In this document: positions 1-64,000 of the stretch, piece after piece
How positions within the stretch are numbered: the first letter of the stretch is position 1
Layout: every line of letters begins with the position of its first letter
Source: a virus
DNA length: 64,000 nt
IMG/VR virus record: IMGVR_UViG_3300022204_000004
Location: 12,922 to 76,921 of that record
Direction: 5' to 3' (one strand)
Made by a program: the position numbers and the translations under genes
Notes under the pieces: generated by a model
Told to the model about the DNA's origin: nothing
The model's input: the letters and a program-made list of their open reading frames with translations, nothing else
Database searches by the model: none

Positions 1-87
1 CCGAAAAGCTTGAAAGGAAAATTTTCCCTTCTTTTGCAAGAACCATAATTAATTTATTTGGTGGATTGTTTTAAATAAACTGTTGTT

Positions 88-122
88 AAAAAGCCCTCTA
101 GTTAATTCTAAAGGGCTTTTTT
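88..122. terminator. Intrinsic terminator, possibly bidirectional
   Basis: AAAAAGCCCT...AGGGCTTTTT inverted repeat immediately downstream of ORF 128-661. Confidence 0.7.
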
Positions 123-127
123 GTTTG

Positions 128-661
128 TTATATACTAACAAGTTGAAGATTTTCTAAACATTCTTTTTTGATTTCTTCAGACATTAGTTCAGGATATTTA
201 AACTTATTGCCCAAAGACTGTTCCATAGTGGTCGTTTCATCTGACCAACCTTGAAACTTATTGTCAAATAGAAGAACATGTTTTTTGGTTTCAAGTTCAT
301 TCATAATGAATTTTAAACCCATAGGTGTTATTCTCCAAACTCCACTTGATTTTCTTATATCATCTTTTTCTATTTTTTCTTCAAGAAATCCCCAATGTCT
401 TAAAAGAGTCCAATCGTGATTGTTTTGAAATCCTTGTTCTCTTAAAAATGATTTGACATTGACATAACTGAATTTGTTATATTTCCAAATCTGATATAAT
501 GTTATTGCCATACCGGAATTAAGTTTCCGTTTGTAGAGTTTGACAAATTGACCACAGCACTCACAATGACTGCCTTTAATAAAATTAATCCTTAAGCTTT
601 GTTTAGCTTCTTTTAATGTGCGTTCCATAATTTTTCTGATTTTTAAAGGTATTACTACCAT
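128..661 (-). CDS. Phage hypothetical protein with CxxC-like motif (start may be 628)
   Basis: ORF with HCECCGQ motif; ATG at 628 is preceded by the recurrent AAAAATCAGAA motif. Confidence 0.7.
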   Translation of the reverse strand: MVVIPLKIRKIMERTLKEAKQSLRINFIKGSHCECCGQFVKLYKRKLNSGMAITLYQIWKYNKFSYVNVKSFLREQGFQNNHDWTLLRHWGFLEEKIEKDDIRKSSGVWRITPMGLKFIMNELETKKHVLLFDNKFQGWSDETTTMEQSLGNKFKYPELMSEEIKKECLENLQLVSI

Positions 662-663
662 GA

Positions 664-777
664 TTAATAATTGGTTCCAAATAATATTAAAAGTGATATA
701 ATAATAACACTAATAATAAAAGAGAATAAAACATTACTTATTTCATGTCTCCAAAGTTTCTTTATTAATTTTTTCAT
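664..777 (-). CDS. Small membrane protein, 37 aa
   Basis: Manual translation MKKLIKKLWRHEISNVLFSFIISVIIISLLILFGTNY; tightly packed between neighbours. Confidence 0.55.
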   Translation of the reverse strand: MKKLIKKLWRHEISNVLFSFIISVIIISLLILFGTNY

Positions 778-787
778 ATCTATTGTT

Positions 788-976
788 TTAGTAGTTAAAT
801 ATTTCAATAATAGCAATCGTTATAAAACTACTTAAAAAGATAAAAGCAAATATTACGCTTAATACAGCAGATATATCTTCTTCTTTTTTTGTTTTACATC
901 CATTTGCACATATTAAACCAAATGCCATAAATCCCATCGCACTAAATAATATTATTAATACAAGTATATTTTCCAT
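788..976 (-). CDS. Small two-TM membrane protein
   Basis: Two hydrophobic stretches. Confidence 0.6.
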   Translation of the reverse strand: MENILVLIILFSAMGFMAFGLICANGCKTKKEEDISAVLSVIFAFIFLSSFITIAIIEIFNY

Positions 977-978
977 AT

Positions 979-1155
979 CTATTGTTTTAGTAGTTGAATA
1001 ATTATAAATATTGGGAAAAACAGAGGTATTACAATATGTTCCATAAGAACAACTACAAACCTTTGTTCTTCATTTTCTGCAGGATAAGGATATTTACAAT
1101 GCACATAATATCCATAAGCTTGTCCAAGAACAATATAAAGTATTAGCCAAATCAT
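979..1155 (-). CDS. Small membrane protein, 58 aa
   Basis: Manual translation MIWLILYIVLGQ...PIFIIIQLLKQ; ends 2 nt before the next ATG. Confidence 0.55.
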   Translation of the reverse strand: MIWLILYIVLGQAYGYYVHCKYPYPAENEEQRFVVVLMEHIVIPLFFPIFIIIQLLKQ

Positions 1156-1157
1156 AT

Positions 1158-1316
1158 CTATTGTTTTCGCTTTTTTCGAGACCTAATATTTTCAGCCCAT
1201 TTTGTTAGTTCATCGCTTACGCCAAAACAGATGCGTATCCAATCTATTGCTATTTTTAAAATGATTAAAAACATTGCAGAACCTATAATAATTAATGCGA
1301 TTTGAATACCTATCAT
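1158..1316 (-). CDS. Small membrane protein, 52 aa
   Basis: Manual translation MIGIQIALIIIGSAMFLII...EKKRKQ. Confidence 0.55.
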   Translation of the reverse strand: MIGIQIALIIIGSAMFLIILKIAIDWIRICFGVSDELTKWAENIRSRKKRKQ

Positions 1317-1318
1317 AA

Positions 1319-1606
1319 TTATTTGGATTTGATTTTTTCGTATAACTTCATATATAACATCATCAAATGATATGTTAGATACTTTTGGTCAAAAGGAAGC
1401 TCAGCCGACCTTTTTAATTTTCTACGACCATCAGTACCTATAAATTCTAGTTCTATCGTTACCATACTGTTCTTTGAAGATTCAAGAACGATAGGATAAC
1501 ATTTAATTCCTTTGGACAAGCATACGCTCATCGCTCGGAACTCTTCCTTGCTAGGACTATAATTGATTTTCATTTTATCAATCAAATGATCACTTTTGCT
1601 TCGCAC
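1319..1606 (-). CDS. Hypothetical protein
   Basis: ORF within tightly packed operon. Confidence 0.6.
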   Translation of the reverse strand: MRSKSDHLIDKMKINYSPSKEEFRAMSVCLSKGIKCYPIVLESSKNSMVTIELEFIGTDGRRKLKRSAELPFDQKYLTYHLMMLYMKLYEKIKSK

Positions 1607-2273
1607 TATAGGTATTTTTAAGAAGGTTTTCTATATAGGTTTTTCTTTTCAAGACATATTGTTCCATGCTCTGAATAGGAAACCTAATTCTTCTTTGTTG
1701 TCCTCCGCCATCTGTCAAAAGATAGCGTTGAGGAACAAAGGTCTTGCAAAACAAAGCCACAGTATAACCTGCTCCAGCCATAGGAATAGGAATGACCTTA
1801 TTTATATATCTACGATACCTTTCCCAAATAATCCTTTGTTTGATAGGAAAAGAAACCGCAGAACTGACCTTGCCCCCTTTTTGTTGAACAGCCGAAATAG
1901 GCTTAACATCTACATAAGAGACAACTTCAGGAGGAAAACCCTCTTTCAATACCGATTGGTGTGCTATAAAAACAGGCTTTCCAAACGAAAATATGCTACC
2001 CTCAAGCACCTCTTCATAAAAAAGGTACTCCGCAGTTGTTGCCCATACAATGATATAATCGTAAGTATAGGTTATCTGATTGAACAGATTAAAATCCTCT
2101 ACTTCCTTTTCCTTTCGCTTAAATCGTTTATAACGACCATAAGTTGCCGGACCTATAACAGAGATTGTTTCGGGCTCTCTCTTATAGTATTTAATATATC
2201 CTGCTTGCTGCATTTGGTTTAGCCACCATTGAAAATAGTCCTCAATAGTGTTGGTTTCCGTTTTTTTAGCCAT
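1590..2273 (-). CDS. PD-(D/E)XK-like nuclease (endonuclease I/resolvase-like)
   Basis: ITYTYDYII...YVDVKP resembles the YTPDF...(E/D)xK catalytic motif. Confidence 0.5.
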   Translation of the reverse strand: MAKKTETNTIEDYFQWWLNQMQQAGYIKYYKREPETISVIGPATYGRYKRFKRKEKEVEDFNLFNQITYTYDYIIVWATTAEYLFYEEVLEGSIFSFGKPVFIAHQSVLKEGFPPEVVSYVDVKPISAVQQKGGKVSSAVSFPIKQRIIWERYRRYINKVIPIPMAGAGYTVALFCKTFVPQRYLLTDGGGQQRRIRFPIQSMEQYVLKRKTYIENLLKNTYSAKQK

Positions 2274-2277
2274 ATTC

Positions 2278-3303
2278 TTAACTTAAGTAATCAGTTGCTT
2301 TTGTTTGTAATTGGGTTAAATAATCAATCAATTCTTTCTTAATAATCCCTTCTCTTGGTTCTGCTGGGTTCAGATTTGAAATGCTTTCTATAGCATCATC
2401 AAGAATATCTGAAATAGCATTACTAAAGTAATCAGGATTTTCCTGAGTTATTGACGGAGCCACAAAAGATATCCCCGATTCATTAACTTCAATATCCATT
2501 AGATCCACTGGCTTTGGTGGTGGTGGCAATGGTGGAGCTGAAGAAAGGTCAGGCTTAGAAAAAGCCATTTCCAAAATAGCAATAGAACTATCTATATTTC
2601 TATAGAATGTCTTTTTGATTTCTTCAGCTTGGTCTTCCAACAACAATGCAATATCATCATCATTAAAAGTATATCCTTGAATTTTAAGCTCTTTTAAAGC
2701 CTCTATCTGTTTTGATAAAGCTTCCTTTGAAAAGGTTTGTGCTTTCTCTACAGCATCGGGAACAAAAGAATTCAGTTCAGCATCAATACGCATTTTAGCG
2801 TTCATACGAGCCATTACAAGTTGTTGTTGTATTGTTTCGTCTGATAACTGCTCAATCTTTTCGATTGTAGCCTTGTTCTTTCTGTCCTCACGCTCTTGTT
2901 TCAAACGAGCTTCTTCTTCAATATATGGCTTAAATTCTTCCAATAAAGCCTCAAGAACATCTGTAGCTCTGCCTACAAACGTCTTTTCTATAGTATCAAG
3001 CTTTTTACCTGTTTCCAATATTGGTTTCTTTAATGCTGATTTAGCACGCTTGGTACTTGCCCTAAAAGATTTAATAACTTTTGAAGCGTCCTTATACTGT
3101 TGTATAGTTTCCGGATCTTCTTCATTGTATTTAATATCCTTGAAGCCTTCAATGGTTATCATTGTTTCTACTAAAGGATTGAACAGTTGAAGTTTTTCAA
3201 CATTCAATTCCTTGCTCAAATCCTTTATAAGTTTTTGAGTCGGTAACGATAGGTGTTTCATAGATTTCTCGTCTATCACCGTTAATTCTAATGTTTCTGA
3301 CAT
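2278..3303 (-). CDS. Coiled-coil phage protein
   Basis: Long charged helical N-terminal half and a Pro-rich linker. Confidence 0.65.
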   Translation of the reverse strand: MSETLELTVIDEKSMKHLSLPTQKLIKDLSKELNVEKLQLFNPLVETMITIEGFKDIKYNEEDPETIQQYKDASKVIKSFRASTKRAKSALKKPILETGKKLDTIEKTFVGRATDVLEALLEEFKPYIEEEARLKQEREDRKNKATIEKIEQLSDETIQQQLVMARMNAKMRIDAELNSFVPDAVEKAQTFSKEALSKQIEALKELKIQGYTFNDDDIALLLEDQAEEIKKTFYRNIDSSIAILEMAFSKPDLSSAPPLPPPPKPVDLMDIEVNESGISFVAPSITQENPDYFSNAISDILDDAIESISNLNPAEPREGIIKKELIDYLTQLQTKATDYLS

Positions 3304-3305
3304 AA

Positions 3306-4112
3306 TTATTTCTGATTTTTAATTAAACGTAATGTATCAAAGGCATGTTTGTATTTAGAAAGAAAATGTTCCCCTCTATTGCCTCTTAATTTTAATAAAT
3401 TCCAAGCTTCTACAAAACAATCCAAACCCTCTACGAGTCCATGATTCTTCATATAGGCTGTTAATACAGTGTGCCCCATAGTCTTAACATTTATATTTGT
3501 TAATAAATTGGCCGCACCTACTGGTCCACAGGCTTTTAAACCGCTTATGTTATCAACACTGTCACCTGTTAACATTTGGGTCATTAGAAAAGAGAAAGCA
3601 TCTGCTTTACTTACCTCTAAAAACCTTTCTTCTTTAATGTCAAAATGAGTACCTGGTATCTGTAAAAGGTCTTTATCCTTTGACCAAATAAAGGTTTCTT
3701 CATCTTGTAACATTGAAAGAACATCATCAGCTTCCAAGTCTTTGAACTGTAGTGAGGGAAATCGTTCCCTAATGTATTTGACCACTTCTTGCTTATCTAA
3801 AAGCTCTTGTGGATATTTAGGAACATAAGTCCTATTGCCTTTATACTTTTTATCAAAAGCTATATAGCTTCTGAAAGTATATTCAGCGGGTCCTGAAAAG
3901 CAAAACAAATAACCTTTAGCTTTTACCGTATTCAAAATATGGTCTATTCTTTCTTTAGTGAATTTGTGAACCATATTCTCATAGATATAGGCTTCCTTGT
4001 TATTTTGAGCTTTCATTACACTATCGACAACCAAATATTTGATATAATCAGCATCTACAAGTGCAATCTTGTCTGTCTCGATAATCTGTTTTGTTGGTGC
4101 AACTATTTCCAT
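3306..4112 (-). CDS. 5'-3' exonuclease / RNase H (T7 gp6/FEN-like)
   Basis: Motifs VDAD, YKGNR, LEADD, KDKDLLQIPG, LTGDSVDNISGL..CGP. Confidence 0.9.
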   Translation of the reverse strand: MEIVAPTKQIIETDKIALVDADYIKYLVVDSVMKAQNNKEAYIYENMVHKFTKERIDHILNTVKAKGYLFCFSGPAEYTFRSYIAFDKKYKGNRTYVPKYPQELLDKQEVVKYIRERFPSLQFKDLEADDVLSMLQDEETFIWSKDKDLLQIPGTHFDIKEERFLEVSKADAFSFLMTQMLTGDSVDNISGLKACGPVGAANLLTNINVKTMGHTVLTAYMKNHGLVEGLDCFVEAWNLLKLRGNRGEHFLSKYKHAFDTLRLIKNQK

Positions 4113-4297
4113 CTTTTGTTTTTATATATTATGATTTCAAATACAATAATCACTAAAGGCCATAACAGAACATCTACAAAAAACATAAGCACGTTGTACC
4201 ATTGTTTATTTGTATCGACAGTCGTTATGGAGTGAAAATAAAGTCCACAAGCTACATACAAGAGAACTATTGTTATAAATCCATTTATACTTACCAT
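4103..4297 (-). CDS. Small membrane protein
   Basis: Two hydrophobic segments. Confidence 0.55.
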   Translation of the reverse strand: MVSINGFITIVLLYVACGLYFHSITTVDTNKQWYNVLMFFVDVLLWPLVIIVFEIIIYKNKRWK

Positions 4298-4593
4298 GGG
4301 CGTTTTTTATTAAAATAATAAAATGGTTTCTTTTCTTTCTTAACCTCTTGTCTTTCTACAACAGCAACCATTTTTCCTATTGTAAAGATTTGTTTGCTCT
4401 GAAGTTGCTCTCGATTCATCAATGCAAAATATCCAACTATGGACATTGATTGAAAAATTCTCTGTCGTTTTTTGGATTTTGACCAAACTCTACCGAGCTG
4501 ACCTACCAATATCATTGAACGTAGCATCATTTTAATAAAAAGGCAAGAGCCGAAACCCTTGCCTATTCTGACTTTATTAAAATTCAACCTCAT
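4291..4593 (-). CDS. Hypothetical protein (true start probably downstream)
   Basis: ORF fills operon gap. Confidence 0.4.
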   Translation of the reverse strand: MRLNFNKVRIGKGFGSCLFIKMMLRSMILVGQLGRVWSKSKKRQRIFQSMSIVGYFALMNREQLQSKQIFTIGKMVAVVERQEVKKEKKPFYYFNKKRPW

Positions 4594-5650
4594 CTAAATC
4601 CTCACCTTGTGAAACCGGTGGTTGTGGAACCAAAGGAGTTGGTGGTGCGAATTGTGGTTGTGGAACAGCTTGTGGCTGTGGAACAGATTGTGGAGCTGGT
4701 GGAACTGCTTGAGGTGCAGGTGGAACAGGTGGAACAGGAGCGGGAACTACGGGTGCTTCAAAACGAGCATAACCGTTGTCTACCATTTGCTGAACAGTCC
4801 AATTACTGTTTGCAAGTTGCTCTTGCGTGTACTCATTACTTAACCAAACTAATTTTGGTCCAGCCTGTGGAACTGCTTGTGGCACCGATGGTGCTTGTGG
4901 CATTCTTTGAGCGGGTTGTGGAGCACTTTTAGGTATTTGCGGAGCTGAAGGAGTAGTAGTACCATCCCATTCAGCTTTTGGTGCAAATTTACCACCTCTT
5001 GAAGCATATTCTTTAGCTTCATTGCTTTCCATGATTTTATCTCTTATAAAATCAGGCAACTTACTGAAAGTTTCAGATTGAAAACAGTTGCCTTGTGGAT
5101 CTATAAGAAATCCAACCAAGTCATTGTGACGTTTAATCAAAGACCAATCAATAGCATACATCTGTTTTACATGCTCAGTTAAACCCTGAACAGTGGTAAT
5201 TTTGTTGTAAATCTTTGTTGGGTCTTTTTTAGACACTTGGTCAACAATATTAACCATTACTACTTTGCCCAAGAATTGACCTATGTCAAATCCTTTAAGG
5301 TATTCATGTGGTTGAAGTGTTCTACCAAGAATGCCATCGGCAATCTTTTTAAGAGTAGATTTTTCAGCCATTTGAAAAGTCGGTTCCATACTGACTACAG
5401 TAGGGCGTGGTTCCGTATCATCAACATTAAATAACTGCATCTTTAGAGGAAATTCAAAAGACAATCTCAATAAGTGAGTGGTCTTTTTGAAATGCTCATT
5501 ATAATGCGTTCCTAAATCAATCATAGAATATAAGATACCAACATTTGGTCCTACTTCTAATCTTTGTACGTCATCTCTTCTTTTGCTCATTTGGGCAGGT
5601 GCCGTCATTGCAAATCCATTTTGGGGCGTCTGTGCGCTTTGTGTATTCAT
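4577..5650 (-). CDS. NGO0469-family phage replication protein / ssDNA-binding protein
   Basis: YSMIDLGTH, EKSTL, FDIGQFLGK, KLPDFIRDKI motifs; Pro/Gln/Ala linker; acidic C-terminus DLDEVEF typical of SSBs. Confidence 0.7.
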   Translation of the reverse strand: MNTQSAQTPQNGFAMTAPAQMSKRRDDVQRLEVGPNVGILYSMIDLGTHYNEHFKKTTHLLRLSFEFPLKMQLFNVDDTEPRPTVVSMEPTFQMAEKSTLKKIADGILGRTLQPHEYLKGFDIGQFLGKVVMVNIVDQVSKKDPTKIYNKITTVQGLTEHVKQMYAIDWSLIKRHNDLVGFLIDPQGNCFQSETFSKLPDFIRDKIMESNEAKEYASRGGKFAPKAEWDGTTTPSAPQIPKSAPQPAQRMPQAPSVPQAVPQAGPKLVWLSNEYTQEQLANSNWTVQQMVDNGYARFEAPVVPAPVPPVPPAPQAVPPAPQSVPQPQAVPQPQFAPPTPLVPQPPVSQGEDLDEVEF

Positions 5651-5652
5651 AA

Positions 5653-6000
5653 TTAAAGTTTTATAAATTTTTCTAAAAACATTTTCTTGTCGCGTAAACT
5701 CACCATAAAACCTATCTCTAGGAAAAAATATGAGTACACGCTTATCTTTCTTTTTTTCTTTCGGATACTAACTGTTTGGTCTATTTCATATAGTATATCT
5801 ATTAAATAATTAGTAATTAACTCATAAGCTAACAAATAGCTGACACGCGTAGAAGTAGCCGTTTCAGATACGTGGTTGATAAATTCTTGTTGAGAGAATA
5901 CATCAGATTCCAAATATTCTTTAACAGCATCTCTATTAGCAAATTGTCTTACGCTTTTGCTTTCAAAAAACTTTATGTAGGGCTTAACACTCTTGAACAT
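5653..6000 (-). CDS. Divergent HU/IHF-like protein
   Basis: Helix-helix-strand pattern (FSQQEFINHVSE...ISVYSYFFLEI) adjacent to the HU gene. Confidence 0.4.
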   Translation of the reverse strand: MFKSVKPYIKFFESKSVRQFANRDAVKEYLESDVFSQQEFINHVSETATSTRVSYLLAYELITNYLIDILYEIDQTVSIRKKKRKISVYSYFFLEIGFMVSLRDKKMFLEKFIKL

Positions 6001-6288
6001 TTAATAAACTGTTTTGTCCTTAAGTTGATCAGCCATTTTCTTTGAAGGTCTAAAGCTTAAATAAAAAGACTTTTTGCTCATTTCTGTTTTACCTGTTTTT
6101 AAATGCAGAAAAGGTCTGGGCTTTCTAATTCTTAATTTAAAAATCCCTATTTCCCTTAACGACACCTCACAACCAAAAACCAATTTGTTTTTTAGTCGCT
6201 TTGTCAGGAATGTTATAATTTTTCTTGATTGCCTTTCGGAGAACCCGAACTCTTCTGATAAGTCTTTGGTGAAATCTGTAAAATTCAT
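6001..6288 (-). CDS. HU/IHF family DNA-binding protein
   Basis: MNFTDFTKDLSEEFG...VSLREIGIFKLRIRKPR...KTG...FRPSKKM; TACATTTG promoter box upstream supports the 6288 start. Confidence 0.85.
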   Translation of the reverse strand: MNFTDFTKDLSEEFGFSERQSRKIITFLTKRLKNKLVFGCEVSLREIGIFKLRIRKPRPFLHLKTGKTEMSKKSFYLSFRPSKKMADQLKDKTVY

Positions 6289-6353
6289 ATAATAAGCTTT
6301 TTTACAAATGTAACAAAATAATAGTACCATAGTGTTGTTTTAAAATATTATAC

Positions 6354-6482
6354 TATATTTGTCAAGAAGTTTTCTACAAAAATCGTTTCAGAGAGTTAGG
6401 GCCTCTTGCTTACAAACGGTTACTTCGTTTACATAACTGCATTGGGAAAAGAGCTATTTCGTAAGATTTAGCTCTTTTTTTT
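6354..6482 (+). ncRNA. Putative small RNA (promoter-RNA-terminator unit) opposite to flanking genes
   Basis: Bacteroidota -7 box TATATTTG 6354-6361, about 85 nt without an ORF, hairpin AAAAGAGCTA/TAGCTCTTTT 6447-6478 with T-tract. Confidence 0.5.
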
Positions 6483-6609
6483 CAATTACCAATTCATTAG
6501 GCAAAGCGAACAAAGCAATCCTATAACATCGTTTTTCAAACTCTTCCTTGGATTCATCTGGATAGCTAATAATAGAACCTCCTTGATAGCCTAAACTTGC
6601 TTTAAACAT
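6454..6609 (-). CDS. Small hypothetical protein, 51 aa
   Basis: MFKASLGYQGG...ELNLTK; start overlaps the methyltransferase stop. Confidence 0.4.
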   Translation of the reverse strand: MFKASLGYQGGSIISYPDESKEEFEKRCYRIALFALPNELVIEKKELNLTK

Positions 6610-7486
6610 TTTTATCTATCACAATGACTTTAGCACCTACAAGGGTTCCTGAAGATTTAAACGAACCTCTTTCGATGTCCATGATATGTGCACCAACAGA
6701 TTGAAGCCAATATCTAAAATCAGATTCTTTTTGATTATTGGAAATTTCCCAATGTTCTGAAGCTACGGAAACCAATCTACCATTATTTTCAAGACGATCG
6801 TACATATGTTGTATGTGGTCAATGTCCTGATTTTTTGTAAATGGTGGATTAGCTATAATCCTATCAAACTTACTACCACTCCATTCAAGAAAGTCAAACT
6901 CTCGTTTTATTACAACGTCTTTATGTTGATATTTCTCTTTAAGGATTTCTGTGTTGGTTCCCATTAATTCTATAGCAAAAATCTCACGATTGCCATGTCT
7001 TCTATGGATTGCATCAATAATGGCTCCCTGACCGGCACTTGGTTCAAGAACTGTTGACCAAGGCAGAATATCGGCAAGTTCTACAAGCCAATCAGCAATT
7101 TCATCAGGAGTTTCAAAGAACTGAAATTCTTTCTTTAGATTGATTTTCTCGCCATTTTGAACCCTACCGAGTAACTCACTAGGGTCTGTTGGAAATACGT
7201 GTGCTTTGGCACTTCTATTCCATTTACCGCCTATACCAACAAGTGCTTTGTTTACTTGTTGATATAAGGCTCTGTCTAATTGTTGTGGTAGGTAAACATT
7301 GTTACCCTCGATGCGACATGCATCAAATACTTCCTGCGTTGTTTGCATTTTTTTATTTATTAAAAAAGTTAAATAGCTAGGGAAAGAGTCGCCTTTATTA
7401 TATCCCAATACCTTGATTTGGTATTCTCGTTCTGCGATAAGCTCAAGTAATGACTTGCCTATACAAATTTCTTCATATTCAGTCAT
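6602..7486 (-). CDS. DNA N6-adenine methyltransferase (start possibly 7348)
   Basis: Motif I LEPSAGQG, motif IV IANPPF, upstream FQFFETP. Confidence 0.85.
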   Translation of the reverse strand: MTEYEEICIGKSLLELIAEREYQIKVLGYNKGDSFPSYLTFLINKKMQTTQEVFDACRIEGNNVYLPQQLDRALYQQVNKALVGIGGKWNRSAKAHVFPTDPSELLGRVQNGEKINLKKEFQFFETPDEIADWLVELADILPWSTVLEPSAGQGAIIDAIHRRHGNREIFAIELMGTNTEILKEKYQHKDVVIKREFDFLEWSGSKFDRIIANPPFTKNQDIDHIQHMYDRLENNGRLVSVASEHWEISNNQKESDFRYWLQSVGAHIMDIERGSFKSSGTLVGAKVIVIDKNV

Positions 7487-7616
7487 TACCTTAAAGCTTT
7501 TATAGTTTCCTTAATCAATTCTATAGCTACAGATTTTACGTCTACATGGCTGTTGAATTTATAAGCCGATTCTATTGTAACTCGCTTATCTTTAAATTCT
7601 ACTACTATTCTCATTT

Positions 7617-9101
7617 TTAGAATGGTACATTATTGTCCTTATCAGGAACGTTAAGTGATATTTGATTGCTTTGAGGTGGTGGTGGTGGAACCTTTGCACT
7701 TGGTGCTGTTACAGGAATGATGTCATAAGAGCCAGTATAACTGTAAGCACTTATGGTCATTTGAATAGCATCCAAAAATATGTGAATGGTTGTTGTACCC
7801 AAATCTCTACCTTTTGCAAATATGAATTCAGTATGGAAAAGTTCAGAATAAGGAATTGTCGCTCCGGGCAAGTCCTTGTCATAATAAGCTTGTCTATAAA
7901 GGAATACTGCAATATCTGCATCTTCCTCAATACTTCCCGATTCTTTTAGATCCGATAGCATTGGTCTTTTATTATGTCTGCTTTCCACACTTCTGTTAAG
8001 CTGAGATAATGCTATGACGGGAATATAATTTTCCTTTGCCATAGACTTACATTCCCTTGAAATAAGAGTTATCAGTATTCTGGGATCCATTTTACCTTCT
8101 TCCGATTTACATCTTTGAATGTAATCTATGAATACGGCTTTGACCCCTTTATCCCTGACATACTCTTCGGTCTTTCTTGAAATTTCCTCAATGGTCGTTA
8201 CTTTGTCCAATATGAAGAAATACAAGCTGTCATCAATGAACTTGCTACAAGCTTCTACTCGTTGCAGTTCTTCGTCTGTAAGCATTCCTGCTTTTATTTT
8301 CTTATACGGTATCTTTGTCTCTAATGATATTATTTTAGATTTTAATTGATTCTTAGGCATTTCCAAAGAAAAGAACAGTACGGGATTTCCCAACTTGGAA
8401 GTTTCCCAAGCGGATATAAGAGCAAAAGTTGTCTTACCCATACCCGGTCTTCCCGCAAGAATAATCAGTTCGCCAGGTGAATAACCACTCATGAAATCAT
8501 CAATGACCTCAACAGTGGTCGAAACCCCAACGGATTGTCCTACTCTTTGTTTTGCTACTTTTTGCCTAATTTCAGCGTTATAATCGTTTTCCTCTACGGT
8601 TTCGTTTCTCTTTAGGTTAATGGTCATTCTCTCGAACAGACTATTGTATTCAGCAATAATATTATCGCTTACCTGAAGAACATCTCTACCGTTCCAATTT
8701 CCATAAAGCACATCATGAGCATTCCAATTCCAAAAGTCCATTATTACGTATTGCTTTAAAATAAAAATATCATGTTCCAAAGTGTTTATGGAATATGTAC
8801 CAGCAAAAAGAACTTTAGCCAATTCAATTTCAAACTCTTTGTAATTATTCAATCTGTATTTCTCAGGTCTAAACTGACCAACAGCAACAACCGTAGGAAC
8901 GGCATTTTGTTTATAGCACTCAAAGATCGCAGAACAAATGTCCTTATGGGCTTCTAATCTAAAATCCTTAACCCTAACGTTATGTGCTTCAACTATACTC
9001 CTTACCTCAGTATCTCGGTCAACATTCATTATTGTACCAAGTATCTGTGCCTCGACTTGATATCGATGGTCGATATCATAGTTGTTATATTCATTTATCA
9101 T
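7617..9101 (-). CDS. dnaB: Replicative DNA helicase
   Basis: Walker A GRPGMGKT, FSLEM, FIDYIQ, ALSQLNR, SDLKESGSIEEDAD. Confidence 0.95.
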   Translation of the reverse strand: MINEYNNYDIDHRYQVEAQILGTIMNVDRDTEVRSIVEAHNVRVKDFRLEAHKDICSAIFECYKQNAVPTVVAVGQFRPEKYRLNNYKEFEIELAKVLFAGTYSINTLEHDIFILKQYVIMDFWNWNAHDVLYGNWNGRDVLQVSDNIIAEYNSLFERMTINLKRNETVEENDYNAEIRQKVAKQRVGQSVGVSTTVEVIDDFMSGYSPGELIILAGRPGMGKTTFALISAWETSKLGNPVLFFSLEMPKNQLKSKIISLETKIPYKKIKAGMLTDEELQRVEACSKFIDDSLYFFILDKVTTIEEISRKTEEYVRDKGVKAVFIDYIQRCKSEEGKMDPRILITLISRECKSMAKENYIPVIALSQLNRSVESRHNKRPMLSDLKESGSIEEDADIAVFLYRQAYYDKDLPGATIPYSELFHTEFIFAKGRDLGTTTIHIFLDAIQMTISAYSYTGSYDIIPVTAPSAKVPPPPPQSNQISLNVPDKDNNVPF

Positions 9102-9109
9102 CTCATAGT

Positions 9110-9358
9110 TTATTTGTATTTATGATATTGGCATCTGTAATTACCTTTATCGGTTATTTTATAATTCCAATTCCAACATGAACGGATGAGTTTCTCTCTA
9201 TAAAACATAGAAACATCACCAATACTATTGTGGCGACTATATTGACAGACACGTTTCCAAAACTGTTTAAGAGTTTCTTCTTTGTATTTGTAATACCTTA
9301 TTCTCATATTACCAAAATTTGCATGATAATCTAAGTCCTTGTCATCATTCTGGTTCAT
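9110..9358 (-). CDS. Hypothetical protein
   Basis: Start overlaps the ThiF stop; lies between ThiF and dnaB. Confidence 0.5.
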   Translation of the reverse strand: MNQNDDKDLDYHANFGNMRIRYYKYKEETLKQFWKRVCQYSRHNSIGDVSMFYREKLIRSCWNWNYKITDKGNYRCQYHKYK

Positions 9359-10092
9359 ATCTTATTTGTTTTAACGTTAATAGGATTTAAGCTAAAATAT
9401 ATCTGACTTTGCAGTATATTGAAATCAAGCAACAGTGATGACAGCATTTCTAAAGCATACACGCCTGTCAGCTTGTTTATCATAAAGCTTTGCTCTCTAA
9501 GTGAAGCACGAAGAGAACAGCTTGGTTCGTTGACCTTATCTTCCATATTTGGGTGTAGGTCAATAATACTTGGTAATATCATTTTTGTTTCTTTACCATA
9601 GGCACTTAAAATTATTTGTCCATAATCTCTTGAATTACCACAATCAATCCAATAATGTGTTCTTTGTTGACCATGATAATTCCCTTTTTTGCCATTTTTC
9701 TTAATGGCTTTATCAATTATCTTTCTTGTCCTGACATTATCAACACAAGAAATAACAATGTTATATTTATCTCTTTCCAAATCTTCACCTGAAAAGGTTT
9801 CATTTCTAAATTCCACATCTGTTCCATAGGCTCTATTGACCCTATTGACCAATGTTTCGGCTTTTGATTTACCAATGTCAGAGGGAAAGAATTTCTGCCT
9901 ACCAACATTATGTTCTTCTACAATATCATCATCATAGACAATGATTTTCAGTTCCTTTCTGTCAAGTATCTTCAATGTATTTGACAAAGACACCAATTCG
10001 GGAAGAACAAAGCTTCCGGTTCCACCCACACCTACAAGAACAACCGTTATTCTATGTACGGGATTTACGATATAATCACTTGTGCACAACAT
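9355..10092 (-). CDS. PRTRC system ThiF-family (E1-like) protein
   Basis: GVGGTGS, YDDDIVEEHNVGRQKF, ISCVDN, YWIDCGN..YGQ, EPSCS..Q..INK; likely start 10092 (ORF track extends to 10248). Confidence 0.9.
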   Translation of the reverse strand: MLCTSDYIVNPVHRITVVLVGVGGTGSFVLPELVSLSNTLKILDRKELKIIVYDDDIVEEHNVGRQKFFPSDIGKSKAETLVNRVNRAYGTDVEFRNETFSGEDLERDKYNIVISCVDNVRTRKIIDKAIKKNGKKGNYHGQQRTHYWIDCGNSRDYGQIILSAYGKETKMILPSIIDLHPNMEDKVNEPSCSLRASLREQSFMINKLTGVYALEMLSSLLLDFNILQSQIYFSLNPINVKTNKI

Positions 10093-10777
10093 TTCTAAGA
10101 TATTTATTAAGTGGCAACAGTTCTTTTGATGGAAACCGTGTTTGGTTTTCGTCTTTGATAAGACTTTCCAATAACGGTAGAGTTGGAGATTTCGTTCTTC
10201 CAGCAGCGTAATCTGTAGTGAATGTTGAATTGAAGAAACCATCTTCAACCATTCTCATTATTTTTTCATAGCTGTTGTTGGAAGTGAAATTCTTAATATC
10301 CATAGTTCCCCAACATAAGTTTTCGTCTTTCTTAATGTTAGGAAAAGGAGCTTGGAACAAAGGCGTATATTCATCGATATTTGTTGTCTTTACAGCATAG
10401 ATATAAAGCTCATTGTTGCTCAATCTAAATATCAAATGAGGATAGAACAATCTTCCCTTTACCTTTTTGTACTTAATTTTTCTGAGCATACCTTTACAAA
10501 ACCAAGTAATTCTTGGAGATAAGGCATTTGGATCAAAGTGAAGTACATTTCTTGGTATCATTCCCGTAAAGACAATCTTTCGGTCTTCACTTTTGACCAA
10601 TTTTGTCTTTACTGTATTGAATAGTTGGTCTAATGCTTCATAAGAAACAGGTTTGTAGCTTTGAGCCACATCGTTTACTATTTCAGCATATTCAGTATAA
10701 AAACCATTTCTACTCTTATAGAACACCATATTGAAGAACGGTTTTAAAGGTTCTTCGTCAATTTGTGAAACAATCAT
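10076..10777 (-). CDS. PRTRC system protein B (prokaryotic E2 family D)
   Basis: PHLIF..LYIYAVK...TPLFQAPFPNI...LCWG...FFNSTFT; directly upstream of ThiF. Confidence 0.85.
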   Translation of the reverse strand: MIVSQIDEEPLKPFFNMVFYKSRNGFYTEYAEIVNDVAQSYKPVSYEALDQLFNTVKTKLVKSEDRKIVFTGMIPRNVLHFDPNALSPRITWFCKGMLRKIKYKKVKGRLFYPHLIFRLSNNELYIYAVKTTNIDEYTPLFQAPFPNIKKDENLCWGTMDIKNFTSNNSYEKIMRMVEDGFFNSTFTTDYAAGRTKSPTLPLLESLIKDENQTRFPSKELLPLNKYLRNVVHK

Positions 10778-11759
10778 ATTGCTTAAAGTATAATTTAGTT
10801 AATTTGTTAATTCTCTCTTTTCTGCTTTCAATAGCTTGTTTGCTTATTTCAACACCAGGTCTATATAACAATACAGAATAAGCTCTCTCGGTTATCATGT
10901 TTTGCCCCATTTGGTCCATATTGTAATAAATGTATGAATCGTATGCAGAACCCTCAAGGTCTGTATCATATTCATATCTAAAATGAAACAAGTCCTGAAG
11001 AGCTAAATAAGTTTCTTGTCTATCTTCATCAGAAACATTCAATGGAACCATATCATTAAACTTGCAACCACTGTTAAAACTGTCCAAGGCATCATAAATA
11101 AACTCTTTCCATTTAGGATGTTTCTTGACCATTTTTTTAACGTATTTATCATCAAATTCAAAATAATTCCCTTTAGGAATTCTCTTGAGATAAGGTCTAA
11201 TGATTTTTGTATAAATCTTATAGGCAAAGTAGTCATTGGAATGGTCTTCAAATGCATAATCACTTTTGGGATCTTGTACTTCCCAATAGATTTCATAAGC
11301 CATTTCCATACAACTTTCATGTATATAGTTGTCAAATAGACTGTGACCACACCAATCAAGATTAGCCAATATCTTTAAAAGAAAATCTGTAAATTCTTCA
11401 TCTTTCCTTTCTTTAATAAAAGCTTTGATTGGTATAGAACCACTATCATATTCATTACCGGCATCCAATCCGATAACAAATACATTGGCCACATCTATTT
11501 CATAGGTATTGTCTTTCTTAACGATAAAACGTGAGAGCAATAAAATACAGTCATTCAAAGAATCATTTTCAAAAAGCATAAGGTCATCAATGCTATCATC
11601 AATGTCTTTGGCAAATCGATAAAGATTTTTGATAAGACGTATTTTTTCTTCTCGGTCATGGTCTTCAAGCCAGACAACACCTTCTTCAGCTCCTAAAGTA
11701 ATACCCTTATAGAAAGGAATTACGTTAAAACTATTTCGTTTGAAGGTATTTTGTAACAT
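10758..11759 (-). CDS. PRTRC protein F-like (positional call)
   Basis: Acidic 333-aa ORF overlapping protein B, in the slot where F sits in E-C-F-B-ThiF operons; no sequence motif confirmed. Confidence 0.45.
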   Translation of the reverse strand: MLQNTFKRNSFNVIPFYKGITLGAEEGVVWLEDHDREEKIRLIKNLYRFAKDIDDSIDDLMLFENDSLNDCILLLSRFIVKKDNTYEIDVANVFVIGLDAGNEYDSGSIPIKAFIKERKDEEFTDFLLKILANLDWCGHSLFDNYIHESCMEMAYEIYWEVQDPKSDYAFEDHSNDYFAYKIYTKIIRPYLKRIPKGNYFEFDDKYVKKMVKKHPKWKEFIYDALDSFNSGCKFNDMVPLNVSDEDRQETYLALQDLFHFRYEYDTDLEGSAYDSYIYYNMDQMGQNMITERAYSVLLYRPGVEISKQAIESRKERINKLTKLYFKQYDCFTN

Positions 11760-11858
11760 CCGTCTTTTCTTGTTTTTTGAAGCGTTCTTAATAGTTCTTC
11801 AGCATCTAAATTGCTTGCTACACAATTATCGTTTTTACTGTCTATATTCTCAATATAT

Positions 11859-12218
11859 TCAGCTATGCTTATCTTTTTCATCTATGATTATTTTATATTC
11901 ATGTATGCCTATGATTTTACCAAACGAATTATTATTAATGAGTTTATCCGTAAAGTGGTCATAAGCTTCCATATTTATAAATTCATGCCATCGAGTATCG
12001 TAAACACCATCTTTCTTAATGGTCATCTTTACTTGCACTCTATTGTTGTCTTTTACTATAATCCTCTTAAATGGAGTATAGTTTGTATTCATCCATGAAT
12101 GACCTTTTGAATGAAGAAAATCCCAAATGGCTTCATCATTCCAATCACTGTCTATTTCGTACACGAATACGTCATCAAAGTGACTATCGGTAACAAGTAT
12201 GGTTATCAAATATCCCAT
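11859..12218 (-). CDS. Hypothetical protein
   Basis: ORF in operon. Confidence 0.6.
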   Translation of the reverse strand: MGYLITILVTDSHFDDVFVYEIDSDWNDEAIWDFLHSKGHSWMNTNYTPFKRIIVKDNNRVQVKMTIKKDGVYDTRWHEFINMEAYDHFTDKLINNNSFGKIIGIHEYKIIIDEKDKHS

Positions 12219-12442
12219 CAGTTTTCGTTTAAAATGATTATTTGTTCTAATTCTATTAAAATATTTATCAGTTTTTCTTTAATCTGATAAAGCCTGATAA
12301 CATCTTTATCGTTAATTCCCTGTTTCATTGGATCTATGTTGTCATACATCACTTTGCACTGGGCTACCATGTCTTCGCAGTCAAAGGCATTTCCTAAGCC
12401 TCCATATAATTGCGACTCTTTTTCGTTAGCTAAATTTGGCAT
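12218..12442 (-). CDS. Hypothetical protein
   Basis: Stop/start overlap with the next gene. Confidence 0.55.
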   Translation of the reverse strand: MPNLANEKESQLYGGLGNAFDCEDMVAQCKVMYDNIDPMKQGINDKDVIRLYQIKEKLINILIELEQIIILNEN

Positions 12443-12465
12443 TTCTTTAATGATGCAATAGGGAT

Positions 12466-12498
12466 AAAAAGATACACCCCCCTAAAGGGAGGTATATC
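12466..12498 (-). terminator. Intrinsic terminator after DUF932 gene
   Basis: GATACACCCCCCT/AGGGAGGTATATC imperfect stem with T-tract on the minus strand. Confidence 0.65.
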
Positions 12499-12515
12499 CT
12501 ATCCTTATCCTTATA

Positions 12516-13592
12516 TTAAATTGAAGCGATTTTTCCAGCTAATTCGTCAAGCTCTTGTTTCCGTCTTTCACCAATGTCATTGCTGACAGCTGTAATAGCT
12601 TGTGAAAGCTTCCATCTGGTAGGAGCACCTACTACACCTTGACTTGGATCACTTTGAAGTAACTTGGTCTGTACCAAGCTTGTTTCTTCTTTTGTGAATC
12701 CCATTCGTGGAAGTTTAATGATTTCCTTGTCAATGTCAATCATTTCATGACTTGCTTTATACACGTTCTGAACTGTTTCCATAATTCTGTTTGGAGACAG
12801 TACACTTACCATGATATCGTCTATAGCACTTGCCATAGCACGAGTATCTAATGTATAGGTTCGTTCACTGAAATTGATATCGTCAGGAAGACGTTTGCCC
12901 AAATGTATCTGTTTCAGTAAAGTATCTGTAACCATACCGTTAAGACAAGCAACGTTCATTTGAAAGGCTCTTACACCTAAAGCACCATCACCATAATCAC
13001 TATTGCCAATACGAGCACCAAAGACAGAATAAACGTTACCGTTATTCGGTGTCTCAATGGTATATACTCTTGGTATGATAGTATGGATATAGCTTTTGGT
13101 TTCACTATAATAAGCATCATAAATGACTGCTCCCATATTATGACAGCCTTTGATAAAAGACTCATAAATCTCATTAGAGTTTAATCGTCTGTACTTGTCA
13201 CTTAAAACAGCTCTTGTTTCATCTCCAACTGTTCTAACTAACAGTCTGTTACGGTCAATGTTTGCTGAATGTTCCGTAAGAACATTGTTTAGCAACTGTC
13301 TTCCCCAATCGCTTTCGTTTAAATAACCAACATACTTTCTTGGTATATTGAACTTATCACCTAATTGCATTAGGGCATGCGGGTGTATCTGAAATTGAGA
13401 ATCATCAAAGTTCATATACATTTTTCCGTTCGCATTGAACGTAACATCCATATTGGAACCCAAGTTCACAATATAATCTGTCAATAGAGAATTGTCTCTT
13501 TCTATTCTTTCCAAAACAGATTGATTTTTCCCTGTTCGCTGACTCAATAAGTGGTCAACTTTGTTCTGAAGAATTTCTACTTCTGCATTCAT
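12516..13592 (-). CDS. DUF932-like protein
   Basis: AVLSDKYRRLN, NSDYGDGAL, VACLNGM, QIHLG motifs. Confidence 0.75.
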   Translation of the reverse strand: MNAEVEILQNKVDHLLSQRTGKNQSVLERIERDNSLLTDYIVNLGSNMDVTFNANGKMYMNFDDSQFQIHPHALMQLGDKFNIPRKYVGYLNESDWGRQLLNNVLTEHSANIDRNRLLVRTVGDETRAVLSDKYRRLNSNEIYESFIKGCHNMGAVIYDAYYSETKSYIHTIIPRVYTIETPNNGNVYSVFGARIGNSDYGDGALGVRAFQMNVACLNGMVTDTLLKQIHLGKRLPDDINFSERTYTLDTRAMASAIDDIMVSVLSPNRIMETVQNVYKASHEMIDIDKEIIKLPRMGFTKEETSLVQTKLLQSDPSQGVVGAPTRWKLSQAITAVSNDIGERRKQELDELAGKIASI

Positions 13593-13594
13593 TG

Positions 13595-13810
13595 TTATTT
13601 ATTTAAAGGATTAATATTAAATTGATTTTCTACAAATATCAATGCACCGTTTTCTACGGCTTCATCAATTTTGCAGTCACATGCATTATCTTCTACATTG
13701 AGTTGCCAATCTACCTGATGACTTTCGTCATAAGCAAATACTGCATGTGTTTTCCATACTTTCTTTGCTTCTTCGGGAGTTATTTCGCTCCATGTACTAT
13801 GAAATGCCAT
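13595..13810 (-). CDS. Hypothetical protein
   Basis: ORF in operon. Confidence 0.55.
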   Translation of the reverse strand: MAFHSTWSEITPEEAKKVWKTHAVFAYDESHQVDWQLNVEDNACDCKIDEAVENGALIFVENQFNINPLNK

Positions 13811-13959
13811 GTTTTTGTCTTTTAAATTTCTTCATTGCTGCTTTTACTGTCGTACTCCAGCCTTTAGGCTTGTAAGAGCCATCGGTAATAAGAGTTTCAA
13901 GAAACCCTGTACGTTTGCATTTTCTGAATACTTTCATTGTTTTTGCGAGTTATAAAATT

Positions 13960-13990
13960 AAAAAAGCCATCTGAATAAACAAATGGCTTT
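13960..13990 (-). terminator. Intrinsic terminator
   Basis: AAAAAAGCCAT...ATGGCTTT downstream of the ORF ending at 14001. Confidence 0.55.
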
Positions 13991-14000
13991 GTGTTAAAAC

Positions 14001-14271
14001 TTAGTGAACGACTTTAGTGACATGCAATAAGTTCATCAAATTATCCAATCCACTTCTTGATAAATAAGGATAATTTTTAGGGTCTTTATGTGGCATTTTA
14101 ACCATTGCTTCATAAGGAAAAGCAAAGGTTGATTCTGCCATCATTCCTGTGGAAACCCTTATGGATATGCCATTTTCAAATGTGAAATCAGCATACTCGT
14201 TGAGCTCTGTATAATTCTCTCCAAATTCTGTTGTATATCTTTTGAATGTAAGTCTTTGGAAAAAATTCATA
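14001..14271 (-). CDS. Hypothetical protein (likely start MNFFQRL, about 14270)
   Basis: ATG immediately after the protein C stop; ORF track extends to 14327. Confidence 0.55.
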
Positions 14272-14481
14272 TTAGCCTTTTGTTCCAAGGTTCTTACTAA
14301 ACTCATATACAGCTTTATCATTCTCAATCTTTGGACCTGTTACAGATGCATTCAACAGTTCCGGATGTTGATTGGAATAGATTTCCATAATTGCTTCAGG
14401 AGATAATGACGGATCTATATCCAACAAAACTTCCTTGTTGTACTTGAACTCTCTAACGAGTTGTTTAGATGTTACTGCCAT
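14272..14481 (-). CDS. PRTRC system protein C (prokaryotic ubiquitin-like)
   Basis: L.REFKY...DPSLSPE.IM..YS..HPEL..A.V.GP.......YEF...GTKG; C-terminal Gly. Confidence 0.9.
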   Translation of the reverse strand: MAVTSKQLVREFKYNKEVLLDIDPSLSPEAIMEIYSNQHPELLNASVTGPKIENDKAVYEFSKNLGTKG

Positions 14482-14483
14482 AT

Positions 14484-15557
14484 TTAAGATTGTTTAACTC
14501 CGTTTTGTAATATATGATTTTCTAAGAACTTAAGACTTTCCTCATTCTGTTCATCTGCAATAGAATCAGGATTGAAACCGTACTCAACAGCAAGTTTCTT
14601 TAGGTCAGCAACACGTTCTGCCATAGTTTTAACCTTTGGTGGTTCTGGCATCGCTACAGGTGTAGGCACTGCAACCGGTGTTGGAGGAACAAATGCGGGA
14701 GCAAGTTCCTTCTCTTCACTGAAACTAATGTCATTCCCTAAGTCTTTGAACTCACTGAATGACATTGTTGGTTTTGGTGCTTGTGGCTCTATAAACTTCG
14801 GTTCTACGGGCTGTAACGAACCATTGCTCTTGTTTATATTTGTTTTCAAATCTTGAAAGCCACGTTCAAATTCTGCCATTGTTGCTTTCTCTACATAAGC
14901 TATCGAAAGTCCAATACCACCTCTTACATATTGTTTCTCTTCTTCTTTTTTAATAAAACCAAGAGCTATAAGCCTTGCTTCTCTTTCCAAAAAGAGTTTA
15001 GATGGTTCCATTGCTTGTTCCTTTTGTTCAACTTCCATAGCTTCAACATCTTCTTTAGGAACAATAACTTCAGTAGCTGTAAGGGTTGCCGATGTTGTAG
15101 ACATTCCTTGCACTGGAGCACCACGCTCAGGAACAGTTGCAAACATATCCAATGTTTCAGGTTCTTTAGGTTTTACAGGTTCTTTAGGTATATCAACTTT
15201 AATTTCAGTCTGTTTGGACGTAGTTGTTTTAGCCTCTGTTTTACCTTTAGCCTTTGACTTTGGCTTGGCCGCTGCTTCACTAGAAGCTTTTTCTGCTCTT
15301 TTCAACGATTCCTCAACAAAGGCTATACGCTCAATAGGAGACAAGCTTCTACTGACCAGCTGTGTAATGGTCGTTAAAAATTCAGCATCAATCTCTTCAG
15401 GTTTCCCTGAAATACGAATAGGAGCTATGTTCAAGCTTTTGTCGTCTTTATCTTTTACGATAAAGAAAACAATCACTTCCATAAGTCCATCGTCTTTGGT
15501 CTCAATGACCAACTGAACTTTTGCCTTTTTGGCAATAGGATTTAATTCGTTTAACAT
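14484..15557 (-). CDS. PRTRC system protein E with long C-terminal extension
   Basis: N-terminal beta strands then PIRISGKPEEIDAEF signature; low-complexity tail; upstream of protein C. Confidence 0.8.
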   Translation of the reverse strand: MLNELNPIAKKAKVQLVIETKDDGLMEVIVFFIVKDKDDKSLNIAPIRISGKPEEIDAEFLTTITQLVSRSLSPIERIAFVEESLKRAEKASSEAAAKPKSKAKGKTEAKTTTSKQTEIKVDIPKEPVKPKEPETLDMFATVPERGAPVQGMSTTSATLTATEVIVPKEDVEAMEVEQKEQAMEPSKLFLEREARLIALGFIKKEEEKQYVRGGIGLSIAYVEKATMAEFERGFQDLKTNINKSNGSLQPVEPKFIEPQAPKPTMSFSEFKDLGNDISFSEEKELAPAFVPPTPVAVPTPVAMPEPPKVKTMAERVADLKKLAVEYGFNPDSIADEQNEESLKFLENHILQNGVKQS

Positions 15558-15592
15558 TTTTCTGCTTTTTAAGGGTTAATAATTAATTTAAT

Positions 15593-15823
15593 TTACCATC
15601 CCATTCTGGCTAACAAGCCATCAGGAACAGTTAATGCTACATCTATCAAAGTTGGTCTGTTGCCCAATCTATCTAATAGTTGATCGTAATAAGCAATCTC
15701 ATTTTTGTGGTATTTAATAGTTTTAAATTTCCACCAATAAGTCTTGCTCAATCTCTCTTGGTGTTGTCGCCTATATTCTTTAAGCTTCAACATTGTAAAG
15801 TCTACTGACTGTTGTCCTTTCAT
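15593..15823 (-). CDS. Hypothetical protein
   Basis: ATGA overlap with the upstream gene. Confidence 0.55.
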   Translation of the reverse strand: MKGQQSVDFTMLKLKEYRRQHQERLSKTYWWKFKTIKYHKNEIAYYDQLLDRLGNRPTLIDVALTVPDGLLARMGW

Positions 15824-16401
15824 TCTTTTTTAGGTTTGTAGAAAAAGATTTTATCCGTATTTATTTCCATACGTTTTTCATCTTCGTCAAATTCAACAAT
15901 ACTTGTATGCGGTCCTGTCTGTTTGATAATGGTTATTCTTTTTCTTTTGCCATTTCTAACAGTCATCGGAACACTGAAATTACCTGTTTTCTTATATTGA
16001 AAATGGTACAATTTCTTTATGCTCCAAGTCTCAGCCCTTATACAATTTTTCTTATTATAGTAAGCAATATCGGCATATTCAATAGGAACGCCAATATATT
16101 CAGACAACTCTTTCAAAGCTTCTTCTTTGGTCATATGCTCTTGTAACCAAATCTTATTAAACTGTGATTGAGCCGCTCGTCTTTGAAGTAAAAGTTCTTC
16201 GTTAGCCAATCTGCCATGTGGTTGTGTAGAATTAGGCAAACTATGTGTAAACGAAAAACATTTTGGAAAGTTTTTACATGCTACAAGAAAATCAACACCT
16301 ACCAACTCGTAAGTTGTACCAGGCACTAATTTTGTAGAGCTCTTGCAGTATGGACATCTTTTACCTTCCAAAATTTCTTTGTGTAAGGCATTTATTTCCA
16401 T
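15820..16401 (-). CDS. DUF3268-like zinc-finger protein
   Basis: CPYC...ACxxFPKC...GRLANEEL...RRAA..FNKIW. Confidence 0.7.
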   Translation of the reverse strand: MEINALHKEILEGKRCPYCKSSTKLVPGTTYELVGVDFLVACKNFPKCFSFTHSLPNSTQPHGRLANEELLLQRRAAQSQFNKIWLQEHMTKEEALKELSEYIGVPIEYADIAYYNKKNCIRAETWSIKKLYHFQYKKTGNFSVPMTVRNGKRKRITIIKQTGPHTSIVEFDEDEKRMEINTDKIFFYKPKKE

Positions 16402-16403
16402 GA

Positions 16404-16826
16404 TTAAAGCAAATCGTAAAGTCTTTTTAGCTCTTCAAGACTATCTTCATGTGTCCAACCTTTGGCACCCAATAAGGTAAGCTGTTCAATGTAATAAGCT
16501 TTTTGATCCTCTTTGGATTCTTCTTCTTCACGTTTCTCTTTATTGTGAATCTGACCAAAAGCTTTTTTAATGAAGTCCTGACCTTGTTCCGGTGAGAGTT
16601 GTGTTATCTCTATTTTTGCACCAGAACCAAAAGGACTGTTCTCTAAAAACTTGATTTTCATCATAAGCTTAAGGTTGTCATGATTGGCTTTCTCTAAAGT
16701 GTTTATCAATTCCTTATGTTGTTTAAGGAAAGGTTCTACCCTAAAGTAGTTCACAAGAAGAAATCCAACAATAGCACCTGTTATGAATATACCTATAAAG
16801 CCCAAAATTATGAATGTGGTTTCCAT
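16404..16826 (-). CDS. Membrane-anchored protein
   Basis: N-terminal TM helix followed by coiled coil. Confidence 0.6.
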   Translation of the reverse strand: METTFIILGFIGIFITGAIVGFLLVNYFRVEPFLKQHKELINTLEKANHDNLKLMMKIKFLENSPFGSGAKIEITQLSPEQGQDFIKKAFGQIHNKEKREEEESKEDQKAYYIEQLTLLGAKGWTHEDSLEELKRLYDLL

Positions 16827-16829
16827 TTG

Positions 16830-17327
16830 TTATAAAATTATTCCAAATTTAAGTCTTAAATACCAAACTGTGTGTGTATCCTCACCCCATATTTTACTAT
16901 CGGCTTTGTAATCAACACCTATTTTGGCTCCATAATACCATTTTTCATCTATATAATTCTCTATTCCAAAGTCATGACCAAACAATGCGTGTGGTCCACC
17001 ATCACGAAGAATGAAGCCGGGTCTTAAAACCCCTAAATGTAATCTCCATCTATCCATATTGGTGTGATAATTGAAACCAAGAACGGTTCCTTGAAAATGT
17101 AAATAGTCTATATCATTCAATGCTGGAAACCAATAGACCTCAGCATTAAAATAGAGCAATGTCATTTGATACTCAATTTGAGTAGCAATATTGAACCCAT
17201 AATCAAACTTATCGTTATGTGTGTTCTTGTCTGCAAGTTCAGTTCCAACTGAAAGAGTGAACCTTTTGTCCTGTGAATATCCCCATAAAACCAATAGCAT
17301 TAGAGGGATTGCTATTATTCGTTTCAT
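16830..17327 (-). CDS. Putative outer-membrane beta-barrel protein
   Basis: Bacteroidota-type signal peptide ending YSQ, alternating aromatic strands, C-terminal WYLRLKFGIIL. Confidence 0.6.
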   Translation of the reverse strand: MKRIIAIPLMLLVLWGYSQDKRFTLSVGTELADKNTHNDKFDYGFNIATQIEYQMTLLYFNAEVYWFPALNDIDYLHFQGTVLGFNYHTNMDRWRLHLGVLRPGFILRDGGPHALFGHDFGIENYIDEKWYYGAKIGVDYKADSKIWGEDTHTVWYLRLKFGIIL

Positions 17328-17475
17328 TTTATCCTATGATTGTATGTATTTGTAATTCATTTAATCGAGAACAAAAATCAGGTTTTCTAGAGTGCCATCT
17401 CTTTCCATAAATATCAATGGCATGTTGCTTGATATTTATCTTTTCATTGATTGTTAACTGATGCCAGGTTCTCAT

Positions 17476-17838
17476 TTATAGCCTAAATATACGAATGATA
17501 TCTTCAGCTAATGTACTGAGCTTGGCATAGTTGTTCTGACCACCTGTATAATCCTTATAACTACTTGCCGTTCTTACAAGTATTTGTTCAGGTGCTCTCA
17601 TGTTCCATCGAACATCACTTAAGCTTATATAATAAGCCTGTTCCCCTACACTGAAAAAGCCACTTATGTAAAAGTGTCCTTTGTTCAGTTGCAAGGAATG
17701 ATATCCATCTATTTTCAAAAGCTTTTTATGTATGGCTTTTTTAAAGTCCATATAAAACTTGTTGAACTCAGGTGTAGTATGTCCTCCACTTCCGAAGTAA
17801 TCCTCACCTTGTCTGATTTTTTCAATTAGATCTGTCAT
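17476..17838 (-). CDS. Hypothetical phage/ICE-type protein
   Basis: GHFYISGFF, YISLSDVR, RTA..KDYTGG.N motifs. Confidence 0.6.
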   Translation of the reverse strand: MTDLIEKIRQGEDYFGSGGHTTPEFNKFYMDFKKAIHKKLLKIDGYHSLQLNKGHFYISGFFSVGEQAYYISLSDVRWNMRAPEQILVRTASSYKDYTGGQNNYAKLSTLAEDIIRIFRL

Positions 17839-18265
17839 TTTGTTTTATTAATTCTATTAGTATTGTACTTATTGAATTCAAAGTGTTGTCCAAGATGTTC
17901 TGTTGCTCTGGCGATATGTCACCACTGCATTCATATATCGTTAAAAACTCTTTGAACAAACCCTCTACCACAATCTTTGTTCTGTGGTTAACTTTTTCGC
18001 TCAATCCAAGATACCTTAACTCATCTTTCACATAATCATCCCAAAATATTCTTTCGATTACTTCAAGACTTTCGTTAGATTCATCAGTATTACCGTATTG
18101 AACATAGTAAGTTCCGTCATTACAGACATCAATGTAAAGTCCATTCACATAGGAATAAACCCTTCTATTGATATCTTCGTGTTCTGTGTTTATTCCCCAT
18201 AACTGACAGTGCACAAACCAAGGCAACAATACCTTGCTTCGTTGAAATTCCTTAAATGTTACCAT
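17822..18265 (-). CDS. Hypothetical protein
   Basis: ORF in operon. Confidence 0.6.
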   Translation of the reverse strand: MVTFKEFQRSKVLLPWFVHCQLWGINTEHEDINRRVYSYVNGLYIDVCNDGTYYVQYGNTDESNESLEVIERIFWDDYVKDELRYLGLSEKVNHRTKIVVEGLFKEFLTIYECSGDISPEQQNILDNTLNSISTILIELIKQNDRSN

Positions 18266-18531
18266 TATGCATCAACTTTTTGTAGCAATGATGGATGACA
18301 ACTGTATCTCACATTCCTTTGTTTATCGAGTATGACAATGTTCTTTGGGTTTATTTTCACAACCTCATAAACTTTGTCAGCTCCCTCTCTTGTTACAAAA
18401 ACCTGTGATCCAACACTAAGTTCCTGTACTGCATTTGCGCTCATGATTCTTAAAGCTTCTTTACGAACCAACGCAAGTTCGTTTGTTGTCAAATCATATA
18501 ATGACTTGAATACTTCTTTTAAATTACTCAT
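18265..18531 (-). CDS. Hypothetical protein with SH3/KOW-like C-terminus
   Basis: LSVGSQVFV...YEVVKINPKNIVI...HPSLL. Confidence 0.55.
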   Translation of the reverse strand: MSNLKEVFKSLYDLTTNELALVRKEALRIMSANAVQELSVGSQVFVTREGADKVYEVVKINPKNIVILDKQRNVRYSCHPSLLQKVDA

Positions 18532-18538
18532 AGATTTA

Positions 18539-18676
18539 TTAATAAAAGGTTAAACATTCATCTTCATCATCATAATCACCACTACATTGTGAGCATAATG
18601 ATTCACTATCTTGTTGGCCACTATAATTGAGACCAATGAATTTTCCACAATTCATACATGTTATCGGTTCCGGCAT
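18539..18676 (-). CDS. Small CxxC-CxxC zinc-finger protein, 45 aa
   Basis: Manual translation MPEPITCMNCGK...LCSQCSGDYDDEDECLTFY. Confidence 0.5.
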   Translation of the reverse strand: MPEPITCMNCGKFIGLNYSGQQDSESLCSQCSGDYDDEDECLTFY

Positions 18677-18993
18677 TATTTCAAAGTATTAAGTTCTTCG
18701 TAAGATTCCCAATCAGATTGCTCCCAAGCATCTCTTGTCAGCCCTCTGCCTTTCTCAAATGATTTCAGCTTGATTTTCTCAATATGCTCATCATAAATCT
18801 TTGGTAGATCAATACCACGAGAAGCGGCCTCGGTCTCCAAATTTTGCAATTTGCCATATCTATGTGGCTCATTGTAGTTCACAACATGGATAGACGTATC
18901 TATCTTATGCCAAAGACCTATAGGAATAGCACTGTCAATGTGCCTTAATTCTTCATCACTATAGATCAGCTTCATTTTCTGTCCTTTGTTCAT
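18676..18993 (-). CDS. Hypothetical protein
   Basis: ORF in operon. Confidence 0.55.
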   Translation of the reverse strand: MNKGQKMKLIYSDEELRHIDSAIPIGLWHKIDTSIHVVNYNEPHRYGKLQNLETEAASRGIDLPKIYDEHIEKIKLKSFEKGRGLTRDAWEQSDWESYEELNTLK

Positions 18994-19007
18994 CTTTAAT
19001 ATTTTAA

Positions 19008-19331
19008 TTAATTAATCCCCTTTAATAGCTTACACCTCGGTACCTGTACAAAGCCTGACCTAACAATACCAAGAGGCGATGATACAATACCAGCCTCCAT
19101 AAGAGATGCCAATATTCCTCCATTCTCAGAATAGTCCTTGATGAAAACCTCATCAGACTCCAATTCCCTGTCAGGTAAATTCACTGAAGCCATAGCAATA
19201 GGTTCTCCACCATCACTATCTACCAACTCCAATGCCTTCCTACCATTTACATATTGTTGTAACAACACATCACAGTTCCACTCCCGAAACTTACATGTGC
19301 CTATCTTTTTGTTGAAAAAATCTCTTTCCAT
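19008..19331 (-). CDS. DUF4313-like protein
   Basis: Y.NG..ALEL....GEP.A..SVNLP....FIKDYSEN.G....L...GI......RSGFV. Confidence 0.65.
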   Translation of the reverse strand: MERDFFNKKIGTCKFREWNCDVLLQQYVNGRKALELVDSDGGEPIAMASVNLPDRELESDEVFIKDYSENGGILASLMEAGIVSSPLGIVRSGFVQVPRCKLLKGIN

Positions 19332-19363
19332 TTGTTATAATTTATTTATCCTAAAAACCAATT

Positions 19364-19727
19364 AAAAGTGGCTCCCTATAACCACTTTACAATAATGAGC
19401 ATAAACGCTGATAAGCCACTCCAAGCCTATCCAAAGCATCTAACAACAACTATAAGCCTACCCGTTAGCAATCAAACAAGTCTAATTATTAACCAAATAA
19501 TGAACAGATAAGCAGAGAATAGCAGCGTCTAGACAGTTCGCTTCGTGTGTCTTAGTGTGGCTTAATAGCTATAGAGATATAATACTATATATACTCTCTT
19601 TAGCTTAAATCAGCGTTAAGCCCAGTGTTTATGAGGGTTTACAGCGATTTAACGGCTTGAAAAAGTGGTTCTGTGTGACCACTTTCTATCCAATATTAGC
19701 CAAAAGTGGTCCGTAATAACCACTTTT
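19364..19727. promoter_or_regulatory. Three palindromic boxes AAAAGTGGY-N8-ACCACTTT; putative replication origin/operators
   Basis: Copies at 19364-19388, 19661-19685, 19702-19727; AT-rich stretch at 19570-19600; directly upstream of the RepL-like gene. Confidence 0.7.
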
Positions 19728-19754
19728 TATGTTGTCTATATCAGTCTAATAATG

Positions 19755-19762
19755 TATATTTG
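19755..19762 (+). promoter_or_regulatory. Bacteroidota -7 promoter box for the repL-like gene
   Basis: TATATTTG matches TAnnTTTG. Confidence 0.65.
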
Positions 19763-19784
19763 ACTGTTCGCAAAACAACATATT

Positions 19785-20189
19785 ATGGCAAGTAACCTAG
19801 AGATCCATTCTCACATATCGACTTATCTTGAGAGCCAACGTACAGACATCCTAACGGATGACTTCGGTTACTCTACCTACACGGCTCCCAATACAATGTT
19901 CCACATGCATAATGCAATGCCCGAGATCATGATAGCTATGCCTCCTCGCGTCCTCAAGGTTTGGCTTCGTAGTATCTCTCGTCTTAAACGAAACCACGAC
20001 CCTGTTATTGCCTGTACCATTGTCATGGGCTACACGCACTACAAGGATATCGTGTCCAAAGGCTCCTACTACAAAGCCGTTAAACAGCTTGAAGAGGACA
20101 AGTTTCTGATACCTACCCTCAATAAAAAGATTTATATTGTTAATGTTAAGCATGTCAACAAACTTTATAAGCCTAAGTTTGAGATATAG
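19785..20189 (+). CDS. RepL-like winged-helix replication protein
   Basis: VSKGSYYKAVKQLEEDKFLI....KIYIVN wHTH pattern; lone plus-strand gene in the left arm. Confidence 0.6.
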   Translation: MASNLEIHSHISTYLESQRTDILTDDFGYSTYTAPNTMFHMHNAMPEIMIAMPPRVLKVWLRSISRLKRNHDPVIACTIVMGYTHYKDIVSKGSYYKAVKQLEEDKFLIPTLNKKIYIVNVKHVNKLYKPKFEI

Positions 20190-20193
20190 TTTG

Positions 20194-20275
20194 TATATTT
20201 GACATGCATAATGATGGTGTTTTTGCGAACAACTTCATAACAGAGCCACTTAAACTTCCTGCTAAGTGGCTCTTG
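20194..20275 (+). ncRNA. Putative sRNA antisense to the repL-like 5' UTR and start codon
   Basis: TATATTTG box 20194-20201; 20207-20231 complementary to 19765-19787; hairpin AGAGCCACTTA/TAAGTGGCTCT 20242-20273. Confidence 0.65.
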
Positions 20276-20279
20276 TCAT

Positions 20280-20810
20280 TTATCTTTGTTCTGACATTAG
20301 ATTGGGATTAACTATTCTTAAGTTCTCAGAACAGTCTGCCAATTTCTTGACGTTCTTCACAAGCTCATAGCGTAGCCATTCGCCTTTACTACGTGACTCA
20401 AACTTCCATCTGTCAAGCTTAACACCTAATGGGTGCATCATCTCCTCTTTCTTGCTGATGGCCTCATTGACCAGCTCTAGTCGATAATGCTCAGGGATAT
20501 CACTGTTGCCAGTAGGCACAAAGTGCTTTAGCCTGAAAGGGTTCTCATGGATCTCTTGGCTCATGTTGTCGGAGCAATAGGTTGTTCCCACATACTCCTG
20601 ACCAGGCAACAAGTGAGGTGTTGTACCTCGTCTGAGCCTACTGGCCAACTTGTTGCTGAGCTCCACAGTAGCCTGTGTCCATGGAGAGTTCGGAGGAAAC
20701 TGAGTCCTCATACAATAGTAACCTGTCAATGGTTCCATACCATCAACCACTTCGTGTGTTGGGTTTGCTTTAACCAAGCAATACTCAATTCTAACTTCTT
20801 TTGCATTCAT
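20280..20810 (-). CDS. Hypothetical early protein
   Basis: ORF in operon. Confidence 0.65.
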   Translation of the reverse strand: MNAKEVRIEYCLVKANPTHEVVDGMEPLTGYYCMRTQFPPNSPWTQATVELSNKLASRLRRGTTPHLLPGQEYVGTTYCSDNMSQEIHENPFRLKHFVPTGNSDIPEHYRLELVNEAISKKEEMMHPLGVKLDRWKFESRSKGEWLRYELVKNVKKLADCSENLRIVNPNLMSEQR

Positions 20811-20812
20811 AA

Positions 20813-21235
20813 TTAATTATTTGTTTTTGCTGCTCTTTGGCGTACCCAAGGAGCATAGATTAATGTATATCCAAGACCAGCAACAGTCAATGACGCTGCT
20901 ATTGTTGGACCTAATTGTGCGGTAGCTATGAGAGAAGCACCAAAGATGATGACATCAACTGTCTTGTTCCCTTTGATGATTATGTATCTCACATACTTGT
21001 TAGTCTCTGCCAATGCTACCAAGCCGGCTAGAGTTACTATTCCCACGAATAGATATGTGCCTATTGCAGCACCTATTCCTAGTCCTAGTACTGTCAGGCC
21101 ACCAAACACAGCCGCCCCTACGGATAGAGGCAATGGCTGTATCTCTGGCACATCAATAGTCCACTTCTTCTTAGGAGGTGGATCAGTGATACTACCACCC
21201 TGTTCCCAAGGTGGTTTCTTCCAATTCAATCCCAT
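20813..21235 (-). CDS. Multi-pass membrane protein
   Basis: Gly/Ala-rich hydrophobic helices. Confidence 0.65.
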   Translation of the reverse strand: MGLNWKKPPWEQGGSITDPPPKKKWTIDVPEIQPLPLSVGAAVFGGLTVLGLGIGAAIGTYLFVGIVTLAGLVALAETNKYVRYIIIKGNKTVDVIIFGASLIATAQLGPTIAASLTVAGLGYTLIYAPWVRQRAAKTNN

Positions 21236-21236
21236 G

Positions 21237-22151
21237 TTATGCAGGGATAGGTTCTGAAACTGTTACAGCCTTTGGCATGATAGCCTTGACTGTGCTCTTG
21301 ACTGCTCGCTGTGGAGCTGTAAGTATGGCTTTCGCTCTGTCATCTATAGCTTGTTTGATTTGATCACGATCATCATCGGTGATATCAAGCTTGTGAATGA
21401 TAAGGGCTTCGCCATCTCGTAATAGGTCAGTGCCTTTCTGCATCTGTTTCACAATGAACTTACCAATGTTGGTTGCTCCTTGTGCTGGTGTGTGTAGGCT
21501 TGTGCCTAATCCGAATGTTACTGCTCCCGCAGTCTTTCTGCTGTACCAATTCACTTTGGTGAACATGGTTACAGGCTGTTGTACTTGTTGCTCTTGTGGA
21601 GCGGTTGTTTGTTGTTCCATTTCTTTGTGTGTTTTAATGGGTTCAACTATTGGTTGAGGACTTTCCTCAACTTCTTCTTCGTCTATTTCCAACTGTTCTT
21701 CGACAGACTCTATGTCTGCTTCTGATAGTTGTGACTTGGAGTAGACTACTCCATCTGGGTCTACTGCGTAGTCGTCTTGGTCGTCGTCAGGACCGACATC
21801 GTAATGGTCAGTGTATGCCTGTTCATCGGCATACGGATCTTCGTCCGGGTCTTCGTCCTCGACTGTAGCTGTTCCGAAGTTTGGAACAGGTCCGAATGCA
21901 TTCTCAAGGTCGTCCTTGATGTCGCTCGGTAGCTCGGCCACGTCTACTGCTTTAGTGCTCATCGTCGGTGGATTCTCTACTTTGTAATCATCCCCGAAGT
22001 TTGACTTCATAGCTCTGAAGTATTGACCTCTGGTCATCCCGTTATCACGGTCAACTTCTTTACTGTGGATGAAGTGATCTCTACTTCCGTCCTCGAACTC
22101 TAGCATGAAGCCTTTGGCTGTCTCTACTACGATTGCATTTACTTTACTCAT
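21237..22151 (-). CDS. Early protein with highly acidic central region
   Basis: D/E-rich segment EDEDPDEDPYADE...IDEEEVEE. Confidence 0.7.
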   Translation of the reverse strand: MSKVNAIVVETAKGFMLEFEDGSRDHFIHSKEVDRDNGMTRGQYFRAMKSNFGDDYKVENPPTMSTKAVDVAELPSDIKDDLENAFGPVPNFGTATVEDEDPDEDPYADEQAYTDHYDVGPDDDQDDYAVDPDGVVYSKSQLSEADIESVEEQLEIDEEEVEESPQPIVEPIKTHKEMEQQTTAPQEQQVQQPVTMFTKVNWYSRKTAGAVTFGLGTSLHTPAQGATNIGKFIVKQMQKGTDLLRDGEALIIHKLDITDDDRDQIKQAIDDRAKAILTAPQRAVKSTVKAIMPKAVTVSEPIPA

Positions 22152-22190
22152 TTGATTTATATTTAAAGGTTAATAATTATTTATTGTTTA

Positions 22191-22361
22191 CTATTTTGCA
22201 TGGTGTCTGTAGCTTTTATATGCGGCTACGCCTCCATCTATTATTCCGAATATCCCTGCGACTGCATGTTTGATACCGGTGTTGATGACATGTTGTGCAA
22301 CAGCTGTTGTGTTTTCTACTTGTTGCTCTCTCCTTGATTTTGGTGTCTGAATTGTGATCAT
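22191..22361 (-). CDS. Small hypothetical protein, 56 aa
   Basis: Manual translation MITIQTPKSRREQQ...YRHHAK. Confidence 0.5.
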   Translation of the reverse strand: MITIQTPKSRREQQVENTTAVAQHVINTGIKHAVAGIFGIIDGGVAAYKSYRHHAK

Positions 22362-22540
22362 GACTTGTTGTTTTAATTGTTTGTTTGTGTCTCCGTTGGT
22401 CTTAGGCGGTTGACTATACCTCTTGATGACATATCAAGTATCGCTCTTAATATGTCTGTTTGGGTTAATGATTTATAATTGATTTTAATAGTTCTTTAAT
22501 TTCCTTTTTAATAGCCTGATGATTGACAGGCTTAACCTTC

Positions 22541-22813
22541 TTAAGCATTGGTTACGGCTTTTAGTTTCTCTGATTTATCCATGAAATCGACTAGTTTATC
22601 TATGACTTTGGGATTGGTATATACCTTGGCCATTAGATCTACCATAGTTTTGACTTGTTGGATGATTGCTTTGAGCTCTGATTGTTCTTCTTCTGGTGCT
22701 CCTAGCTCTTGCATTGTTACTTCTGCTATGACTTCCATTAAGTTTACTCCTGAGTGTACTAAGGGTACTAATGTGTCACTGATTTCTGATGTGATTTGTT
22801 CTCTTGTTTTCAT
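22541..22813 (-). CDS. Hypothetical helical protein
   Basis: ORF in operon. Confidence 0.6.
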   Translation of the reverse strand: MKTREQITSEISDTLVPLVHSGVNLMEVIAEVTMQELGAPEEEQSELKAIIQQVKTMVDLMAKVYTNPKVIDKLVDFMDKSEKLKAVTNA

Positions 22814-22815
22814 GT

Positions 22816-23016
22816 TTAATTGTATTTATTTATTAATGATTCGATTTTGCGTTCAAGTATTCCTGTCCTAGCCTGTACCTTGGTGTGATAATGGAATGAT
22901 ACATACCTTGGTATTTTCTTAATAGCTCTCTTGAAGTTGAACTCGTTTAATAGCTTGTTGTTTGTAGCTATTTGTTGTTGGTATCTCTCGATACGTTGTT
23001 GAATATTTGCATTCAT
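22816..23016 (-). CDS. Hypothetical protein
   Basis: ORF in operon. Confidence 0.55.
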   Translation of the reverse strand: MNANIQQRIERYQQQIATNNKLLNEFNFKRAIKKIPRYVSFHYHTKVQARTGILERKIESLINKYN

Positions 23017-23056
23017 GATTGTTGTTGTCGATTGATAATCTGCTGACCACAGGTTT

Positions 23057-23170
23057 TTAATTGTTAATACAGTTTATACATATTGTTGTTCCAGGCATTA
23101 ATGGTCCTACGTCGGCATAACAGCCTCCACATTTAGAACATTCTTCAGGGTGATTGCGTGTATCTTCCAT
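23057..23170 (-). CDS. Small CxxC-CxxC zinc-finger protein, 37 aa
   Basis: MEDTRNHPEECSKCGGCY...TICINCINN. Confidence 0.45.
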   Translation of the reverse strand: MEDTRNHPEECSKCGGCYADVGPLMPGTTICINCINN

Positions 23171-23172
23171 GA

Positions 23173-23334
23173 TTAGCGATGTATTGCATAAGCACAAGCG
23201 GAAGGCAGTGACTTAATGAAGTTAATAATGCAGTGAATACGATGTCTGCGAGCAAGTGTAAGTTGCTCTTTTGATTGCAAGTAAGCCTCGTATTGAGCTT
23301 CAGCAATTTCAGGTAATGATGAGTAATGTCTCAT
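23173..23334 (-). CDS. First gene of the leftward arm, 53 aa
   Basis: Manual translation MRHYSSLPEIAEAQY...AIHR. Confidence 0.45.
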   Translation of the reverse strand: MRHYSSLPEIAEAQYEAYLQSKEQLTLARRHRIHCIINFIKSLPSACAYAIHR

Positions 23335-23524
23335 GATTAAAAAGGATTTAGTTAAAACTTAAAAGACTCTCTTTTAAGCGATATATTATTTGAGGGGGGC
23401 TACCCAAAAACGAAACATCGATGGGGATCAAATGATATAGTGTTCCGCGAGCGAGGCTTTTTTAAAAGGGGGGGCTAGTTGTGTGCCACACAGAGGCGTG
23501 GGGGTATTCTTACGGGTCAAAAAA

Positions 23525-23632
23525 TAATTTTGGATAGGTTATGAAGAATTGTTATATTGTGTGGGGATTAATTAATATTTAACCCTTTCCGGAACTTGTC
23601 AGAGAGTATCTTCAAACGGAAAGGGTTTTTTT
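23525..23632 (+). ncRNA. Putative short RNA unit 1
   Basis: TAATTTTG box 23525-23532; stem AACCCTTTCCG/CGGAAAGGGTT 23581-23627 with 25-nt loop and T-tract. Confidence 0.45.
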
Positions 23633-23633
23633 G

Positions 23634-23727
23634 TATATTAGCGGTATTATGAATCAGCTTTAATTAGCTAAGGAGGTTCATGGTAGATTTGGGTGGTTGA
23701 GCGGCAGGGATGTCGCTCACCTTTTTT
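23634..23727 (+). ncRNA. Putative short RNA unit 2
   Basis: TATATTAG variant box; ATGAATC/GGTTCAT stem; terminator GGTTGAGCGGC/GTCGCTCACC plus T6. Confidence 0.45.
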
Positions 23728-23816
23728 ATATGGGTTTTAAAAAAATATCGCGAACCCTACGGGCTGTATATTAGGGTGTTGCGGGGGCGGTGTTTGGATT
23801 ATACATTATTTTTTCA

Positions 23817-23905
23817 TAGTTTTGTTATATAAAATCGATACAACTATGGAGTGTTATTTGAATAACCAAGGATGAAACCCTTACTTTTGCGAGTAGGGGT
23901 TTCTT
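23817..23905 (+). ncRNA. Putative short RNA unit 3 (or 9-aa mini-ORF MECYLNNQG)
   Basis: TAGTTTTG box 23817-23824; stem GAAACCCTTACT/AGTAGGGGTTTC 23874-23903. Confidence 0.4.
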
Positions 23906-24077
23906 AGTTATAGTTGTTAGATATGGAAGAAGAGAAGGAAAAAGAGGGATTTGACATGAGGCACATGTACACCTTTCCAAAGGAATATATTTTCACACAG
24001 AGAGTTTGGTTTGATTACTCAAAATTCTGTAATAATTTAAAAACGTATATTTGATACATAACTTTAAATTTTTTATC

Positions 24078-24431
24078 ATGAAAAACATTTTTAAGTATTG
24101 TTTAATAGGGCTGATTTTGCTCTTCTTTACAACAACGGCCTTTGCGCTATCACAAGACGTTCCTGACGTCGACTATGGAAACCCTAATTATTGGGTTTTA
24201 TTATTAACGCCTTTAGTTGTTCTAGGAGCAACGTCTCTTGTCCACAAATACTTGCCTACGATCCCTGATGTGTTGGTTCTGGCAGTTGTGGGAGTTATAT
24301 CGGCACTCGTTTCTTTACTTAACAACCTACTTATTGCACCTGATATCAGTTGGCTTGAAAGCTTCTTACTAGGACTATCGGCTACGTTTGTGCATCAAGT
24401 TTATAAGAAGATAACCGAAAGCTCTGCATAG
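24078..24431 (+). CDS. Membrane protein with signal peptide (holin-like topology)
   Basis: Signal peptide plus 3 TM helices; TATATTTG box at 24046-24053 supports the 24078 start. Confidence 0.6.
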   Translation: MKNIFKYCLIGLILLFFTTTAFALSQDVPDVDYGNPNYWVLLLTPLVVLGATSLVHKYLPTIPDVLVLAVVGVISALVSLLNNLLIAPDISWLESFLLGLSATFVHQVYKKITESSA

Positions 24432-24504
24432 ATTAAATTAAAAAGGCTATATTTATAGTCTCTAAAAACCTTTTCTGCCCTCAAGTAGAATTAATAGCCA
24501 TTTG

Positions 24505-24533
24505 ACCCTCTTAAGAAATTGAGAGGGTTTTTT
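24505..24533 (+). terminator. Intrinsic terminator
   Basis: ACCCTCTTAA-GAAA-TTGAGAGGGT plus T-tract. Confidence 0.8.
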
Positions 24534-24587
24534 GTGTCTAATATTTATTCATTAGATTTGTTTATTATTAATTAAAAAATCAGAAGA

Positions 24588-25088
24588 ATGGCAAAAGCAA
24601 AACAGAACGGTCAGGAAGACACTCCTAAACCAAGAGGCAAAAAACAGATAAAGGATGCAGTCCTTTATGATGCTTCAGTAAAATCCGAAAATATTCAGGA
24701 AAAGATTTCTGAAGAAAACAAAAGGATTTTTCAATCTAACAACACTTTGGATATTGATGAAGGACTTATCAATATGCCTCCTATCGAACTTTCGGACGAA
24801 GAAAACAAAAGACTTGCAACACAGTCTTTGGAAAAGGAACTTCGTGCAATGGAAATTTCCAACTCTACAACAAAGCATGATAACGGACTGAATGTTTGGA
24901 GACTTGTATCCAAGACAGAGAACAAAATTCTTCAATGGACAAATGTTGTTACTGCAATGAAAATTGGAACAAGTCGTGGTGTTTTGGTTTGTGTAAAAGA
25001 ATCTCATAGTGACAAGGTTTCTTTATCTACTACATTTATACAGAATGGGATATTGGAAGAGAAGGACGGACTTTGGATATTGAAGTAA
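24588..25088 (+). CDS. Hypothetical protein, first gene of the pre-terminase operon
   Basis: TAGATTTG box 24553-24560; ORF. Confidence 0.7.
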   Translation: MAKAKQNGQEDTPKPRGKKQIKDAVLYDASVKSENIQEKISEENKRIFQSNNTLDIDEGLINMPPIELSDEENKRLATQSLEKELRAMEISNSTTKHDNGLNVWRLVSKTENKILQWTNVVTAMKIGTSRGVLVCVKESHSDKVSLSTTFIQNGILEEKDGLWILK

Positions 25089-25089
25089 G

Positions 25090-25527
25090 ATGAAAAAACT
25101 TGATCAACTAACAATAGGACATTTGACTTCTTACGCAGAAATGCTTACTAGGTCAGTACAGGAATTGGATGAATTTGGAATGCAGACTACTGAATGTGCA
25201 ACTAATGGGGGGATAACGGTGAATGAGAGAGATGAGGTACATAAGAAGCTGGTTCAACAAATTCAAATATTTGAGGACAAACGTATATTGCTCGTTAAAG
25301 AGCTTACAAAAAGAATCAAAAGGGATATAGGTGTAAACAGAGGTCCGGGTGATGTCGCAATAATGCTCAATGGCTTAGCGAAAGATTTTCCGATGATAGG
25401 AAGGTCAAAAGCCGAGATAGAACTTTTGAAGAAGAAAGACGAAATCATAGCCAATTCAGAGCCAGAGGTAAAAAAACCCTCAACAAAAGGAAAGTCATCT
25501 GTTAAAGCATCTTTATCTAAAATCTGA
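25090..25527 (+). CDS. Hypothetical protein
   Basis: ORF in operon. Confidence 0.65.
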   Translation: MKKLDQLTIGHLTSYAEMLTRSVQELDEFGMQTTECATNGGITVNERDEVHKKLVQQIQIFEDKRILLVKELTKRIKRDIGVNRGPGDVAIMLNGLAKDFPMIGRSKAEIELLKKKDEIIANSEPEVKKPSTKGKSSVKASLSKI

Positions 25528-26291
25528 TGTATCTAGTAGAATTGGACAAACATACAGGACTTGTCAAAGTTGATGGCGAATTCGATGGCGTAAGAGCTAT
25601 AAAGGAATTTCGTGAAGTTATAAACCATCCCGATCTTGGGGTGGTTTGCTTTACAGCCATAGCCTTAACAGTCGATTATCTTACTCCTATCGCTCATTAC
25701 AAAGAGAGCGACAGACCCTATAAGGCAATGGAGCAAGCTACAAAAGGAAACCGTAGAGCCTTTGTATGGAACCAAGACTTGATACAGGAATGTTTGATAA
25801 AATACAATGAACTACAGTACAATCCCTCTTTAGAAGAAAAGAGGACATTGGACTTTATGTTATTGGAAAAGCTGAAAGAGATTAAAGAGCTCAAGGATCA
25901 GAATGCTACGGAAGGAATGTTGGAAGAGGTTACTGAGGAAACAATCCATGAAGTTCTTATAGATAACCTGGACGTAAAAAAACTTTTGGGAGACCGAGAA
26001 TGGACAAACCTTTCGGAAGTGGCACAAAAGTCATTTATAAGAAAGGCGAACACAAGGATTATAGCACCTTACAATCAAAGGCTAAAAGAGAAAAAGAGTG
26101 AGAAAGATGAAGAAAGAATGCTCGTTCTCTTTAAGCAGTTGAATACGATTAAAGCTTTGATAGAGAATTTCAACAAAGCAAACGAAGACAGTGATTTACT
26201 GGCAGATGGTCCTGTTAGGAACGGATATAAGTTAACTAGATTAGAAGAAAAAGCTGAAAATGAAAACTCATTTTATCACCAAGAACATTAA
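25527..26291 (+). CDS. Hypothetical protein, candidate terminase small subunit
   Basis: Helical protein directly upstream of TerL; positional inference only. Confidence 0.4.
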   Translation: MYLVELDKHTGLVKVDGEFDGVRAIKEFREVINHPDLGVVCFTAIALTVDYLTPIAHYKESDRPYKAMEQATKGNRRAFVWNQDLIQECLIKYNELQYNPSLEEKRTLDFMLLEKLKEIKELKDQNATEGMLEEVTEETIHEVLIDNLDVKKLLGDREWTNLSEVAQKSFIRKANTRIIAPYNQRLKEKKSEKDEERMLVLFKQLNTIKALIENFNKANEDSDLLADGPVRNGYKLTRLEEKAENENSFYHQEH

Positions 26292-26297
26292 GCCCTT

Positions 26298-26372
26298 AAT
26301 TGGATGCGGTTTTTCTTCTGACTTTTTACTTTGTCCAATTTAAAAAGAGGGTCACTTTTGTGGCTCTCTTTT
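26298..26372 (+). ncRNA. 3' UTR stem-loop with antisense loop, followed by terminator
   Basis: Stem AATTGGATG/TGTCCAATT, pyrimidine loop 26307-26331; terminator AAAAGAGGGTCAC/GTGGCTCTCTTTT 26343-26372. Confidence 0.55.
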
Positions 26373-26388
26373 ATTTTATGATTCAACT

Positions 26389-28704
26389 ATGGCAGAAATA
26401 TTAAAAAGGTTTAAGAAAAAAGACGTTTTACTCACTAACCAAGATGTTAGGAGCAAGATTTACAACCCTTATTCCAAGACAAATTATTTTGAATTTGAGA
26501 TACCTGTTATTGATGGATTTGATTCAGCCGTATATTCTCCTTTGGTATATCAGGAAATACCACCTCTTGAAAGGGGAACACTTGCCTATGATGATTTTTG
26601 GGACGAACAGGATAAGCGTTGCATAGAGGGATATGCCCCTTTAATTGATGGCATACAATATCCACGAATAACTGGCCCACATTATTTTTATTTGAACATG
26701 GTTCAGATAATGATGCTGAAACAAGGTCAGAACAAAAAGAAACTTAACTATCCTTACTATCGTGTTTTAGACCATATGATTTTTCTAGAGATAGAGAAAG
26801 CCGAACTGTTGGGCTATGGACTGATAATCGGTAAGGCAAGACGTATGGGATTATCCTATATCGGAGATTGCATGACCATATGGAACTTGTTGTTCCACAT
26901 GAATGCTGAAACAGCTATCGGTGCCGGTAAAGCCGATAAAGCAAAAGACCTTTACAACAAAGTCGTCAAGTCCTTGGAAAATCTGAGAGACGAATACAAG
27001 GTAAGTTACAAAAGCAAACAGACCAATACAGGTCAGGAACTTAAACTTTCTTACAAGATTACAGAAAACAAAGTTCAAAAGGATGCGGGTATTGGCAGTA
27101 AACTTGAAGTAAAAACATTTTTTTCTGACCCTTCAGCTTTTGAAGGTGGTTCTTATCAGTTTTTCATATTTGAGGAAATAGGACTTCAGGACAATCTCAT
27201 AAAATCCTACAAAGCTTCCGAACCATGTTTCATGGAAGGAGCCAAACAATTCGGAGTACCAATGCTTTACGGTACAGGTGGTGAAGTTGATAAAGGTTCT
27301 CGTGATATGAAGATCATATACGAAAACCCTGAAGCCTACAATATGAAAAAGCTGTTCATACCAGCTTATCTTTACTATCCCGGAAACCTAGATGTTAAAG
27401 AAGACAAAGATGACAAGCGTTCCGAAATGGAAAAAATGGACGATGGCGTAAACTTCTTTGACATCAAGACAGGAAGAACCGATCAACTTGCCGCACTTGA
27501 ACATATTTTAAAAAGAAGAAAAAGAGCAAGTACATCAAGAGAAGGATATATCAAAGAGGTTCAATCAAGACCTACCGAAGAAGCTCACTTGTTCCTTAAG
27601 ACTAGTGGAGGTATCTTGGATAGGATAAAACTGAACTCACAGCTACAGAAAATATATGATAAAGAATGTGCCTATGTTCCAAGAAAAGGACGATTGGAAT
27701 GGGCATATTCTCCTGAACTTGAAATGAAGCTCATACGTTGCCAATCCCAAAAGGAACGTGACAAAGTGCATATACTTCACAAAAGCAAAGTTGATTTTAT
27801 TGAAGATGAAGACGGAACTGTATATGAAATTGCACCACCAATCAATAGGGCTGAAATGCCTTATGATGCAGATATAGCCGGAACGGACAGTTATGATGAA
27901 GTCGTTCCCGAAGACACGGGATCTAATGGTGCTACTATGGTGTACCGAGTTTTTAATGGATTGAGCAAAGACTACAATATGCCCGTTGCACTTGTTTATG
28001 AAAGAGGTGATTCTTCCAATGACGATAGTTTTTATGGGAACTCGCTAAAAGTTTGCGTAAGATATAATTGCAAGACCCTTGTAGAATATTCAAAGATTAC
28101 CATTATAAATTATTTTGAAGACTGTGGAGCTTCTAACCATTTGACCTTAAAACCTATATTGAGAAATGAAGCGATTGCCAATAAAGGAAGACAGACCTAC
28201 GGTGTTCACGTTAAGGGAGAGATGAAAGGTATCATTACAAGACTATTGAAACAAGAGGTTTTGAACCATTACGAAAACATATGGCTTGACAAAATCCTTT
28301 TGGACCTTATTGAATACGGTGACGGAAATACGGATATAGCTATGGCTTACGGAATGTGCCTGATTACCAAACTGGATATGTTTGACGAGATAACCGACGA
28401 CATAGAAATATACGACGAAGGAGATTTGTTGATGGATATGGCATATTATTCAACAGATGCCAATGGAAATCTTAAAATAAAAACTTATGGTTCAGACGAT
28501 TTTGACGATGGAATTGAGACCTTTGACCCTCGAAAACACCTCGAAGGAGTTGATAGAGAAAATTATCTTAACTTTATGGCAATGAAGAAGAAAAAAATGG
28601 AGGAACAAAGAAAGCTTACAGAACAAATTCAACTAGAACGAGAAGTAGACCCTTTTAAAAGAGCAGTGCAATTAGAAATAGAAAATAGAAAACGCCATGA
28701 TTAA
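26389..28704 (+). CDS. terL: Terminase large subunit
   Basis: ITGPHYFYLN, Walker A GKARRMGLSY, Walker B FIFEEIG, YGTGG, nuclease GTDSYD; crAss-like. Confidence 0.92.
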   Translation: MAEILKRFKKKDVLLTNQDVRSKIYNPYSKTNYFEFEIPVIDGFDSAVYSPLVYQEIPPLERGTLAYDDFWDEQDKRCIEGYAPLIDGIQYPRITGPHYFYLNMVQIMMLKQGQNKKKLNYPYYRVLDHMIFLEIEKAELLGYGLIIGKARRMGLSYIGDCMTIWNLLFHMNAETAIGAGKADKAKDLYNKVVKSLENLRDEYKVSYKSKQTNTGQELKLSYKITENKVQKDAGIGSKLEVKTFFSDPSAFEGGSYQFFIFEEIGLQDNLIKSYKASEPCFMEGAKQFGVPMLYGTGGEVDKGSRDMKIIYENPEAYNMKKLFIPAYLYYPGNLDVKEDKDDKRSEMEKMDDGVNFFDIKTGRTDQLAALEHILKRRKRASTSREGYIKEVQSRPTEEAHLFLKTSGGILDRIKLNSQLQKIYDKECAYVPRKGRLEWAYSPELEMKLIRCQSQKERDKVHILHKSKVDFIEDEDGTVYEIAPPINRAEMPYDADIAGTDSYDEVVPEDTGSNGATMVYRVFNGLSKDYNMPVALVYERGDSSNDDSFYGNSLKVCVRYNCKTLVEYSKITIINYFEDCGASNHLTLKPILRNEAIANKGRQTYGVHVKGEMKGIITRLLKQEVLNHYENIWLDKILLDLIEYGDGNTDIAMAYGMCLITKLDMFDEITDDIEIYDEGDLLMDMAYYSTDANGNLKIKTYGSDDFDDGIETFDPRKHLEGVDRENYLNFMAMKKKKMEEQRKLTEQIQLEREVDPFKRAVQLEIENRKRHD

Positions 28705-30994
28705 CAATCAATTTGAACTCCCTAATCAAAGGCATCCTGAGTCCAAGTGGACAAAAAAGATGTATTTGGATCATGCCAACAGAATGATTGAATACCTTGG
28801 GAACAAGGATTTGACCACAAGAAATGAAATGATTTCAAAACTGTACAGAATTTACAGCTGTCAGTTGAGTAGCAAAGAAGAAGAAGCCAACAAAACATTG
28901 ACGGAACAGTACGGATATGATTTAGGAGTTGAATATGTTGTTTACCCTTTAGCTGAAATGGTCGTTGACCAATTAATAGGCGAATATCTATCCTTGCCAC
29001 TTAAAAAGAAAACCTATTCAATAAACAAGAAAGCCATTAACGAAAGACTTGATGAAAAGGTCAAATATATAGCTGAAGAAATATTCAGAGCAGAAAACAA
29101 AAAACTTCAGAATGAATTGGGCTTTGAGCCTGAAACAGAAAATCCCGAAATAGATCTGCCTGATGATATTGAATTCTTTTTCAATAAAACCTACAAGACA
29201 TTATCTGAAGAACTTTCAGATGATATTGTAACCCACTTTTTAGATGTTCTAAAAGAAAAACGAAAACTTAAAACCTTATTGAGAGATTTCCTTATAGGGG
29301 AGCAGGCGACAGCTTTACTAGACGAGAAGGACGGACATCCCACTATTAAACGTACCAGGTACGATGAAACATATATCGACCTCAACCCAGATGAAGAAGT
29401 CCAAACGGATATAAATATCTTTGCCTACTTCCCTTTTAAGACAAAGAACGAAATCCTCAATGATTACATTTTAGACAAAGACCAACTCAAAAAGATTGAT
29501 GATATCTTTACAAGAATGCAACAAGGCAAATTATTGGATGAGCCTTTTGCTTTTTCAAATGATGGAGTTGACAGACATGGTTACGCAAACTGTAAAAATG
29601 GTGTTTCCTACAAAGGTTGGTATGAGTCAAATGCGACACACAGACTTCGTGTTCTTGTAATGAAATGGAAATCAAGAAAGGAAATCAGAGCCAAAGTACA
29701 CATTGATAAAGCTGGAAAGGAAGTCTATACATTACTCAAAAAAGACGAAAAACCTAGAAACAGAGATGAAGTAAGAACAGTCTCCATAGAGGTTATTCGA
29801 GAAATTGAAATGTTGGGGCCGGATATAGTTTTAAAATATGGCGAATGCAAAGAGCGATTGAGCTATATCGACAACAACAAAAAAGTAAACTTGCCAGTCA
29901 TATCCTTAAGGGGAAGAAACACAATGTATTCTACAGAGATACGCTCGGTAGTTGCAAAAGTCGCTCCACTTCAGAAAATGGCTTCCGATATCCTTTTTGA
30001 ACTTCGATTAGCCATAAAAGCAAATAACGGTAGGGTATTGGTTTATGATGCTTCACAAATACCAAAACAGTTTATAGATTCTTATGGTCAGGAAAATGCA
30101 ATCAATAGAATGTTGCACCATATCAAAAAGGACAAAATTTTAATATTCAATTCCAAAGACAAAAAATCAAGAGCAACATTCAATCAGTTTACAGCTCTTG
30201 ATTTGACCAATAGAGGTCTCGTTCAAGATTTGATAAATGCTCTTATGCTCATGGAAGAATTGGGCAGAAAGTTTGTAGGCATTACAAAAGAACGTCAAGG
30301 TGAAGTTGGTCAGTACCAAACGGCACAAGGAACCGATAGAGCTGTACTTGCCTCAAATGCACGTACCGAGATATACTTCAATCCATTTGACGAGTTTGTT
30401 CAAGGTCTATTGAACAAAATGTTGATGAAGGCAAAATCTGTTTATAGAACAGGTCAAGTGTTCTCATATGTCTTTGGTGATTTAATGACAAAATTTTTAA
30501 CTATATTCCAAGAGTTCTTTAATGTGGATATAGGTCTTTATTTTGGAGATAGATTCAAAGACCAAAGGGATAAACAAATCATTGACCAAGCTGCGATGCA
30601 AGCTTTGGGAAATGCAACTGACAGAGAACAGATATTGGATCTGATAAATGTTCTTGAAGCCGAACACGCTTCTGAAAGTAAAGCTATCTTGGAAAAAGGA
30701 CTTAAAGCTTTTGAAAAACTTCAGCAAGAAAATGCTAAAGCGGCTCAAGAAAACCAAATGAAAATGGACCAACTTAAAGCCGAAGAAGCCGAAAAAGAAA
30801 GAGAAGTTAAAAGAGAAGGCTTTCAAAAAGACATTACAGTTGCCAAAATATATGCAGACAATAAAACTTTTAATTCTGAAGAAGATAGGGTTTCCAATGA
30901 AGTACAGACAGCGGCCAAGATTGAAAGTGATTTATTGAAAGCAGAAAAAAGTAGTATAGCAAAGCCTTCAACGGCTTCAAAAAACAATGAATAA
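28697..30994 (+). CDS. Portal protein
   Basis: 765 aa after TerL; LIGEYL..P, GITKERQG motifs, C-terminal coiled coil. Confidence 0.85.
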   Translation: MINNQFELPNQRHPESKWTKKMYLDHANRMIEYLGNKDLTTRNEMISKLYRIYSCQLSSKEEEANKTLTEQYGYDLGVEYVVYPLAEMVVDQLIGEYLSLPLKKKTYSINKKAINERLDEKVKYIAEEIFRAENKKLQNELGFEPETENPEIDLPDDIEFFFNKTYKTLSEELSDDIVTHFLDVLKEKRKLKTLLRDFLIGEQATALLDEKDGHPTIKRTRYDETYIDLNPDEEVQTDINIFAYFPFKTKNEILNDYILDKDQLKKIDDIFTRMQQGKLLDEPFAFSNDGVDRHGYANCKNGVSYKGWYESNATHRLRVLVMKWKSRKEIRAKVHIDKAGKEVYTLLKKDEKPRNRDEVRTVSIEVIREIEMLGPDIVLKYGECKERLSYIDNNKKVNLPVISLRGRNTMYSTEIRSVVAKVAPLQKMASDILFELRLAIKANNGRVLVYDASQIPKQFIDSYGQENAINRMLHHIKKDKILIFNSKDKKSRATFNQFTALDLTNRGLVQDLINALMLMEELGRKFVGITKERQGEVGQYQTAQGTDRAVLASNARTEIYFNPFDEFVQGLLNKMLMKAKSVYRTGQVFSYVFGDLMTKFLTIFQEFFNVDIGLYFGDRFKDQRDKQIIDQAAMQALGNATDREQILDLINVLEAEHASESKAILEKGLKAFEKLQQENAKAAQENQMKMDQLKAEEAEKEREVKREGFQKDITVAKIYADNKTFNSEEDRVSNEVQTAAKIESDLLKAEKSSIAKPSTASKNNE

Positions 30995-31002
30995 TTATTT
31001 TA

Positions 31003-31010
31003 TACATTTG
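31003..31010 (+). promoter_or_regulatory. -7 promoter box for scaffold/capsid operon
   Basis: TACATTTG. Confidence 0.6.
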
Positions 31011-31046
31011 TATTAAACATTTTAAAAATCAGAAAAAATTAAAATT

Positions 31047-32045
31047 ATGGCAGACGAAACTAAACAGTATGATCCTTCAAATACAGAAATACCTGTAGAT
31101 TTTTTTGAAAATCAAAAAAGAGAAGAAGAAGATGAATTCATTAACAGTTTTGATGAGAGAACCTACGAAGAAGCAAACTCTCCAAGAATGACGGACGAGG
31201 TTGAAGAGGTCGTAGATCCACAAGACGCAAATGATGAAGAGGACCCAGCTGAACCGTTTAAATTTGACGACACTTTAGCTGAAGCTGAAAAAGCTGAATT
31301 AGCTGAACTTAATGCTAAACTTGGAACCAACTTTGAGGATTTAAAAGAGCTTAAAGAAAAAATCAAACAGACCGATACTAAAGAACAGATATCTGAAATC
31401 GAAGAGGACAGAGATTTTGTTGCTTATTTCCAAAGTGTAATGAAGTACGATGACAAGGATATAGTCATGGAAGATGAGAAATTAAAAGCTCAACAACTAG
31501 GAAAGAATATCAAAGACCCTCGTATTATGGAAGAAATAGAGGAAAAGGTCGAAAGATTGGAACAAAATGAAATGTTGGATTATGCGGCTCAGGCTGTACG
31601 AAACAATGTTCAGAATGCCATTGACAAACGTCAAAGCAAAATCGATGCTTTTGAAAACAGTCAAAAACAAACATTAGAACAAAAAGAAGCTGCCCGAAAA
31701 GAGCAACTTCAAGAAAGTATAAACTCTATCTATAAAGCTGGAAAGTTTTTAAACATCACGCCAAAGAAAGAGGATTTTGTTGAAATCTATAGAGATTTAA
31801 GCAAAGGAAAACTTATTGACCACTTGAATGCCGATCCTGCGAGTGCCGTAGAGGTTGCGCTTTATCTTAAGTACAAAAACGAAATTAGTAAAAACTTAGG
31901 CAAGCCAGGCTTTAAAGCTGGGGTAAAGTCGGCCCTTGAAACCATAGGGATGACAACGACACAACAAACCGGCAAAGGTGTCACGAAAAATGACAGAAGC
32001 GACAATCAGGACGAGCTAAGCTATTTAGATGCGTTTGCAAAATAA
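31047..32045 (+). CDS. Putative scaffolding protein
   Basis: Acidic coiled-coil protein between portal and capsid. Confidence 0.65.
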   Translation: MADETKQYDPSNTEIPVDFFENQKREEEDEFINSFDERTYEEANSPRMTDEVEEVVDPQDANDEEDPAEPFKFDDTLAEAEKAELAELNAKLGTNFEDLKELKEKIKQTDTKEQISEIEEDRDFVAYFQSVMKYDDKDIVMEDEKLKAQQLGKNIKDPRIMEEIEEKVERLEQNEMLDYAAQAVRNNVQNAIDKRQSKIDAFENSQKQTLEQKEAARKEQLQESINSIYKAGKFLNITPKKEDFVEIYRDLSKGKLIDHLNADPASAVEVALYLKYKNEISKNLGKPGFKAGVKSALETIGMTTTQQTGKGVTKNDRSDNQDELSYLDAFAK

Positions 32046-32186
32046 CAACGGGCAAAGCTAGTTGTTCAAACAAAATAAATAGTGACAAAAAGTAGTCAAT
32101 ATGAGGTAAGTATCCAAAGGCAAAGCTATTGGAAATTAGCCATTTTTTAAATTATTATAAACCCTTAAAAAAAACTTAAAAAATGG
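32044..32186 (+). promoter_or_regulatory. Structured capsid leader (tandem hairpins and anti-AUG stem)
   Basis: Two hairpins sharing GGCAAAGCTA (32051-32060, 32119-32128); CCATTTTTTAA 32140-32150 pairs perfectly with 32176-32186. Confidence 0.65.
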
Positions 32187-33865
32187 GAACATTATTGAGA
32201 GGGGTGTCCGAAAGGTTCAACCCGCAAATTCACACAGAAGACAAGTCTCTTACTGTGAATATGGCGAAACATAACGCCATTAAGAACAAAACATTTGATT
32301 TGTTCGCTTCCAAAAACAAGTTCATCTCGTTCTTATACGCGACTGGACGTGTAAACATGGGAGTTCAAGCCGGAAAAGTTATGAAAGCAAGTGGATCTAT
32401 CCACGATAACGCTTATCGTATTGCTTATAAAGGCTCTTTGTTTATTCCATCGTATGCCTTTGGAAAAACATTATTTGCTGACAATGCAGCTGAAGTTCAA
32501 GCTATCACAAACTTGACAGCTCAACCGTTAGCTGTAAACTACGGAACAGGTGTAGCCGCAGCGGCTGACATCATTCACAATGTCTATGTTGCTCTTGGAG
32601 TTAAACATGACCCAACCAACAACGTATTTGGAGACAAATACAACGAGGGTGACGTTATCTGTTTAGGAAACTACGAGGGAACCAACATCATTGTAATGGG
32701 GAAACCTGTTAAGTCGGTTTCAGGTGATCATTATGTTGTTTATGGAAAAGTAAACGGCAAAACAGGACTTTTCGTTGAAGCTCATTTAGCGGCTGACGAA
32801 TTGTTATCTGAAGGTGGTAACAGATTTGGCGAAGGATCTGAAAGAGGTTATCAAAGAGAACGTAGAACAAAATGGAGAATTAACTATTCTTTCATTTCTC
32901 GTGCTACGCTTACGATGACCGGTTCAGCCATGAGTCAAAAAGTTGCCGTTATCTACAATAGCGAAACAAGAGCCACTATGTGGGAATTGGAAGCTGTTAT
33001 GGATTTACGTGAGAAACACGCTATCGACATGGAATTGGGTGCTCGTCATTCAAGAATGTCAATGGATCCAAGTTCTCACTTATGGTATGAAAATTACGGA
33101 ACAAACCTACTTACCCTTGATGGCTTTACTGCTGACTATGGTATCGTAGCACCTGTCATCGGTGATGGATGGCTTCCTCAATTAGAGGATTCTTTGACCG
33201 TAAGCTATGACCCGAATAACGATTTAGATATTCAAATCATAGAATTAATGATTACTATTTTGGCGCAACGTGCTCCTAACGGAAGTACAGGAAACACTTT
33301 TGTCATTCTTGGAGACAAGTTGGCTCACATGAAAGTGGACAAAGCGCTGAAATTATTAATAGGACATTCTTCAGACGCTACTGTAGTTACAAACAACAAC
33401 ACTAATTATGTTGTCAATGTTCGTACAGGTGAGAAAAACAAAGTTGGCTTTACTGTTGATAGATATCACTATCTTGAAAACGAAGTCATCTTTATTGAAG
33501 ATGAATTGTCCAATCATCCTGCTTTTGCCCCTCAAAACGGTGGTATCGTTGGTACAGGTTCAATGTATATCTTAAACGCTTCTATGGTGAACGGTGTTTC
33601 AAACATCGATTTATTGTCACGTAGTGACAGAGCTTTAAGAGCTAAATACATTGACGGTATGCACTCATTAGATCCAAAAAGAAATGCTTCTCCGGTTGCT
33701 TTCTCAGGATTTGACGGTGGTCGATTCGACTTATTAAGCGAAGTTCTTCCTATCATCTATTCAACTGAAAGTTGTGGTAGATTATTGGCAAGTGCTAAGT
33801 TTGCTGGCGGTGCATTATCAGGAGCTCCTGTTGCAAGTGAAATTGCTCCAGTTTGGCATTATTAG
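32183..33865 (+). CDS. Major capsid protein
   Basis: Position after scaffold, 560 aa, EGSERG motif, G.GW.PQ, biased codon usage, terminator after. Confidence 0.8.
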   Translation: MGTLLRGVSERFNPQIHTEDKSLTVNMAKHNAIKNKTFDLFASKNKFISFLYATGRVNMGVQAGKVMKASGSIHDNAYRIAYKGSLFIPSYAFGKTLFADNAAEVQAITNLTAQPLAVNYGTGVAAAADIIHNVYVALGVKHDPTNNVFGDKYNEGDVICLGNYEGTNIIVMGKPVKSVSGDHYVVYGKVNGKTGLFVEAHLAADELLSEGGNRFGEGSERGYQRERRTKWRINYSFISRATLTMTGSAMSQKVAVIYNSETRATMWELEAVMDLREKHAIDMELGARHSRMSMDPSSHLWYENYGTNLLTLDGFTADYGIVAPVIGDGWLPQLEDSLTVSYDPNNDLDIQIIELMITILAQRAPNGSTGNTFVILGDKLAHMKVDKALKLLIGHSSDATVVTNNNTNYVVNVRTGEKNKVGFTVDRYHYLENEVIFIEDELSNHPAFAPQNGGIVGTGSMYILNASMVNGVSNIDLLSRSDRALRAKYIDGMHSLDPKRNASPVAFSGFDGGRFDLLSEVLPIIYSTESCGRLLASAKFAGGALSGAPVASEIAPVWHY

Positions 33866-33885
33866 TTTAGTTAGTTAATTGAGAT

Positions 33886-33921
33886 AAGGGCTGTGAGTTG
33901 AAAGCCATGGCCCTTTCTTTT
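33886..33921 (+). terminator. Terminator after MCP
   Basis: AAGGGCTGTG/CATGGCCCTT followed by T-rich tail. Confidence 0.7.
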
Positions 33922-33939
33922 AAAAAATCAGAAACACAA

Positions 33940-34743
33940 ATGGAAGTAGCACAAAAACAAAAAGTATGGCATAATGTCGAAATTACGGGCAGATGGCTTT
34001 TGACTTATGAAATCAAAAACAATCAAGGTCCAATGGCTTTCGGTGGAAAGCATTTAAGTCCTTACCCAAACCCTTACACGCAACAAAAGACGTGGAGAAA
34101 ATCTGTAAATGGTACAGCCTTAAACGGACTGATGATGGACAGACTTTCTAAAATTTATTTACCTGACGAATATCCACAGGACAAACTAGATGTTAATTGG
34201 TTAATCATGCACCCAGAGGTTAAAGTCGAGGGAGTAAAAGATTTAGATCCAAAGATTGTTTCCGCTAAAACCGGAATGCAAATCACATTGAAATGTTTGG
34301 ATTATGTCGTTATGCAGGATATTGAAGACGAAGATTTTATTGATAGAGTTATTGGAAGGCTTACACTTGATGGTGGAACCCAAGCAATAGGTCTTGAAAA
34401 ACTAAGATATGTATTGGCCGCTCTTGGACAAAGTTATTACGATAACAGATATGAGGGTGCTGCCGAAAAGAAAATGCTCCGTTCAAAATTAAAAACTTGG
34501 ACACGTAAATCTATTGAGAACGCTAGATTGGTACAAGAAGCCATAGACTCAATGGACGAATCGCAAGACAATTATTATTTCAAAGAAATGTTGCGTTTCA
34601 AGGTATTGGTGCCTTCAAATGGTGTTTACAAATTTCAGAACACTCCAATCGGAGCGAATGAATCAGCTGTAAATGCTTTCTTTTCAAATCACCCTGATAC
34701 CAAAGCCGCAGCAATGGAAGCCCTAATGAAACTGTTAAAATAA
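33940..34743 (+). CDS. Post-capsid protein (crAss-like gene order)
   Basis: ATG 33940 preceded by AAAAATCAGAA; ORF track start 33898 lies inside the terminator. Confidence 0.65.
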   Translation: MEVAQKQKVWHNVEITGRWLLTYEIKNNQGPMAFGGKHLSPYPNPYTQQKTWRKSVNGTALNGLMMDRLSKIYLPDEYPQDKLDVNWLIMHPEVKVEGVKDLDPKIVSAKTGMQITLKCLDYVVMQDIEDEDFIDRVIGRLTLDGGTQAIGLEKLRYVLAALGQSYYDNRYEGAAEKKMLRSKLKTWTRKSIENARLVQEAIDSMDESQDNYYFKEMLRFKVLVPSNGVYKFQNTPIGANESAVNAFFSNHPDTKAAAMEALMKLLK

Positions 34744-34750
34744 ATTTATC

Positions 34751-35398
34751 ATGGCTTATACAGTAAATCATCTTTATCAAAAAGTATTGGAAGGAACCGA
34801 CAAAATGGGAAGTGACTTCTATACGGTGGACTATGTAATGAACAGGCTTGAAGCCGCTGTTTATGATTTCATAGGTGAAACCGTAAAATACATGGAGAAC
34901 ACCCAAGAAATCAGAGATGATATCAGAACACTGTATAAGCCATATAAATTGGCTGTCATTCCGGACCCCTCTGGAAATGGCAAATTTTTAGCATCCTTAC
35001 CTACAGATTACCAACATTTGATGTCGGGAAAAGTTCTTGACCAAAATGTTACAACAAGAAAGACAAGGATATTGAGACATGGACAGCTCGATATTTTTGA
35101 AACAAACCCGAACACCAAAGCAACCGCTGAATACCCTACAGTAGTTGTTTACGAAGATTATCTACAGATAGTCAGTACGGGAACACCTGAATTCATTGAG
35201 GGTTTCTATGTAAAGAAACCTGTCTTTGGAAACCACGACATACATCATGACGATTTAGATGTCGAAATTGCAGTTAATCTACCTGACCATGCAGTTGACA
35301 AGATTATAAAAACGATTATAAGAGACATATTTACAGCTGTTGGAGATCCAAGAGTTCAAATACAATCAGCATCAGTAGAAGACTACCGTAATAGATAA
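34751..35398 (+). CDS. Putative head-tail ring/connector protein
   Basis: ASLPTDY.H, YVKKP, VNLPDH pattern; position. Confidence 0.6.
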   Translation: MAYTVNHLYQKVLEGTDKMGSDFYTVDYVMNRLEAAVYDFIGETVKYMENTQEIRDDIRTLYKPYKLAVIPDPSGNGKFLASLPTDYQHLMSGKVLDQNVTTRKTRILRHGQLDIFETNPNTKATAEYPTVVVYEDYLQIVSTGTPEFIEGFYVKKPVFGNHDIHHDDLDVEIAVNLPDHAVDKIIKTIIRDIFTAVGDPRVQIQSASVEDYRNR

Positions 35399-35403
35399 GC
35401 CCT

Positions 35404-36099
35404 ATGATTACTACAGAAGAAAACATATTATATCAGCTGTTAAGCTCTATCAGGTCAAGTGAACTTATCAATGATGAGGTCATTGACGAAAGAGAAATTA
35501 GGTCAATGATGCGTGTACATCGCAATGAATTGATCTATAAATATTCAAACAAAGGTGTGGATATTCAGGATATTTGCTTTCAGATGCTTCCAATTATAAA
35601 CTTAAGCGTTCTGAACGCAAACGAGTATATTGCAAGCCTTCCTAATATAGTTCAGCTTCCCCACAATTTAGGCACATACCTACAAACTTTGGAGTTTGGA
35701 AATATACCTATTCTGTCAAGTGAGACCTATGAGCTATCAAAAAGAAACCTTATTGATAAGTATCAGCCAAAAGCAACTATTCAAAATCAACAACTCAAGG
35801 TTTATATCAATGGTGTCAGTCCACAAGCAATAGCTAATGGTACAAGGGTAAACAGTAGAAATGCCAGTATAATGACCAAACAGGTTCAAATGAGAGCCGT
35901 ATTGGACAACCCTGATGATGGTTACAATTATGATTGGACTACAAGTCAATATCCTTTACCAAATGAAATCGTAAATGAGTTAAAGGTAAATCTTTTGAAA
36001 AGAGATTTTAATATTATACTAAGTTCAAAGTCAGACCAAGTTCCTAATATGAAAAACGACACATTGAGATACCATGACCAAGGACAAGTACAGCGATAA
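35404..36099 (+). CDS. Putative ring/tail tubular protein
   Basis: RAVLDNPD...YPLP motif; position. Confidence 0.55.
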   Translation: MITTEENILYQLLSSIRSSELINDEVIDEREIRSMMRVHRNELIYKYSNKGVDIQDICFQMLPIINLSVLNANEYIASLPNIVQLPHNLGTYLQTLEFGNIPILSSETYELSKRNLIDKYQPKATIQNQQLKVYINGVSPQAIANGTRVNSRNASIMTKQVQMRAVLDNPDDGYNYDWTTSQYPLPNEIVNELKVNLLKRDFNIILSSKSDQVPNMKNDTLRYHDQGQVQR

Positions 36100-36580
36100 T
36101 GAAATCATACGAATTGACTATTTCTATAATCTTTTTGTAAGCCGTAAACGGTTATTCTTTCCGTCTATGTTTTTGTTCCCTACCAATACCAGGAACAAGA
36201 AGATCCCTGTTGACTTTCAACTTTTCAAGAGAATAATTCAAAAGTATTTTGAGATATACTTTAATGAACTATATTTCAATGACACACCCAAATACTTTCC
36301 ACTGTCAGGAAAGATAAAAAAAGCAAAAGGTTCCAATTTTTTTGTAAACAGTAAAAAGAAAGTAAGAAGACTTGGAAGAAGTCTGACTTGGATATGGTAC
36401 GATAGACCTTCAATATCTTTTTGCTCTAATGTGAAATTAATTAAATTAAAAGGCTCGACAAGTAGAGTTGGATTATTGGACAAAAAGTACAAAGAACAAA
36501 AAGACATTGAATTGTTACCAAGTGCAAATTCAGCTTTAATGGAGTTAGTTAACAATAATAAAATGTTTAGAAATGGTTAG
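36074..36580 (+). CDS. Basic protein, IHF-like gene slot of crAss-like structural modules
   Basis: K/R-rich; positional inference. Confidence 0.4.
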   Translation: MTKDKYSDNEIIRIDYFYNLFVSRKRLFFPSMFLFPTNTRNKKIPVDFQLFKRIIQKYFEIYFNELYFNDTPKYFPLSGKIKKAKGSNFFVNSKKKVRRLGRSLTWIWYDRPSISFCSNVKLIKLKGSTSRVGLLDKKYKEQKDIELLPSANSALMELVNNNKMFRNG

Positions 36581-38003
36581 TGGAATAGTATATTTTGAAG
36601 AAATTGTTGAAAACATAAAAGACATTACAGGATATGAAAATATGCGTCCGCTATATTCTAAAATCCGTCGTTTTATTTTCAACGCAGAACAAGAAATTGC
36701 AGCTGGTGGTCTTATCGTAAGAAAGAAAAGAAAATACACCAAAGGCGATGGTTGGTATGATGGCACGAACATTACAATGCCCGAAGACTTTATAGGAGAG
36801 TATTCTTATAGAGACCTTTCGCTTGGCGTTATCAATGGCAATGTCATGACCCTACATTGTGATGGGCCAGACGAAATAGAACTTTACTATTTAGGTTTTT
36901 TATTGGACAACAATGGCAATCCTTTTACTACTAGAAATCATTTGTTGGCTGTTTGTTACTATGCAAGACAGAGAATGTATTCTGCAAGTGTCTTTATGAA
37001 ACAAGGGAATGTAAACGCTTACAGACTCTTTACTCAGGAATGGGAAGATGAATGTTTAGCGGCTAGAGGAAATGACGCTTTCCCTTCAGAAAAAGAATGG
37101 GAAGAAATAGGAAGGACATTGAACGGTGGAATGTTTGAGGCTCTCACTAATTGTGGAATCAGAAGCATTTATAATGGATGTAATGATACTACTGCCGAAG
37201 ATGGAGGTGTAACTCCTCCCGATACAGGTGGTGATTTATTGCCTTGCAACCTTGTAGAGATATTCAATGCATCTTTGATAGATCCTTATGTATATACTCC
37301 GCTTCCTACGACAACACCAAGTGTTCAAGGTGGATCGACTGTTACAGGGGCTTTAACATATCAGGAATTTCAACTGACTTCAGGACAGACAACATTAACA
37401 GGAACACTTACCATTAGTTCTTTATGGCTATGCAACAATAGTGAACTGGAATTGGCTTCGGCAAGTTCTCCAAACTATAATTGGGCTCCGTTCCATGAGT
37501 ATTCCGGAGGTTCATTAAATCAAATAATGAAAGTTTCAGTAAATGGATATATTCAGAAAATAGGTATAATAACAAGAATTTTAGGTAATGCTTCAGCAGA
37601 CATAAAACTTGATATATACAGTACTTTTGATGCTGGTCAACCACCTCAAAGTGGTGTGCTTAAAGCATCTGTTACTGTTCCTTTTGCCAATATAAAAAAT
37701 GAACTTGAAACAATATTTGAGTTTTTTGATGTTCCTGCAACCGGAGAAGTTTATTTGGTATTTACCGCTATAAATCCTCTTAATTGGGATTTCTTCAACA
37801 ATATGGGTATTAAATTTGTCAATGACGACCCTCAAGCTGACGGAAAATATTCGTTCTATTATTTTGATGGAACTTATTACGGAGATCTAAGCGATACAAA
37901 CAATAACGCTTGGGTAGGTAAATTATGTTATTCAAACACAATGCTTGGAACAATAGGTTCTTTATCTGGTGAAGCTAATGGTTCAACAACATTAAACCCT
38001 TAA
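36573..38003 (+). CDS. Ring protein with C-terminal fibre-like extension
   Basis: MPEDF, ELYYLGF..D.NG.P N-terminal domain; STVTGxL repeats and a beta domain at the C-terminus. Confidence 0.55.
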   Translation: MVSGIVYFEEIVENIKDITGYENMRPLYSKIRRFIFNAEQEIAAGGLIVRKKRKYTKGDGWYDGTNITMPEDFIGEYSYRDLSLGVINGNVMTLHCDGPDEIELYYLGFLLDNNGNPFTTRNHLLAVCYYARQRMYSASVFMKQGNVNAYRLFTQEWEDECLAARGNDAFPSEKEWEEIGRTLNGGMFEALTNCGIRSIYNGCNDTTAEDGGVTPPDTGGDLLPCNLVEIFNASLIDPYVYTPLPTTTPSVQGGSTVTGALTYQEFQLTSGQTTLTGTLTISSLWLCNNSELELASASSPNYNWAPFHEYSGGSLNQIMKVSVNGYIQKIGIITRILGNASADIKLDIYSTFDAGQPPQSGVLKASVTVPFANIKNELETIFEFFDVPATGEVYLVFTAINPLNWDFFNNMGIKFVNDDPQADGKYSFYYFDGTYYGDLSDTNNNAWVGKLCYSNTMLGTIGSLSGEANGSTTLNP

Positions 38004-38007
38004 TATT

Positions 38008-38502
38008 ATGGCAAACCCTACCACAAACGAACAGAATATAAAAATATTAAAACAGTGCATTGATGCTTTAGCTGTCGAGATAGGAAATCAGTTTCAGAGA
38101 ATAAATACTGTTTCTTCAGGAAATCCTGAATATGATATTACTCATTTAGAAACGACTATCAAAACAGATTTAGTTGCAGCAATCAATTCTTTAGTAACGA
38201 TAAAAAATCCTCAAAAGATTGTTGTATCAGCTCGAAACTTTGCTGAAGATGATAATTGCTATGATTTAATATTCAGATCACCGACAGATATTACAATGAC
38301 TGTTCCTCAATTTTTAGTAGAACGTTTTGAATGTGGAATGTATAACGAAGGACCTGGGAATGTTTCTTTTGCTGTTGCAAACGGAACGGTAAATTTAGAT
38401 TTACCTGACGGCTCTGTTCTTCCTCCTAAAAAAGTAGCGACACTTTTTAAAATATTAGACGAAAACAATCAAATTATAAAAGGTGAACTCGTTACTCCAT
38501 GA
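38008..38502 (+). CDS. Putative tail fibre/accessory protein
   Basis: LETTIKTDLVAAINSL motif seen in fibre proteins. Confidence 0.55.
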   Translation: MANPTTNEQNIKILKQCIDALAVEIGNQFQRINTVSSGNPEYDITHLETTIKTDLVAAINSLVTIKNPQKIVVSARNFAEDDNCYDLIFRSPTDITMTVPQFLVERFECGMYNEGPGNVSFAVANGTVNLDLPDGSVLPPKKVATLFKILDENNQIIKGELVTP

Positions 38503-40604
38503 GCCAAATCATAAGATACATATGGCGGAAAGGTGAAACAAATCCTCAATCAAAAGGCCAATTACAATCGAACGTAACCATAACTTGTGGTTCTTCGGAA
38601 GTAACAGGAACATTGATTTGGCAAGGTTTCCTTTTTGCAAATATTTGGGGAACCTCAACAGTTACTGGAACCCTGTCTTCATATGTATCGGTTGAAGCCG
38701 AAAGCAATGGTGTTGCAACAGTAACAGGAACTCTTACAGCCGTAGGGGATCTAGAAGCTCTTACAAACGGAACAGCTACCGTTACAGGAACTTTATTGGC
38801 TACGGGATATATGTATGTAGAGGTTTTAGGTTCTTCTTTGGTAACAGGGTTACTGACTTCCAAAAAACTTACCGATGGCTCTACCGATGGCTCGACTACG
38901 GTTACAGGTACGCTTACAAACGGAACTGTCTATATCAATAAAATGATTGGAATAACCATAAATGAAGCAAATCTTGTTGGCTCACAGACAGGAGCTATAA
39001 ATTGGAACAGTGCTTCATCAGGACAATGGTATTTTTCAGATCCACCACCGTTAGCAATACCACAGCCTACATCTTATCAATCATATACATTCAATAGCAC
39101 TTCAGCGGCTTCACCAAAAATAATAGGAGAGCCAGTAACATTGTCACACCTTTCAATACCATTGTTTGGAGATATTGCTTTTGATCCGTCACAAGGGCAC
39201 AAGTTTCATTATCTCATTTCTGCTACGGAATATTCAGCACTACAACTGACAGATATCCTTAACAATATGATAGAGATATTTGGGCTTGTAAATGATGGAA
39301 CGTACTATAAAGGCATATTTAATTGGGATGTTCAACAAAATGGAAGTGACAATTATATTTATATGATTTATGACTTCAGAAGAAACGTTTCTGAGATGGA
39401 TGTAGTAACAGATGGAAGTGCCACAACTCAAGGAACATTGATAGGACATGGAGAACTTAGCGGGGCAATAAATGGTCTGACAACAGTTATACCCGACCTT
39501 ACAGCAATCAATTTCTTATTTGGTGGTGTAGCTGATAAATATCCTACAAAAGCCTTATTTGCGCCTCAACTTGATGCTGGAAATTTTCAAGGTTCTTCTG
39601 TTGCCTATTGGAACACAACGGGAATGGTAAGGTTTGAAAGACATTATAAAAATGGACCATGGAAATACTCACATGAACTTGGAATAATGGTAAGGCTTCC
39701 AAAAGCCATGTTTTATGTTGATTCATTTTTTGCAGACACAAGAATTACCTACGTACTTGATATAGATGGAAGATGTACACTTATAAATCAGGGAGTGCTT
39801 CGTCAAGCTTCAAACCTTGAACGTATGCATTTTCCGGGAGCAACACATATTTCAAGTCCAAGTGGTTATTTTACATTCTTAAGTCTTACAAAATTAAAGG
39901 GTCATATTATCTTTCCAAAGCTTACGGGAGAGCTTTATAATATGAACCACATATTTAATAATGCAGTTCTCGTCGAAACACTTGAAATGCCATTATTGAC
40001 AAGGATAGCATTACAGTTGGCTTCGCGTTCCAATTTCCAAAATATGAATGGACTAAAACGTGTCTATATGCCTTTATGTGTTACGTTTGTTTATGCAACA
40101 GGAGGGGTTCCTTCAATATTTGGAAATATACCAGCGGGAACAATCATGTATTTGCACCCAAGCCTTGAAACTTCAGATGGAGGATTAAGACATGCTTCAG
40201 TAGTGTATTGGGAAGATACAAGAGGGGCTGTAATAAGATATGTAAACGAATTTACCGCTCCAAATACAGTCAATGACCTTTCGGCAAGTTCTGTAACTGA
40301 AACAAGCTTTAATCTTGACTTTACTGTTCCAAGTGTTACTGTAAACGCAATCGAATATTATGAAGTTTGGATCTATGATGATATAAACAGATGGAGATAT
40401 TTTACATCACACCAAGAAATTGTAACAACAGGCGGAACAATATTAGGTCTTGAATCAGGAACAACTTATCGAGTTGAAATAAAAACAGTAGATATTCTAT
40501 TCAATAAGTCATCTTTTAGCAATCAGATAACAGTTAGAACACCTGGAATTAGAGGTGAAATAGTCCAAAGGACGTCTGTTGTAGGAGTGTTACAGAGCGT
40601 CTAA
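38499..40604 (+). CDS. Fibre/adhesin with repeat shaft, LRR-like region and C-terminal fibronectin III domain
   Basis: GxATVTGTL repeats; LxxLxxPxx repeats; APNTVNDLSA...GLESGTTYRVEIKTVD...SSFSN. Confidence 0.7.
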   Translation: MSQIIRYIWRKGETNPQSKGQLQSNVTITCGSSEVTGTLIWQGFLFANIWGTSTVTGTLSSYVSVEAESNGVATVTGTLTAVGDLEALTNGTATVTGTLLATGYMYVEVLGSSLVTGLLTSKKLTDGSTDGSTTVTGTLTNGTVYINKMIGITINEANLVGSQTGAINWNSASSGQWYFSDPPPLAIPQPTSYQSYTFNSTSAASPKIIGEPVTLSHLSIPLFGDIAFDPSQGHKFHYLISATEYSALQLTDILNNMIEIFGLVNDGTYYKGIFNWDVQQNGSDNYIYMIYDFRRNVSEMDVVTDGSATTQGTLIGHGELSGAINGLTTVIPDLTAINFLFGGVADKYPTKALFAPQLDAGNFQGSSVAYWNTTGMVRFERHYKNGPWKYSHELGIMVRLPKAMFYVDSFFADTRITYVLDIDGRCTLINQGVLRQASNLERMHFPGATHISSPSGYFTFLSLTKLKGHIIFPKLTGELYNMNHIFNNAVLVETLEMPLLTRIALQLASRSNFQNMNGLKRVYMPLCVTFVYATGGVPSIFGNIPAGTIMYLHPSLETSDGGLRHASVVYWEDTRGAVIRYVNEFTAPNTVNDLSASSVTETSFNLDFTVPSVTVNAIEYYEVWIYDDINRWRYFTSHQEIVTTGGTILGLESGTTYRVEIKTVDILFNKSSFSNQITVRTPGIRGEIVQRTSVVGVLQSV

Positions 40605-40624
40605 AAGAATAAAAAATAAATTAT

Positions 40625-40632
40625 TAACTTTG
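40625..40632 (+). promoter_or_regulatory. -7 promoter box
   Basis: TAACTTTG upstream of 40674. Confidence 0.55.
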
Positions 40633-40673
40633 AATAATATAAAATTTTATATAACCCTTAAATATTTTAAATC

Positions 40674-41126
40674 ATGAGTAAGAGTAATTCTTTTGAAACA
40701 GATTTGTTAGAATTGATTTTTAACAATGTAGCAATCACAAATGTAGGAGACGCGGGAGGTATATTGCCTTCAGTAGCTCCGGGCGATCTTTACATTCGTC
40801 TTTATACCGATGCAGTAGTTGTTGACGATGCAACCATTGGAACTGAAGCGGCCTATACAGGTTATTCTGCGGGTGGAATCGCTGTTGCACGTAGTGGTGC
40901 AGGTTGGACTATCGCGGGTAACAACGCATCAAATGCTGCTGCAATCACTTTCGGTGCTTGTTCAGCTGGTTCTGAAAACATTCGTTATTTTGCTATTTGG
41001 AAAGATGGTGCCACGGGAACAGATTCTCACAGACTTTATTGGGGTCAGTTGACTTCTGATTTGGCTGTTAGCTCTGGTATCACTCCTGAATTTGCCATCG
41101 GAGCATTGGACGTTAACGAAGACTAA
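40674..41126 (+). CDS. Small virion fibre/decoration-type protein
   Basis: MSKSNSFETDLL..., ITFG, FAIW, PEFAIGAL motifs; own promoter box and downstream hairpin. Confidence 0.65.
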   Translation: MSKSNSFETDLLELIFNNVAITNVGDAGGILPSVAPGDLYIRLYTDAVVVDDATIGTEAAYTGYSAGGIAVARSGAGWTIAGNNASNAAAITFGACSAGSENIRYFAIWKDGATGTDSHRLYWGQLTSDLAVSSGITPEFAIGALDVNED

Positions 41127-41150
41127 TTCCAACGTCATTTAAGACAATTT

Positions 41151-41172
41151 GACCTCAACGCAAGTTGGGGTT
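41151..41172 (+). terminator. Terminator-like hairpin
   Basis: GACCTCAAC-GCAA-GTTGGGGTT. Confidence 0.6.
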
Positions 41173-41202
41173 TAGTTGTTTTTATTAATCATATCTTAAA
41201 GC

Positions 41203-41760
41203 ATGAAATTGTTACAAAAAGAAGAATACAATATCAGTTATTTTGACGGAAAGCTTTCAAGAATAAAGCATAATGCTGGATATGATTTTTATAATAAATC
41301 AGAAGTCTTCAACAAAAGAGCAAAATATCTTTTTGAAAAATACAACCTTAAAGACAAAAAAGTATTGGATATTGGTTGTGCCAAAGGGTATTTGGTTGAA
41401 GAATTAAGAAATATGAAAGTCGATGCGTATGGTGTTGATTTTTCAGAATATGCTCTATTAGAAGCCCCAAGCTCTATCTCAAAATATTTGTTCAATGGCG
41501 ATCTTAAAGATTGCTTAAAAACATTCAATAAAAACCACTTTGATTTAATATGTTCAAGATTCGTTCTTTCATGCTTTGATGACAAACAAATTGAAGATTT
41601 GGTTAAAGATTGCAACAGTGTGAGTGTGTTTCAAAATCATTTGATATCACACGAGCCAAACATTAAATTTTATAATTCAAAGACATTGGAAGAATGGGAA
41701 ATCTTTGATTGGAAAAAAGGAACAGAGTTAAGTACAATATATAAAACCATAGTAAAATAA
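41203..41760 (+). CDS. Class I SAM-dependent methyltransferase
   Basis: VLDIGCAKG, AYGVDFSEYA, FDLIC. Confidence 0.85.
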   Translation: MKLLQKEEYNISYFDGKLSRIKHNAGYDFYNKSEVFNKRAKYLFEKYNLKDKKVLDIGCAKGYLVEELRNMKVDAYGVDFSEYALLEAPSSISKYLFNGDLKDCLKTFNKNHFDLICSRFVLSCFDDKQIEDLVKDCNSVSVFQNHLISHEPNIKFYNSKTLEEWEIFDWKKGTELSTIYKTIVK

Positions 41761-44700
41761 TGGCTACCACTATTCTTACACTTGCAAATGCAATAGGCAG
41801 AGACACGGGTTCGTGCCTTGTAAGAGATAATGCTGGTATCCCATATTTTATAGGTGCAAATGGCGTTCTTTATGAGGGAAATGCTGTTGTTCCTACAGGT
41901 TGGACTTCAAGGGGAACTTTTGGAAACGGTGTCATTCCTCCGGCAATGTGTATGGTTACAGCCACTACCATTGGAATGATTGGAAGTGAAACGCAGGGAA
42001 TGGGTACCAATCTCGTTTATGCGATATTTAATTGTGCCACTAATACTATTGGTTCTTCTACAACTATTGTTGCCATTGACGGACTTTCAGCTGCAAACAG
42101 TTGGGATATTGCCAGAGATGGAAATGGGGACGTCCATGTTGTTTTTAGAGACAATGCGGCCAATATGGGAACGGATTATTTTACCGTTTATTATACAAAC
42201 AATATTGGAGGAACATTCAAAACCCCTGTAGAAATATATGGTGTAGCGCAACAGGTATTCTGTCACGATGTTTCTATTTTTATAAACACAGGCAACATTC
42301 CAGAGATAAGGTTCGACACCAACGGGTCTCCGACTTATGAAGAGAAAATAGGTGTTGGAAACTTAACTAACGCAACGAGTTTTACAATTCATGATGGAAG
42401 TGGAGATATTTCAAACTCGTCTGGTCGGCATATTATTTCTACATCACTTGGTGATACTATTACGATAGGGGATGTAACAAATGGAAGAGATGTTGGTTTT
42501 TATAAACATAGAGCCGGAGACGCATGGTCTTCTTGGGAAGCGACCATCGATAATACATATACAAATTATGGTAATGGTTGGGCAGGTGTTCCTTATGGAG
42601 ATGGCACTGTTTTTTATATAGGAGATAGAGATCTATCAACGGATATGGTCATTACTCAAATAGACCATTCAACTACACCGGGCGTAAATGCCTCTTTTTC
42701 TGCTCCAGTACAAATTCAAGCTGAAAACGCTTCTCGTATAATAACAAAAAGAGCAAGATATCTCAATTACGGAAGTGATGGGGTTGATCATGGTGTTGCA
42801 GATACTCAGACTGAAATTGATTATGTTTATTTAGTTGGCAGTAGTTTAAAATTTGACAGTTTTACCATAAACAAAAGACCTACTATTGTTCCAAATACAG
42901 CAGAAGCTAATAATTTTGGAGCTGATTCAACTCCTACTTTAGAATTTACGGGTACCGATGACGATGGTGATGATTTAGAATATGAAATTCATATTACAGA
43001 TACCTTATCAACTATTTGTGATGAACATCCTGTAAGTGAAGCTAACGATTTTCTTACCCTTACAGATGGCGGAATAGTGTTTGTAGGACAGTCTTTTACG
43101 GGAAACGGAGAAAAAATTAAACAAGCAAAGCTTTATTTAAGAAAACAAGCAGGATTAACATCCACTGTTGGTTGTCAAATTTATGCTCATAGTGGAACAT
43201 TTGGAACAAGCAGTATTGCTTCGGGAAATGAAATAGCACACGCAAGTGTTCCCGCATCGGCATTAACTACATCGTTTACCGAAATAACTTTTGATTTTGT
43301 TGGAGACGAAAGCATAACGTTGGTGAACGGAACAAAGTACTGCGTATTGATTGCTTCATGGACTTTGGGAGGAAATATAGATGTACAGTCTGATACAGGT
43401 CAAACATCGCCTCACAATGGTAATGCTTCAACATATCCTACGCCAACAGCTTTACCTAATGAAGATTTAATTTTTCAAATTCTTACAGAAGGAGCGGCTA
43501 TTATCAATAAATTTTCTGAGACGCCAGATGCAGGATTTTTAAATACAGTAAATGGTGGAGACACACATCCGTTTACTGAAGCTGAAAAAATAAGCTATAC
43601 CGTTCAAGTAGGAGACGCTTTAGATGCTGGAACCTATTATTGGAAAGCAAGGGCCAATGATCCCTTGGGAACAGATTTATGGTCTGACTGGACAACTCAA
43701 AGAAGTTTTATTATTGAAGATCCTGCTGGCAGTATTTTTGGTACTACCGATCCTATTTTAAGGCAACAACTTGATGAAACTGGTTTGGCGTCAAATAGTG
43801 GAACAATATCAAAAGTAGGTCAGCTTATAACAGGCTATAATGCTCAAGTTAATAATTTCTCATTAAAGTTAAAAGAACTTGTAACGGATATACCTTCTTT
43901 TCTAATTAAAGCTGAAATATGGTCTATAAGCGGAGGTGTTCCAAATACTCTTTTAGAAACAAGTATCAATTCATTAGATACAGCAGACCTTACCGCAAGT
44001 TTTGTATGGTATGACTTTTATTTTAGTGGTACAAAGTACAATCAAGATATTTGGATTGGTATAGATGTTCAAGCTTTTGGTTCAGGACAGATGCAACACA
44101 GACGTTCTACAGCAAGTGTTGTTGCTGGAGAAACTGAGACATTATATTTTTCAAGTAATTGGTTCAATCAATCGACAGATCTTACCTATAAGATTAATTC
44201 GATTAATGGTCTTAAATCATTAGGAACAATAATTGGAATAGGAGAACTTGCCGGAGCAAGTAATGGTGTCGCAACTGAAGAAGCTATTTTAAATAAAGTT
44301 TTTATTTCAGGAACTATAAACGGTTCTACCACAACTTCAGTTTATGTTATAAAAACAGTAAATATATCTGGCACAAGTTTCGGAGGGCAGGATATTGTTT
44401 TAAATACAGAAGACCAGCTAACAGGAAACAGAGCCATTGTTAGTGCTGTACCTTCATTAAAAACCCAAGCTGCTTCTGCCACTATTATATTTGGTTTTAC
44501 TGGAAGAATACACAGTTTTGCCCTTTCACTTATACAAGTCGGAGACCCTATTAATCCTTCAAATTTAGCTTGGTCTGCCACTATACGTTCAGTTATAGGT
44601 GGTCTTGCAACAAATGATGTTGATATAGGTTCTATTTTAGAGACTTCACCAACAACCCATGTTGCTAATGACCATCCAGCTACAGGGCCAAATTTTGAAA

Positions 44701-45227
44701 CGTTTTTGTTTAATGGAAATTATTATAGTGGTAATATAGCTATTGTAGTTGAAATTGATGGTTATACAAGTGGAGGAAACGCACAAGTACAAGGAGAGAC
44801 TCGAATAACAGATCCCGATATTGATAATGTTAGAGTGCTTGTACAAACAAATGATGCAGCATGGAACGATTTCTATCTTGACGACCCTAGAGGAACTGCG
44901 GTTTATAGATTAAATTATCAACTTACAGCAGGAAATGGCAGTGTAAATGGTTTTTTAAGCTACACAGTTGATTTGGCTGGAATTTCAAATGGTGTTGCAA
45001 CTGTTCAAGGACTATTAACAAAAAAAGTTTCAATAAAAGGAGTAAGTAATCCTACTTTATATAGAGAGCAACTTACTAAAGACTTTAATAGTTCTTTAGG
45101 TCAATTAGACGAATATGGACAAAAATTTATAGATTTTCAAGGCGCAATTCATGACTTTACTACAATCTTCAATAGAAGTTCTGGTGCTGTAGATTATTCT
45201 ATAGAAGCTCGTATTTATTCTTGTTAA
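41760..45227 (+). CDS. Giant fibre/adhesin, N-terminal part
   Basis: Propeller-like N-terminus, Ig/FN3-like YYWKARA, repeated GQxF beta domains; ends at an internal TAA. Confidence 0.75.
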   Translation: MATTILTLANAIGRDTGSCLVRDNAGIPYFIGANGVLYEGNAVVPTGWTSRGTFGNGVIPPAMCMVTATTIGMIGSETQGMGTNLVYAIFNCATNTIGSSTTIVAIDGLSAANSWDIARDGNGDVHVVFRDNAANMGTDYFTVYYTNNIGGTFKTPVEIYGVAQQVFCHDVSIFINTGNIPEIRFDTNGSPTYEEKIGVGNLTNATSFTIHDGSGDISNSSGRHIISTSLGDTITIGDVTNGRDVGFYKHRAGDAWSSWEATIDNTYTNYGNGWAGVPYGDGTVFYIGDRDLSTDMVITQIDHSTTPGVNASFSAPVQIQAENASRIITKRARYLNYGSDGVDHGVADTQTEIDYVYLVGSSLKFDSFTINKRPTIVPNTAEANNFGADSTPTLEFTGTDDDGDDLEYEIHITDTLSTICDEHPVSEANDFLTLTDGGIVFVGQSFTGNGEKIKQAKLYLRKQAGLTSTVGCQIYAHSGTFGTSSIASGNEIAHASVPASALTTSFTEITFDFVGDESITLVNGTKYCVLIASWTLGGNIDVQSDTGQTSPHNGNASTYPTPTALPNEDLIFQILTEGAAIINKFSETPDAGFLNTVNGGDTHPFTEAEKISYTVQVGDALDAGTYYWKARANDPLGTDLWSDWTTQRSFIIEDPAGSIFGTTDPILRQQLDETGLASNSGTISKVGQLITGYNAQVNNFSLKLKELVTDIPSFLIKAEIWSISGGVPNTLLETSINSLDTADLTASFVWYDFYFSGTKYNQDIWIGIDVQAFGSGQMQHRRSTASVVAGETETLYFSSNWFNQSTDLTYKINSINGLKSLGTIIGIGELAGASNGVATEEAILNKVFISGTINGSTTTSVYVIKTVNISGTSFGGQDIVLNTEDQLTGNRAIVSAVPSLKTQAASATIIFGFTGRIHSFALSLIQVGDPINPSNLAWSATIRSVIGGLATNDVDIGSILETSPTTHVANDHPATGPNFETFLFNGNYYSGNIAIVVEIDGYTSGGNAQVQGETRITDPDIDNVRVLVQTNDAAWNDFYLDDPRGTAVYRLNYQLTAGNGSVNGFLSYTVDLAGISNGVATVQGLLTKKVSIKGVSNPTLYREQLTKDFNSSLGQLDEYGQKFIDFQGAIHDFTTIFNRSSGAVDYSIEARIYSC

Positions 45228-48200
45228 GCACTTATTCCAGATGCTCTCTTAGAAACTTCTACTAATTCTATTACAGCCTCTTCATTAACACCAACAAATC
45301 AGGATATTGAAGTAAAATTTCTTTTTACAGGAAAATCATATGCTGGAAATATAGCAATAGTTATAGCGGTTACAAATTGGATTTCTGGAACTACTGCTTC
45401 TTTCAAATTTACTACTCCAAGTACCGTTTCAAATGAAAACATAGTTGGTAATGAAACCGGAAGCGGCTGGAATGATCTTCCTACTCAAGACTTTTATTAT
45501 AAACTTAATTCAGATTATAAAGTTAGTGGAACTGTAACAGGTACTCTTTCGGCAAAAATAGGAATAGCAGCAGTATCAAATACAACTTTTTCAGCATATA
45601 AAGAATCTATAACCGGCGGTTCTAATAGATTTTTGGGGGTTTGGGATACTAAATATGCAGGACAATTAATGATTGGTTTTGAATCAAGAGTTTCATCTTT
45701 AGTTGTTCAGTTAAGAAAAACCGGAAGTCCTGTTTCAGATATAAGAGCTAAAATATTTAAAAGAGAAAAGGATAGTTTAATATTTACTGATTATACTTTA
45801 AAAGAAACTTCAACCAATACAATATCTGCTTCTTCATTAACTGCAAGTTATGCAAGTTATACATTCAATTTTAGTGGTAATGCTTATGTAAATGGAGATA
45901 TTTTAATTGCTTTAGAGTCTTTCAATGAAACCGTAGGAGATATTTCTAATTATGTTGTTTTAAAAACAGACAACGCAAATCCTATAGCTAATGAAAATTA
46001 TATAGCGACAATAAGTGGTGTTACAACTCTTTTCACTAATTATCCAAACGATGATTTTTGGTATCAATTAACTTATACTGTTGAAACCAATGGAACACTT
46101 AGAGCTTTAGGATCTTTATTAGGCACTATCAATGGTGTCACAACAAAAAATGCTGTTTTAACTGCTGTTGATTTAGGAGGTATATTAGGAACCATAAACA
46201 ACAATGCCACCACTTTAGGTGTATTGACGGCTAAAGGCTCTCTTACTGGGGCAATCAATGGCACAGTCACAGTAACGGTAAGTTCCATTACTTTAAAAGT
46301 GGATGCCAATATTAATGGTGTTGCTACGGTTACAGGTCTATTGCATGCAGATGCCAAAGCTTTTGGAACATCAAACGGAGTTGCCACAACAACTTCTATA
46401 TTGACCGGTTTAGGAGATTTGTCAGCATCAATAAACACTTCAACCACAACTGTAAGTGTTTTAACTGGAAAAGCATCTCTGATAGGAATAATAAATACTA
46501 CAACGACGACATTGAGCGATTTGACCAATGGCGTTACGATTCAACCAATAGCCGTAATCGTAAATGGTGTGGCTACGGTAAGTGGTATTTTGACTGCAAA
46601 TGGAACGCTTCAAGGTATAATCAATGCAGTCGCAACTGTTGATGGCACAGCTTCAGCAAGAGCCGATTTGTTGGGTGTAATCAATATCACAATTACCGTA
46701 ACAGGAACGTTGTCAGCTAACGGTGAACTAGCTGGAGCTTCAAACGGTATTGCTTCCACTTCAGGACTGCTGAACAGTAATCTACAAGGTTCGGTAATAG
46801 TAAATACCACAACACTCACAACAGGTACACTTACAGGTCAAGGGGCTCTTTTAGGGGCTTCAAATGGTATTGCAACCACAGATAGTTCTTTATCTTCGAC
46901 ACAGCTTATTGCCGGTATTATAAATGGTGTAGCCACAGTATCGGGCACACTTAGTGCAAATGGTGTATTGGCTGGCAACTCAAATGCTTCAGCAACTACA
47001 AGTGGAGTATTGACATCTAATGGTTTATTATCAGGAGAGTCCAACGGTGTCGGTTCTACCACGAGTGTATTAACAGCTATTGGAACATTATCGGGTTCTT
47101 CTAATGGATTAGCTTCTCTTTCAGGATTATTAAATAGTAATTTACAAGGTTCCGTAATTGTAAATACAGACTCTTTAGTTACAGGTACTCTTACCGGAAG
47201 TGGTGCGTTACTTGGAACAAGCAATGGCTTGGCTACTACACAAGGAAATTTAGTTGGTGAAACATCTATAAGTGGAACAATAAACGGAAGTGTTGTAACG
47301 AGCGGAACATTGACAGCCAAAGGAAGTCTTGTTGGCATAATCACAACAAGTACAACTGTACAAGGTCTTCTTATTAGTAATTTTATGTTTGGAACTTCCG
47401 ATGGAGTGGCAACAGTCCAAGGAACGCTTACAGCTAATGGAAGCCTTTTAGGTGTTTCAAATGGAACATCGATACTTTCAGGTCTATTGAACAGTAATCT
47501 TCAAGGCTCTGTTATTGTAGACACATCCACGCTTACTACGGGAACATTGACCGGAAGTGGAGCTTTAGTAGGAACGTCTAATGGTTCTGCTACTACGCAA
47601 GGAATATTAAGCGGACAGACATCTATTGTTGGAATTATAAATGGTGTAGCTTCCACAAGTGGAACATTAACAGCATTAGGTAATTTATCAGGTTCTTCTA
47701 ACGGTGTAGCCACGGTACAAGGAAATATAATAACCGATGCGCTTAACGGAACTTCAAATGGAGTTGCAACCGTTCAGGGCATATTGACAGCTAACGGTTC
47801 TTTAGTTGGTCAATCTAATGGTTCTACTACTGTTCAAGGTGCTCTTGTTTCAGATGCAATGCTTGGAACAAGTGACGGAATAGCTACAACACAAGGTACA
47901 TTAACCGCAAACGGTTCATTAATAGGAGTTGTAAACACTACAACAACAACACAAGGTACATTAAACGCTAAAGGTTCTCTAGAAGGAACTTCCAACGGTT
48001 CTGCGACAGTACAAGGTGCTTTGATCAGTGACGCAATGATTGGAGTTTCCAATGGTATTGCAACTACAAGCGGAACATTGACGGGCAACGGTTCGTTATC
48101 GGGAATTGTTCTTGGACAGGCCACAACAGATGGTAGCCTGATTAGTGATGCTATGGCTGGTGTCACTAACGGTACAGCCACGACACAGGGAACATTGACC

Positions 48201-50417
48201 GGTAACGGTACATTGCTTGGAACAATAAATGGAACAACAACAACATTAGGAGCTTTACAGTTAGGTTTATCTGGTACTATAAATACCTTAACAATAGTTT
48301 CAGGAACTCTTACAGCAATAGGGTTATTAAGTGGAGCTTCTAATGGTTCTTCTTCGACTTCAGGCGTATTAACTTCGTCTGGAGTCCTTGAAGGACAATC
48401 AAACGGAATTGCTACAGTTCAAGGAACGTTGAGTGCCAATGGTTCTTTAATTGGTGTTATAAACACATCGACTACCACACAAGGTATATTGGTGTCAAAT
48501 GCTATAAACGGAACATCCAACGGAACGTCCATAACAAGTGGAACGCTTACGGGTCTTGGAAATCTTGTAGGTGTTGTCACAACCTTAACAACAACCCAAG
48601 GAACACTTAGTTCAAATAATTTAGCGGGAACTTCTGATGGCTCGGCTACGGTTCAAGGAACACTTACAGCCGCAGGATTTATAATAGGAGTATTAGAGGG
48701 ATTGGCTTCAGGAGAAAGCTTATTGGATTTGAACGAACTTACGGGATTAGGTGCTTTAGGTGGTTCTTCAAATGGATCTACAACCTCTACAGCCGGAGTA
48801 TTTTCTTCAGGTCAAATAGCGGGAATATCCAATGGTTCTAGTGACGCTATAGGTTCTACACTTACGGGTACAGGCGCTTTAGTTGGAGTAATAGAGAAAG
48901 AGCCAATTTATTTTGATTTAGCAGAAGGCTCTCTTATTGCCAAGTTCTTTGTATTTGATGAATCTTATGGAGAGACAATAGATATAAGAAACAAAGCCGT
49001 AGAATATATTGAATTCTTTATGGGCAAAGTTGGTAATCCAAACTTTGCTATGAGAGCTGAGATATGGTCATTAGATGGTTCAAGATTACCTCAATCTTTA
49101 TTACAAGTTTCCACAACTGTAATTCAAGCCATTAATGTTCAAAGTGGAATATTATCTTATCAGAGATTTTACTTTGATACAATAGGTGCAAACTATAATC
49201 AAGAGGTTGGTATCGTTGTCCACATATTCAATCACACTGTTGGTGATGACGCAAATTATATAGAAAGGATTTATGGCGATCAAAACCATTTCAAAAAAGG
49301 AAATATACTCTATAATTTCACAGGTGCTCTATGGAGTGAAAATTTAGATCAAGATATAAACGGAGCAATACAACTTGTCAAATCTGTTAGTGGAAACATT
49401 TCAGGTACAATGTATGGCAACGTCTTCGGAACAACTACTGTAACCGGAACATTAAATGCGAATGGAGTATTATCGGGAACGATAAACGGAGATTCTTCGG
49501 CTATAGGCATCCTGTCAAACCCTCTAGTTGGAAACGTATCAGGGGTTTCAACTGTGACAGGAACGCTTATAGGAATAGCTAATTTGATTGGTGATTCTAA
49601 CGGAACTGCAACTGTCATTGGTACTGTTTTAAGCGACGGAACCATGCTTGGCGAAATCAATGGCAGTTCTTCTGTTAGTGGAACTCTTTTGGGCAAAGTT
49701 CAAATGGAAGGCAATACAGATACGCTTTCCATTGTAACAGGAACATTATCAGGAATAGGAAATCTTGTAGGAACTTCCAATGGCTCATCTACTGTAACAT
49801 TAGAAAACTCAGGTTCTATAGGAACACTTGCGGGAATTATAAATAGTGTTACAACTGTAACGGGCAATATATCCTATCAAAGTGGAGCAAGTTCAAATGG
49901 TTCTACAACGACAAGTGGAACGCTTACAGCCATAGGCTCTCTAAGTGGAACGTCCAACGGATCTACAAGTACTCAAGGAACTTTCCTAAGTCCTATAGCT
50001 GGGGAAAGCAATGGTTCTACTGTTGTAACGGGAACGCTTAATGCCAAAGGTGTACTTGAAGGAGTTATAAATGGATATGCAGTGACTTCTGCAAGGGAAA
50101 CAGGTATTGTTTCTATTTCGGGAATTATAAATGGCTCTGCAACCGTAACAGGTTCAATATATTCAAAAGGCACATTGATAGGTGTTATCAATACTTATAG
50201 CCAAACATCTGCAACGATTGTTCCCGATGTTGATTATGTTGTAAAAATATCAGGAATATCTAACGGTAGTTCAACGGTTATAGGCTACATGTCAGACCAA
50301 GCTTCAGGTTATATGGATACTTCATGTTTCTATGAAGTCATATATTTGGAACCGACATGTTATCCTGTTGAATATGAGTATGAAAAATATTATGTAAATT
50401 ATAACTGTAAAATTTAG
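45228..50417 (+). CDS. Giant fibre/adhesin, C-terminal part (same frame continues after the TAA)
   Basis: 45228-45632 is open and in frame with both ORFs; many ~19-20-aa GxSNGxATxxGTLT repeats. Confidence 0.7.
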   Translation, partial: ALIPDALLETSTNSITASSLTPTNQDIEVKFLFTGKSYAGNIAIVIAVTNWISGTTASFKFTTPSTVSNENIVGNETGSGWNDLPTQDFYYKLNSDYKVSGTVTGTLSAKIGIAAVSNTTFSAYKESITGGSNRFLGVWDTKYAGQLMIGFESRVSSLVVQLRKTGSPVSDIRAKIFKREKDSLIFTDYTLKETSTNTISASSLTASYASYTFNFSGNAYVNGDILIALESFNETVGDISNYVVLKTDNANPIANENYIATISGVTTLFTNYPNDDFWYQLTYTVETNGTLRALGSLLGTINGVTTKNAVLTAVDLGGILGTINNNATTLGVLTAKGSLTGAINGTVTVTVSSITLKVDANINGVATVTGLLHADAKAFGTSNGVATTTSILTGLGDLSASINTSTTTVSVLTGKASLIGIINTTTTTLSDLTNGVTIQPIAVIVNGVATVSGILTANGTLQGIINAVATVDGTASARADLLGVINITITVTGTLSANGELAGASNGIASTSGLLNSNLQGSVIVNTTTLTTGTLTGQGALLGASNGIATTDSSLSSTQLIAGIINGVATVSGTLSANGVLAGNSNASATTSGVLTSNGLLSGESNGVGSTTSVLTAIGTLSGSSNGLASLSGLLNSNLQGSVIVNTDSLVTGTLTGSGALLGTSNGLATTQGNLVGETSISGTINGSVVTSGTLTAKGSLVGIITTSTTVQGLLISNFMFGTSDGVATVQGTLTANGSLLGVSNGTSILSGLLNSNLQGSVIVDTSTLTTGTLTGSGALVGTSNGSATTQGILSGQTSIVGIINGVASTSGTLTALGNLSGSSNGVATVQGNIITDALNGTSNGVATVQGILTANGSLVGQSNGSTTVQGALVSDAMLGTSDGIATTQGTLTANGSLIGVVNTTTTTQGTLNAKGSLEGTSNGSATVQGALISDAMIGVSNGIATTSGTLTGNGSLSGIVLGQATTDGSLISDAMAGVTNGTATTQGTLTGNGTLLGTINGTTTTLGALQLGLSGTINTLTIVSGTLTAIGLLSGASNGSSSTSGVLTSSGVLEGQSNGIATVQGTLSANGSLIGVINTSTTTQGILVSNAINGTSNGTSITSGTLTGLGNLVGVVTTLTTTQGTLSSNNLAGTSDGSATVQGTLTAAGFIIGVLEGLASGESLLDLNELTGLGALGGSSNGSTTSTAGVFSSGQIAGISNGSSDAIGSTLTGTGALVGVIEKEPIYFDLAEGSLIAKFFVFDESYGETIDIRNKAVEYIEFFMGKVGNPNFAMRAEIWSLDGSRLPQSLLQVSTTVIQAINVQSGILSYQRFYFDTIGANYNQEVGIVVHIFNHTVGDDANYIERIYGDQNHFKKGNILYNFTGALWSENLDQDINGAIQLVKSVSGNISGTMYGNVFGTTTVTGTLNANGVLSGTINGDSSAIGILSNPLVGNVSGVSTVTGTLIGIANLIGDSNGTATVIGTVLSDGTMLGEINGSSSVSGTLLGKVQMEGNTDTLSIVTGTLSGIGNLVGTSNGSSTVTLENSGSIGTLAGIINSVTTVTGNISYQSGASSNGSTTTSGTLTAIGSLSGTSNGSTSTQGTFLSPIAGESNGSTVVTGTLNAKGVLEGVINGYAVTSARETGIVSISGIINGSATVTGSIYSKGTLIGVINTYSQTSATIVPDVDYVVKISGISNGSSTVIGYMSDQASGYMDTSCFYEVIYLEPTCYPVEYEYEKYYVNYNCKI

Positions 50418-50421
50418 CATT

Positions 50422-50784
50422 ATGGCGAAAATGAAAATAATAAGAGTTCACAGAGACGAAAGCGATATTTGCTTTGTGATTCGATTTCCAAAAGGGAAAA
50501 CCATTTTGGATATACAAGACATCAAATTTCTTGTGAAAGAAAAAGACGATACAGCTCTTCCTAGTGCTATCATTACAAAAACTAAAAGCGGTGGAGATAT
50601 TACATTATCGGGAAAAGATGTAGCTAAAGTAAAGATGAATGTCAGTAATTACAATAACATTGTTATAGGAAATCTTTATAGATCAGCTTTATTTGTCAAG
50701 TGGACAGGCAATACGGATTTTGATGAAAACGTAAAATATTTGTTTGATTTTCAGACAAAACAAAACTTTGATAACGACAATTAA
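50422..50784 (+). CDS. Putative fibre adaptor (BppU-like beta protein)
   Basis: About 120-aa beta protein immediately after the fibre; IKFLVKEK.DT. Confidence 0.4.
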   Translation: MAKMKIIRVHRDESDICFVIRFPKGKTILDIQDIKFLVKEKDDTALPSAIITKTKSGGDITLSGKDVAKVKMNVSNYNNIVIGNLYRSALFVKWTGNTDFDENVKYLFDFQTKQNFDNDN

Positions 50785-50785
50785 A

Positions 50786-51061
50786 ATGGGTAAAAAAATA
50801 AAAAATGCAGTTAAAAAAGTCAAGGAAGGAGCAATAGTTCCGGTCATTGACTTGGTTCTGGGTAGGACCATGAGCAAAAAGCTTATGGTCTTTATGATTG
50901 CTTCAGCATATTTAATGGCTAAATATCTACAACCTGACCAATGGGTCACAGTTGCAGAATGGTATATAGGAGGACAGGCCGCTGTTGATGTAACAGAAAC
51001 AATAGTACAAAAGTTTAAGCACCAAAAAACGAATGTGGAATCTGACGAAGAACTACGATAA
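50786..51061 (+). CDS. Putative holin
   Basis: SKKLMVF..A...W...A.WYIGGQAAVD two-TM pattern. Confidence 0.55.
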   Translation: MGKKIKNAVKKVKEGAIVPVIDLVLGRTMSKKLMVFMIASAYLMAKYLQPDQWVTVAEWYIGGQAAVDVTETIVQKFKHQKTNVESDEELR

Positions 51062-51062
51062 A

Positions 51063-51353
51063 ATGAGTGATGAACAGTTGGAAAAATTGGCTACGGGCAA
51101 CTATGTTGCTGTGCCAAAGTGGGAATACTATTTAAAATACATAACATTGTTAGGTGTTGTTTATTTGATATTTTATATTGGTTCTTGGACAAAAAACCAA
51201 GAGGCAACAATGTTTAATCATTTAAAAAATGATGATGAGCATAGAACTTTAAAGGAAGCTCAAAAAGAATTTATCACAAGACGTGAATTTGATTTGACAC
51301 TTAAAAATATTGAAGGAAGTTTACAAACAATTAAAAACGAAATAAAAAGATGA
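51063..51353 (+). CDS. Single-TM coiled-coil protein (lysis cluster)
   Basis: TM helix then FITRREF. Confidence 0.5.
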   Translation: MSDEQLEKLATGNYVAVPKWEYYLKYITLLGVVYLIFYIGSWTKNQEATMFNHLKNDDEHRTLKEAQKEFITRREFDLTLKNIEGSLQTIKNEIKR

Positions 51354-51601
51354 ACCCCGAAGAAACAAGTGAGAATTTTATCCATTTTAAAGTCCGAACA
51401 TTTATTGGGATTGTAGGGGGGATGGTCATAGGAACCAATGTCGTCAATACGGTATTGAGCGATATAAAACAGAATGAAGAAATGATTCAATATAATGCAG
51501 AAGCAGAAGATAGAAGAAGACAGCATCTTGAAAAACAGTTTGAATACAAACTTCAAATAATAGAATTAAAAGAAGACCTTAAAAAATGTAAAGAACAATG
51601 A
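51350..51601 (+). CDS. Single-TM coiled-coil protein
   Basis: TM plus coiled coil. Confidence 0.5.
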   Translation: MNPEETSENFIHFKVRTFIGIVGGMVIGTNVVNTVLSDIKQNEEMIQYNAEAEDRRRQHLEKQFEYKLQIIELKEDLKKCKEQ

Positions 51602-52185
51602 CAAATGTAAGAGCATTTACAGACAAAGAACTTTTAGGAAAAGTTGAAGAGATTGGAGGAACCATTCCAAATGAAGGTTCCAAATATCTCATCATAGGCG
51701 TCAGTTCGTTAAAAGATGAATACAACATCTTTGATGACAAGTTTTATGTCTATGATGGCAAACGTTTTATCATGTCAAGCTCTGGAACTACCAATGCCGG
51801 TTCTACAGCACTAAAGACTTTTGATGAATACAAACTTGAAGGTGCTGCTGTTTGGAAAACAAATATGTGGTATAAAGACCTTTATATCCCAGGAAAACAT
51901 AAAGGGAGAATGAAAGCTTTAAGGCAGAACGAACCTATCTATTATTATCGTGATTCTGATAGAGATAACAAAGCTGAAGAACAAGGTAAACTTCATTATG
52001 GTATTATCTACGCTAATATGCATGGAGTCGATTACAATCCATTTAGCAATAAAATAGGAAGCAACATCGGTGGGTGGTCTTTTGCTTGTCAGGTATGGAA
52101 CAGAATGAGCGATTATCGATTGATGATAGACGCTACTTGGGAACGAAACAAAGCGGTGGATTACGCTTTATTAAAAGAATGGTAA
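51598..52185 (+). CDS. Putative endolysin, YkuD/L,D-peptidase-like
   Basis: GTTNAG, YRDSDRD, NMHG...WSFACQV His/Cys motif; in lysis cluster. Confidence 0.6.
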   Translation: MTNVRAFTDKELLGKVEEIGGTIPNEGSKYLIIGVSSLKDEYNIFDDKFYVYDGKRFIMSSSGTTNAGSTALKTFDEYKLEGAAVWKTNMWYKDLYIPGKHKGRMKALRQNEPIYYYRDSDRDNKAEEQGKLHYGIIYANMHGVDYNPFSNKIGSNIGGWSFACQVWNRMSDYRLMIDATWERNKAVDYALLKEW

Positions 52186-52188
52186 CAA

Positions 52189-52404
52189 ATGAAAAAATCT
52201 TTTAAAACATTTTTCCAAAAGAAGGACATTAAAGAAAAAAGAGATGAAAATTTTCTTGCTTCAGCTTGGTTTGAACTATTTAATAAAGGTAAAAAACCAA
52301 CAGAAATTCAAGTGTCAATGTTTATAAGAGATTATCACAATAGAGAATTAGATGAACGCGAAAACAAGAAATTTATTGATTGGCTTAACAATCGTAAGCA
52401 TTAG
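52189..52404 (+). CDS. Hypothetical protein
   Basis: ORF in operon. Confidence 0.5.
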   Translation: MKKSFKTFFQKKDIKEKRDENFLASAWFELFNKGKKPTEIQVSMFIRDYHNRELDERENKKFIDWLNNRKH

Positions 52405-52741
52405 CACATTTGCTTATTTTGCATATATAGCTATTGATGATGATTACAAACAAAAAATCAAAGCAATAGAAAAAGAACGTGACTCATTGGAAATGGAAGT
52501 CGCAAAGATTGAATATAGATATGATAGTCTTGAAACAATTAAAAAAAAAGTGATATGGCGTTATAAAGAAACTGAAGAACAATTAAAAAGTCAAGAAAAT
52601 GAAACAAACAATATTCCTGGTCTTGTTGCCACTTACCCTAATAGTAAGCTCGACAGCATACTCACAAATTACAGGTTTAGACCGAGAGCAAAAAATACAG
52701 ATAGTATCAGGTCTAGAGAGTTATGGAGCAATACTGATTGA
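52352..52741 (+). CDS. Putative i-spanin-like protein
   Basis: N-terminal TM plus coiled coil. Confidence 0.45.
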   Translation: MNAKTRNLLIGLTIVSISTFAYFAYIAIDDDYKQKIKAIEKERDSLEMEVAKIEYRYDSLETIKKKVIWRYKETEEQLKSQENETNNIPGLVATYPNSKLDSILTNYRFRPRAKNTDSIRSRELWSNTD

Positions 52742-52970
52742 GGTAGATTTAACGCAACAACTTTTAGGACAGTGCAATGAAATAAACAGATTGCTTGAAG
52801 AACAATTAAAAACAAAAGATGAGATTATTGACAACCTTAAAAAACAAATTGAAGGCTATCAAAAAGAGGTCAATATTCAAGATGATGAAATTCGCAAACA
52901 AAGAAAGAAAAACCTTGTAACCGTTGCTGGTGGCGCAGGACTATTAATATTATCACTAATTTTGAAATAA
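52599..52970 (+). CDS. Putative spanin partner
   Basis: Signal peptide ending AYSQ, coiled coil, C-terminal hydrophobic segment; overlaps the previous gene. Confidence 0.45.
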   Translation: MKQTIFLVLLPLTLIVSSTAYSQITGLDREQKIQIVSGLESYGAILIEVDLTQQLLGQCNEINRLLEEQLKTKDEIIDNLKKQIEGYQKEVNIQDDEIRKQRKKNLVTVAGGAGLLILSLILK

Positions 52971-53626
52971 TGGCAATAACAAAATTTAAAATAACTAGAG
53001 CACCAATTAGAGCAACATTGGAAATCGCTTCTGTTTCTGTTGTTGTAGGACAAGAATACCCTATATCTCAACAGGCTCAAATGGTTGCAAAAGTTACAAA
53101 TGTTGGTGTTCCTTATGATGATTTTGGTTTTAGATTAGGAAATTCAAACAATATTTGGAGCGAAGAGTTTGATTGTACGATTAATGTAAATGTGGATGGA
53201 GTAAGTCCTACTGTTCCTTTTCCGGTTATGAACCATTATCATTATCTTAATCAAGATGCGAACATTGATTTTATATGGTCTTTTAATGATAGTACGGATA
53301 GAATAAGATTTACACAAGCCGTAGCTCCTCAATATGGAACGTTAAGAATAAATGGTTTGAACATGATTCTTAATAAAACATATTTCCTTTACGAATTTAT
53401 AAAAGTTGTTTGGCATTCGGAATATTATGGAATACTTCAAAATGTTTCTTGTAAATTAAATTTTCAAGTTGGAAATGTAAACGAATGGTCTCCTGAATAT
53501 GAACTTAATTTTTATTCATCTGCCAACATGATTGGTGTTATTGATATGTTACCATTAAATGATACTGAAGAACCAGACGGAACATTAACCCCTGTAAATG
53601 CTACGGGAACATTAACAACGGCTTAA
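52970..53626 (+). CDS. Beta-rich structural protein with internal duplication
   Basis: Two related halves (FRLGNSNNIWSEE / FQVGNVNEWSPE). Confidence 0.6.
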   Translation: MAITKFKITRAPIRATLEIASVSVVVGQEYPISQQAQMVAKVTNVGVPYDDFGFRLGNSNNIWSEEFDCTINVNVDGVSPTVPFPVMNHYHYLNQDANIDFIWSFNDSTDRIRFTQAVAPQYGTLRINGLNMILNKTYFLYEFIKVVWHSEYYGILQNVSCKLNFQVGNVNEWSPEYELNFYSSANMIGVIDMLPLNDTEEPDGTLTPVNATGTLTTA

Positions 53627-53636
53627 AAAAGATATT

Positions 53637-56600
53637 ATGAACCTTAATTACGAAGAACTACACATATTTTTTGAGGGAATGAAAATCTCTCGGGAACAGC
53701 ATGCCGAAGAAAATAAATCTTTTGAGCTTGGTGTCAATGGTCGTTTACATTCCAGAAACGGAAAGCTTTCTTATTCTTCAATAAAAGGAACAATCGAAGT
53801 TTACAATGATCCAAACATTGTCAAATATCTTGGGTACTTTGCTTTTTTTGATGAATTAGCCTTACTTGTAAAATATGATTCTAGAGTCGTAGGTGATAGT
53901 ACCGTAATCAATAATGAAGCAATTTTTGGAGATGATGTCGTTATCAATATTCCTTTTGGTGGAGTACAATATAATTTCACAAACGAACTTACTTTAAACG
54001 CTAGTGAAGAAATAACAACCATCAGTGTTCCTATTCTTCCTGAAGAACTGTCTCCATTACAAAACAATTATGACGAAACAGTAGTAGGCGAAACAATAGA
54101 TTTAAGCAGTTATTATACTCTTGGAAGCTCCAACGTACCCGACTATGAAATTTGTGACACAGGAGGGATTGATTCCGTTCCTGAGTACAATAAAGAATAT
54201 GCAGACGCAATCATTGTTTTGACAAAAGAAGACAACAAAACTTTTGCTGGAAGAATAGCTTGGCTTGGAAACATGAATTGGGATATCAATAGAAAAATAA
54301 CAACTGTTGGTATCTATGAAAACAACTATTACAAAAGAGTTTATTTCACAGACAACCTAAACCCTTTAAGAGTATTCAATTTAAAAGACAATAGTCTTAA
54401 TTATAGGGTTGCCGATGAGTTTTCAATAAATCAAAAATCAACATTATTACAGCCTTATGTTTTTGAAATAAACGATAATGGTTCAATCAAGGCAATGAGT
54501 GTTCAATATGCCTATCTTTTGATTACCGAAAACGGTCAAGCAACTCCATTCTCTCCATATTCTGAACTTCAATTAATAGTTAAAGATTCAGATGATTATG
54601 ATTTTGCTGGTGGTGAAGTAGAAGAAAAAACAAGTAAAGCAGTAAAAATAAAATGCCCTGTTATTTCTACTCTTTATAAAGAGATACAAGCAATAGCCAT
54701 AGAATACGAAGCTGATACTATCCCTACGGCAATAAGAAATCTTGGCAAAAAAGACGTTTCTGAAATTGTTGAATTCATACATACAGGAAATGAGTCTGAA
54801 TATATTGAAAATATCACATTAGATGATATTATTGAGACCGATAACATTTGGACATACTGCAATGATATTACAACTAAAAACAACAAGCTTATTGCTGCGG
54901 GATTAAGAAACGAACCATATACTTTACAAGAAAAATACATTTCAGATCTGTTTCTTTTTAAAGGTTGGGATATAAATGGAAACACTCACAACTCATTAAT
55001 AAATCCAGAGCCACAGACATATGACCATTTTGACCCAACAAGTGTAGAGCAATCTCTTTATTTGAAAAAACAATTATTTATAAGGTTCTTGTTTTTTGGA
55101 AATACAACACTTACTTTAAGAAACAAGACTATACCTGATTCAGAAAAAAGCATTGTCTTTACAAGCAGTTCTGACCAATACATAGAGTATATTGACAAAG
55201 TATTTGATTGGCTTTCAGGATTGGATTTGACGGACTTTCCTAATTTAAGTATAGTAAGATCAAACAAATCAATTCTTTTCACGCCTGTTGACGAACTTTT
55301 AGAAACAGATTTTTCAAACTATATATTTGAAACTTCTGTATCGCAAGTCATTATTGATTTTGATAACGAGTGGGCTATAAAAGAGCCGGCTATAAACGTT
55401 GGCAACTTGATTTATGGTGCACAAAGCTATGGTTACAATAGAGGCTCAGGAATCAGGATTTCTTGGAAAGAAGTCAAAGAACCTATATTAAAGGCTTCTC
55501 CCGAACTATATGTCGATGGACCAATATTAGACCTACAAACACCTTCTCTTAAAAAGACTTTTGTAAAAGACGAGATATATAGGATTTCATGTCAATTTTT
55601 TAAAAGTGGAACACCGTTGTTTGCAATAGTATGTGGAGATGTAAAAACCCCAAAGATTGGAGCTGTAAAAAAATATTTAAGTAATTCAGGGAACCCTGTG
55701 ATTACTTCAGAACTATATTCAAATCAATCTGAGCTTACAGAAATCAATTCAGCTGGAGACGTTGAAATAAAATTACTTGTACATAGATTGGAAATGATTT
55801 GTGAAGTTAGAATTCCTTGTGAGTTTAAAGAACAAGTAGATTCATTTCAGATACAATATGTAGAAAGAACAGAAAACAACAGAACTGTATTGGCTCAAGG
55901 AATTTCTGCTCCATTAGTAAGATTAGCTTCATTCAGAAATCCTAGTCAAGCCGGTATTAATTTTGCACCAAACGTTTATGATAAATGGACTTTACCTTTT
56001 AATGGTGGCCCATTATATGGAATTCATGGATTGTTACAAGTTTATGATGCAGCTGGTTTCGGTGAGAATTGGAATGATATTGAAGATTATCGAAATGAAT
56101 GGGATGATAACCAAGCGGTCAAGGATCGGGTTATGCGTAGAGAAATTCCAAATAGAAGAATGTTCTATTTTGATTCGCCTGATATGATTCATGGTAGAAT
56201 ATCTGAAAAGAATATAGCCAATGGAAAAATACAAGTATTGGGAAGACTTAATACAGACCATACACAAAATTTAATAAGGAGTAGATATCCTTATGACGGA
56301 CTTTCGGGTGGTGGTATTTTTAGTGGCGGACACCCAGAAGAAGGAATTCACAATCATTATGAGCTTACAAGACAAGAAGATAAAGAAGTTGAGGTTTATA
56401 AAGAACTTTCTTTCTCTAGAAAAATTGGATATACTGAATTAGCTGGAGTAGAAACTAAGAAACCTTGGACTGTAAACATTAGTATATTTTCAAAGTTTCA
56501 ACATTATTCAGCAGAACATACTGTTGAAAAAGCAAGTGAACTTTTAAATAAAGGACAAATTATACCAAGTGCTGTTTTAGGAACTTCTTTTGAGTCCGTA

Positions 56601-59249
56601 AACATGGCATTGACTTTATTTGCCCAACACGCTTACAACAGTAGTTTATGGTTTGGTGGTTTTTATAGTGATCGTAAAGATGTTTTCAGAAGTGAAACTG
56701 GTCAGTCATCAAATCAAAGTGAAGGATATCCAACAGTATTTATTCGTGCAAATGACGATGTTTTTACAAATGATTTAATAGGGGAACATGTAACAGATCC
56801 TATTTATGTGAAAGCCCACACACACGAAGGGAATGCCAAAAACGTTGATATAAATGGATTGGTTGGAAACAATGGTGGATGGGTAGGAGTTCCAAATACG
56901 GACTCTCATGCTCTTATAAATATAAAGATGAACAATGAATCTAGTATTTATGGAGGAAGAAACAAATATGCTTTTTCACAAAACATATTCATTCCACTTT
57001 CAAAAGTAATACCAACAGCTGGAGCAACAGCGAGTAATCAAGCTCAAAGGTTTACTGTTCAAGGAGATTTTTATACATCTCTATATCTTAGGACTAAAAA
57101 TGACTTTTCAAATATATTGGATCCATTACAACATAAAATGTATCAAGACAACAGTCATGGTGGTTCTCATGGAAAACATAGTGTTACAGATTGGAACAGA
57201 GGTGGTGCTTGGGCTTACGGTGTAGTTCTTGAAACAGAGGTGGAATCAAGACTTTCAGGAGAATATCGTTTTTATAGAAGCGATGGTTCGGTTGATTTTA
57301 GCATTACATTGGCAGAGCTTATAAATTCAGCTTATTTTAAAAAGAACAATTTAAGAATTTACAATTCCGTTCCATGGAACTTCAAAGACGATCCATTGCT
57401 TACCAATATATTGTCAGCTTCAAAAACAAAACTGAATGGAGATATATTTGATGCCTGGACAAAGTTTCTTTTAAATGAATTCTATGAACTTGAAAAAGCA
57501 AAAGGTATCATTACCAATGTTACAAATTGGGGCGATGAAATTTATGCTATCCAAGAATTTGAAAGCAACAAAGTAAATATTGATACTTCAGACTTTATAA
57601 CAACTGAATCAGGTCAAAGAGTTTCTGTTCAAAAAGGAGCTGGACAGACCTTTACTTCACATGAAAAAATAAGTGATTTTGGAACGTCAATAAGACGAGC
57701 TCTCGCAGAAGGAGAATGGGGTTTCAGTTTCTTTGATGAATACAATAAAGCTTTCATTAAAATATCCAAACCATTAAGTTTGGAAAAAGAACTTCAGCAA
57801 AAGCTTCAGGAACTTTTTAATGATGACCCTATCATAGATACTGAAGGCTATTATGATACAGAATACAAAGAGACAAATATCCGTATCAGGACTAAAGGTG
57901 GAAACACTTATATGCTTTCATACAATGAGCTTCTTCAAGTGTTTAATGGTTACATTGAATATGACAATGATATTTATATCATGTTTGATAAAAGAGTTTT
58001 CTCTCCTATAAGTGGAAATAAAACTACAACGGTTATATGTCCTTCAATTACAAGTTCTCTGAATTTAGATTTAGATGTTGGTGAATACTTCAATTATCAG
58101 ATAACAGCAGACAATGAACCTACGTCTTATGATGCTGTAGGACTTCCTTCAGGTGTTTTAATAAACAAGAATACTGGCGTAATCTATGGAATCATAGATA
58201 CTGCGGGTACTTACAATATTGATATTTCTGCAAGTAATGAATGTGGAACAACTCAATTACAAATTCAAGTGGCTGTAGTTGGATTGGCACCTATAATCAC
58301 AAGTGCTTGTTTTGACCCTGTTCAAGCGGGAAATGCTTTTTCTTATCAAATAGTAGCTATAAACAATCCAACAACATTTAATGCAAGTAATCTTCCAGCC
58401 GGATTGACAATAAGTCCAACGGGTCTCATAAGTGGAACTTTACCGATTAGTGGAGGAACATATACAGTTACAATGTCGGCTACAAATGCTTTCGGAACAG
58501 GAACCAAACAATGTTCTCTTGTTGTTGAAGTCGTTGTTACTAATTGTGATAAACTTGTTCAAACAGGCAATCAAGGTTCTTTCTCATATGTAATGCCAAT
58601 AGGTCAAGCTCTTGGAACTACTGGATTTAATAGAAACAATTTTAGTGTTCCCGTAAGGTTTAGATTGGAATACAATGGAGTTATAGTTGCAGACAGTAAA
58701 TATGTAGGCTATAACAATTATGATGGCTTATTGTTATCAGAGGGCATAGATCCCGCAGACATTAATACAGCTCCTAATCCCGGAACAGGTGTAGGTCAAA
58801 TTACTTTCCGTAAAGTGACCGCAGACCCACAAGAAGTTACCGTACATATTGATGCTCCATTATCAGGTTCTTTTTGGAATGTTAGTGGTGTATGTCCTGT
58901 CGCTGAAGAAAAAGTAGTAAATACATTTGTAAGATTAAATAGTTGTCAAACAGAATGGGTTATTTATGTCAAATGTCCAGCAGGGGAAACAAGGCAAGTA
59001 CATTTTACAGCCACATTTGCAACAGGAGGATCTTATTCAACAAATGTTGTTCAAGTTGGAACACAGATAGTTTCTGATACTGTTGATGTTATAACAGCTG
59101 ATACAGAATATACAGTTGGAGTTGATGGAAGTAATTCAAGTGGAACTTTAGCAGAAAGCTCTATATTAATACAGCTTAAAGATGCTACGGGAACAACCGT
59201 AATCCACCAACAGACATATAAGCGAAATCATGGACCAAATAAATGTTAA
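53637..59249 (+). CDS. Tail muzzle/stabilisation protein with C-terminal Ig domains
   Basis: YENNYYKRVYFTDNLNPLRVFN, VQYAY..ITENG..TPFSP, DEIYR, SKTKLNGDIFDAWTKF, SYNELLQVF. Confidence 0.8.
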   Translation: MNLNYEELHIFFEGMKISREQHAEENKSFELGVNGRLHSRNGKLSYSSIKGTIEVYNDPNIVKYLGYFAFFDELALLVKYDSRVVGDSTVINNEAIFGDDVVINIPFGGVQYNFTNELTLNASEEITTISVPILPEELSPLQNNYDETVVGETIDLSSYYTLGSSNVPDYEICDTGGIDSVPEYNKEYADAIIVLTKEDNKTFAGRIAWLGNMNWDINRKITTVGIYENNYYKRVYFTDNLNPLRVFNLKDNSLNYRVADEFSINQKSTLLQPYVFEINDNGSIKAMSVQYAYLLITENGQATPFSPYSELQLIVKDSDDYDFAGGEVEEKTSKAVKIKCPVISTLYKEIQAIAIEYEADTIPTAIRNLGKKDVSEIVEFIHTGNESEYIENITLDDIIETDNIWTYCNDITTKNNKLIAAGLRNEPYTLQEKYISDLFLFKGWDINGNTHNSLINPEPQTYDHFDPTSVEQSLYLKKQLFIRFLFFGNTTLTLRNKTIPDSEKSIVFTSSSDQYIEYIDKVFDWLSGLDLTDFPNLSIVRSNKSILFTPVDELLETDFSNYIFETSVSQVIIDFDNEWAIKEPAINVGNLIYGAQSYGYNRGSGIRISWKEVKEPILKASPELYVDGPILDLQTPSLKKTFVKDEIYRISCQFFKSGTPLFAIVCGDVKTPKIGAVKKYLSNSGNPVITSELYSNQSELTEINSAGDVEIKLLVHRLEMICEVRIPCEFKEQVDSFQIQYVERTENNRTVLAQGISAPLVRLASFRNPSQAGINFAPNVYDKWTLPFNGGPLYGIHGLLQVYDAAGFGENWNDIEDYRNEWDDNQAVKDRVMRREIPNRRMFYFDSPDMIHGRISEKNIANGKIQVLGRLNTDHTQNLIRSRYPYDGLSGGGIFSGGHPEEGIHNHYELTRQEDKEVEVYKELSFSRKIGYTELAGVETKKPWTVNISIFSKFQHYSAEHTVEKASELLNKGQIIPSAVLGTSFESVNMALTLFAQHAYNSSLWFGGFYSDRKDVFRSETGQSSNQSEGYPTVFIRANDDVFTNDLIGEHVTDPIYVKAHTHEGNAKNVDINGLVGNNGGWVGVPNTDSHALINIKMNNESSIYGGRNKYAFSQNIFIPLSKVIPTAGATASNQAQRFTVQGDFYTSLYLRTKNDFSNILDPLQHKMYQDNSHGGSHGKHSVTDWNRGGAWAYGVVLETEVESRLSGEYRFYRSDGSVDFSITLAELINSAYFKKNNLRIYNSVPWNFKDDPLLTNILSASKTKLNGDIFDAWTKFLLNEFYELEKAKGIITNVTNWGDEIYAIQEFESNKVNIDTSDFITTESGQRVSVQKGAGQTFTSHEKISDFGTSIRRALAEGEWGFSFFDEYNKAFIKISKPLSLEKELQQKLQELFNDDPIIDTEGYYDTEYKETNIRIRTKGGNTYMLSYNELLQVFNGYIEYDNDIYIMFDKRVFSPISGNKTTTVICPSITSSLNLDLDVGEYFNYQITADNEPTSYDAVGLPSGVLINKNTGVIYGIIDTAGTYNIDISASNECGTTQLQIQVAVVGLAPIITSACFDPVQAGNAFSYQIVAINNPTTFNASNLPAGLTISPTGLISGTLPISGGTYTVTMSATNAFGTGTKQCSLVVEVVVTNCDKLVQTGNQGSFSYVMPIGQALGTTGFNRNNFSVPVRFRLEYNGVIVADSKYVGYNNYDGLLLSEGIDPADINTAPNPGTGVGQITFRKVTADPQEVTVHIDAPLSGSFWNVSGVCPVAEEKVVNTFVRLNSCQTEWVIYVKCPAGETRQVHFTATFATGGSYSTNVVQVGTQIVSDTVDVITADTEYTVGVDGSNSSGTLAESSILIQLKDATGTTVIHQQTYKRNHGPNKC

Positions 59250-59252
59250 TAA

Positions 59253-59660
59253 ATGGCAGTAGACACAATTAAAATACAGAGCGATAGCCTTCATGAACTT
59301 AATGTTGGAAAATACTTAAATTTGTTTAACAAGCAAAAGACAATGAAATTAGGTTTTGTCGCAAATGACCAACCTAATACCATTAAGATTTTTAAACATA
59401 TACAAATGGTATTAAGTATAAAATACCCTATCAAAAGTATCTGTATTAAAACATCTAATGACCAAGAAAGACTTGTTACAGGAGACCATATGGTTTACAG
59501 AATTCGAGAAGGTATGCATTCCGTACCTTTGAAAAATCCTGGGGATTGGGCAGACTTAAGAGGAAGTTGGGCTTATATAGAAATAGAAATAGAATCAATC
59601 GATGATACAAAGATTGATTTGTTTTCAGTAATCATGCATTTAAGACAAAGTATAATATAA
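59253..59660 (+). CDS. Probable separated C-terminal domain of the muzzle protein
   Basis: LHELNVGKY..F, FVAN...KIFKHI, YRIREG, LRGSWAYIE. Confidence 0.55.
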   Translation: MAVDTIKIQSDSLHELNVGKYLNLFNKQKTMKLGFVANDQPNTIKIFKHIQMVLSIKYPIKSICIKTSNDQERLVTGDHMVYRIREGMHSVPLKNPGDWADLRGSWAYIEIEIESIDDTKIDLFSVIMHLRQSII

Positions 59661-60472
59661 TGGGACTAAACAATTTTTACGATCAGGCAAAGGCGGTCAA
59701 TTACAATCTAAATGTAAAACCCCCAAAAAACAAACAAGAGTTGTACAACAATACATCTCAACAAAGTTTTTATGATGATGGTACTGATGCTTTAGAGCAA
59801 AGGCTTATTGAGGGATTTCAAAATAAATATCCCGAACAAGAAACTGAAGAAAATTCAGGGAACAAAGCATTGGATGAGGCTGCGAAAATTCAGCAAAGGA
59901 GAGACAATAGAGAAAACAATATCTACGATAGGTTTCAGACCAGAAACATGAGAGACATAGAACGCATAAAAAACAATCCTGATAATACAGAAAGGATTAA
60001 AGCGAGAATGGATCGTAGAGCCGAAAGATTTAAAGAAAGAGCGGGTAAACGAGCTGAATCAGCTGCAAACCAAGATATAGATCCAAACCAAGAAACACTT
60101 GGTGGAAAAGCTATGGGAGCGGGAATATCTGCATTACAACAAGCACCTAGTATAATCAACAACCTTTCAAGTGATGTTGAAAGTTCTCAAGAAGCCGTTG
60201 GAAGAACTCTTTCTCTTGCTTCGAGTGGTGCTCAAATAGGAATGAACTTTGGTCCTTGGGGTGCTGCGGCTGGAGCTGTTATAGGTGCGGGAGCCGGTAT
60301 CATAGCCAATAAAGATTGGAGAGGAAAAATAGTCAGAGCTGAAAACAAACAACTCATGACAGAGTTAGGAGACGATATGGCTGAAAGACAGCAAAACTAT
60401 TTTTTGAACAAAACACAAGACCAAATAGCAGCTGAACGAAACATATACTCTAAATCACTAGGATATTCTTAA
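59660..60472 (+). CDS. Putative ejection/cargo protein
   Basis: Gly/Ala-rich GAQIGMNFGPWGAAAGAVIGAGAG segment. Confidence 0.6.
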   Translation: MGLNNFYDQAKAVNYNLNVKPPKNKQELYNNTSQQSFYDDGTDALEQRLIEGFQNKYPEQETEENSGNKALDEAAKIQQRRDNRENNIYDRFQTRNMRDIERIKNNPDNTERIKARMDRRAERFKERAGKRAESAANQDIDPNQETLGGKAMGAGISALQQAPSIINNLSSDVESSQEAVGRTLSLASSGAQIGMNFGPWGAAAGAVIGAGAGIIANKDWRGKIVRAENKQLMTELGDDMAERQQNYFLNKTQDQIAAERNIYSKSLGYS

Positions 60473-60487
60473 TAAAACATAAAGACC

Positions 60488-62974
60488 ATGACTGTAAAAA
60501 AAATAAACTCTAACTATAGAAAAATCATAGACAATATGAAACTTTCTATGCCTGTTGCCGAAGCGGGTCCAAAAGGTTATCAGGCGATGAACGATGACAC
60601 TTATGCCATGGGAATGTATCAGTTTGTTCCTTATTGGCATTTAGATGATATGAGAGAGTTTGCAAAAGCAACTGACAGCATCTATATTGATGAATCTCAA
60701 ATACCAACTAAAGCTGAATTTGAAAAGCTTAGAGCTAGTAAAGACTCAGCTAAAGTAAAAGCTATGTTACAGCCTATATTGGACAGTACGGCTTTTCAAG
60801 ACGCTTTCTTTGATAACTATATGGTCGATGTTATTGATGAAGCACAAATACAGTACAATAAATACGGCAAAAAAACAGGTTGGTCTTTAGAGGGCTTTGT
60901 TGCACTCAATCATCTTGAAGGAATAGATGGAGCCAAAAAAAGGCTTAAATCAAGCGAAAAAAATCCCGAAGTATTAAATACTATCATTAGTGAAACAAAC
61001 CCTGTTACAGTCAATGATTATGTCAGCAAACATACAAATGCGATTGAGAAAGCGGGTGGGAAGCTTAACGCACCAGAACAATTTGATTTGGAAACAGGCG
61101 ATGCACTAAATCCCAACAGAGAAAAAGAGTACAAAACCTTAAAGAAAAGATATGATGCAATAACCAATAACAATGAGATGTCTGATGAACAGAAAGCTTC
61201 AGCTCTTGACAATGTTTACAAAGACATCAAATCAATAGGTTTCCAAGATGAGTTTACAAAAACTCTTCAAGAAGAAAATGAAGTTGACCAAAAAGCTTTT
61301 GAGGATTTCAAGAACGCAAAAACAGCTGGAGGAGTAGTCCATAAAATGGTTCAAGAAGACATGATATTGCGTGATGGAGACAGACAAAGGACTGTAAGGG
61401 AAAGCAATAAAAGTTATGACCAAGATGACACTTATTATATCCCTGTCAATCGTCATAAAGATGTTCATGATTTAATAGATGGATTGCCTCCTGAAGAACA
61501 AAAAAAGATAAAAAAAGCTTTGCGTTTAGGAACTAAAAATCCTTCAGGAAAAACAAGAGTAGGTTTTGGTACGTCAGCTCTTTTAAAGCAAGAGGGCTTT
61601 AAGAATTTCTTAAAATTGGCTGATGATGAATATTTAAAAATAGAAGGAAAAAATCTTTATTTCGATCCTAAGATTATAAGGGATAAAGATGGAAATATTC
61701 AACGTACCAACGATGGAGAGAATATAGGATATACAATCAATGTCAAAGATGATATTAAGAATATCCAAACTCCTGATTGGAAAGAGAACAAACATTATGT
61801 TCCTGACTTTGAAAAAATAAAAACAAACGAGCAAGTCAGAGAAGAAGCCGAAGCAAAAGTTGCCAAAGAAACAGAAGAAGAAACAGGTGTAACTACCACA
61901 ACCGAAGACACTGGTGAAGCCAAAGCAAATGTAGCAACAGGAAACCTAAAGAACTTAACAGAAGAAGAACGTCTTAAATATGAGAATGATTATTTCTCTA
62001 ATTTCTTACAACAAGAAACTATAGACGTTCCCGATAGTTTTGAATATGATAAAAGAAGTTTTAAAAAGGAAATTCCTTTTGAAGCTATCGGTTATGGAGC
62101 TTTAGGTTTAATCGGTTCTGGAGAGGCAAAGACCGAAGATCCATTAAGAGACGAAAAAGTTTCTGAAGCAATAATCAATCTTGCAAAAACTCAAAAAAGA
62201 ATATCTGAGTTGGGATTGAAGCCCGAAGAAGAAGCATTGATGAAAAAGAATATCAATGACAATTTTAGATTTGGAATGGATAACTTGGTTCGTTCTTCAG
62301 GAGGAAACAGAAATTTGGTTCAAGGTGGTCAAAATGCATTGAACAAAAACAGATTAGAGGGCATTGCCAATGTTTCTCTTGCTGACGTACAGACAAGACT
62401 TGAAGGACTTAAACAGTATGGAGATACACTTCAGTACATTGAAAACTTTAATACTAATAGAGACATTGCAAATCATGGTATCAAATTACAAAACGCAAGA
62501 GAAAAAAGACAAGCTGGACAAGCTTTAGCGGCTAGTGGTTTTACTTCTATGATAGAAGAATTTGCATACCAAAAGAATAATGGTCCGGGCAGTGCCAATC
62601 ATATGAAAAAACAAGCCGACCTTTACGAATTGTTAGGCTATGTGCCAGGGGCAAATATTGAAGCGGGAAAACCCGGTTCTTATGAATACAAAAGACAACA
62701 AGAGCTCAATATAGCCGAAAGCAATAAAAAAGCCAATGTTGAAAACGATTTGAATGCTAAAGTTAGAAATAGGATTGAAAGTATGTCAAGAGAAGATTTC
62801 AGTAAATTTCAAAGAGATGGTGGTTTTAGAACTTTAAAAGAAGAAGGTGGTAGAGAACGATTTTTAGGTATTGACAATCCACAAGTACAACAACAAGTAG
62901 AACCAATAGAAGAACAGCCACAAGAAGCAAGTAACCAAAGATATCGATCTTTGGGATTTAGTTTTTTAGCTTAA
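60488..62974 (+). CDS. Putative ejection protein with N-terminal lysozyme-like domain
   Basis: EAG..GYQA....AMGMYQF...QDAFF...NHLEG; helical C-terminus. Confidence 0.55.
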   Translation: MTVKKINSNYRKIIDNMKLSMPVAEAGPKGYQAMNDDTYAMGMYQFVPYWHLDDMREFAKATDSIYIDESQIPTKAEFEKLRASKDSAKVKAMLQPILDSTAFQDAFFDNYMVDVIDEAQIQYNKYGKKTGWSLEGFVALNHLEGIDGAKKRLKSSEKNPEVLNTIISETNPVTVNDYVSKHTNAIEKAGGKLNAPEQFDLETGDALNPNREKEYKTLKKRYDAITNNNEMSDEQKASALDNVYKDIKSIGFQDEFTKTLQEENEVDQKAFEDFKNAKTAGGVVHKMVQEDMILRDGDRQRTVRESNKSYDQDDTYYIPVNRHKDVHDLIDGLPPEEQKKIKKALRLGTKNPSGKTRVGFGTSALLKQEGFKNFLKLADDEYLKIEGKNLYFDPKIIRDKDGNIQRTNDGENIGYTINVKDDIKNIQTPDWKENKHYVPDFEKIKTNEQVREEAEAKVAKETEEETGVTTTTEDTGEAKANVATGNLKNLTEEERLKYENDYFSNFLQQETIDVPDSFEYDKRSFKKEIPFEAIGYGALGLIGSGEAKTEDPLRDEKVSEAIINLAKTQKRISELGLKPEEEALMKKNINDNFRFGMDNLVRSSGGNRNLVQGGQNALNKNRLEGIANVSLADVQTRLEGLKQYGDTLQYIENFNTNRDIANHGIKLQNAREKRQAGQALAASGFTSMIEEFAYQKNNGPGSANHMKKQADLYELLGYVPGANIEAGKPGSYEYKRQQELNIAESNKKANVENDLNAKVRNRIESMSREDFSKFQRDGGFRTLKEEGGRERFLGIDNPQVQQQVEPIEEQPQEASNQRYRSLGFSFLA

Positions 62975-62996
62975 ACAATATAATAAAACAATAACT

Positions 62997-64000
62997 ATGG
63001 CAACAGTAGGACAAAGTGCAAGTTTTTTAGGTTTAACCCATAGACCCAATAAACAAGCACAGGCACAAGCAGATTTGCAGACTCTTGATTTAATGGTTCA
63101 AAGAAAGAAAGAAGCCGAAGCTCAAGAGCAACAGGCCGCTTTAGTTGAACAACAATACTATGATAGATTGCGTCAAGAGGCAGATAAATTGTTGGCTCCT
63201 GATAGAAAAAGAATAAATGAAAAAGCTAAACAAGTACAAGCCAGTGTTCGTGAAAAAATCAAACTGTTCGGTGGTTCTCGAAAAAAGTTCATGGCAAACG
63301 GTGGTTTGAGTATGATTGGTGGCTATAGTGATCAAATATTGGATTCTGAAGAACTTGCAACCTACAGAGCCAATAAAGAGAATATGGTCAAACTACTTGA
63401 CATAAAAGAGAAAAATATGGGTCATAGGTTGAGTGCAATAGACCAAGCCAATCTTGAAGCTTATCAAAGAGATGGCTCAGGAAAAGTGAGCTATAGTGGT
63501 CTAATGAACGAAATAGATATACCGGATCCTGACACTGAATTGTTTGGCAAGAAAATGACAGCTGTCGATATTTATAAATATAAAGAGAATTTCCAAAAAC
63601 TTGTTGCAAACTATCAGTTGGAACATCCTGACGTTGATTTAGAAAAATTAGATCCTGACCCAGCTGAAAATGCTAGAAAACTAGAACAAAAAATGCTTAT
63701 CTACGCACATACAAAAGGATATGGTGGTGTTGGTAATAGAATATTGCCCCAACAAACAGATAGGACAGGACGAAATACAAAAGGAACTGATGCTACTAAA
63801 CCTAAATCAGCTGGACATACAGTTTCTACAAGTTTAGCCCTTATCAATAGTTTACAGACAGAAAAACCTATTGATACTCTTAGCATAAAAGATTTTGAAC
63901 AAGATGAGTTGATATCAGGAATGTTAGGCAATACAGAGTTTAAAGTGCAAGGAAGTAACGATGCAAGTTTTGACTCTATAAGAGGAGGCGGACTCGGTGG
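62997..64000 (+). CDS. Putative ejection/cargo protein, truncated by window end
   Basis: MATVGQSASFLGLTHRPNKQ...; appears open to the window edge; Q/A-rich helical N-terminus. Confidence 0.6.
   Translation, partial: MATVGQSASFLGLTHRPNKQAQAQADLQTLDLMVQRKKEAEAQEQQAALVEQQYYDRLRQEADKLLAPDRKRINEKAKQVQASVREKIKLFGGSRKKFMANGGLSMIGGYSDQILDSEELATYRANKENMVKLLDIKEKNMGHRLSAIDQANLEAYQRDGSGKVSYSGLMNEIDIPDPDTELFGKKMTAVDIYKYKENFQKLVANYQLEHPDVDLEKLDPDPAENARKLEQKMLIYAHTKGYGGVGNRILPQQTDRTGRNTKGTDATKPKSAGHTVSTSLALINSLQTEKPIDTLSIKDFEQDELISGMLGNTEFKVQGSNDASFDSIRGGGLG

Follow-up and report, generated by a model that had tools for sequence, protein, structure and literature searches.

Known ubiquitin-like cassettes and the phage locus

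Canonical PRTRC (ParB-Related, ThiF-Related Cassette) corresponds to NCBIfam models TIGR03734-03742 and fits the fourth operon type of Iyer, Burroughs and Aravind (2006; Table 1, row 6d; PMC1779556). Here we describe a PRTRC-type cassette, with ubiquitin-like (Ubl), E1-like and E2-like components, encoded by a crAss-like phage. Compared with the cassettes of Paraburkholderia sabiae pPs24235_2 and a Cupriavidus plasmid, it has homologous E, C, B and ThiF genes in the same order, with the catalytic cysteines and the terminal glycine of the Ubl, but it is devoid of ParB, of protein A (a JAB peptidase with a JAB-N domain) and of a TIGR03742-type F, and its E2 has lost a histidine. The original prediction, made from the DNA sequence, placed PRTRC mainly on plasmids and integrative elements; this background was incomplete, as phage-borne PRTRC is already on record, both in RefSeq (Ralstonia phage Dina, NC_055026, gp07-gp02) and in two 2026 papers, on Burkholderia phages AB2 and BgVeeders33 (PMC13366799) and on a Phocaeicola vulgatus prophage in which PRTRC B is reported to be a recurrent mutational hotspot (bioRxiv 10.64898/2026.10.01.756045). 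As in the crAss-like phage, the cassettes of Proteobacterial phages reside in tailed-phage genomes, and in BgVeeders33 a gene for a DnaB helicase is no more than about 3 kb away. These phages are nevertheless different: their genomes are 33-39 kb (and at least AB2 is a prophage), they have all six genes of E-C-F-B-A-ThiF, their Ubl is prolonged at its C-terminus by ~60 residues that are absent here, and their ThiF proteins are only 28-31% identical to ours. A full-text search of the PRTRC literature turned up no biochemistry on any PRTRC cassette.

A second point of comparison is a five-gene cassette of Bacteroidota (E, C, an unnamed F-position protein, B and ThiF), found on the Tunicatimonas pelagia plasmid NZ_CP120684.1 and, with the same JAB-less layout, at all 11 PRTRC_E-positive loci detected in 401 sampled Bacteroidota genomes. 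The gene order is that of the phage, C ends in GTKG or GIKG, and E combines an N-terminal domain with a charged tail bearing an x[DS]LF motif, as in the phage E. The Bacteroidota cassette is however compact (about 3.5 kb) where the phage cassette is interrupted; the phage has an extra conserved gene after C (o89) and lacks the F[TS]H histidine present in the E2 of all 10 chromosomal copies compared; and its ThiF falls outside the well-supported Bacteroidota clade. The characterised bacterial Ubl conjugation systems, Bil (BilABCD), Bub (Type I/II, formerly 6E) and Type II CBASS Cap2/Cap3 (PMC11601596, PMC10557695), share the Ubl, E1 and E2 logic and likewise operate without an E3, the Bil E2 being proposed to recognise targets directly. 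In contrast to the phage cassette, they are host-encoded antiphage defences without E or F partners and belong to different families (the phage E2 is of the Prok-E2_D type and its ThiF is single-domain, with a weak local match of 29 bits to a cap2-type model), and Bub chemistry proceeds through an oxyester rather than a thioester.

A cassette embedded in the replication operon of the phage

The window, a stretch of 64,000 nucleotides, belongs to a 76.9-kb record that is 97% complete. The record matches the crAss muzzle protein (PF25731, 234 bits), and its terminase is closest to those of crAss-like phages and of phages of Flavobacterium and Cellulophaga; the carrier belongs to the lytic-type crAss-like phages. 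HMM searches of the whole record returned zero matches to ParB, JAB or PRTRC_F, which bears out the predicted lack of a JAB peptidase and ParB, and the record is devoid of a family A or B DNA polymerase (PolA, PolB). The cassette itself sits within the DNA-replication operon (Table 1).

Table 1. Positions of the cassette genes and neighbouring features in the window
Feature	Position	Strand	Description
DnaB-type replicative helicase	7617-9101	-	DnaB_C PF03796, 229.6 bits
o82	9110-9358	-	Between ThiF and DnaB, same tightly packed operon
PRTRC ThiF-family E1	9355-10092	-	245 aa; TIGR03736, 182.6 bits (cut-off 144.75); ATG at 10092
PRTRC protein B, E2-like	10076-10777	-	233 aa; Prok-E2_D PF14460, 79.5 bits
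o333, F-position protein	10758-11759	-	333 aa; directly upstream of B
o119	11859-12218	-	Small ORF, head of operon with F-like, B, ThiF, DnaB
o74	12218-12442	-	Small ORF, head of operon with F-like, B, ThiF, DnaB
Terminator-like hairpin 2	12477-12492	-	After o358
o358	12516-13592	-	Part of inserted unit 12516-13810; phrog_1362, 219 bits
o71	13595-13810	-	Part of inserted unit 12516-13810
Terminator-like hairpin 1	13963-13990	-	11-bp stem then T-run, just past o89
o89	14001-14270	-	89 aa; begins 1 nt past C stop codon
PRTRC protein C, ubiquitin-like beta-grasp	14272-14481	-	69 aa; TIGR03738, 77.3 bits; Prok_Ub PF14454, 79.4 bits
PRTRC protein E homologue	14484-15557	-	357 aa; TIGR03741, 44.9 bits (cut-off 37.95); PF19556, 36.3 bits
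TLDMF (E residues 135-139)	15141-15155	-	Candidate sliding-clamp-binding-like motif in disordered tail

The predicted gene order E-C-F-B-ThiF proved correct, but the genes do not form a single canonical contiguous block: a gap of 2.5 kb separates C from the F-position gene, and six ORFs (o89, o71, o358, o74, o119 and the doubtful o53) and two terminator-like hairpins lie between them. The first hairpin, a putative terminator by its match to the consensus, would close an E-C-o89 unit. Following it, o71 and o358 form an insert that is probably outside the Ubl system: o358 has more than 350 homologues, mostly in metagenome assemblies (some from Tara Oceans), also matches Croceibacter phage P2559S, and does not occur in the relative L034, where another insert, of 7.7 kb, is present. 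Beyond the second hairpin, junctions overlap or abut at o74 and o119 (neither of which matches Pfam, NCBIfam or PHROG) and overlap through ThiF to o82, which ThiF overlaps by 4 nt and which is itself followed 8 nt later by DnaB. Since the two hairpins and an unrelated insert separate E and C from the enzymes, their co-expression is assumed.

The conserved o89 gene immediately after C had been overlooked. It is 44% identical (E 2e-23) to a 90-aa ORF directly after C in the relatives L005 and L034, and it has no match in Pfam or NCBIfam, so that no family is assigned. Its fold model was unusable. In the related phage contig L004, the gene order is E-C-o89 ... F-like-B-ThiF-DnaB, as in the crAss-like phage, with 61% identity between the two phages for ThiF, 56% for C, 36% for B and 23% for the F-like protein; the ThiF/DnaB synteny is common to L004 and L005.

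Conserved motifs of the cassette proteins

Curated HMMs identify E, C and ThiF, and Pfam identifies B; all catalytic and nucleotide-binding residues are retained. The predicted GTKG terminus of the Ubl protein C is confirmed, its final residue before the stop codon being Gly69. C ends in Gly-stop in 19 of the 19 JAB-less cassettes examined, whereas a C-terminal extension is found on C in three of four JAB-containing cassettes. The E1-like ThiF was also correctly recognised, with its GxGGxG nucleotide-binding motif and the cysteine of its PSCS motif (Cys192), but its start was not: a TTG start at 10248 was rejected in favour of the ATG, from which ThiF and B overlap by 17 nt. Residues invariant in nine PRTRC ThiFs (G21xGGxG26, D54, N62, R65, Q66, K77, D118 and Cys192) cover nucleotide binding, Mg and the catalytic cysteine, and the adenylation motifs align to human UBA6.

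The E2-like protein B has the expected LCWG cysteine (Cys155), and Asn147 stands eight residues upstream of it (FPN-x7-C), a spacing that resembles the HPN...C of classical E2s. Directly upstream of B and overlapping its start by 20 nt, the o333 gene had been called F-like, which holds by position and by profile homology but not by family, as TIGR03742 (PRTRC_F) gives no match. Judged from its sequence profile, o333 is homologous to the family, as yet unnamed, that fills the F position in the JAB-less five-gene cassette of Bacteroidota (hhalign probability 94.3%, E 1.1e-7, 226 columns), and its homologue adjoins B on the upstream side in L004 and L005. The family amounts to 16 clusters among 1.84 billion representatives. 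The predicted model of o333 is confident (pLDDT 84, pTM 0.80), with no fold match in the PDB.

Protein E was rightly called, the HMM match being limited to residues 1-117 of 357 (the N-terminal PRTRC_E domain) and followed by a long Lys/Pro/Glu-rich tail; the L034 homologue has the same layout. In this tail, TLDMF aligns with PDLF (L034 E) and QADLF (Tunicatimonas plasmid E). Taken alone, it is weakly unexpected (shuffle P = 0.10) and lacks the leading Gln of the canonical clamp motif (consensus from PMC11139829), but across the family 10 of 17 E tails contain [DS][LM]F, versus 0.46 expected from shuffles. The conserved motif resembles a sliding-clamp-binding peptide and may bind a clamp.

Conjugation and its possible purpose

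We consider it rather likely that the locus is a resident, reduced PRTRC-type Ubl conjugation cassette, arranged as two transcription units within the replication module of the phage. What was demonstrated is homology, the retention of every catalytic residue, a gene order shared with a related phage, and the rule of the terminal glycine; conjugation, its target and its purpose we infer. The conserved chemistry makes it plausible that proteins of the host or of the phage are conjugated: the Ubl C would be made mature with a free C-terminal glycine, so that a JAB trimming peptidase would not be needed. ThiF would then adenylate Gly69 and hold the Ubl on Cys192 as a thioester before handing it on to Cys155 of B, which would attach it to a target protein through a lysine, probably assisted by the F-position protein, which evolves fast and whose gene always directly precedes that of B. 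No target, E3 or deconjugating enzyme was identified for the cassette, which counts against this reading.

The machinery could instead serve counter-defence, by tagging and neutralising host immune proteins or by disturbing Ubl-based host defences such as Bil, Bub or CBASS Cap2. Every bacterial Ubl/E1/E2 operon studied by experiment has a role in phage-host conflict (PMC11601596), the F-position gene and the B N-terminus evolve fast as expected for conflict genes, and the hotspot reported in Phocaeicola lies in PRTRC B. Against this, the cassette is coupled to DnaB in a replication operon and not found among early or anti-defence genes, and no defence protein is indicated as a target. It is also common beside ParB on plasmids, and 10 of 401 sampled Bacteroidota genomes carry it on the chromosome, settings in which counter-defence against the carrier's own host is less obvious. 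Altogether we regard counter-defence as unlikely.

Somewhat less probable still is a weakened or altered E2 step, in which B would be inactive or a mere Ubl carrier or binder, perhaps without isopeptide conjugates. The downstream E2 histidine, which was assigned to the active site and called absolutely conserved by Iyer et al. (PMC1779556), is kept in 18 of 23 B proteins but replaced by Thr188 in the crAss-like phage and L005 and by Glu in phage contig L016; B also scores under its NCBIfam cut-off (TIGR03737, 70.4 bits versus 131), and its low identity to the L004 B contrasts with that of the ThiFs. Yet Cys155 and Asn147 are invariant in all 23 B proteins and the reading frames are all intact. 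The histidine-less form, moreover, recurs in independent elements (two phage lineages, the Tunicatimonas plasmid and one Deinococcus copy), which points to a change that is tolerated and not to decay.

That C and ThiF tag no protein, acting as a sulfur carrier with its adenylyltransferase, in the manner of ThiS/MoaD, or in adenylation only, is very improbable: pairing of a beta-grasp protein with an E1 is ancestral to sulfur transfer (PMC1779556) and ThiF matches ThiF, MoeB and SAMP-E1 models, but at 45 bits or less versus 183 for the PRTRC-specific model, while the E2-like partner, with its invariant cysteine, is never missing and no rhodanese, thiazole or molybdopterin synthase genes were seen among the scanned window ORFs. 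Least credible of all is an assembly chimera or passenger (a bacterial ICE or plasmid cassette misjoined, or a recent non-functional pick-up), since, for all that plasmids and ICEs are the best-known carriers of PRTRC and ThiF is matched by 386 plasmid records, GC content is level through the cassette region, the genes overlap into the phage DnaB operon, no close bacterial relative was found among 185,579 species genomes, ThiF shares its long branch with a phage relative, and the same layout, down to DnaB at its end, recurs in L004, a phage contig with a 66% identical terminase.

For a resident conjugation cassette, our preferred purpose is the control or capture of DNA replication. Context favours it over counter-defence on three grounds: the translational coupling of B and ThiF into the operon of DnaB, a phage genome in which neither PolA nor PolB is encoded, and the peptide of E that looks like a clamp-binding motif. 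We regard the cassette as a sound experimental lead and the E tail motif as a new one: through this peptide, E would be brought to the host replisome, possibly along with the tagging machinery.

PRTRC genes of the phage and their catalytic residues

A crAss-like phage does harbour a resident Ubl/E1/E2 cassette of PRTRC type, and the evidence for it is good. When curated HMMs (PRTRC NCBIfam and Pfam) were run, four of the five genes named in the original prediction were matched, namely protein E, protein C (the Ubl), protein B (E2-like) and the ThiF-family E1 (table). Protein B stayed under the cut-off of TIGR03737 (70.4 bits, cut-off 131.45), and in a six-frame search ThiF scored 183 bits to TIGR03736. 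Its frame had been extended to a TTG and was too long: the real start is the ATG at 10092, which agrees with the start of the homologue in a related phage contig (locus L005) and gives a 17-nt overlap with B.

The motifs initially described as intact-looking held up in alignments. In ThiF, the GxGGxG loop, D54, N62/R65/Q66, K77, D118 and the PSCS cysteine Cys192 were invariant (9/9 proteins from phages, plasmids and chromosomes), and the adenylation motifs could be aligned to human UBA6. In B, Cys155 and Asn147, eight residues upstream, were invariant in 23/23 proteins; the HPN...C of classical E2s has the same Asn-to-Cys spacing. These alignments show that the catalytic residues of both enzymes are kept, and their chemistry is predicted to be intact. 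Iyer et al. (2006) regarded a further histidine, downstream of the cysteine, as "absolutely conserved" in 6d-type E2s and assigned it to the active site. It is found in 18/23 aligned B proteins and is missing from the B of the window, which has Thr188 instead; this position is also Thr in L005 and in the Tunicatimonas plasmid NZ_CP120684.1, and Glu in a third viral contig (L016).

Features of the cassette and of the replication arm (window coordinates; oN, ORF of N aa)
Feature	Position	Strand or arm	Remarks
5'-3' exonuclease	3306-4112	minus-strand arm	replication arm
N6-adenine-type methyltransferase	6602-7486	minus-strand arm	replication arm
DnaB helicase	7617-9101	minus-strand arm	replication arm
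ThiF-family E1	9355-10092	-	TIGR03736, 182.6 bits (cut-off 144.75)
Protein B, E2-like	10076-10777	-	Prok-E2_D PF14460, 79.5 bits (cut-off 25)
o333, F-position protein	10758-11759	-	by position and profile homology to the Bacteroidota F-position family
Terminator-like hairpin 2	12477-12492		in the 73-nt gap after o358
o358	12516-13592	-	phrog_1362
Terminator-like hairpin 1	13963-13990		11-bp stem, in the 190-nt gap after o89
o89	14001-14270		starts 1 nt past the C stop codon; overlooked in the original prediction
Protein C, Ubl	14272-14481	-	TIGR03738, 77.3 bits (cut-off 45.95); Prok_Ub PF14454, 79.4 bits
Protein E	14484-15557	-	TIGR03741, 44.9 bits (cut-off 37.95); N-terminal ~117/357 residues only

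The canonical E-C-F-B-ThiF arrangement was correct as to order and not as to contiguity, the block being interrupted between C and o333. Gene spacing is 2 nt from E to C and 1 nt from C to o89, which is followed by the first hairpin-containing gap; o71 and o358 are 2 nt apart and followed by the second. Beyond this, o74, o119, (o53), o333, B, ThiF and o82 overlap or abut, and DnaB starts 8 nt on. A scan for sigma-70 promoters, a class that leaves Bacteroidota-type promoters outside, returned 49 matches vs 42 in shuffled sequences, not above background.

The gene after C, o89, is 44% identical to the ORF directly after C in the related phage. Its AlphaFold2 model from a 2-row alignment was unusable (pLDDT 46), and in the ESM Atlas only unnamed viral clusters were found below 0.9. 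The o71-o358 unit has the look of an unrelated insertion within the cassette. Of these, o358 belongs to phrog_1362, a family with neither an annotated function nor a Pfam domain. More than 350 homologues share 40-63% identity with o358, mainly in metagenome assemblies including some of Tara Oceans, and nucleotide identity to Croceibacter phage P2559S is about 67%. At the same site, the related phage contig (L034) has no o358 and carries another insert of 7.7 kb. Together with the preceding 71-aa ORF, o358 sits between the two terminator-like hairpins in the manner of an inserted moron. As a candidate for the F-like ORF o358 was rejected, being of an independent phage family with a match in P2559S and no copy in L034.

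The F-position is instead occupied by o333. TIGR03742 (protein F) had no match at E <= 10 anywhere in the record and matched 0/14 members of the o333 family, for which a profile search over all 1.84 billion representatives yielded only 16 clusters. Nevertheless, its profile matched that of the unnamed Bacteroidota F-position family (probability 94.3%, E 1.1e-7, 226 columns), and an o333 homologue adjoins B on the upstream side in the related phage. The term F-like is thus right by position and homology, and wrong if taken to mean a TIGR03742 protein. F-position proteins of different PRTRC lineages cannot be aligned to each other, which is why a mixed profile of five of them gave no match; neither o333 nor o358 matched the PRTRC F of phage Dina when compared with it directly. 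Word-indexed homologue searches with o333 and B returned the query alone, which we attribute to the limits of the method. The o333 model (pLDDT 84, pTM 0.80) had no PDB match with E below 0.9 in Foldseek and a best Z of 4.5 in a wide VIA-align search, so that no fold was assigned, which does not make the fold new. A predicted B and o333 complex scored 0.40 and a control with an unrelated protein replacing B 0.52, a comparison that carries no weight either way.

The carrier phage and related loci

The window covers bases 12922-76921 of a 76,921-bp IMG/VR record with a CheckV completeness of 97%. Its genes form divergent arms: they lie on the minus strand until about 22 kb and on the plus strand from there, the latter arm encoding the terminase TerL (phrog_6681) and the portal (phrog_6547). 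The best tblastn matches of TerL in GenBank were to crAss-like phages and to Flavobacterium, Cellulophaga and Azobacteroides phages, at about 25% identity, and the crAss muzzle protein family PF25731 (crAss_MUZ) matched a 1870-aa protein with 234 bits. Judged from these matches, the phage that carries the cassette is a distant crAss-like one, in line with what had been proposed. DNA polymerases of family A or B were absent across the whole 97%-complete record, an unusual condition among crAss-like phages; since DnaB and a 5'-3' exonuclease are encoded and no such polymerase is, the phage presumably uses the host replisome.

Some further features of the record were observed. A 3965-aa ORF (record 1098-12995, +) lies just 5' of the window, its end falling at window 1-74; crAss-like phages typically have giant virion proteins, for example packaged RNA polymerases. 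The last ORF of the window (62997-64000, +) extends past the end of the linear record, and a plus-strand ORF begins at record base 66 (66-1091); the sequence may come from a circularly permuted genome that was opened within or beside a gene. Near the switch of the divergent arms, there is a single plus-strand ORF of 134 aa (19785-20189) and GC rises to 0.44 (20001-22000) vs about 0.35.

The cassette is not an assembly chimera of phage and mobile element, an outcome on which the original prediction would have fallen: GC is even across the region, the enzyme genes form a coupled part of the DnaB operon of the phage, a related contig has the same layout and a third viral contig has a cassette of its own. 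In the related contig (L004; terminase 66% identical), the order is E-C-o89 ... F-like-B-ThiF-(two small ORFs)-DnaB, with identities to the window of 61% for ThiF, 56% for C, 46% for DnaB, 36% for B and 23% for the F-like protein. The third contig (L016; terminase 26% identical) has a compact C-F-B-ThiF. A search for related loci with the B alignment found only two contigs, both already known, and the single full-length relative in a scan of genome contigs was an Ignavibacteria MAG. In the ThiF tree, the window and L005 proteins pair up on a long branch (stem 2.06) that lies outside a 13-row Bacteroidota clade (support 95/91), placed with support of 90/84 on a branch of 0.043.

The missing peptidase and the terminal glycine of the Ubl

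No JAB peptidase or ParB had been visible in the window, and HMMs extended this to the whole record: there was no match to Prok-JAB PF14464 at E <= 1 or to the PRTRC ParB TIGR03734 at E <= 10 in the 76.9 kb (controls responded to both), nor to PRTRC_A (TIGR03735) at E <= 10, a model to which controls were equally silent. In canonical cassettes, the JAB gene lies between B and ThiF; the 17-nt overlap of these genes in the phage leaves no slot for it.

Among the operons classified by Iyer et al., 2006, PRTRC matches the fourth type (Table 1, row 6d). In the canonical form, that of proteobacteria, the order is ParB-E-C-F-B-A-ThiF; compared to this, the phage cassette is without ParB, A and a TIGR03742-type F. 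Ralstonia phage Dina (annotated in RefSeq) and BgVeeders33 carry the canonical set minus ParB. In contrast, a JAB-less five-gene form (E-C-F'-B-ThiF) is found on the Tunicatimonas plasmid, in the Ignavibacteria MAG, on Alteromonas, Pseudoalteromonas and Deinococcus plasmids, and in 11/11 PRTRC_E-positive loci, which came from 10 of the 401 sampled Bacteroidota genomes. By content and order, the window cassette belongs to this form, with its genes non-contiguous; given where its ThiF falls in the tree, the assignment is one of content and not of phylogeny.

Two plasmids showed additional arrangements. On Deinococcus proteolyticus plasmid pDEIPR02 (NC_015162.1, 62497-74090), E-C-F-B-ThiF is directly followed by a second F-B-ThiF, so that a single Ubl gene is accompanied by two sets of enzymes; the conserved histidine is missing from the first B copy. 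On the Tunicatimonas plasmid, about 7 kb from the JAB-less cassette, a DUF6527 protein beside a ThiF-family adenylyltransferase (locus L013, 15059-16094) makes up an operon of the Bub (6E) type.

The Ubl of the phage terminates in GTKG-stop. It ends in Gly-stop in all 19 JAB-less cassettes examined, and in GTKG in each of the 11 sampled Bacteroidota chromosomal loci. Residues past KG were present in three of four JAB-containing cassettes; in the fourth (Cupriavidus) C ends in KG, which rules out a strict two-way rule equating JAB with a Ubl extension. Across the cassettes examined, the sequences thus point to a one-way rule only, from absence of JAB to a terminal Gly on the Ubl. A ready-made terminus accompanies loss of JAB, so the phage could dispense with the peptidase.

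The E tail and a putative link to the sliding clamp

E proteins have only the N-terminal domain in common, followed by a charged, Lys/Pro-rich and otherwise unalignable tail. In this tail, a short motif recurs: TLDMF in this phage, PDLF in the related contig (L034), QADLF in the Tunicatimonas plasmid, P[DS]LF in Bacteroidota chromosomes and, at the C-terminus of various E proteins, QKELF, QLTLL, LASLF and LASLL. The strict form [DS][LM]F was found in 10/17 tails vs 0.46 expected from composition-preserving shuffles, the 17 rows including several related ones and representing about six independent lineages. The beta-clamp-binding motif is Q-phi-x-[LM]-[FL], and in E. coli Pol III alpha the internal copy reads QADMF (PMC11139829). 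Positions 2-5 of TLDMF match it and the leading Gln is missing in this phage. The E-tail motif thus resembles a clamp-binding motif, suggesting a putative clamp link.

A fuller reading, to which we give only a slim chance, is that E is a sliding-clamp-docking adaptor for the Ubl/E1/E2 proteins. Through its x[DS][LM]F peptide, E would draw this machinery to the host replisome, where the target of the Ubl tag would be a replisome component or the lysine-rich tail of E itself. Tagging would then allow polymerase-less mobile elements (this phage, plasmids, ICEs) to capture or regulate host DNA Pol III.

PRTRC is one of the families of bacterial ubiquitin-like operons for which experiments have yet to show a function. 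Among the papers examined from a full-text PRTRC search, none tests the function of the cassette, which is stated not to have been studied (PMC13366799), and a similar search found no work joining "crAss-like" and "ThiF". Its studied relatives Bil, Bub and CBASS-Cap2 are all real conjugation systems and all act in host defence. A phage PRTRC is not a first, being known from RefSeq and two 2026 papers, and the cassette is a reduced, interrupted variant of a known system of putative function. It is of interest for the parts that it shows to be dispensable, ParB partition and JAB-type Ubl maturation and deconjugation, leaving a core made up of E, C, E2, E1 and the F-position protein, as well as for the terminal-glycine rule and the clamp-like motif of E. 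That a lytic-type crAss-like phage has a minimal protease-less cassette fixed in its replication operon narrows the functional options and leaves two testable leads, the ready-made Gly terminus in every JAB-less cassette examined and the clamp-like E-tail peptide conserved across phyla, the latter of which could tie PRTRC to the replisome. If the clamp-adaptor reading were true, PRTRC, unexplained since 2006, would gain a function in replication rather than in defence.

Follow-up and report, generated by a model that had tools for sequence, protein, structure and literature searches.

A conserved downstream anti-leader element predicted to silence its own gene, which encodes a putative winged-helix protein, in a phage lineage

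The icaR mRNA of Staphylococcus aureus pairs its 3′ UTR with its own 5′ UTR, and in S. epidermidis the icaR 5′ UTR is the target of IcaZ, an sRNA encoded just downstream of icaR; the 3′ element of icaR is not conserved among staphylococcal species (PMC7821165). In Vibrio cholerae, OppZ and CarZ are autoregulatory sRNAs derived from 3′ UTRs (PMC7398697). The phage module described here, built around a gene that we call ORF134, is like icaR/IcaZ and OppZ/CarZ in its proposed mechanism and unrelated to them in sequence; what is new is that both forms appear to occur in one locus and that the target is a leader lacking a Shine–Dalgarno (SD) sequence.

With icaR/IcaZ, the phage locus shares a gene for a small DNA-binding regulator whose initiation region is paired by same-strand sequence directly downstream. 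The pairing sequence is the gene's own 3′ UTR or a separate downstream sRNA, and the outcome is translational repression, which for the phage is a prediction. The two systems have no homology, however, and the phage locus appears to combine both forms with one terminator. Its target is an SD-less Bacteroidota-type leader of ~20 nt, paired from +1 to the AUG, rather than through an anti-SD motif. In contrast to the icaR element, the phage 3′ element is kept across the phage lineage, and the phage module is known from sequence alone. The likeness to OppZ and CarZ is one of negative feedback through RNA: a transcript's 3′ end supplies an sRNA that pairs with that same transcript and inhibits its translation, as the phage sRNA is predicted to do. 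RNase E releases OppZ and CarZ (type II), which depend on Hfq and target an internal cistron, whereas the phage RNA would come from a dedicated promoter (type I) and its target is the leader of the first and only gene.

Other comparisons are more distant. Long-range 5′–3′ pairing keeps full-length hok mRNA translationally inert; the product is a membrane toxin, and after 3′ processing the mRNA comes under the control of the overlapping antisense RNA Sok. The phage locus resembles hok/sok in the long-range 5′–3′ mRNA pairing but falls outside that family, as ORF134 is a 134-aa predicted winged-helix protein and an opposite-strand box or unit, when looked for, was not seen. Among phages, c4 of P1 and P7 and CI of P4 are same-strand, non-overlapping antisense RNAs encoded ahead of their targets and released by processing of the transcript that they share with them; repL of P1 is under overlapping antisense control. 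Like c4 and CI, the RNA predicted here is on the strand of its target and would pair with the target's initiation region, but it lies downstream of the target and has its own (predicted) promoter. Nor does it belong with copy control of plasmid rep genes of the RNAI/CopA type, in which an opposite-strand antisense RNA overlaps its target: here, anti-leader and target share one strand and are separated by about 420 nt.

The ORF134 locus

The locus was found in a 64,000-nt stretch of DNA (hereafter, the window; GC ~35%) from a 76.9-kb IMG/VR virus record with a completeness estimate of 97%. Genes on the − strand form a block reaching ~22.2 kb, and from ~24 kb the structural genes follow on the + strand; ORF134 is convergent with a − strand operon ending at 20280 and divergent from an operon starting at 19331. 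The large terminase has only ~25% identity to crAss-like phage terminases and also matches those of Flavobacterium and Cellulophaga phages. The window DNA found no match in the phage collection, and DNA of the phage is present in metagenome runs from sediment, wetland and estuary; a search for RNA runs containing the stretch returned none. The lineage is probably distantly crAss-like, with Flavobacteriaceae as the probable host. A frameshifted copy of the ORF134 family, in two frames with 44–48% identity and lacking the RNA module, is found on a 220-kb contig from a Flavobacteriaceae MAG (L052:1501-1828), which is a hint at the host group.

The features of the module, in window coordinates, are as follows.

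19755..19762, + strand: P1, a Bacteroidota-type −7 box (TATATTTG) inside the 12-mer at 19753-19764
19765..19787, + strand: leader and AUG of ORF134, starting with the conserved core (U)UCGCAAAA; the entire stretch can pair with the anti-leader
19785..20189, + strand: ORF134 (134 aa), the sole + strand gene within the − strand block
20194..20201, + strand: P2, a second −7 box (TATATTTG), 4 nt past the stop codon and inside the 12-mer at 20192-20203
20205..20232, + strand: anti-leader, the complement of 19765-19790, containing the anti-core UUUUUGCGAA
20242..20273, unstranded: GC-rich hairpin of 11 bp, the terminator common to the mRNA, the predicted sRNA and the convergent − strand operon ending at 20280
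20206..20280, + strand: sRNA of ~73 nt, predicted from its bases, running from the P2 start to the terminator; the same bases are the 3′ UTR of the P1 mRNA

The −7 box consensus was taken from PMC7366714, and the P1 mRNA is predicted to start ~4–7 nt past the box, near 19767. The original prediction had pointed to a 12-mer, TGTATATTTGAC, at 19753-19764 and 20192-20203; both copies are present as stated, and the 64-kb window has no further exact copy. As a special repeat, however, the identical 12-mer did not hold up, as in other loci the boxes have only the TAnnTTTG consensus in common. On the − strand, 17211-25285 contains zero TAnnTTTG boxes, though the operons starting at 19331 and 22151 fall inside it, in contrast to the lone + strand gene with its two perfect boxes; the early/middle genes of the − strand may use a different promoter type or polymerase.

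The complementarity of 20207-20231 to 19765-19787 claimed at the outset was confirmed as an imperfect reverse complement. The duplex computed by RNAduplex (−22.6 kcal/mol) joins 13 + 8–9 leader bases, leaves one leader A unpaired and bulges twice on the 3′ side. After mononucleotide shuffling of the 3′ region, the energy was −11.3 ± 2.5 kcal/mol (z −4.6), and 0 of 300 shuffles were as good. The 11-bp hairpin is also present as described, its arms (20242-20252 and 20263-20273) being 100% complementary, and the T run after it is poorer than at the nine other loci with the module. No terminator was found between the ORF134 stop and the anti-leader, or anywhere from the stop to the hairpin at 20242-20273, so the P1 mRNA carries the anti-leader at its 3′ end and has a 3′ UTR complementary to its own initiation region. 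When the 516 nt from leader to hairpin were folded, the 5′–3′ helix was present in both the minimum free energy (MFE) and the centroid structure. A variant check in contigs of four runs gave one silent-looking change within the ORF, an A>G at 20075; wherever contigs from other samples covered the leader, P2 or the anti-leader, these were unchanged.

As a chance baseline, we used 2315 pairs of −7-like boxes lying 300–900 nt apart in all loci gathered, for which the mean duplex energy was −12.5 ± 4.2 kcal/mol. Against these arbitrary pairs, the box pair of the window (−24) was within the best ~1% only, so that the single instance is not decisive; the pairing gains its significance from being conserved in orthologous loci.

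By its AlphaFold model (pLDDT 92.8), ORF134 is a winged-helix DNA-binding protein. Residues 40-126 match the winged-helix domains of ORC/Cdc6, plasmid RepA WH1, Zur, CRP and TubR at Z 6–8.5, and in Foldseek, where the best E value was not below 0.08, the top rows were all winged helices. Pfam, NCBI-style naming and a PDB sequence search assigned no family name to it. The gene had been described as a repL-like replication initiator, which we could not uphold: the Pfam RepL HMM (PF05732) was unmatched by ORF134, by the six-frame genome (E up to 10) and by 30 of 31 relatives, the remaining one reaching E 0.11, and the fold is that of a generic winged helix. Only similarity in ESM-Atlas, where the nearest clusters are annotated as RepL (score 0.95, 23 of 30 hits), points to RepL, and we keep the label from this language-model similarity as a lead only. 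ORF134 is like the RepL (PF05732) replication proteins of plasmids and phages in being a small winged-helix protein by its model, and differs from them in having no HMM match.

Between the start of the leftward operon (19331) and P1, the palindrome AAAGTGG-N10-CCACTTT is found three times, with unrelated spacers.

19365-19388, unstranded: first copy of the palindrome
19661-19685, unstranded: second copy of the palindrome
19702-19728, unstranded: third copy of the palindrome

Three related loci (L040, L002 and L035) each have two copies of their own locus-specific palindrome, 55–115 nt before the ATG. These palindromes are candidate ORF134 binding sites, either operators or origin iterons. The cumulative GC-skew minimum and the three palindromes lie near ORF134, the skew being confounded by the strand switch. 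ORF134 probably binds at the palindromes next to it, and would do so as either a regulator or an initiator.

Conservation and covariation in related loci

An exhaustive HMMER search placed ORF134 homologues in about 40 clusters with few close relatives, the closest homologue (P0002) having 82% identity. The 31-sequence family alignment was too diverse for locus searches; loci were gathered via the terminase 6 kb away and by small alignments of the ORF134 protein, giving 13 distinct homologue loci; scans of viral contigs with single proteins (ORF134, its neighbour, the L035 protein and P0003) yielded zero additional loci.

The layout of the module is found in 10 of the 13 loci (own, L045, L046, L048, L011, L050, L040, L002, L051 and L035), with protein identities to that of the window of 27–48%. 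All ten share one order: a box TAnnTTT(G/A), the leader, the ORF and its stop, a second box, the anti-leader, and a GC-rich hairpin with a T run on the + strand. This recurrence supports the claim of an RNA-level anti-leader (anti-AUG) element that lies downstream of the gene on its strand and does not overlap it. The gap from box to leader is 3–5 nt (14 nt in L011), and the leader usually starts with (N)UCGCAAA. Each of the 12 homologous loci in which the gene is intact has a TAnnTTT(G/A) box at the P1 position. The second box, TAT(A/C)TTTG, lies 4–11 nt past the stop in 10 of the 10 loci with the module and is followed by a spacer of 0–55 nt before the anti-leader. When the 3′ intergenic regions were aligned, just two islands stood out as conserved: the P2 box (TATNTTTG, 10 of 10) and the anti-core, UUU(U)GCGA. 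Boxes of the TAnnTTTG type occur in this genome once per 1300–1800 nt per strand; given this rarity and a 10-nt interval past the stop that is occupied in every one of the ten loci, the second box is not a product of chance. At the level of sequence, all ten thus have the mark of a type I 3′UTR-derived sRNA, a predicted promoter where the parent gene ends.

In L010 and L004, which lack the 3′ module, the ORF has a C-terminal extension and the leader core is absent too. A distant homologue in a cultured phage, gp103 of Tenacibaculum phage Gundel_1, lies inside an operon and has no module. An Rfam search returned zero matches.

Covariation in related phage genomes had been proposed as a check, and the complementarity proved to be cognate-specific. 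The conserved core and anti-core are CGCAAA and UUUGCG; outside them, the AUG-adjacent blocks vary between loci and are complementary within each. L035 swaps the whole core (leader AUCUCUAAA, 3′ element UUUAGAGAU), and L046 has a core variant (leader AGCAAAUA, 3′ element UAUUUGCU). The pair adjoining CGC/GCG is T-A in the window and L040, G-C in L045, A-T in L048 and L011, and U.G in L050; the next pair out is G-C in the window, L050, L040 and L002, A-T in L045 and T-A in L048. One or both of these core-flanking positions are mismatched in L002, L011 and L051. The second helix, beside or over the AUG, differs from locus to locus (CAUAAU, CUUGAU, UUUAGAUU, UUUAGA, CAUAG, GAUAUG, AACAAUG).

Since several rows of a full-length MAFFT alignment had the short leader and the anti-leader in the wrong place, we used anchored comparisons and cognate versus non-cognate permutations instead. 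With the core removed from both partners, duplexes between leader tails and sRNA heads summed to −95.5 kcal/mol for cognate partners, as compared to −54.4 ± 6.5 kcal/mol for derangements (z −6.3), and none of the sampled derangements was as low as the cognate sum. When the strongest locus, L011, was left out, alone or together with one of the two closely related loci L040 and L002, z was −4.5 to −4.9, again with no sampled derangement as low. In L011 itself, a 91-nt leader is matched in blocks by the 3′ element (−42.8 kcal/mol).

The helix begins at the predicted mRNA +1 in nearly all loci and reaches or covers the AUG in 8 of 10. Pairing between the two ends of the mRNA, raised in the original prediction as a foldback, was also recovered in folds of the whole P1-to-terminator RNAs (500–650 nt): the leader pairs with the 3′ element in the MFE structure in 9 of the 10 loci, and mean pair probabilities of leader and 3′ element are 0.4–0.9. 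The foldback is absent from the full-length fold of L040, and the pairing in L002 is weak (−12 to −13.5 kcal/mol).

Proposed mechanism and competing explanations

Translational self-silencing is the probable function of the module, by an anti-leader that would act from two RNAs: the mRNA itself, in its 3′ UTR, and an sRNA of 72–123 nt from P2. The host sigma-A RNA polymerase would start the ORF134 mRNA at P1, about 18 nt ahead of the AUG, and in the resulting ~510-nt mRNA the 3′ anti-leader would pair with its own first ~20 bases and the AUG, forming a foldback in cis. P2, which is also of host type and lies 4 nt past the stop, would give rise to an RNA of ~73 nt in which the anti-leader, in a weakly structured 5′ domain, is followed by the common terminator, and which could pair with nascent mRNAs in trans. 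A finished mRNA would close on itself, and the P2 RNA could close nascent ones. The separate RNA is argued to be made as well because the box past the stop is invariant; with the foldback built into the P1 transcript, this led us to choose a combined cis and trans model. The sRNA and the hok-like foldback, offered as options in the original prediction, are probably not mutually exclusive, because transcription from P1 has to cross the anti-leader before it reaches the terminator common to both RNAs. We found no case for a conserved small peptide encoded by the P2 transcript: in the window, the 35-codon frame passes through the terminator, and L045, the only other locus read for such a peptide, has no ATG between the P2 box and the terminator.

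Leaders in B. thetaiotaomicron are typically 23–32 nt long, have no SD and depend on A residues before the AUG (PMC7366714). The leader in the window is about 18 nt long and A-rich. As SD-less initiation in Bacteroidota takes place on an open A-rich leader, a duplex from +1 to the AUG should block initiation, and the duplex may also form a substrate for RNase III. The net effect would be that the winged-helix protein is held at a low or pulse-like level. What the sequences establish is the architecture of the module, its conservation, its cognate-specific complementarity and a pairing that is plausible on thermodynamic grounds; the firing of P2, the pairing of the RNAs in vivo, the sign of the effect, the involvement of an RNase and the role of the protein are our inferences.

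It is rather unlikely, in our estimate, that the 3′ UTR acts solely in cis on its own leader and AUG, as in icaR, hbs and hok, with the post-stop box being nonfunctional as a promoter or used otherwise. The anti-leader is necessarily part of the P1 transcript, the 5′–3′ helix is present in full-length folds of nine of the ten loci, and a second 3′-end hairpin in the same phage (described below) is complementary to the first leader of its operon and has no box, all of which a cis-acting foldback would explain. What it leaves aside is the occurrence of TAT(A/C)TTTG amid variable bases in all ten loci, which is hard to explain without promoter function, and the identity of P2 to P1 over 12 nt in the window.

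The duplex might instead have a positive action, with the 5′-terminal helix shielding the mRNA from 5′-end-dependent decay rather than repressing translation. The protective 5′/3′ UTR interaction of B. subtilis hbs is a precedent (PMC7821165), and a helix that begins at the predicted +1 in nearly all loci would suit such a role. This reading is improbable, however, as the helix reaches or covers the AUG in most loci and, in the window, also spans the A-rich tract used by Bacteroidota for initiation (PMC7366714).

We also give little credence to a DNA-level inverted repeat, serving as paired protein sites (looping or operator) or as recombination sites of an invertible segment that holds the gene and P2. 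ORF134 is a DNA binder by its model, and an inversion would point P2 at the leftward operon. Because G-U pairs on the transcribed strand are A-C mismatches on the other, we compared + and − strand duplex energies; a G-U asymmetry was absent, with five loci each way, and this neutral outcome does not formally separate RNA pairing from a DNA repeat. Eight of 10 loci also retain the sequence of the core, CGCAAA, and a different constraint could therefore account for some of the signal. However, when both orientations were sought in the 13 loci and in contigs of four runs, the second was not found: the gene has one orientation in 13 of 13 loci, and the contigs of the four samples are collinear with zero strand-change joints (contigs can miss rare forms). 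The two sides of the repeat also differ in bulges, G-U positions and block spacing. In L045, L050 and L011 the anti-leader blocks adjoin, yet their leader counterparts are 5–18 nt apart, an unevenness that is tolerable for RNA helices and by which DNA repeats serving as sites should not vary. In addition, the complementarity runs over locus-specific sequence to the AUG, an extension for which a protein site has no use, and proteins more plausibly bind at the separate palindromes.

Chance, or a decaying remnant of a duplication, is highly improbable: about 1% of arbitrary box pairs reach a comparable duplex energy, but the match recurs with cognate-specific complementarity at the orthologous place in ten loci that are not near-identical DNA and whose proteins are 27–48% identical to the window's, and one duplication cannot yield a direct copy of the box together with an inverted copy of the leader. 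Transposon-like terminal repeats were ruled out by gene synteny in diverged phages.

Possible further pairings and wider meaning

Elsewhere in the window, an operon at 24588-26291 is flanked by a second leader and 3′ hairpin.

24573-24588: leader of the operon, AAAAAAUCAGAAGAA, ending at the A of the first gene's ATG
26298-26340: hairpin after the operon, whose loop region, UUCUUCUGACUUUUU, is complementary to the leader at 14 of 15 positions

The hairpin sequence is conserved in L004–L008 and the leader motif in L004. By its complementarity, this pair may be a second 3′-to-5′ pairing device, one without a promoter box.

Copies of the core also occur at two other places. At 13937-13952 on the − strand, CUCGCAAAAACA immediately adjoins the ATG of a 46-aa ORF that follows a terminator, and 11 nt are complementary to the anti-leader; at 23868-23900 on the + strand, UUUUGCGA lies in the loop of a terminator-like hairpin in the ORF-free region at 23.5–23.9 kb. 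With four copies of TCGCAAAA in the window versus 2.8 expected, the count is not above chance, so these copies at 13937 and 23868 are leads only. In related phages, box pairs with very strong leader/downstream complementarity (−29 to −30 kcal/mol) were seen at L010:6640-7706 (= L017:1841-2907) and L038:12979-13714; these may be repeated promoter–terminator units like those at 23.5–23.9 kb of the window.

We put forward, as a tentative possibility, that the lineage uses anti-leader RNAs encoded at 3′ ends as a general device for SD-less hosts, in which the ORF134 module would be a two-tier switch, 13937 and 23868-23900 would be targets in trans, and 24573/26313 would be a second instance. In such a switch, the cis foldback would inactivate the finished mRNA while the promoter-driven sRNA would titrate nascent ones, perhaps being relieved or enhanced by transcriptional interference from P1.

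To our knowledge, translation control without SD pairing is still poorly understood, and the literature that we searched held no described RNA regulator in a Bacteroidota phage. The module is compact (~530 bp) and conserved, and its parts are separable: two host-type promoters, a leader of ~20 nt, the anti-leader and a terminator. It could be transferred to Flavobacterium or Bacteroides reporters for studying leader occlusion, and, since both solutions known from icaR (its own 3′ UTR and a downstream sRNA) are present in one locus, a direct comparison of cis and trans action is possible. If the winged-helix protein is an initiator or a switch protein of the phage, the module would time a key early decision or set its level.

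What the first reader, a model, noticed from the sequence alone, without database searches (positions are those of the whole stretch)
32044..32186. Major capsid leader with twin identical-loop hairpins and a perfect anti-AUG stem
Seen: AACAAC-G-GGCAAAGCTA-GTTGTT (32044-32066) and TCCAA-A-GGCAAAGCTA-TTGGA (32113-32133) have different stems but the same 10-nt apical sequence, with a small TGAC/GTCA hairpin between them. CCATTTTTTAA (32140-32150) pairs perfectly with TTAAAAAATGG (32176-32186), covering the capsid start codon. Inference: a protein-responsive translational switch (scaffold or capsid feedback, by analogy with P22 scaffold autoregulation), possibly an uncatalogued cis-regulatory RNA.
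Basis: partly seen in the sequence, partly recalled or inferred. Interest (0 to 1): 0.7.

Follow-up and report, generated by a model that had tools for sequence, protein, structure and literature searches.

The report
Structured RNA before crAss-like capsid gene
The 137-base gap between the scaffold-like gene and the major capsid gene of this environmental crAss-like phage folds into a conserved RNA that no catalogue lists: two hairpins with the same tip, plus a helix that covers the capsid start site, so it probably tunes how much capsid protein is made.

Summary

- **Conservation.** The element is present in all 38 distinct relatives whose capsid protein is at least 42% identical.
- **Stems co-vary.** On an unbiased alignment, 95% of cells are paired and 14 of 22 pairs show double changes. 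No shuffle out of 500 matched this.
- **Tips are kept.** The tips follow the pattern A-GNC-AAN-GNY-A.
- **Sense-strand RNA.** There are 23 G·U pairs against 3 A·C.
- **Specific to this gap.** A hairpin model finds exactly two copies per complete genome, both in this gap.
- **Third helix (P3).** It pairs a U-rich tract after hairpin 2 with the A-rich start region. It recurs with about 15 different complementary arm sequences. Its register shifts between clades, and it covers the AUG only in the window's own clade.
- **Not conserved.** The small TGAC/GTCA hairpin is not kept in relatives.
- **Co-transcription.** The gap has no host-type promoter box, while the upstream gene always has one. The gap is therefore probably intercistronic mRNA.
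- **Not catalogued.** Rfam has no match. phi14:2 and crAss001 have only 31-34 nt at this junction.

The function is inferred, not shown. The best guess is a translational operator for capsid synthesis, about 45% likely. The main rival is an mRNA processing or stability element.

The parts
31003..31010 (+). Candidate host-type (Bacteroidota) -7 promoter box TACATTTG upstream of the scaffold-like gene. It is the likely start of the transcript that carries the element.
   Evidence: One search lists it. One search finds a TAnnTTTG box at the same place in all 11 relatives checked. One search shows the same box before phi14:2 g092 and g093 but not before its MCP gene g091.
31047..32045 (+). Upstream gene, 332 aa, scaffold-like. 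Its stop codon is the first base triplet of HP1.
   Evidence: Acidic, charged sequence. The AF2 model is all-alpha with a 55-residue helix, pLDDT 70. It lies between portal and MCP. No family match.
32044..32066 (+). HP1: a 6-bp outer stem, a 1x1 G/A mismatch, a 3-bp GGC/GCU stem and an AAA triloop. It abuts the stop codon.
   Evidence: Covariation (helix 1: 6 of 9 pairs with double changes). R1 scores 31.2 bits. In relatives with a recognisable HP1 tip, that tip starts 2-12 nt after the stop.
32067..32104 (+). Variable A-rich spacer. It includes the TGAC/GTCA mini-hairpin (32083-32098), which is not conserved.
   Evidence: 45% of cells paired, no better than shuffles.
32105..32141 (+). HP2 with its extension: basal GG (32105-06) pairs with CC (32140-41). 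The core is 32113-32133, with the same tip A-GGC-AAA-GCU-A.
   Evidence: In one search, helix 3 has 8 of 11 pairs with double changes, and helix 2 (GG/CC) is invariant. R1 scores 30.3 bits. The tip lies 61-73 nt before the start codon in relatives.
32140..32150 (+). P3 5' arm, CCAUUUUUUAA. Its CC is shared with the base of HP2.
   Evidence: Equivalent arms in relatives are listed.
32151..32175 (+). P3 loop, 25 nt and A/U-rich. It carries the cassette ATTATTATAAACCCTTAAAA, which also precedes other genes of this phage at a fixed distance.
   Evidence: Related A/T-rich junctions precede the MCP gene of distant relatives, phi14:2 and crAss001.
32176..32186 (+). P3 3' arm, UUAAAAAAUGG. It covers the MCP start codon (32183-85) and the first G of codon 2.
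32183..33865 (+). Major capsid protein gene, 560 aa.
   Evidence: PF23898 Crass_capsid hits 8 of 12 homologues (best E 1.1e-14) but not the window's own protein. The nearest ESM Atlas clusters carry Crass_capsid or SU10_MCP. The N-terminus is conserved across clades. Synteny fits.

Best explanation
The whole 137-nt gap is a cis-acting, sense-strand structured RNA. It sits in the intercistronic region of a late mRNA that carries the scaffold-like gene and the MCP gene.

**Conserved parts.**
- HP1 abuts the upstream stop codon.
- HP2 lies about 64 nt before the MCP start.
- Both hairpins are capped by the tip A-GNC-AAN-GN'Y-A on variable stems.
- P3 is an A·U-rich helix. It pairs the U-rich tract just after HP2 with the A-rich ribosome landing region of the MCP gene.

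**Proposed mechanism (inferred).**
- Bacteroidota ribosomes start on open, A-rich leaders without a Shine-Dalgarno sequence. P3 must therefore melt before each initiation, and so it sets or gates MCP translation.
- The two tips are operator sites for one trans-acting factor, most simply a dimeric or multimeric phage protein such as scaffold or MCP. The factor would shift the balance between the open and P3-closed states.
- In several clades the 3' strand of the HP2 base and the P3 5' arm overlap by 4-9 nt, so HP2 and P3 are alternative folds there.
- Ribosomes terminating on the upstream gene must unwind HP1. This could link MCP output to translation of the upstream gene.

**Shown:** conserved structure, strand, specificity to this gap, position.
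**Inferred:** co-transcription, the translational effect, the existence and identity of the factor.

I put about 0.85 on 'functional conserved cis-RNA' and about 0.45 on this mechanism.
For: **Structure.**
- On the MAFFT alignment of 9 close genomes, 95.4% of cells pair and 14 of 22 pairs show double changes. No shuffle out of 500 matched this, and slid controls gave 18-44%.
- RNAalifold finds HP1, HP2 and the GG/CC base on its own. It also finds both tips and the HP2 base in the distant clades.

**Strand.** 23 G·U against 3 A·C pairs.

**Specificity.**
- Model R1 finds only the two hairpins in the window.
- It finds two each in the near-complete genomes G000 and G001.
- In IMG/VR, only MCP-relative contigs have stems around a twin 10-mer.

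**Tips.**
- Tip density is 11.5 per kb in the 38 leaders against 0.6 and 0.3 per kb in the flanks. Positions are fixed relative to the stop codon and the AUG.
- Both tips of a genome carry the same variant, for example GACAAAGUC twice, GGCAAGGCU twice, GGCGAGUAC twice and GGCAGGCUG twice.

**P3.**
- Single-sequence folds that include +12 nt form it in most leaders.
- 37 of 38 leaders give an unbroken helix of 6-13 bp, and 33 of them one of at least 8 bp, with about 15 different arm sequences. In 36 of the 38 the 3' arm ends between -13 and +5 of the AUG.
- Cognate arms pair better than arms from other clades, -9.65 against -7.40 kcal/mol. The derangement test gives about 0.001.
- Opening the MCP start costs 7.0 kcal/mol, rank 12 of 72 genes, against a median of 4.4.

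**Co-transcription.**
- A TAnnTTTG box precedes the scaffold-like gene in the window and in all 11 relatives checked.
- Only 3 of 38 leaders have such a box, at varying positions.
- In phi14:2 the promoter motifs lie before the gp092 and gp093 homologues, and the MCP transcript is the most abundant (bioRxiv 10.1101/2020.03.07.982082). I confirmed the boxes on the phi14:2 sequence.
Against: - No expression data cover the leader. The one RNA run gave only a 255-nt contig inside the MCP gene.
- P3 could not be shown by column-wise covariation. RNAalifold predicts no pairs on the P3-region alignment because the register shifts in low-complexity sequence. U-runs pair with A-runs trivially.
- P3 is weak or absent in L010, L046 and L064.
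- P3 covers the AUG only in the window's clade.
- The overlap between HP2 and P3 is only 2 nt in the window's clade and absent in the L042 clade. The 'switch' is therefore not universal.
- The MCP start is only moderately occluded compared with other genes.
- A gene that must be expressed very strongly would not obviously benefit from an occluded start.
- The P3 loop carries a cassette found before other genes. It could be an unrecognised promoter, in which case the main MCP mRNA would lack the hairpins.
- No RNA-binding protein was identified.
Confidence: 0.45

Rival explanations
1. The element controls mRNA processing and stability within the operon. The bicistronic transcript is cut in the variable spacer. 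HP1 then protects the 3' end of the scaffold message, and HP2 with P3 protects the 5' end of the MCP message. This gives MCP mRNA a longer life and a higher level. The shared tip would be the recognition site of one RNase or protective protein.
For: - HP1 sits directly after the stop codon, and HP2 with P3 sits directly before the start. That is the expected layout for end-protecting hairpins.
- The spacer between them is unconserved and A-rich.
- In phi14:2 the MCP transcript is the most abundant, although the recognisable promoters lie upstream of the preceding genes. Post-transcriptional enrichment of MCP mRNA therefore seems to occur in crAss-like phages.
- P3 hides U- and A-runs that would otherwise be single-stranded targets for nucleases.
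Against: - phi14:2 and crAss001 manage with 31-34-nt junctions and no hairpins.
- Simple protective hairpins do not need a sequence-specific tip that is kept over 42-83% MCP identity and evolves in concert.
- The constant placement of P3 over the initiation region fits translation better.
- No RNA-end data exist for this clade.
Confidence: 0.25
2. The element is a leaky or regulated intrinsic terminator (attenuator). HP2 plus the following U5-7 run would stop transcription between the scaffold-like gene and the MCP gene. A factor bound to the tips would permit read-through, or MCP would use a separate promoter in the P3 loop, with P3 silencing translation from read-through RNA.
For: - In most clades an extended HP2 with G-C pairs at its base is followed at once by (A)U5-7.
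- The genome uses classical hairpin-plus-U terminators elsewhere (upstream text of the ORFs at 26389 and 12218).
- The P3 loop carries a cassette found 9-12 nt before other start codons.
Against: - In the L042, L074, L079, L081, L082 and L091 clade, HP2 is followed by AACAAUG and only four U's, yet P3 is kept.
- The U-run is already explained, because it must pair with an A-rich start region.
- HP1 has no U-run.
- The terminator scan does not call HP2.
- There is no host-type promoter box downstream.
- A terminator before the gene needed in the highest amount is counter-intuitive.
- G·U pairs and arm co-variation in P3 show that RNAs spanning both arms matter.
Confidence: 0.1
3. The element acts at the DNA level. 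Examples would be hairpin promoters like those of N4 virion RNA polymerase, operators for a DNA-binding regulator, or a single-strand initiation or origin signal.
For: - The 3-nt loops on short stems resemble N4 early promoter hairpins (from my own knowledge), and crAss-like phages carry a virion RNA polymerase.
- On the minus strand the tip reads TAGCTTTG, which fits TAnnTTTG.
Against: - G·U outnumbers A·C by 23 to 3, so the fold exists only on the sense strand.
- Variable arms with a conserved centre are the opposite of a dimer operator.
- The minus-strand box is lost in relatives that carry the GACAAAGUC or GGCGAGUAC tips.
- There are only two copies per genome, before a late gene.
- phi14:2 early transcripts share no upstream motif.
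Confidence: 0.05
4. The element has no function. The hairpins would be kept by quasi-palindrome correction or gene conversion, and the A/T-rich complementarity would be chance.
For: - One perfect 11-bp inverted repeat per window is near chance level.
- Template switching can create apparent compensatory changes (from my own knowledge).
Against: - The architecture, the positions and the tip consensus are kept across lineages with only 42-49% MCP identity, while stem sequences turn over completely.
- The gap length is held at about 105-140 nt in most leaders.
Confidence: 0.03

Closest known systems
Coat-protein translational operators of RNA phages (MS2/R17, Qbeta, PP7)
   Same: These are small hairpins with variable stems, a sequence-specific loop and an unpaired purine. 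A structural-protein dimer binds them to shut off translation of a neighbouring gene. Qbeta uses a 3-nt loop.
   Different: - Those operators are single hairpins that contain the regulated start codon. Here two copies lie 64 and 132 nt upstream, and a separate A·U helix occludes the start.
- The phage here has dsDNA and a host without Shine-Dalgarno pairing.
- Binding is untested.
P22 scaffolding-protein autoregulation and T4 translational repressors (RegA, gp32, gp43)
   Same: Phage morphogenetic or replication proteins feed back on mRNA after transcription. The present element lies between scaffold-like and capsid genes.
   Different: - P22 regulates the scaffold gene itself, and to my knowledge no RNA operator has been defined for it.
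- The T4 operators are an unstructured AU-rich site, a pseudoknot or a single hairpin at the start site.
- Nothing here resembles them in sequence or fold.
Lambda/P22 nut boxB and HK022 put antitermination RNAs
   Same: In boxB, hairpins with the same loop recur at two sites in a genome and are recognised by one protein. In put, two stem-loops act in cis on RNA polymerase.
   Different: - boxB has a GNRA-like pentaloop next to boxA, and the two sites are in different operons.
- The put stem-loops are adjacent and follow a promoter.
- Here the loops are AAN triloops with flanking unpaired A's, 45 nt apart, between two cistrons.
Intercistronic stabilising hairpins and RNase III sites (T7 R sites; puf, pap and malEFG operons)
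   Same: These are hairpins between cistrons of one transcript that set different mRNA levels. In T7 they flank the capsid gene message.
   Different: Those need no conserved loop sequence and are not coupled to a helix over the start region. Processing is untested here.
Candidate structured RNAs predicted from IMG/VR (PMC10690425)
   Same: That survey reports over ten thousand phage motifs from the same kind of data, including five found typically upstream of a major capsid protein family.
   Different: Its lists are not held here, so I cannot tell whether this element is among them. None of them is in Rfam 15 in a form that matches here.

Membership tests
Any Rfam 15 family | Covariance-model match at or near the gathering score | tested here: not met
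   In one search, cmscan of 30000-34500 at E up to 10 gave four chance-level hits. None lies in 32044-32186.
Intrinsic (Rho-independent) terminator | G+C-rich hairpin followed immediately by a U-tract, conserved as such | tested here: inconclusive
   - HP1 has no U-tract.
- HP2 is followed by U5-7 in most clades, but not in the L042 clade.
- The terminator scan does not call it.
RNA-phage coat-protein operator (MS2, Qbeta, PP7 type) | A single hairpin that contains the start codon of the repressed gene | tested here: not met
   The hairpin tips lie 61-73 and 103-132 nt before the AUG. The AUG lies in a separate helix.
RNA-phage coat-protein operator (MS2, Qbeta, PP7 type) | Specific binding by the structural protein | not testable with these tools
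   This needs EMSA or filter binding. Complex prediction takes no RNA.
Lambda-type nut site | boxA plus a boxB hairpin with a GNRA-like pentaloop | tested here: not met
   The loops are AAN triloops closed by C-G. No boxA-like conserved block lies next to them.
N4-type hairpin promoter for virion RNA polymerase | DNA hairpins with 3-nt loops upstream of early genes, several per genome | tested here: not met
   - There are two copies only, before a late structural gene.
- The fold is specific to the sense strand, with G·U pairs.
- phi14:2 early transcripts share no motif.
Bacteroidota sigma-A promoter | TAnnTTTG -7 box on the coding strand at a conserved position | tested here: not met
   The window's leader has no such box on the + strand. 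Only 3 of 38 leaders have one, at varying positions. Every scaffold-gene upstream region checked has one.
Conserved structured cis-regulatory RNA (generic) | Compensatory base changes beyond controls, strand specificity, fixed position relative to a gene | tested here: met

The most novel reading that the evidence does not exclude
The twin tips are operators for the phage's own scaffold-like protein or MCP. Free protein binds HP1 and HP2 together and shifts the HP2/P3 balance, which closes the A-rich start region. Ribosomes terminating on the scaffold gene strip HP1 and relieve the block. This would be an assembly-coupled feedback that sets the scaffold-to-capsid ratio from one transcript. It would be the first defined translational operator in a Crassvirales phage and in a host without Shine-Dalgarno initiation.
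Probability: 0.2. Interest if true: 0.75.

Novelty: new member of a known kind. Interest (0 to 1): 0.6.

Why it matters
- **Little is known about late-gene control in these phages.** Crassvirales are among the most abundant phages known, yet nothing is known about how they control late-gene dosage after transcription.
- **The hosts start translation differently.** Bacteroidota do not use Shine-Dalgarno pairing, so regulatory RNAs that act on initiation there are almost unexplored.
- **The element is compact and testable.** It is strongly supported by covariation and has a defined 11-nt tip, which gives a concrete handle. The same tip could be used to fish for its binding partner.
- **Natural controls exist.** The relatives phi14:2 and crAss001 lack the element.
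- **If it only stabilises mRNA, it is ordinary.** It would still be useful for annotation and as an expression part.

Tried and rejected
- **RNA evidence.** The only run found (X1, sediment metatranscriptome) held 7% of the sampled words. When laid, it gave one 255-nt contig inside the MCP gene and nothing on the leader. It supports no conclusion.
- **P3 by alignment.** RNAalifold predicted no pairs on MAFFT alignments of the P3 region, because register shifts in the T and A runs misalign the arms. I used per-sequence helices and a cognate versus non-cognate test instead.
- **MCP identity.**
  - Pfam, PHROGs and PDB sequence searches with the window's own protein gave nothing.
  - blastn and tblastn against the phage collection gave no match.
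  - hhalign of the MCP and scaffold-like alignments (A1, A3) against phi14:2 g091 and g092 gave no similarity.
  - The AF2 model of the MCP was poor, pLDDT 46, so I made no fold search.
  - Identity rests on PF23898 hits to 8 of 12 homologues, the Atlas clusters and synteny.
- **Trans factor.** Ten neighbouring proteins had no RNA-binding domain in Pfam.
- **Minus-strand promoter reading of the tip (TAGCTTTG).** Rejected, because the box is lost in relatives with other tips.
- **Sigma-70-like site TTGGAA-18-TATTAT at 32129-32158.** The spacing and hexamers are not conserved in relatives, so I did not pursue it.
- **Twin 10-mer elsewhere in IMG/VR.** 34 of 40 loci are coding repeats without stems, so they are unrelated.
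- **Published catalogue.** The supplement of PMC10690425 is not held.
- **Earlier scan notes by sequence.** Nothing was found.

Full report
**Observation.**
- HP1 is at 32044-32066 and begins inside the TAA stop of ORF 31047-32045.
- HP2 is at 32113-32133.
- Both hairpins carry GGCAAAGCTA, which occurs nowhere else in the 64 kb.
- CCATTTTTTAA (32140-50) is the exact complement of TTAAAAAATGG (32176-86), which spans the ATG at 32183.
- Folding shows that each tip is itself a small hairpin (GGC/GCU, AAA triloop). A 1x1 purine mismatch separates it from the outer stem.

**Context.**
- The record is a 76.9-kb virus genome, 97% complete, and crAss-like. It has a portal (phrog_6547) and a CrAss_Ring_2 protein.
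- The gene order is terminase-sized ORF, portal, a 332-aa protein, a 560-aa protein, as in phi14:2 and crAss001.
- The 560-aa protein is the MCP. PF23898 Crass_capsid matches 8 of its 12 homologues (best E 1.1e-14), and the Atlas neighbours agree. Its own sequence matched nothing directly.
- The upstream protein is acidic and all-alpha with very long helices. It is scaffold-like by character and position, not by homology.

**Conservation.**
- Scans of IMG/VR and JGI metagenomes with the MCP gave 38 distinct leaders from phages with 42-83% MCP identity.
- The gap is 105-142 nt in 35 of the 38 leaders (77-95 nt in L036, L084 and L087). Where a tip is recognisable, the first hairpin starts within about 12 nt of the stop codon and the second tip lies 61-73 nt before the start.
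- On a plain MAFFT alignment of the nine closest genomes, the HP1/HP2 structure has 95.4% of cells paired and 14 of 22 pairs with changes on both sides. No shuffle out of 500 did as well, and slid controls gave 18-44%.
- RNAalifold finds the same helices unaided. In the distant clades it finds both tips and a longer HP2 base.
- G·U pairs outnumber A·C by 23 to 3. The fold therefore belongs to the sense strand, that is, to RNA.
- The small TGAC/GTCA hairpin is not conserved.

**The tip.**
- Across clades the consensus is A-G-N-C-A-A-N-G-N'-Y-A, with N and N' complementary.
- Its density is 11.5 per kb in the leaders, against 0.6 and 0.3 per kb in the flanking DNA.
- In the nearer clades the two tips of one genome carry the same variant while genomes differ. 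Examples are GGCAAAGCU, GACAAAGUC, GGCAAGGCU, GGCGAGUAC and GGCAGGCUG, each present twice.
- This concerted change points to one shared partner, or to conversion between the copies.
- In the farther clades the two tips share only the consensus.

**Specificity.**
- A covariance model of the single hairpin scores 31 and 30 bits on the two copies. The next best hit in the window scores 13 bits.
- It finds two hits each in the near-complete genomes G000 and G001 and one in G004, all in the scaffold-MCP gap.
- An IMG/VR scan for two copies of the 10-mer 45-75 nt apart gave 40 loci. Only the six known relatives have stems. The rest are coding repeats.
- Rfam has nothing here.
- In phi14:2, crAss001 and relatives with 23-28% MCP identity the junction is 20-60 nt, with no hairpins. 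The hairpins are therefore a clade-specific addition of about 100 nt.

**The third helix (P3).**
- On its own, the 11-bp stem in the window is near chance level.
- Folds of the leaders that include 12 nt of the gene form an equivalent helix in most relatives.
- A search for unbroken helices finds one of 6-13 bp in 37 of 38 leaders (8 bp or more in 33), with about 15 different arm sequences. Examples are CCAUUUUAAA, GGAUUUUUUA, UUAAAGAUUUUU, AAGGUUUUU, UUAGGGUUUUU and UGUUUUGAG, each matched by its partner.
- In 36 of the 38 leaders the 3' arm ends between -13 and +5 of the AUG, that is, within a 30S footprint.
- Cognate arms pair better than arms taken from other clades, -9.65 against -7.40 kcal/mol. 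The derangement test gives about 0.001.
- Three caveats apply. The register shifts, so column-wise methods see nothing. The helix is weak in L010, L046 and L064. U-runs and A-runs pair trivially.
- In several clades the P3 5' arm overlaps the 3' strand of the HP2 base by 4-9 nt, so the two folds exclude each other. In the window's clade the overlap is only the CC at 32140-41.

**Is the gap transcribed with the upstream gene?**
- Every scaffold-like gene checked has a Bacteroidota -7 box, TAnnTTTG, 25-38 nt before its start. In the window it lies at 31003-31010.
- Only 3 of 38 MCP leaders have such a box, at varying positions.
- In phi14:2 the middle and late genes depend on the host polymerase. 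Promoter motifs lie before the gp092 and gp093 homologues, and the MCP RNA is the most abundant (bioRxiv 10.1101/2020.03.07.982082). The phi14:2 sequence shows the boxes before g092 and g093 but not before g091.
- Co-transcription is therefore likely, but it is inferred.
- One complication remains. The P3 loop carries an A/T-rich cassette that ends 9-12 nt before the ATG of at least four other genes. It could be an unrecognised promoter or a translation signal.

**Mechanism.**
- I favour a translational operator. P3 occludes the A-rich start region that ribosomes without Shine-Dalgarno pairing need. The opening cost is 7.0 kcal/mol, rank 12 of 72 genes. The two tips would recruit one factor that shifts the balance.
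- The placement of HP1 at the stop codon means that terminating ribosomes must unwind it.
- The main rival is processing and differential stability of the two cistrons.
- A terminator reading of HP2 plus the U-run fails in the L042 clade.
- DNA-level readings conflict with the strand asymmetry.
- None of these can be settled without RNA-end data or reporters. The one RNA run found was uninformative.

**Verdict.** This is a real, conserved, uncatalogued cis-acting RNA that is specific to one clade of environmental crAss-like phages. Earlier notes of this scan on the same genome gave the lead to look for TAnnTTTG boxes. No look-alike was noted on other DNA.

Noticed in passing
window 13602-13619(-), 15567-15584(-), 22161-22178(-), 32153-32170(+), about 41096-41113(+): An A/T-rich cassette AATTATTAAYCC(T)TTAAA ends 9-12 nt before the ATG of five genes on both strands. 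CTT(T)AA lies within 30 nt of 17 of 74 predicted starts, against about 6% expected. It could be an unrecognised promoter or a translation signal for ribosomes that do not use Shine-Dalgarno pairing.
   Followed up: partly
window 31003-31046; L001-L020 upstream of the scaffold-like gene: A conserved TAnnTTTG box is followed by an AAAAATCAGAA(A) leader motif before the scaffold-like gene in the window and in the closer relatives (the box itself in all 11 checked). The same leader motif precedes ORF 24588.
   Followed up: partly
L124 35536-35566 (phi14:2) and L165 13272-13305 (crAss001): In the two cultured relatives the junction between the gene upstream of the MCP gene and the MCP gene is only 31 and 34 nt, A/T-rich and without hairpins. 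They are natural 'element-minus' comparators.
   Followed up: yes
L125-L164 (IMG/VR): The 10-mer GGCAAAGCTA recurs at fixed spacings, often 72 nt, in many unrelated phage contigs as part of coding repeats without flanking stems.
   Followed up: partly
window 32101-32109 and the same spacer in relatives: Tiny ORFs of 1-10 codons (ATG AGG TAA in the window) sit in the HP1-HP2 spacer of all close relatives. Their positions do not align, so they are probably chance in A/T-rich sequence.
   Followed up: no
window 26300-26388 and 12443-12515: Classical G+C-rich hairpin plus U-tract terminators are visible upstream of ORF 26389 and ORF 12218. The host polymerase is therefore expected to read ordinary terminators in this genome.
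   Followed up: no
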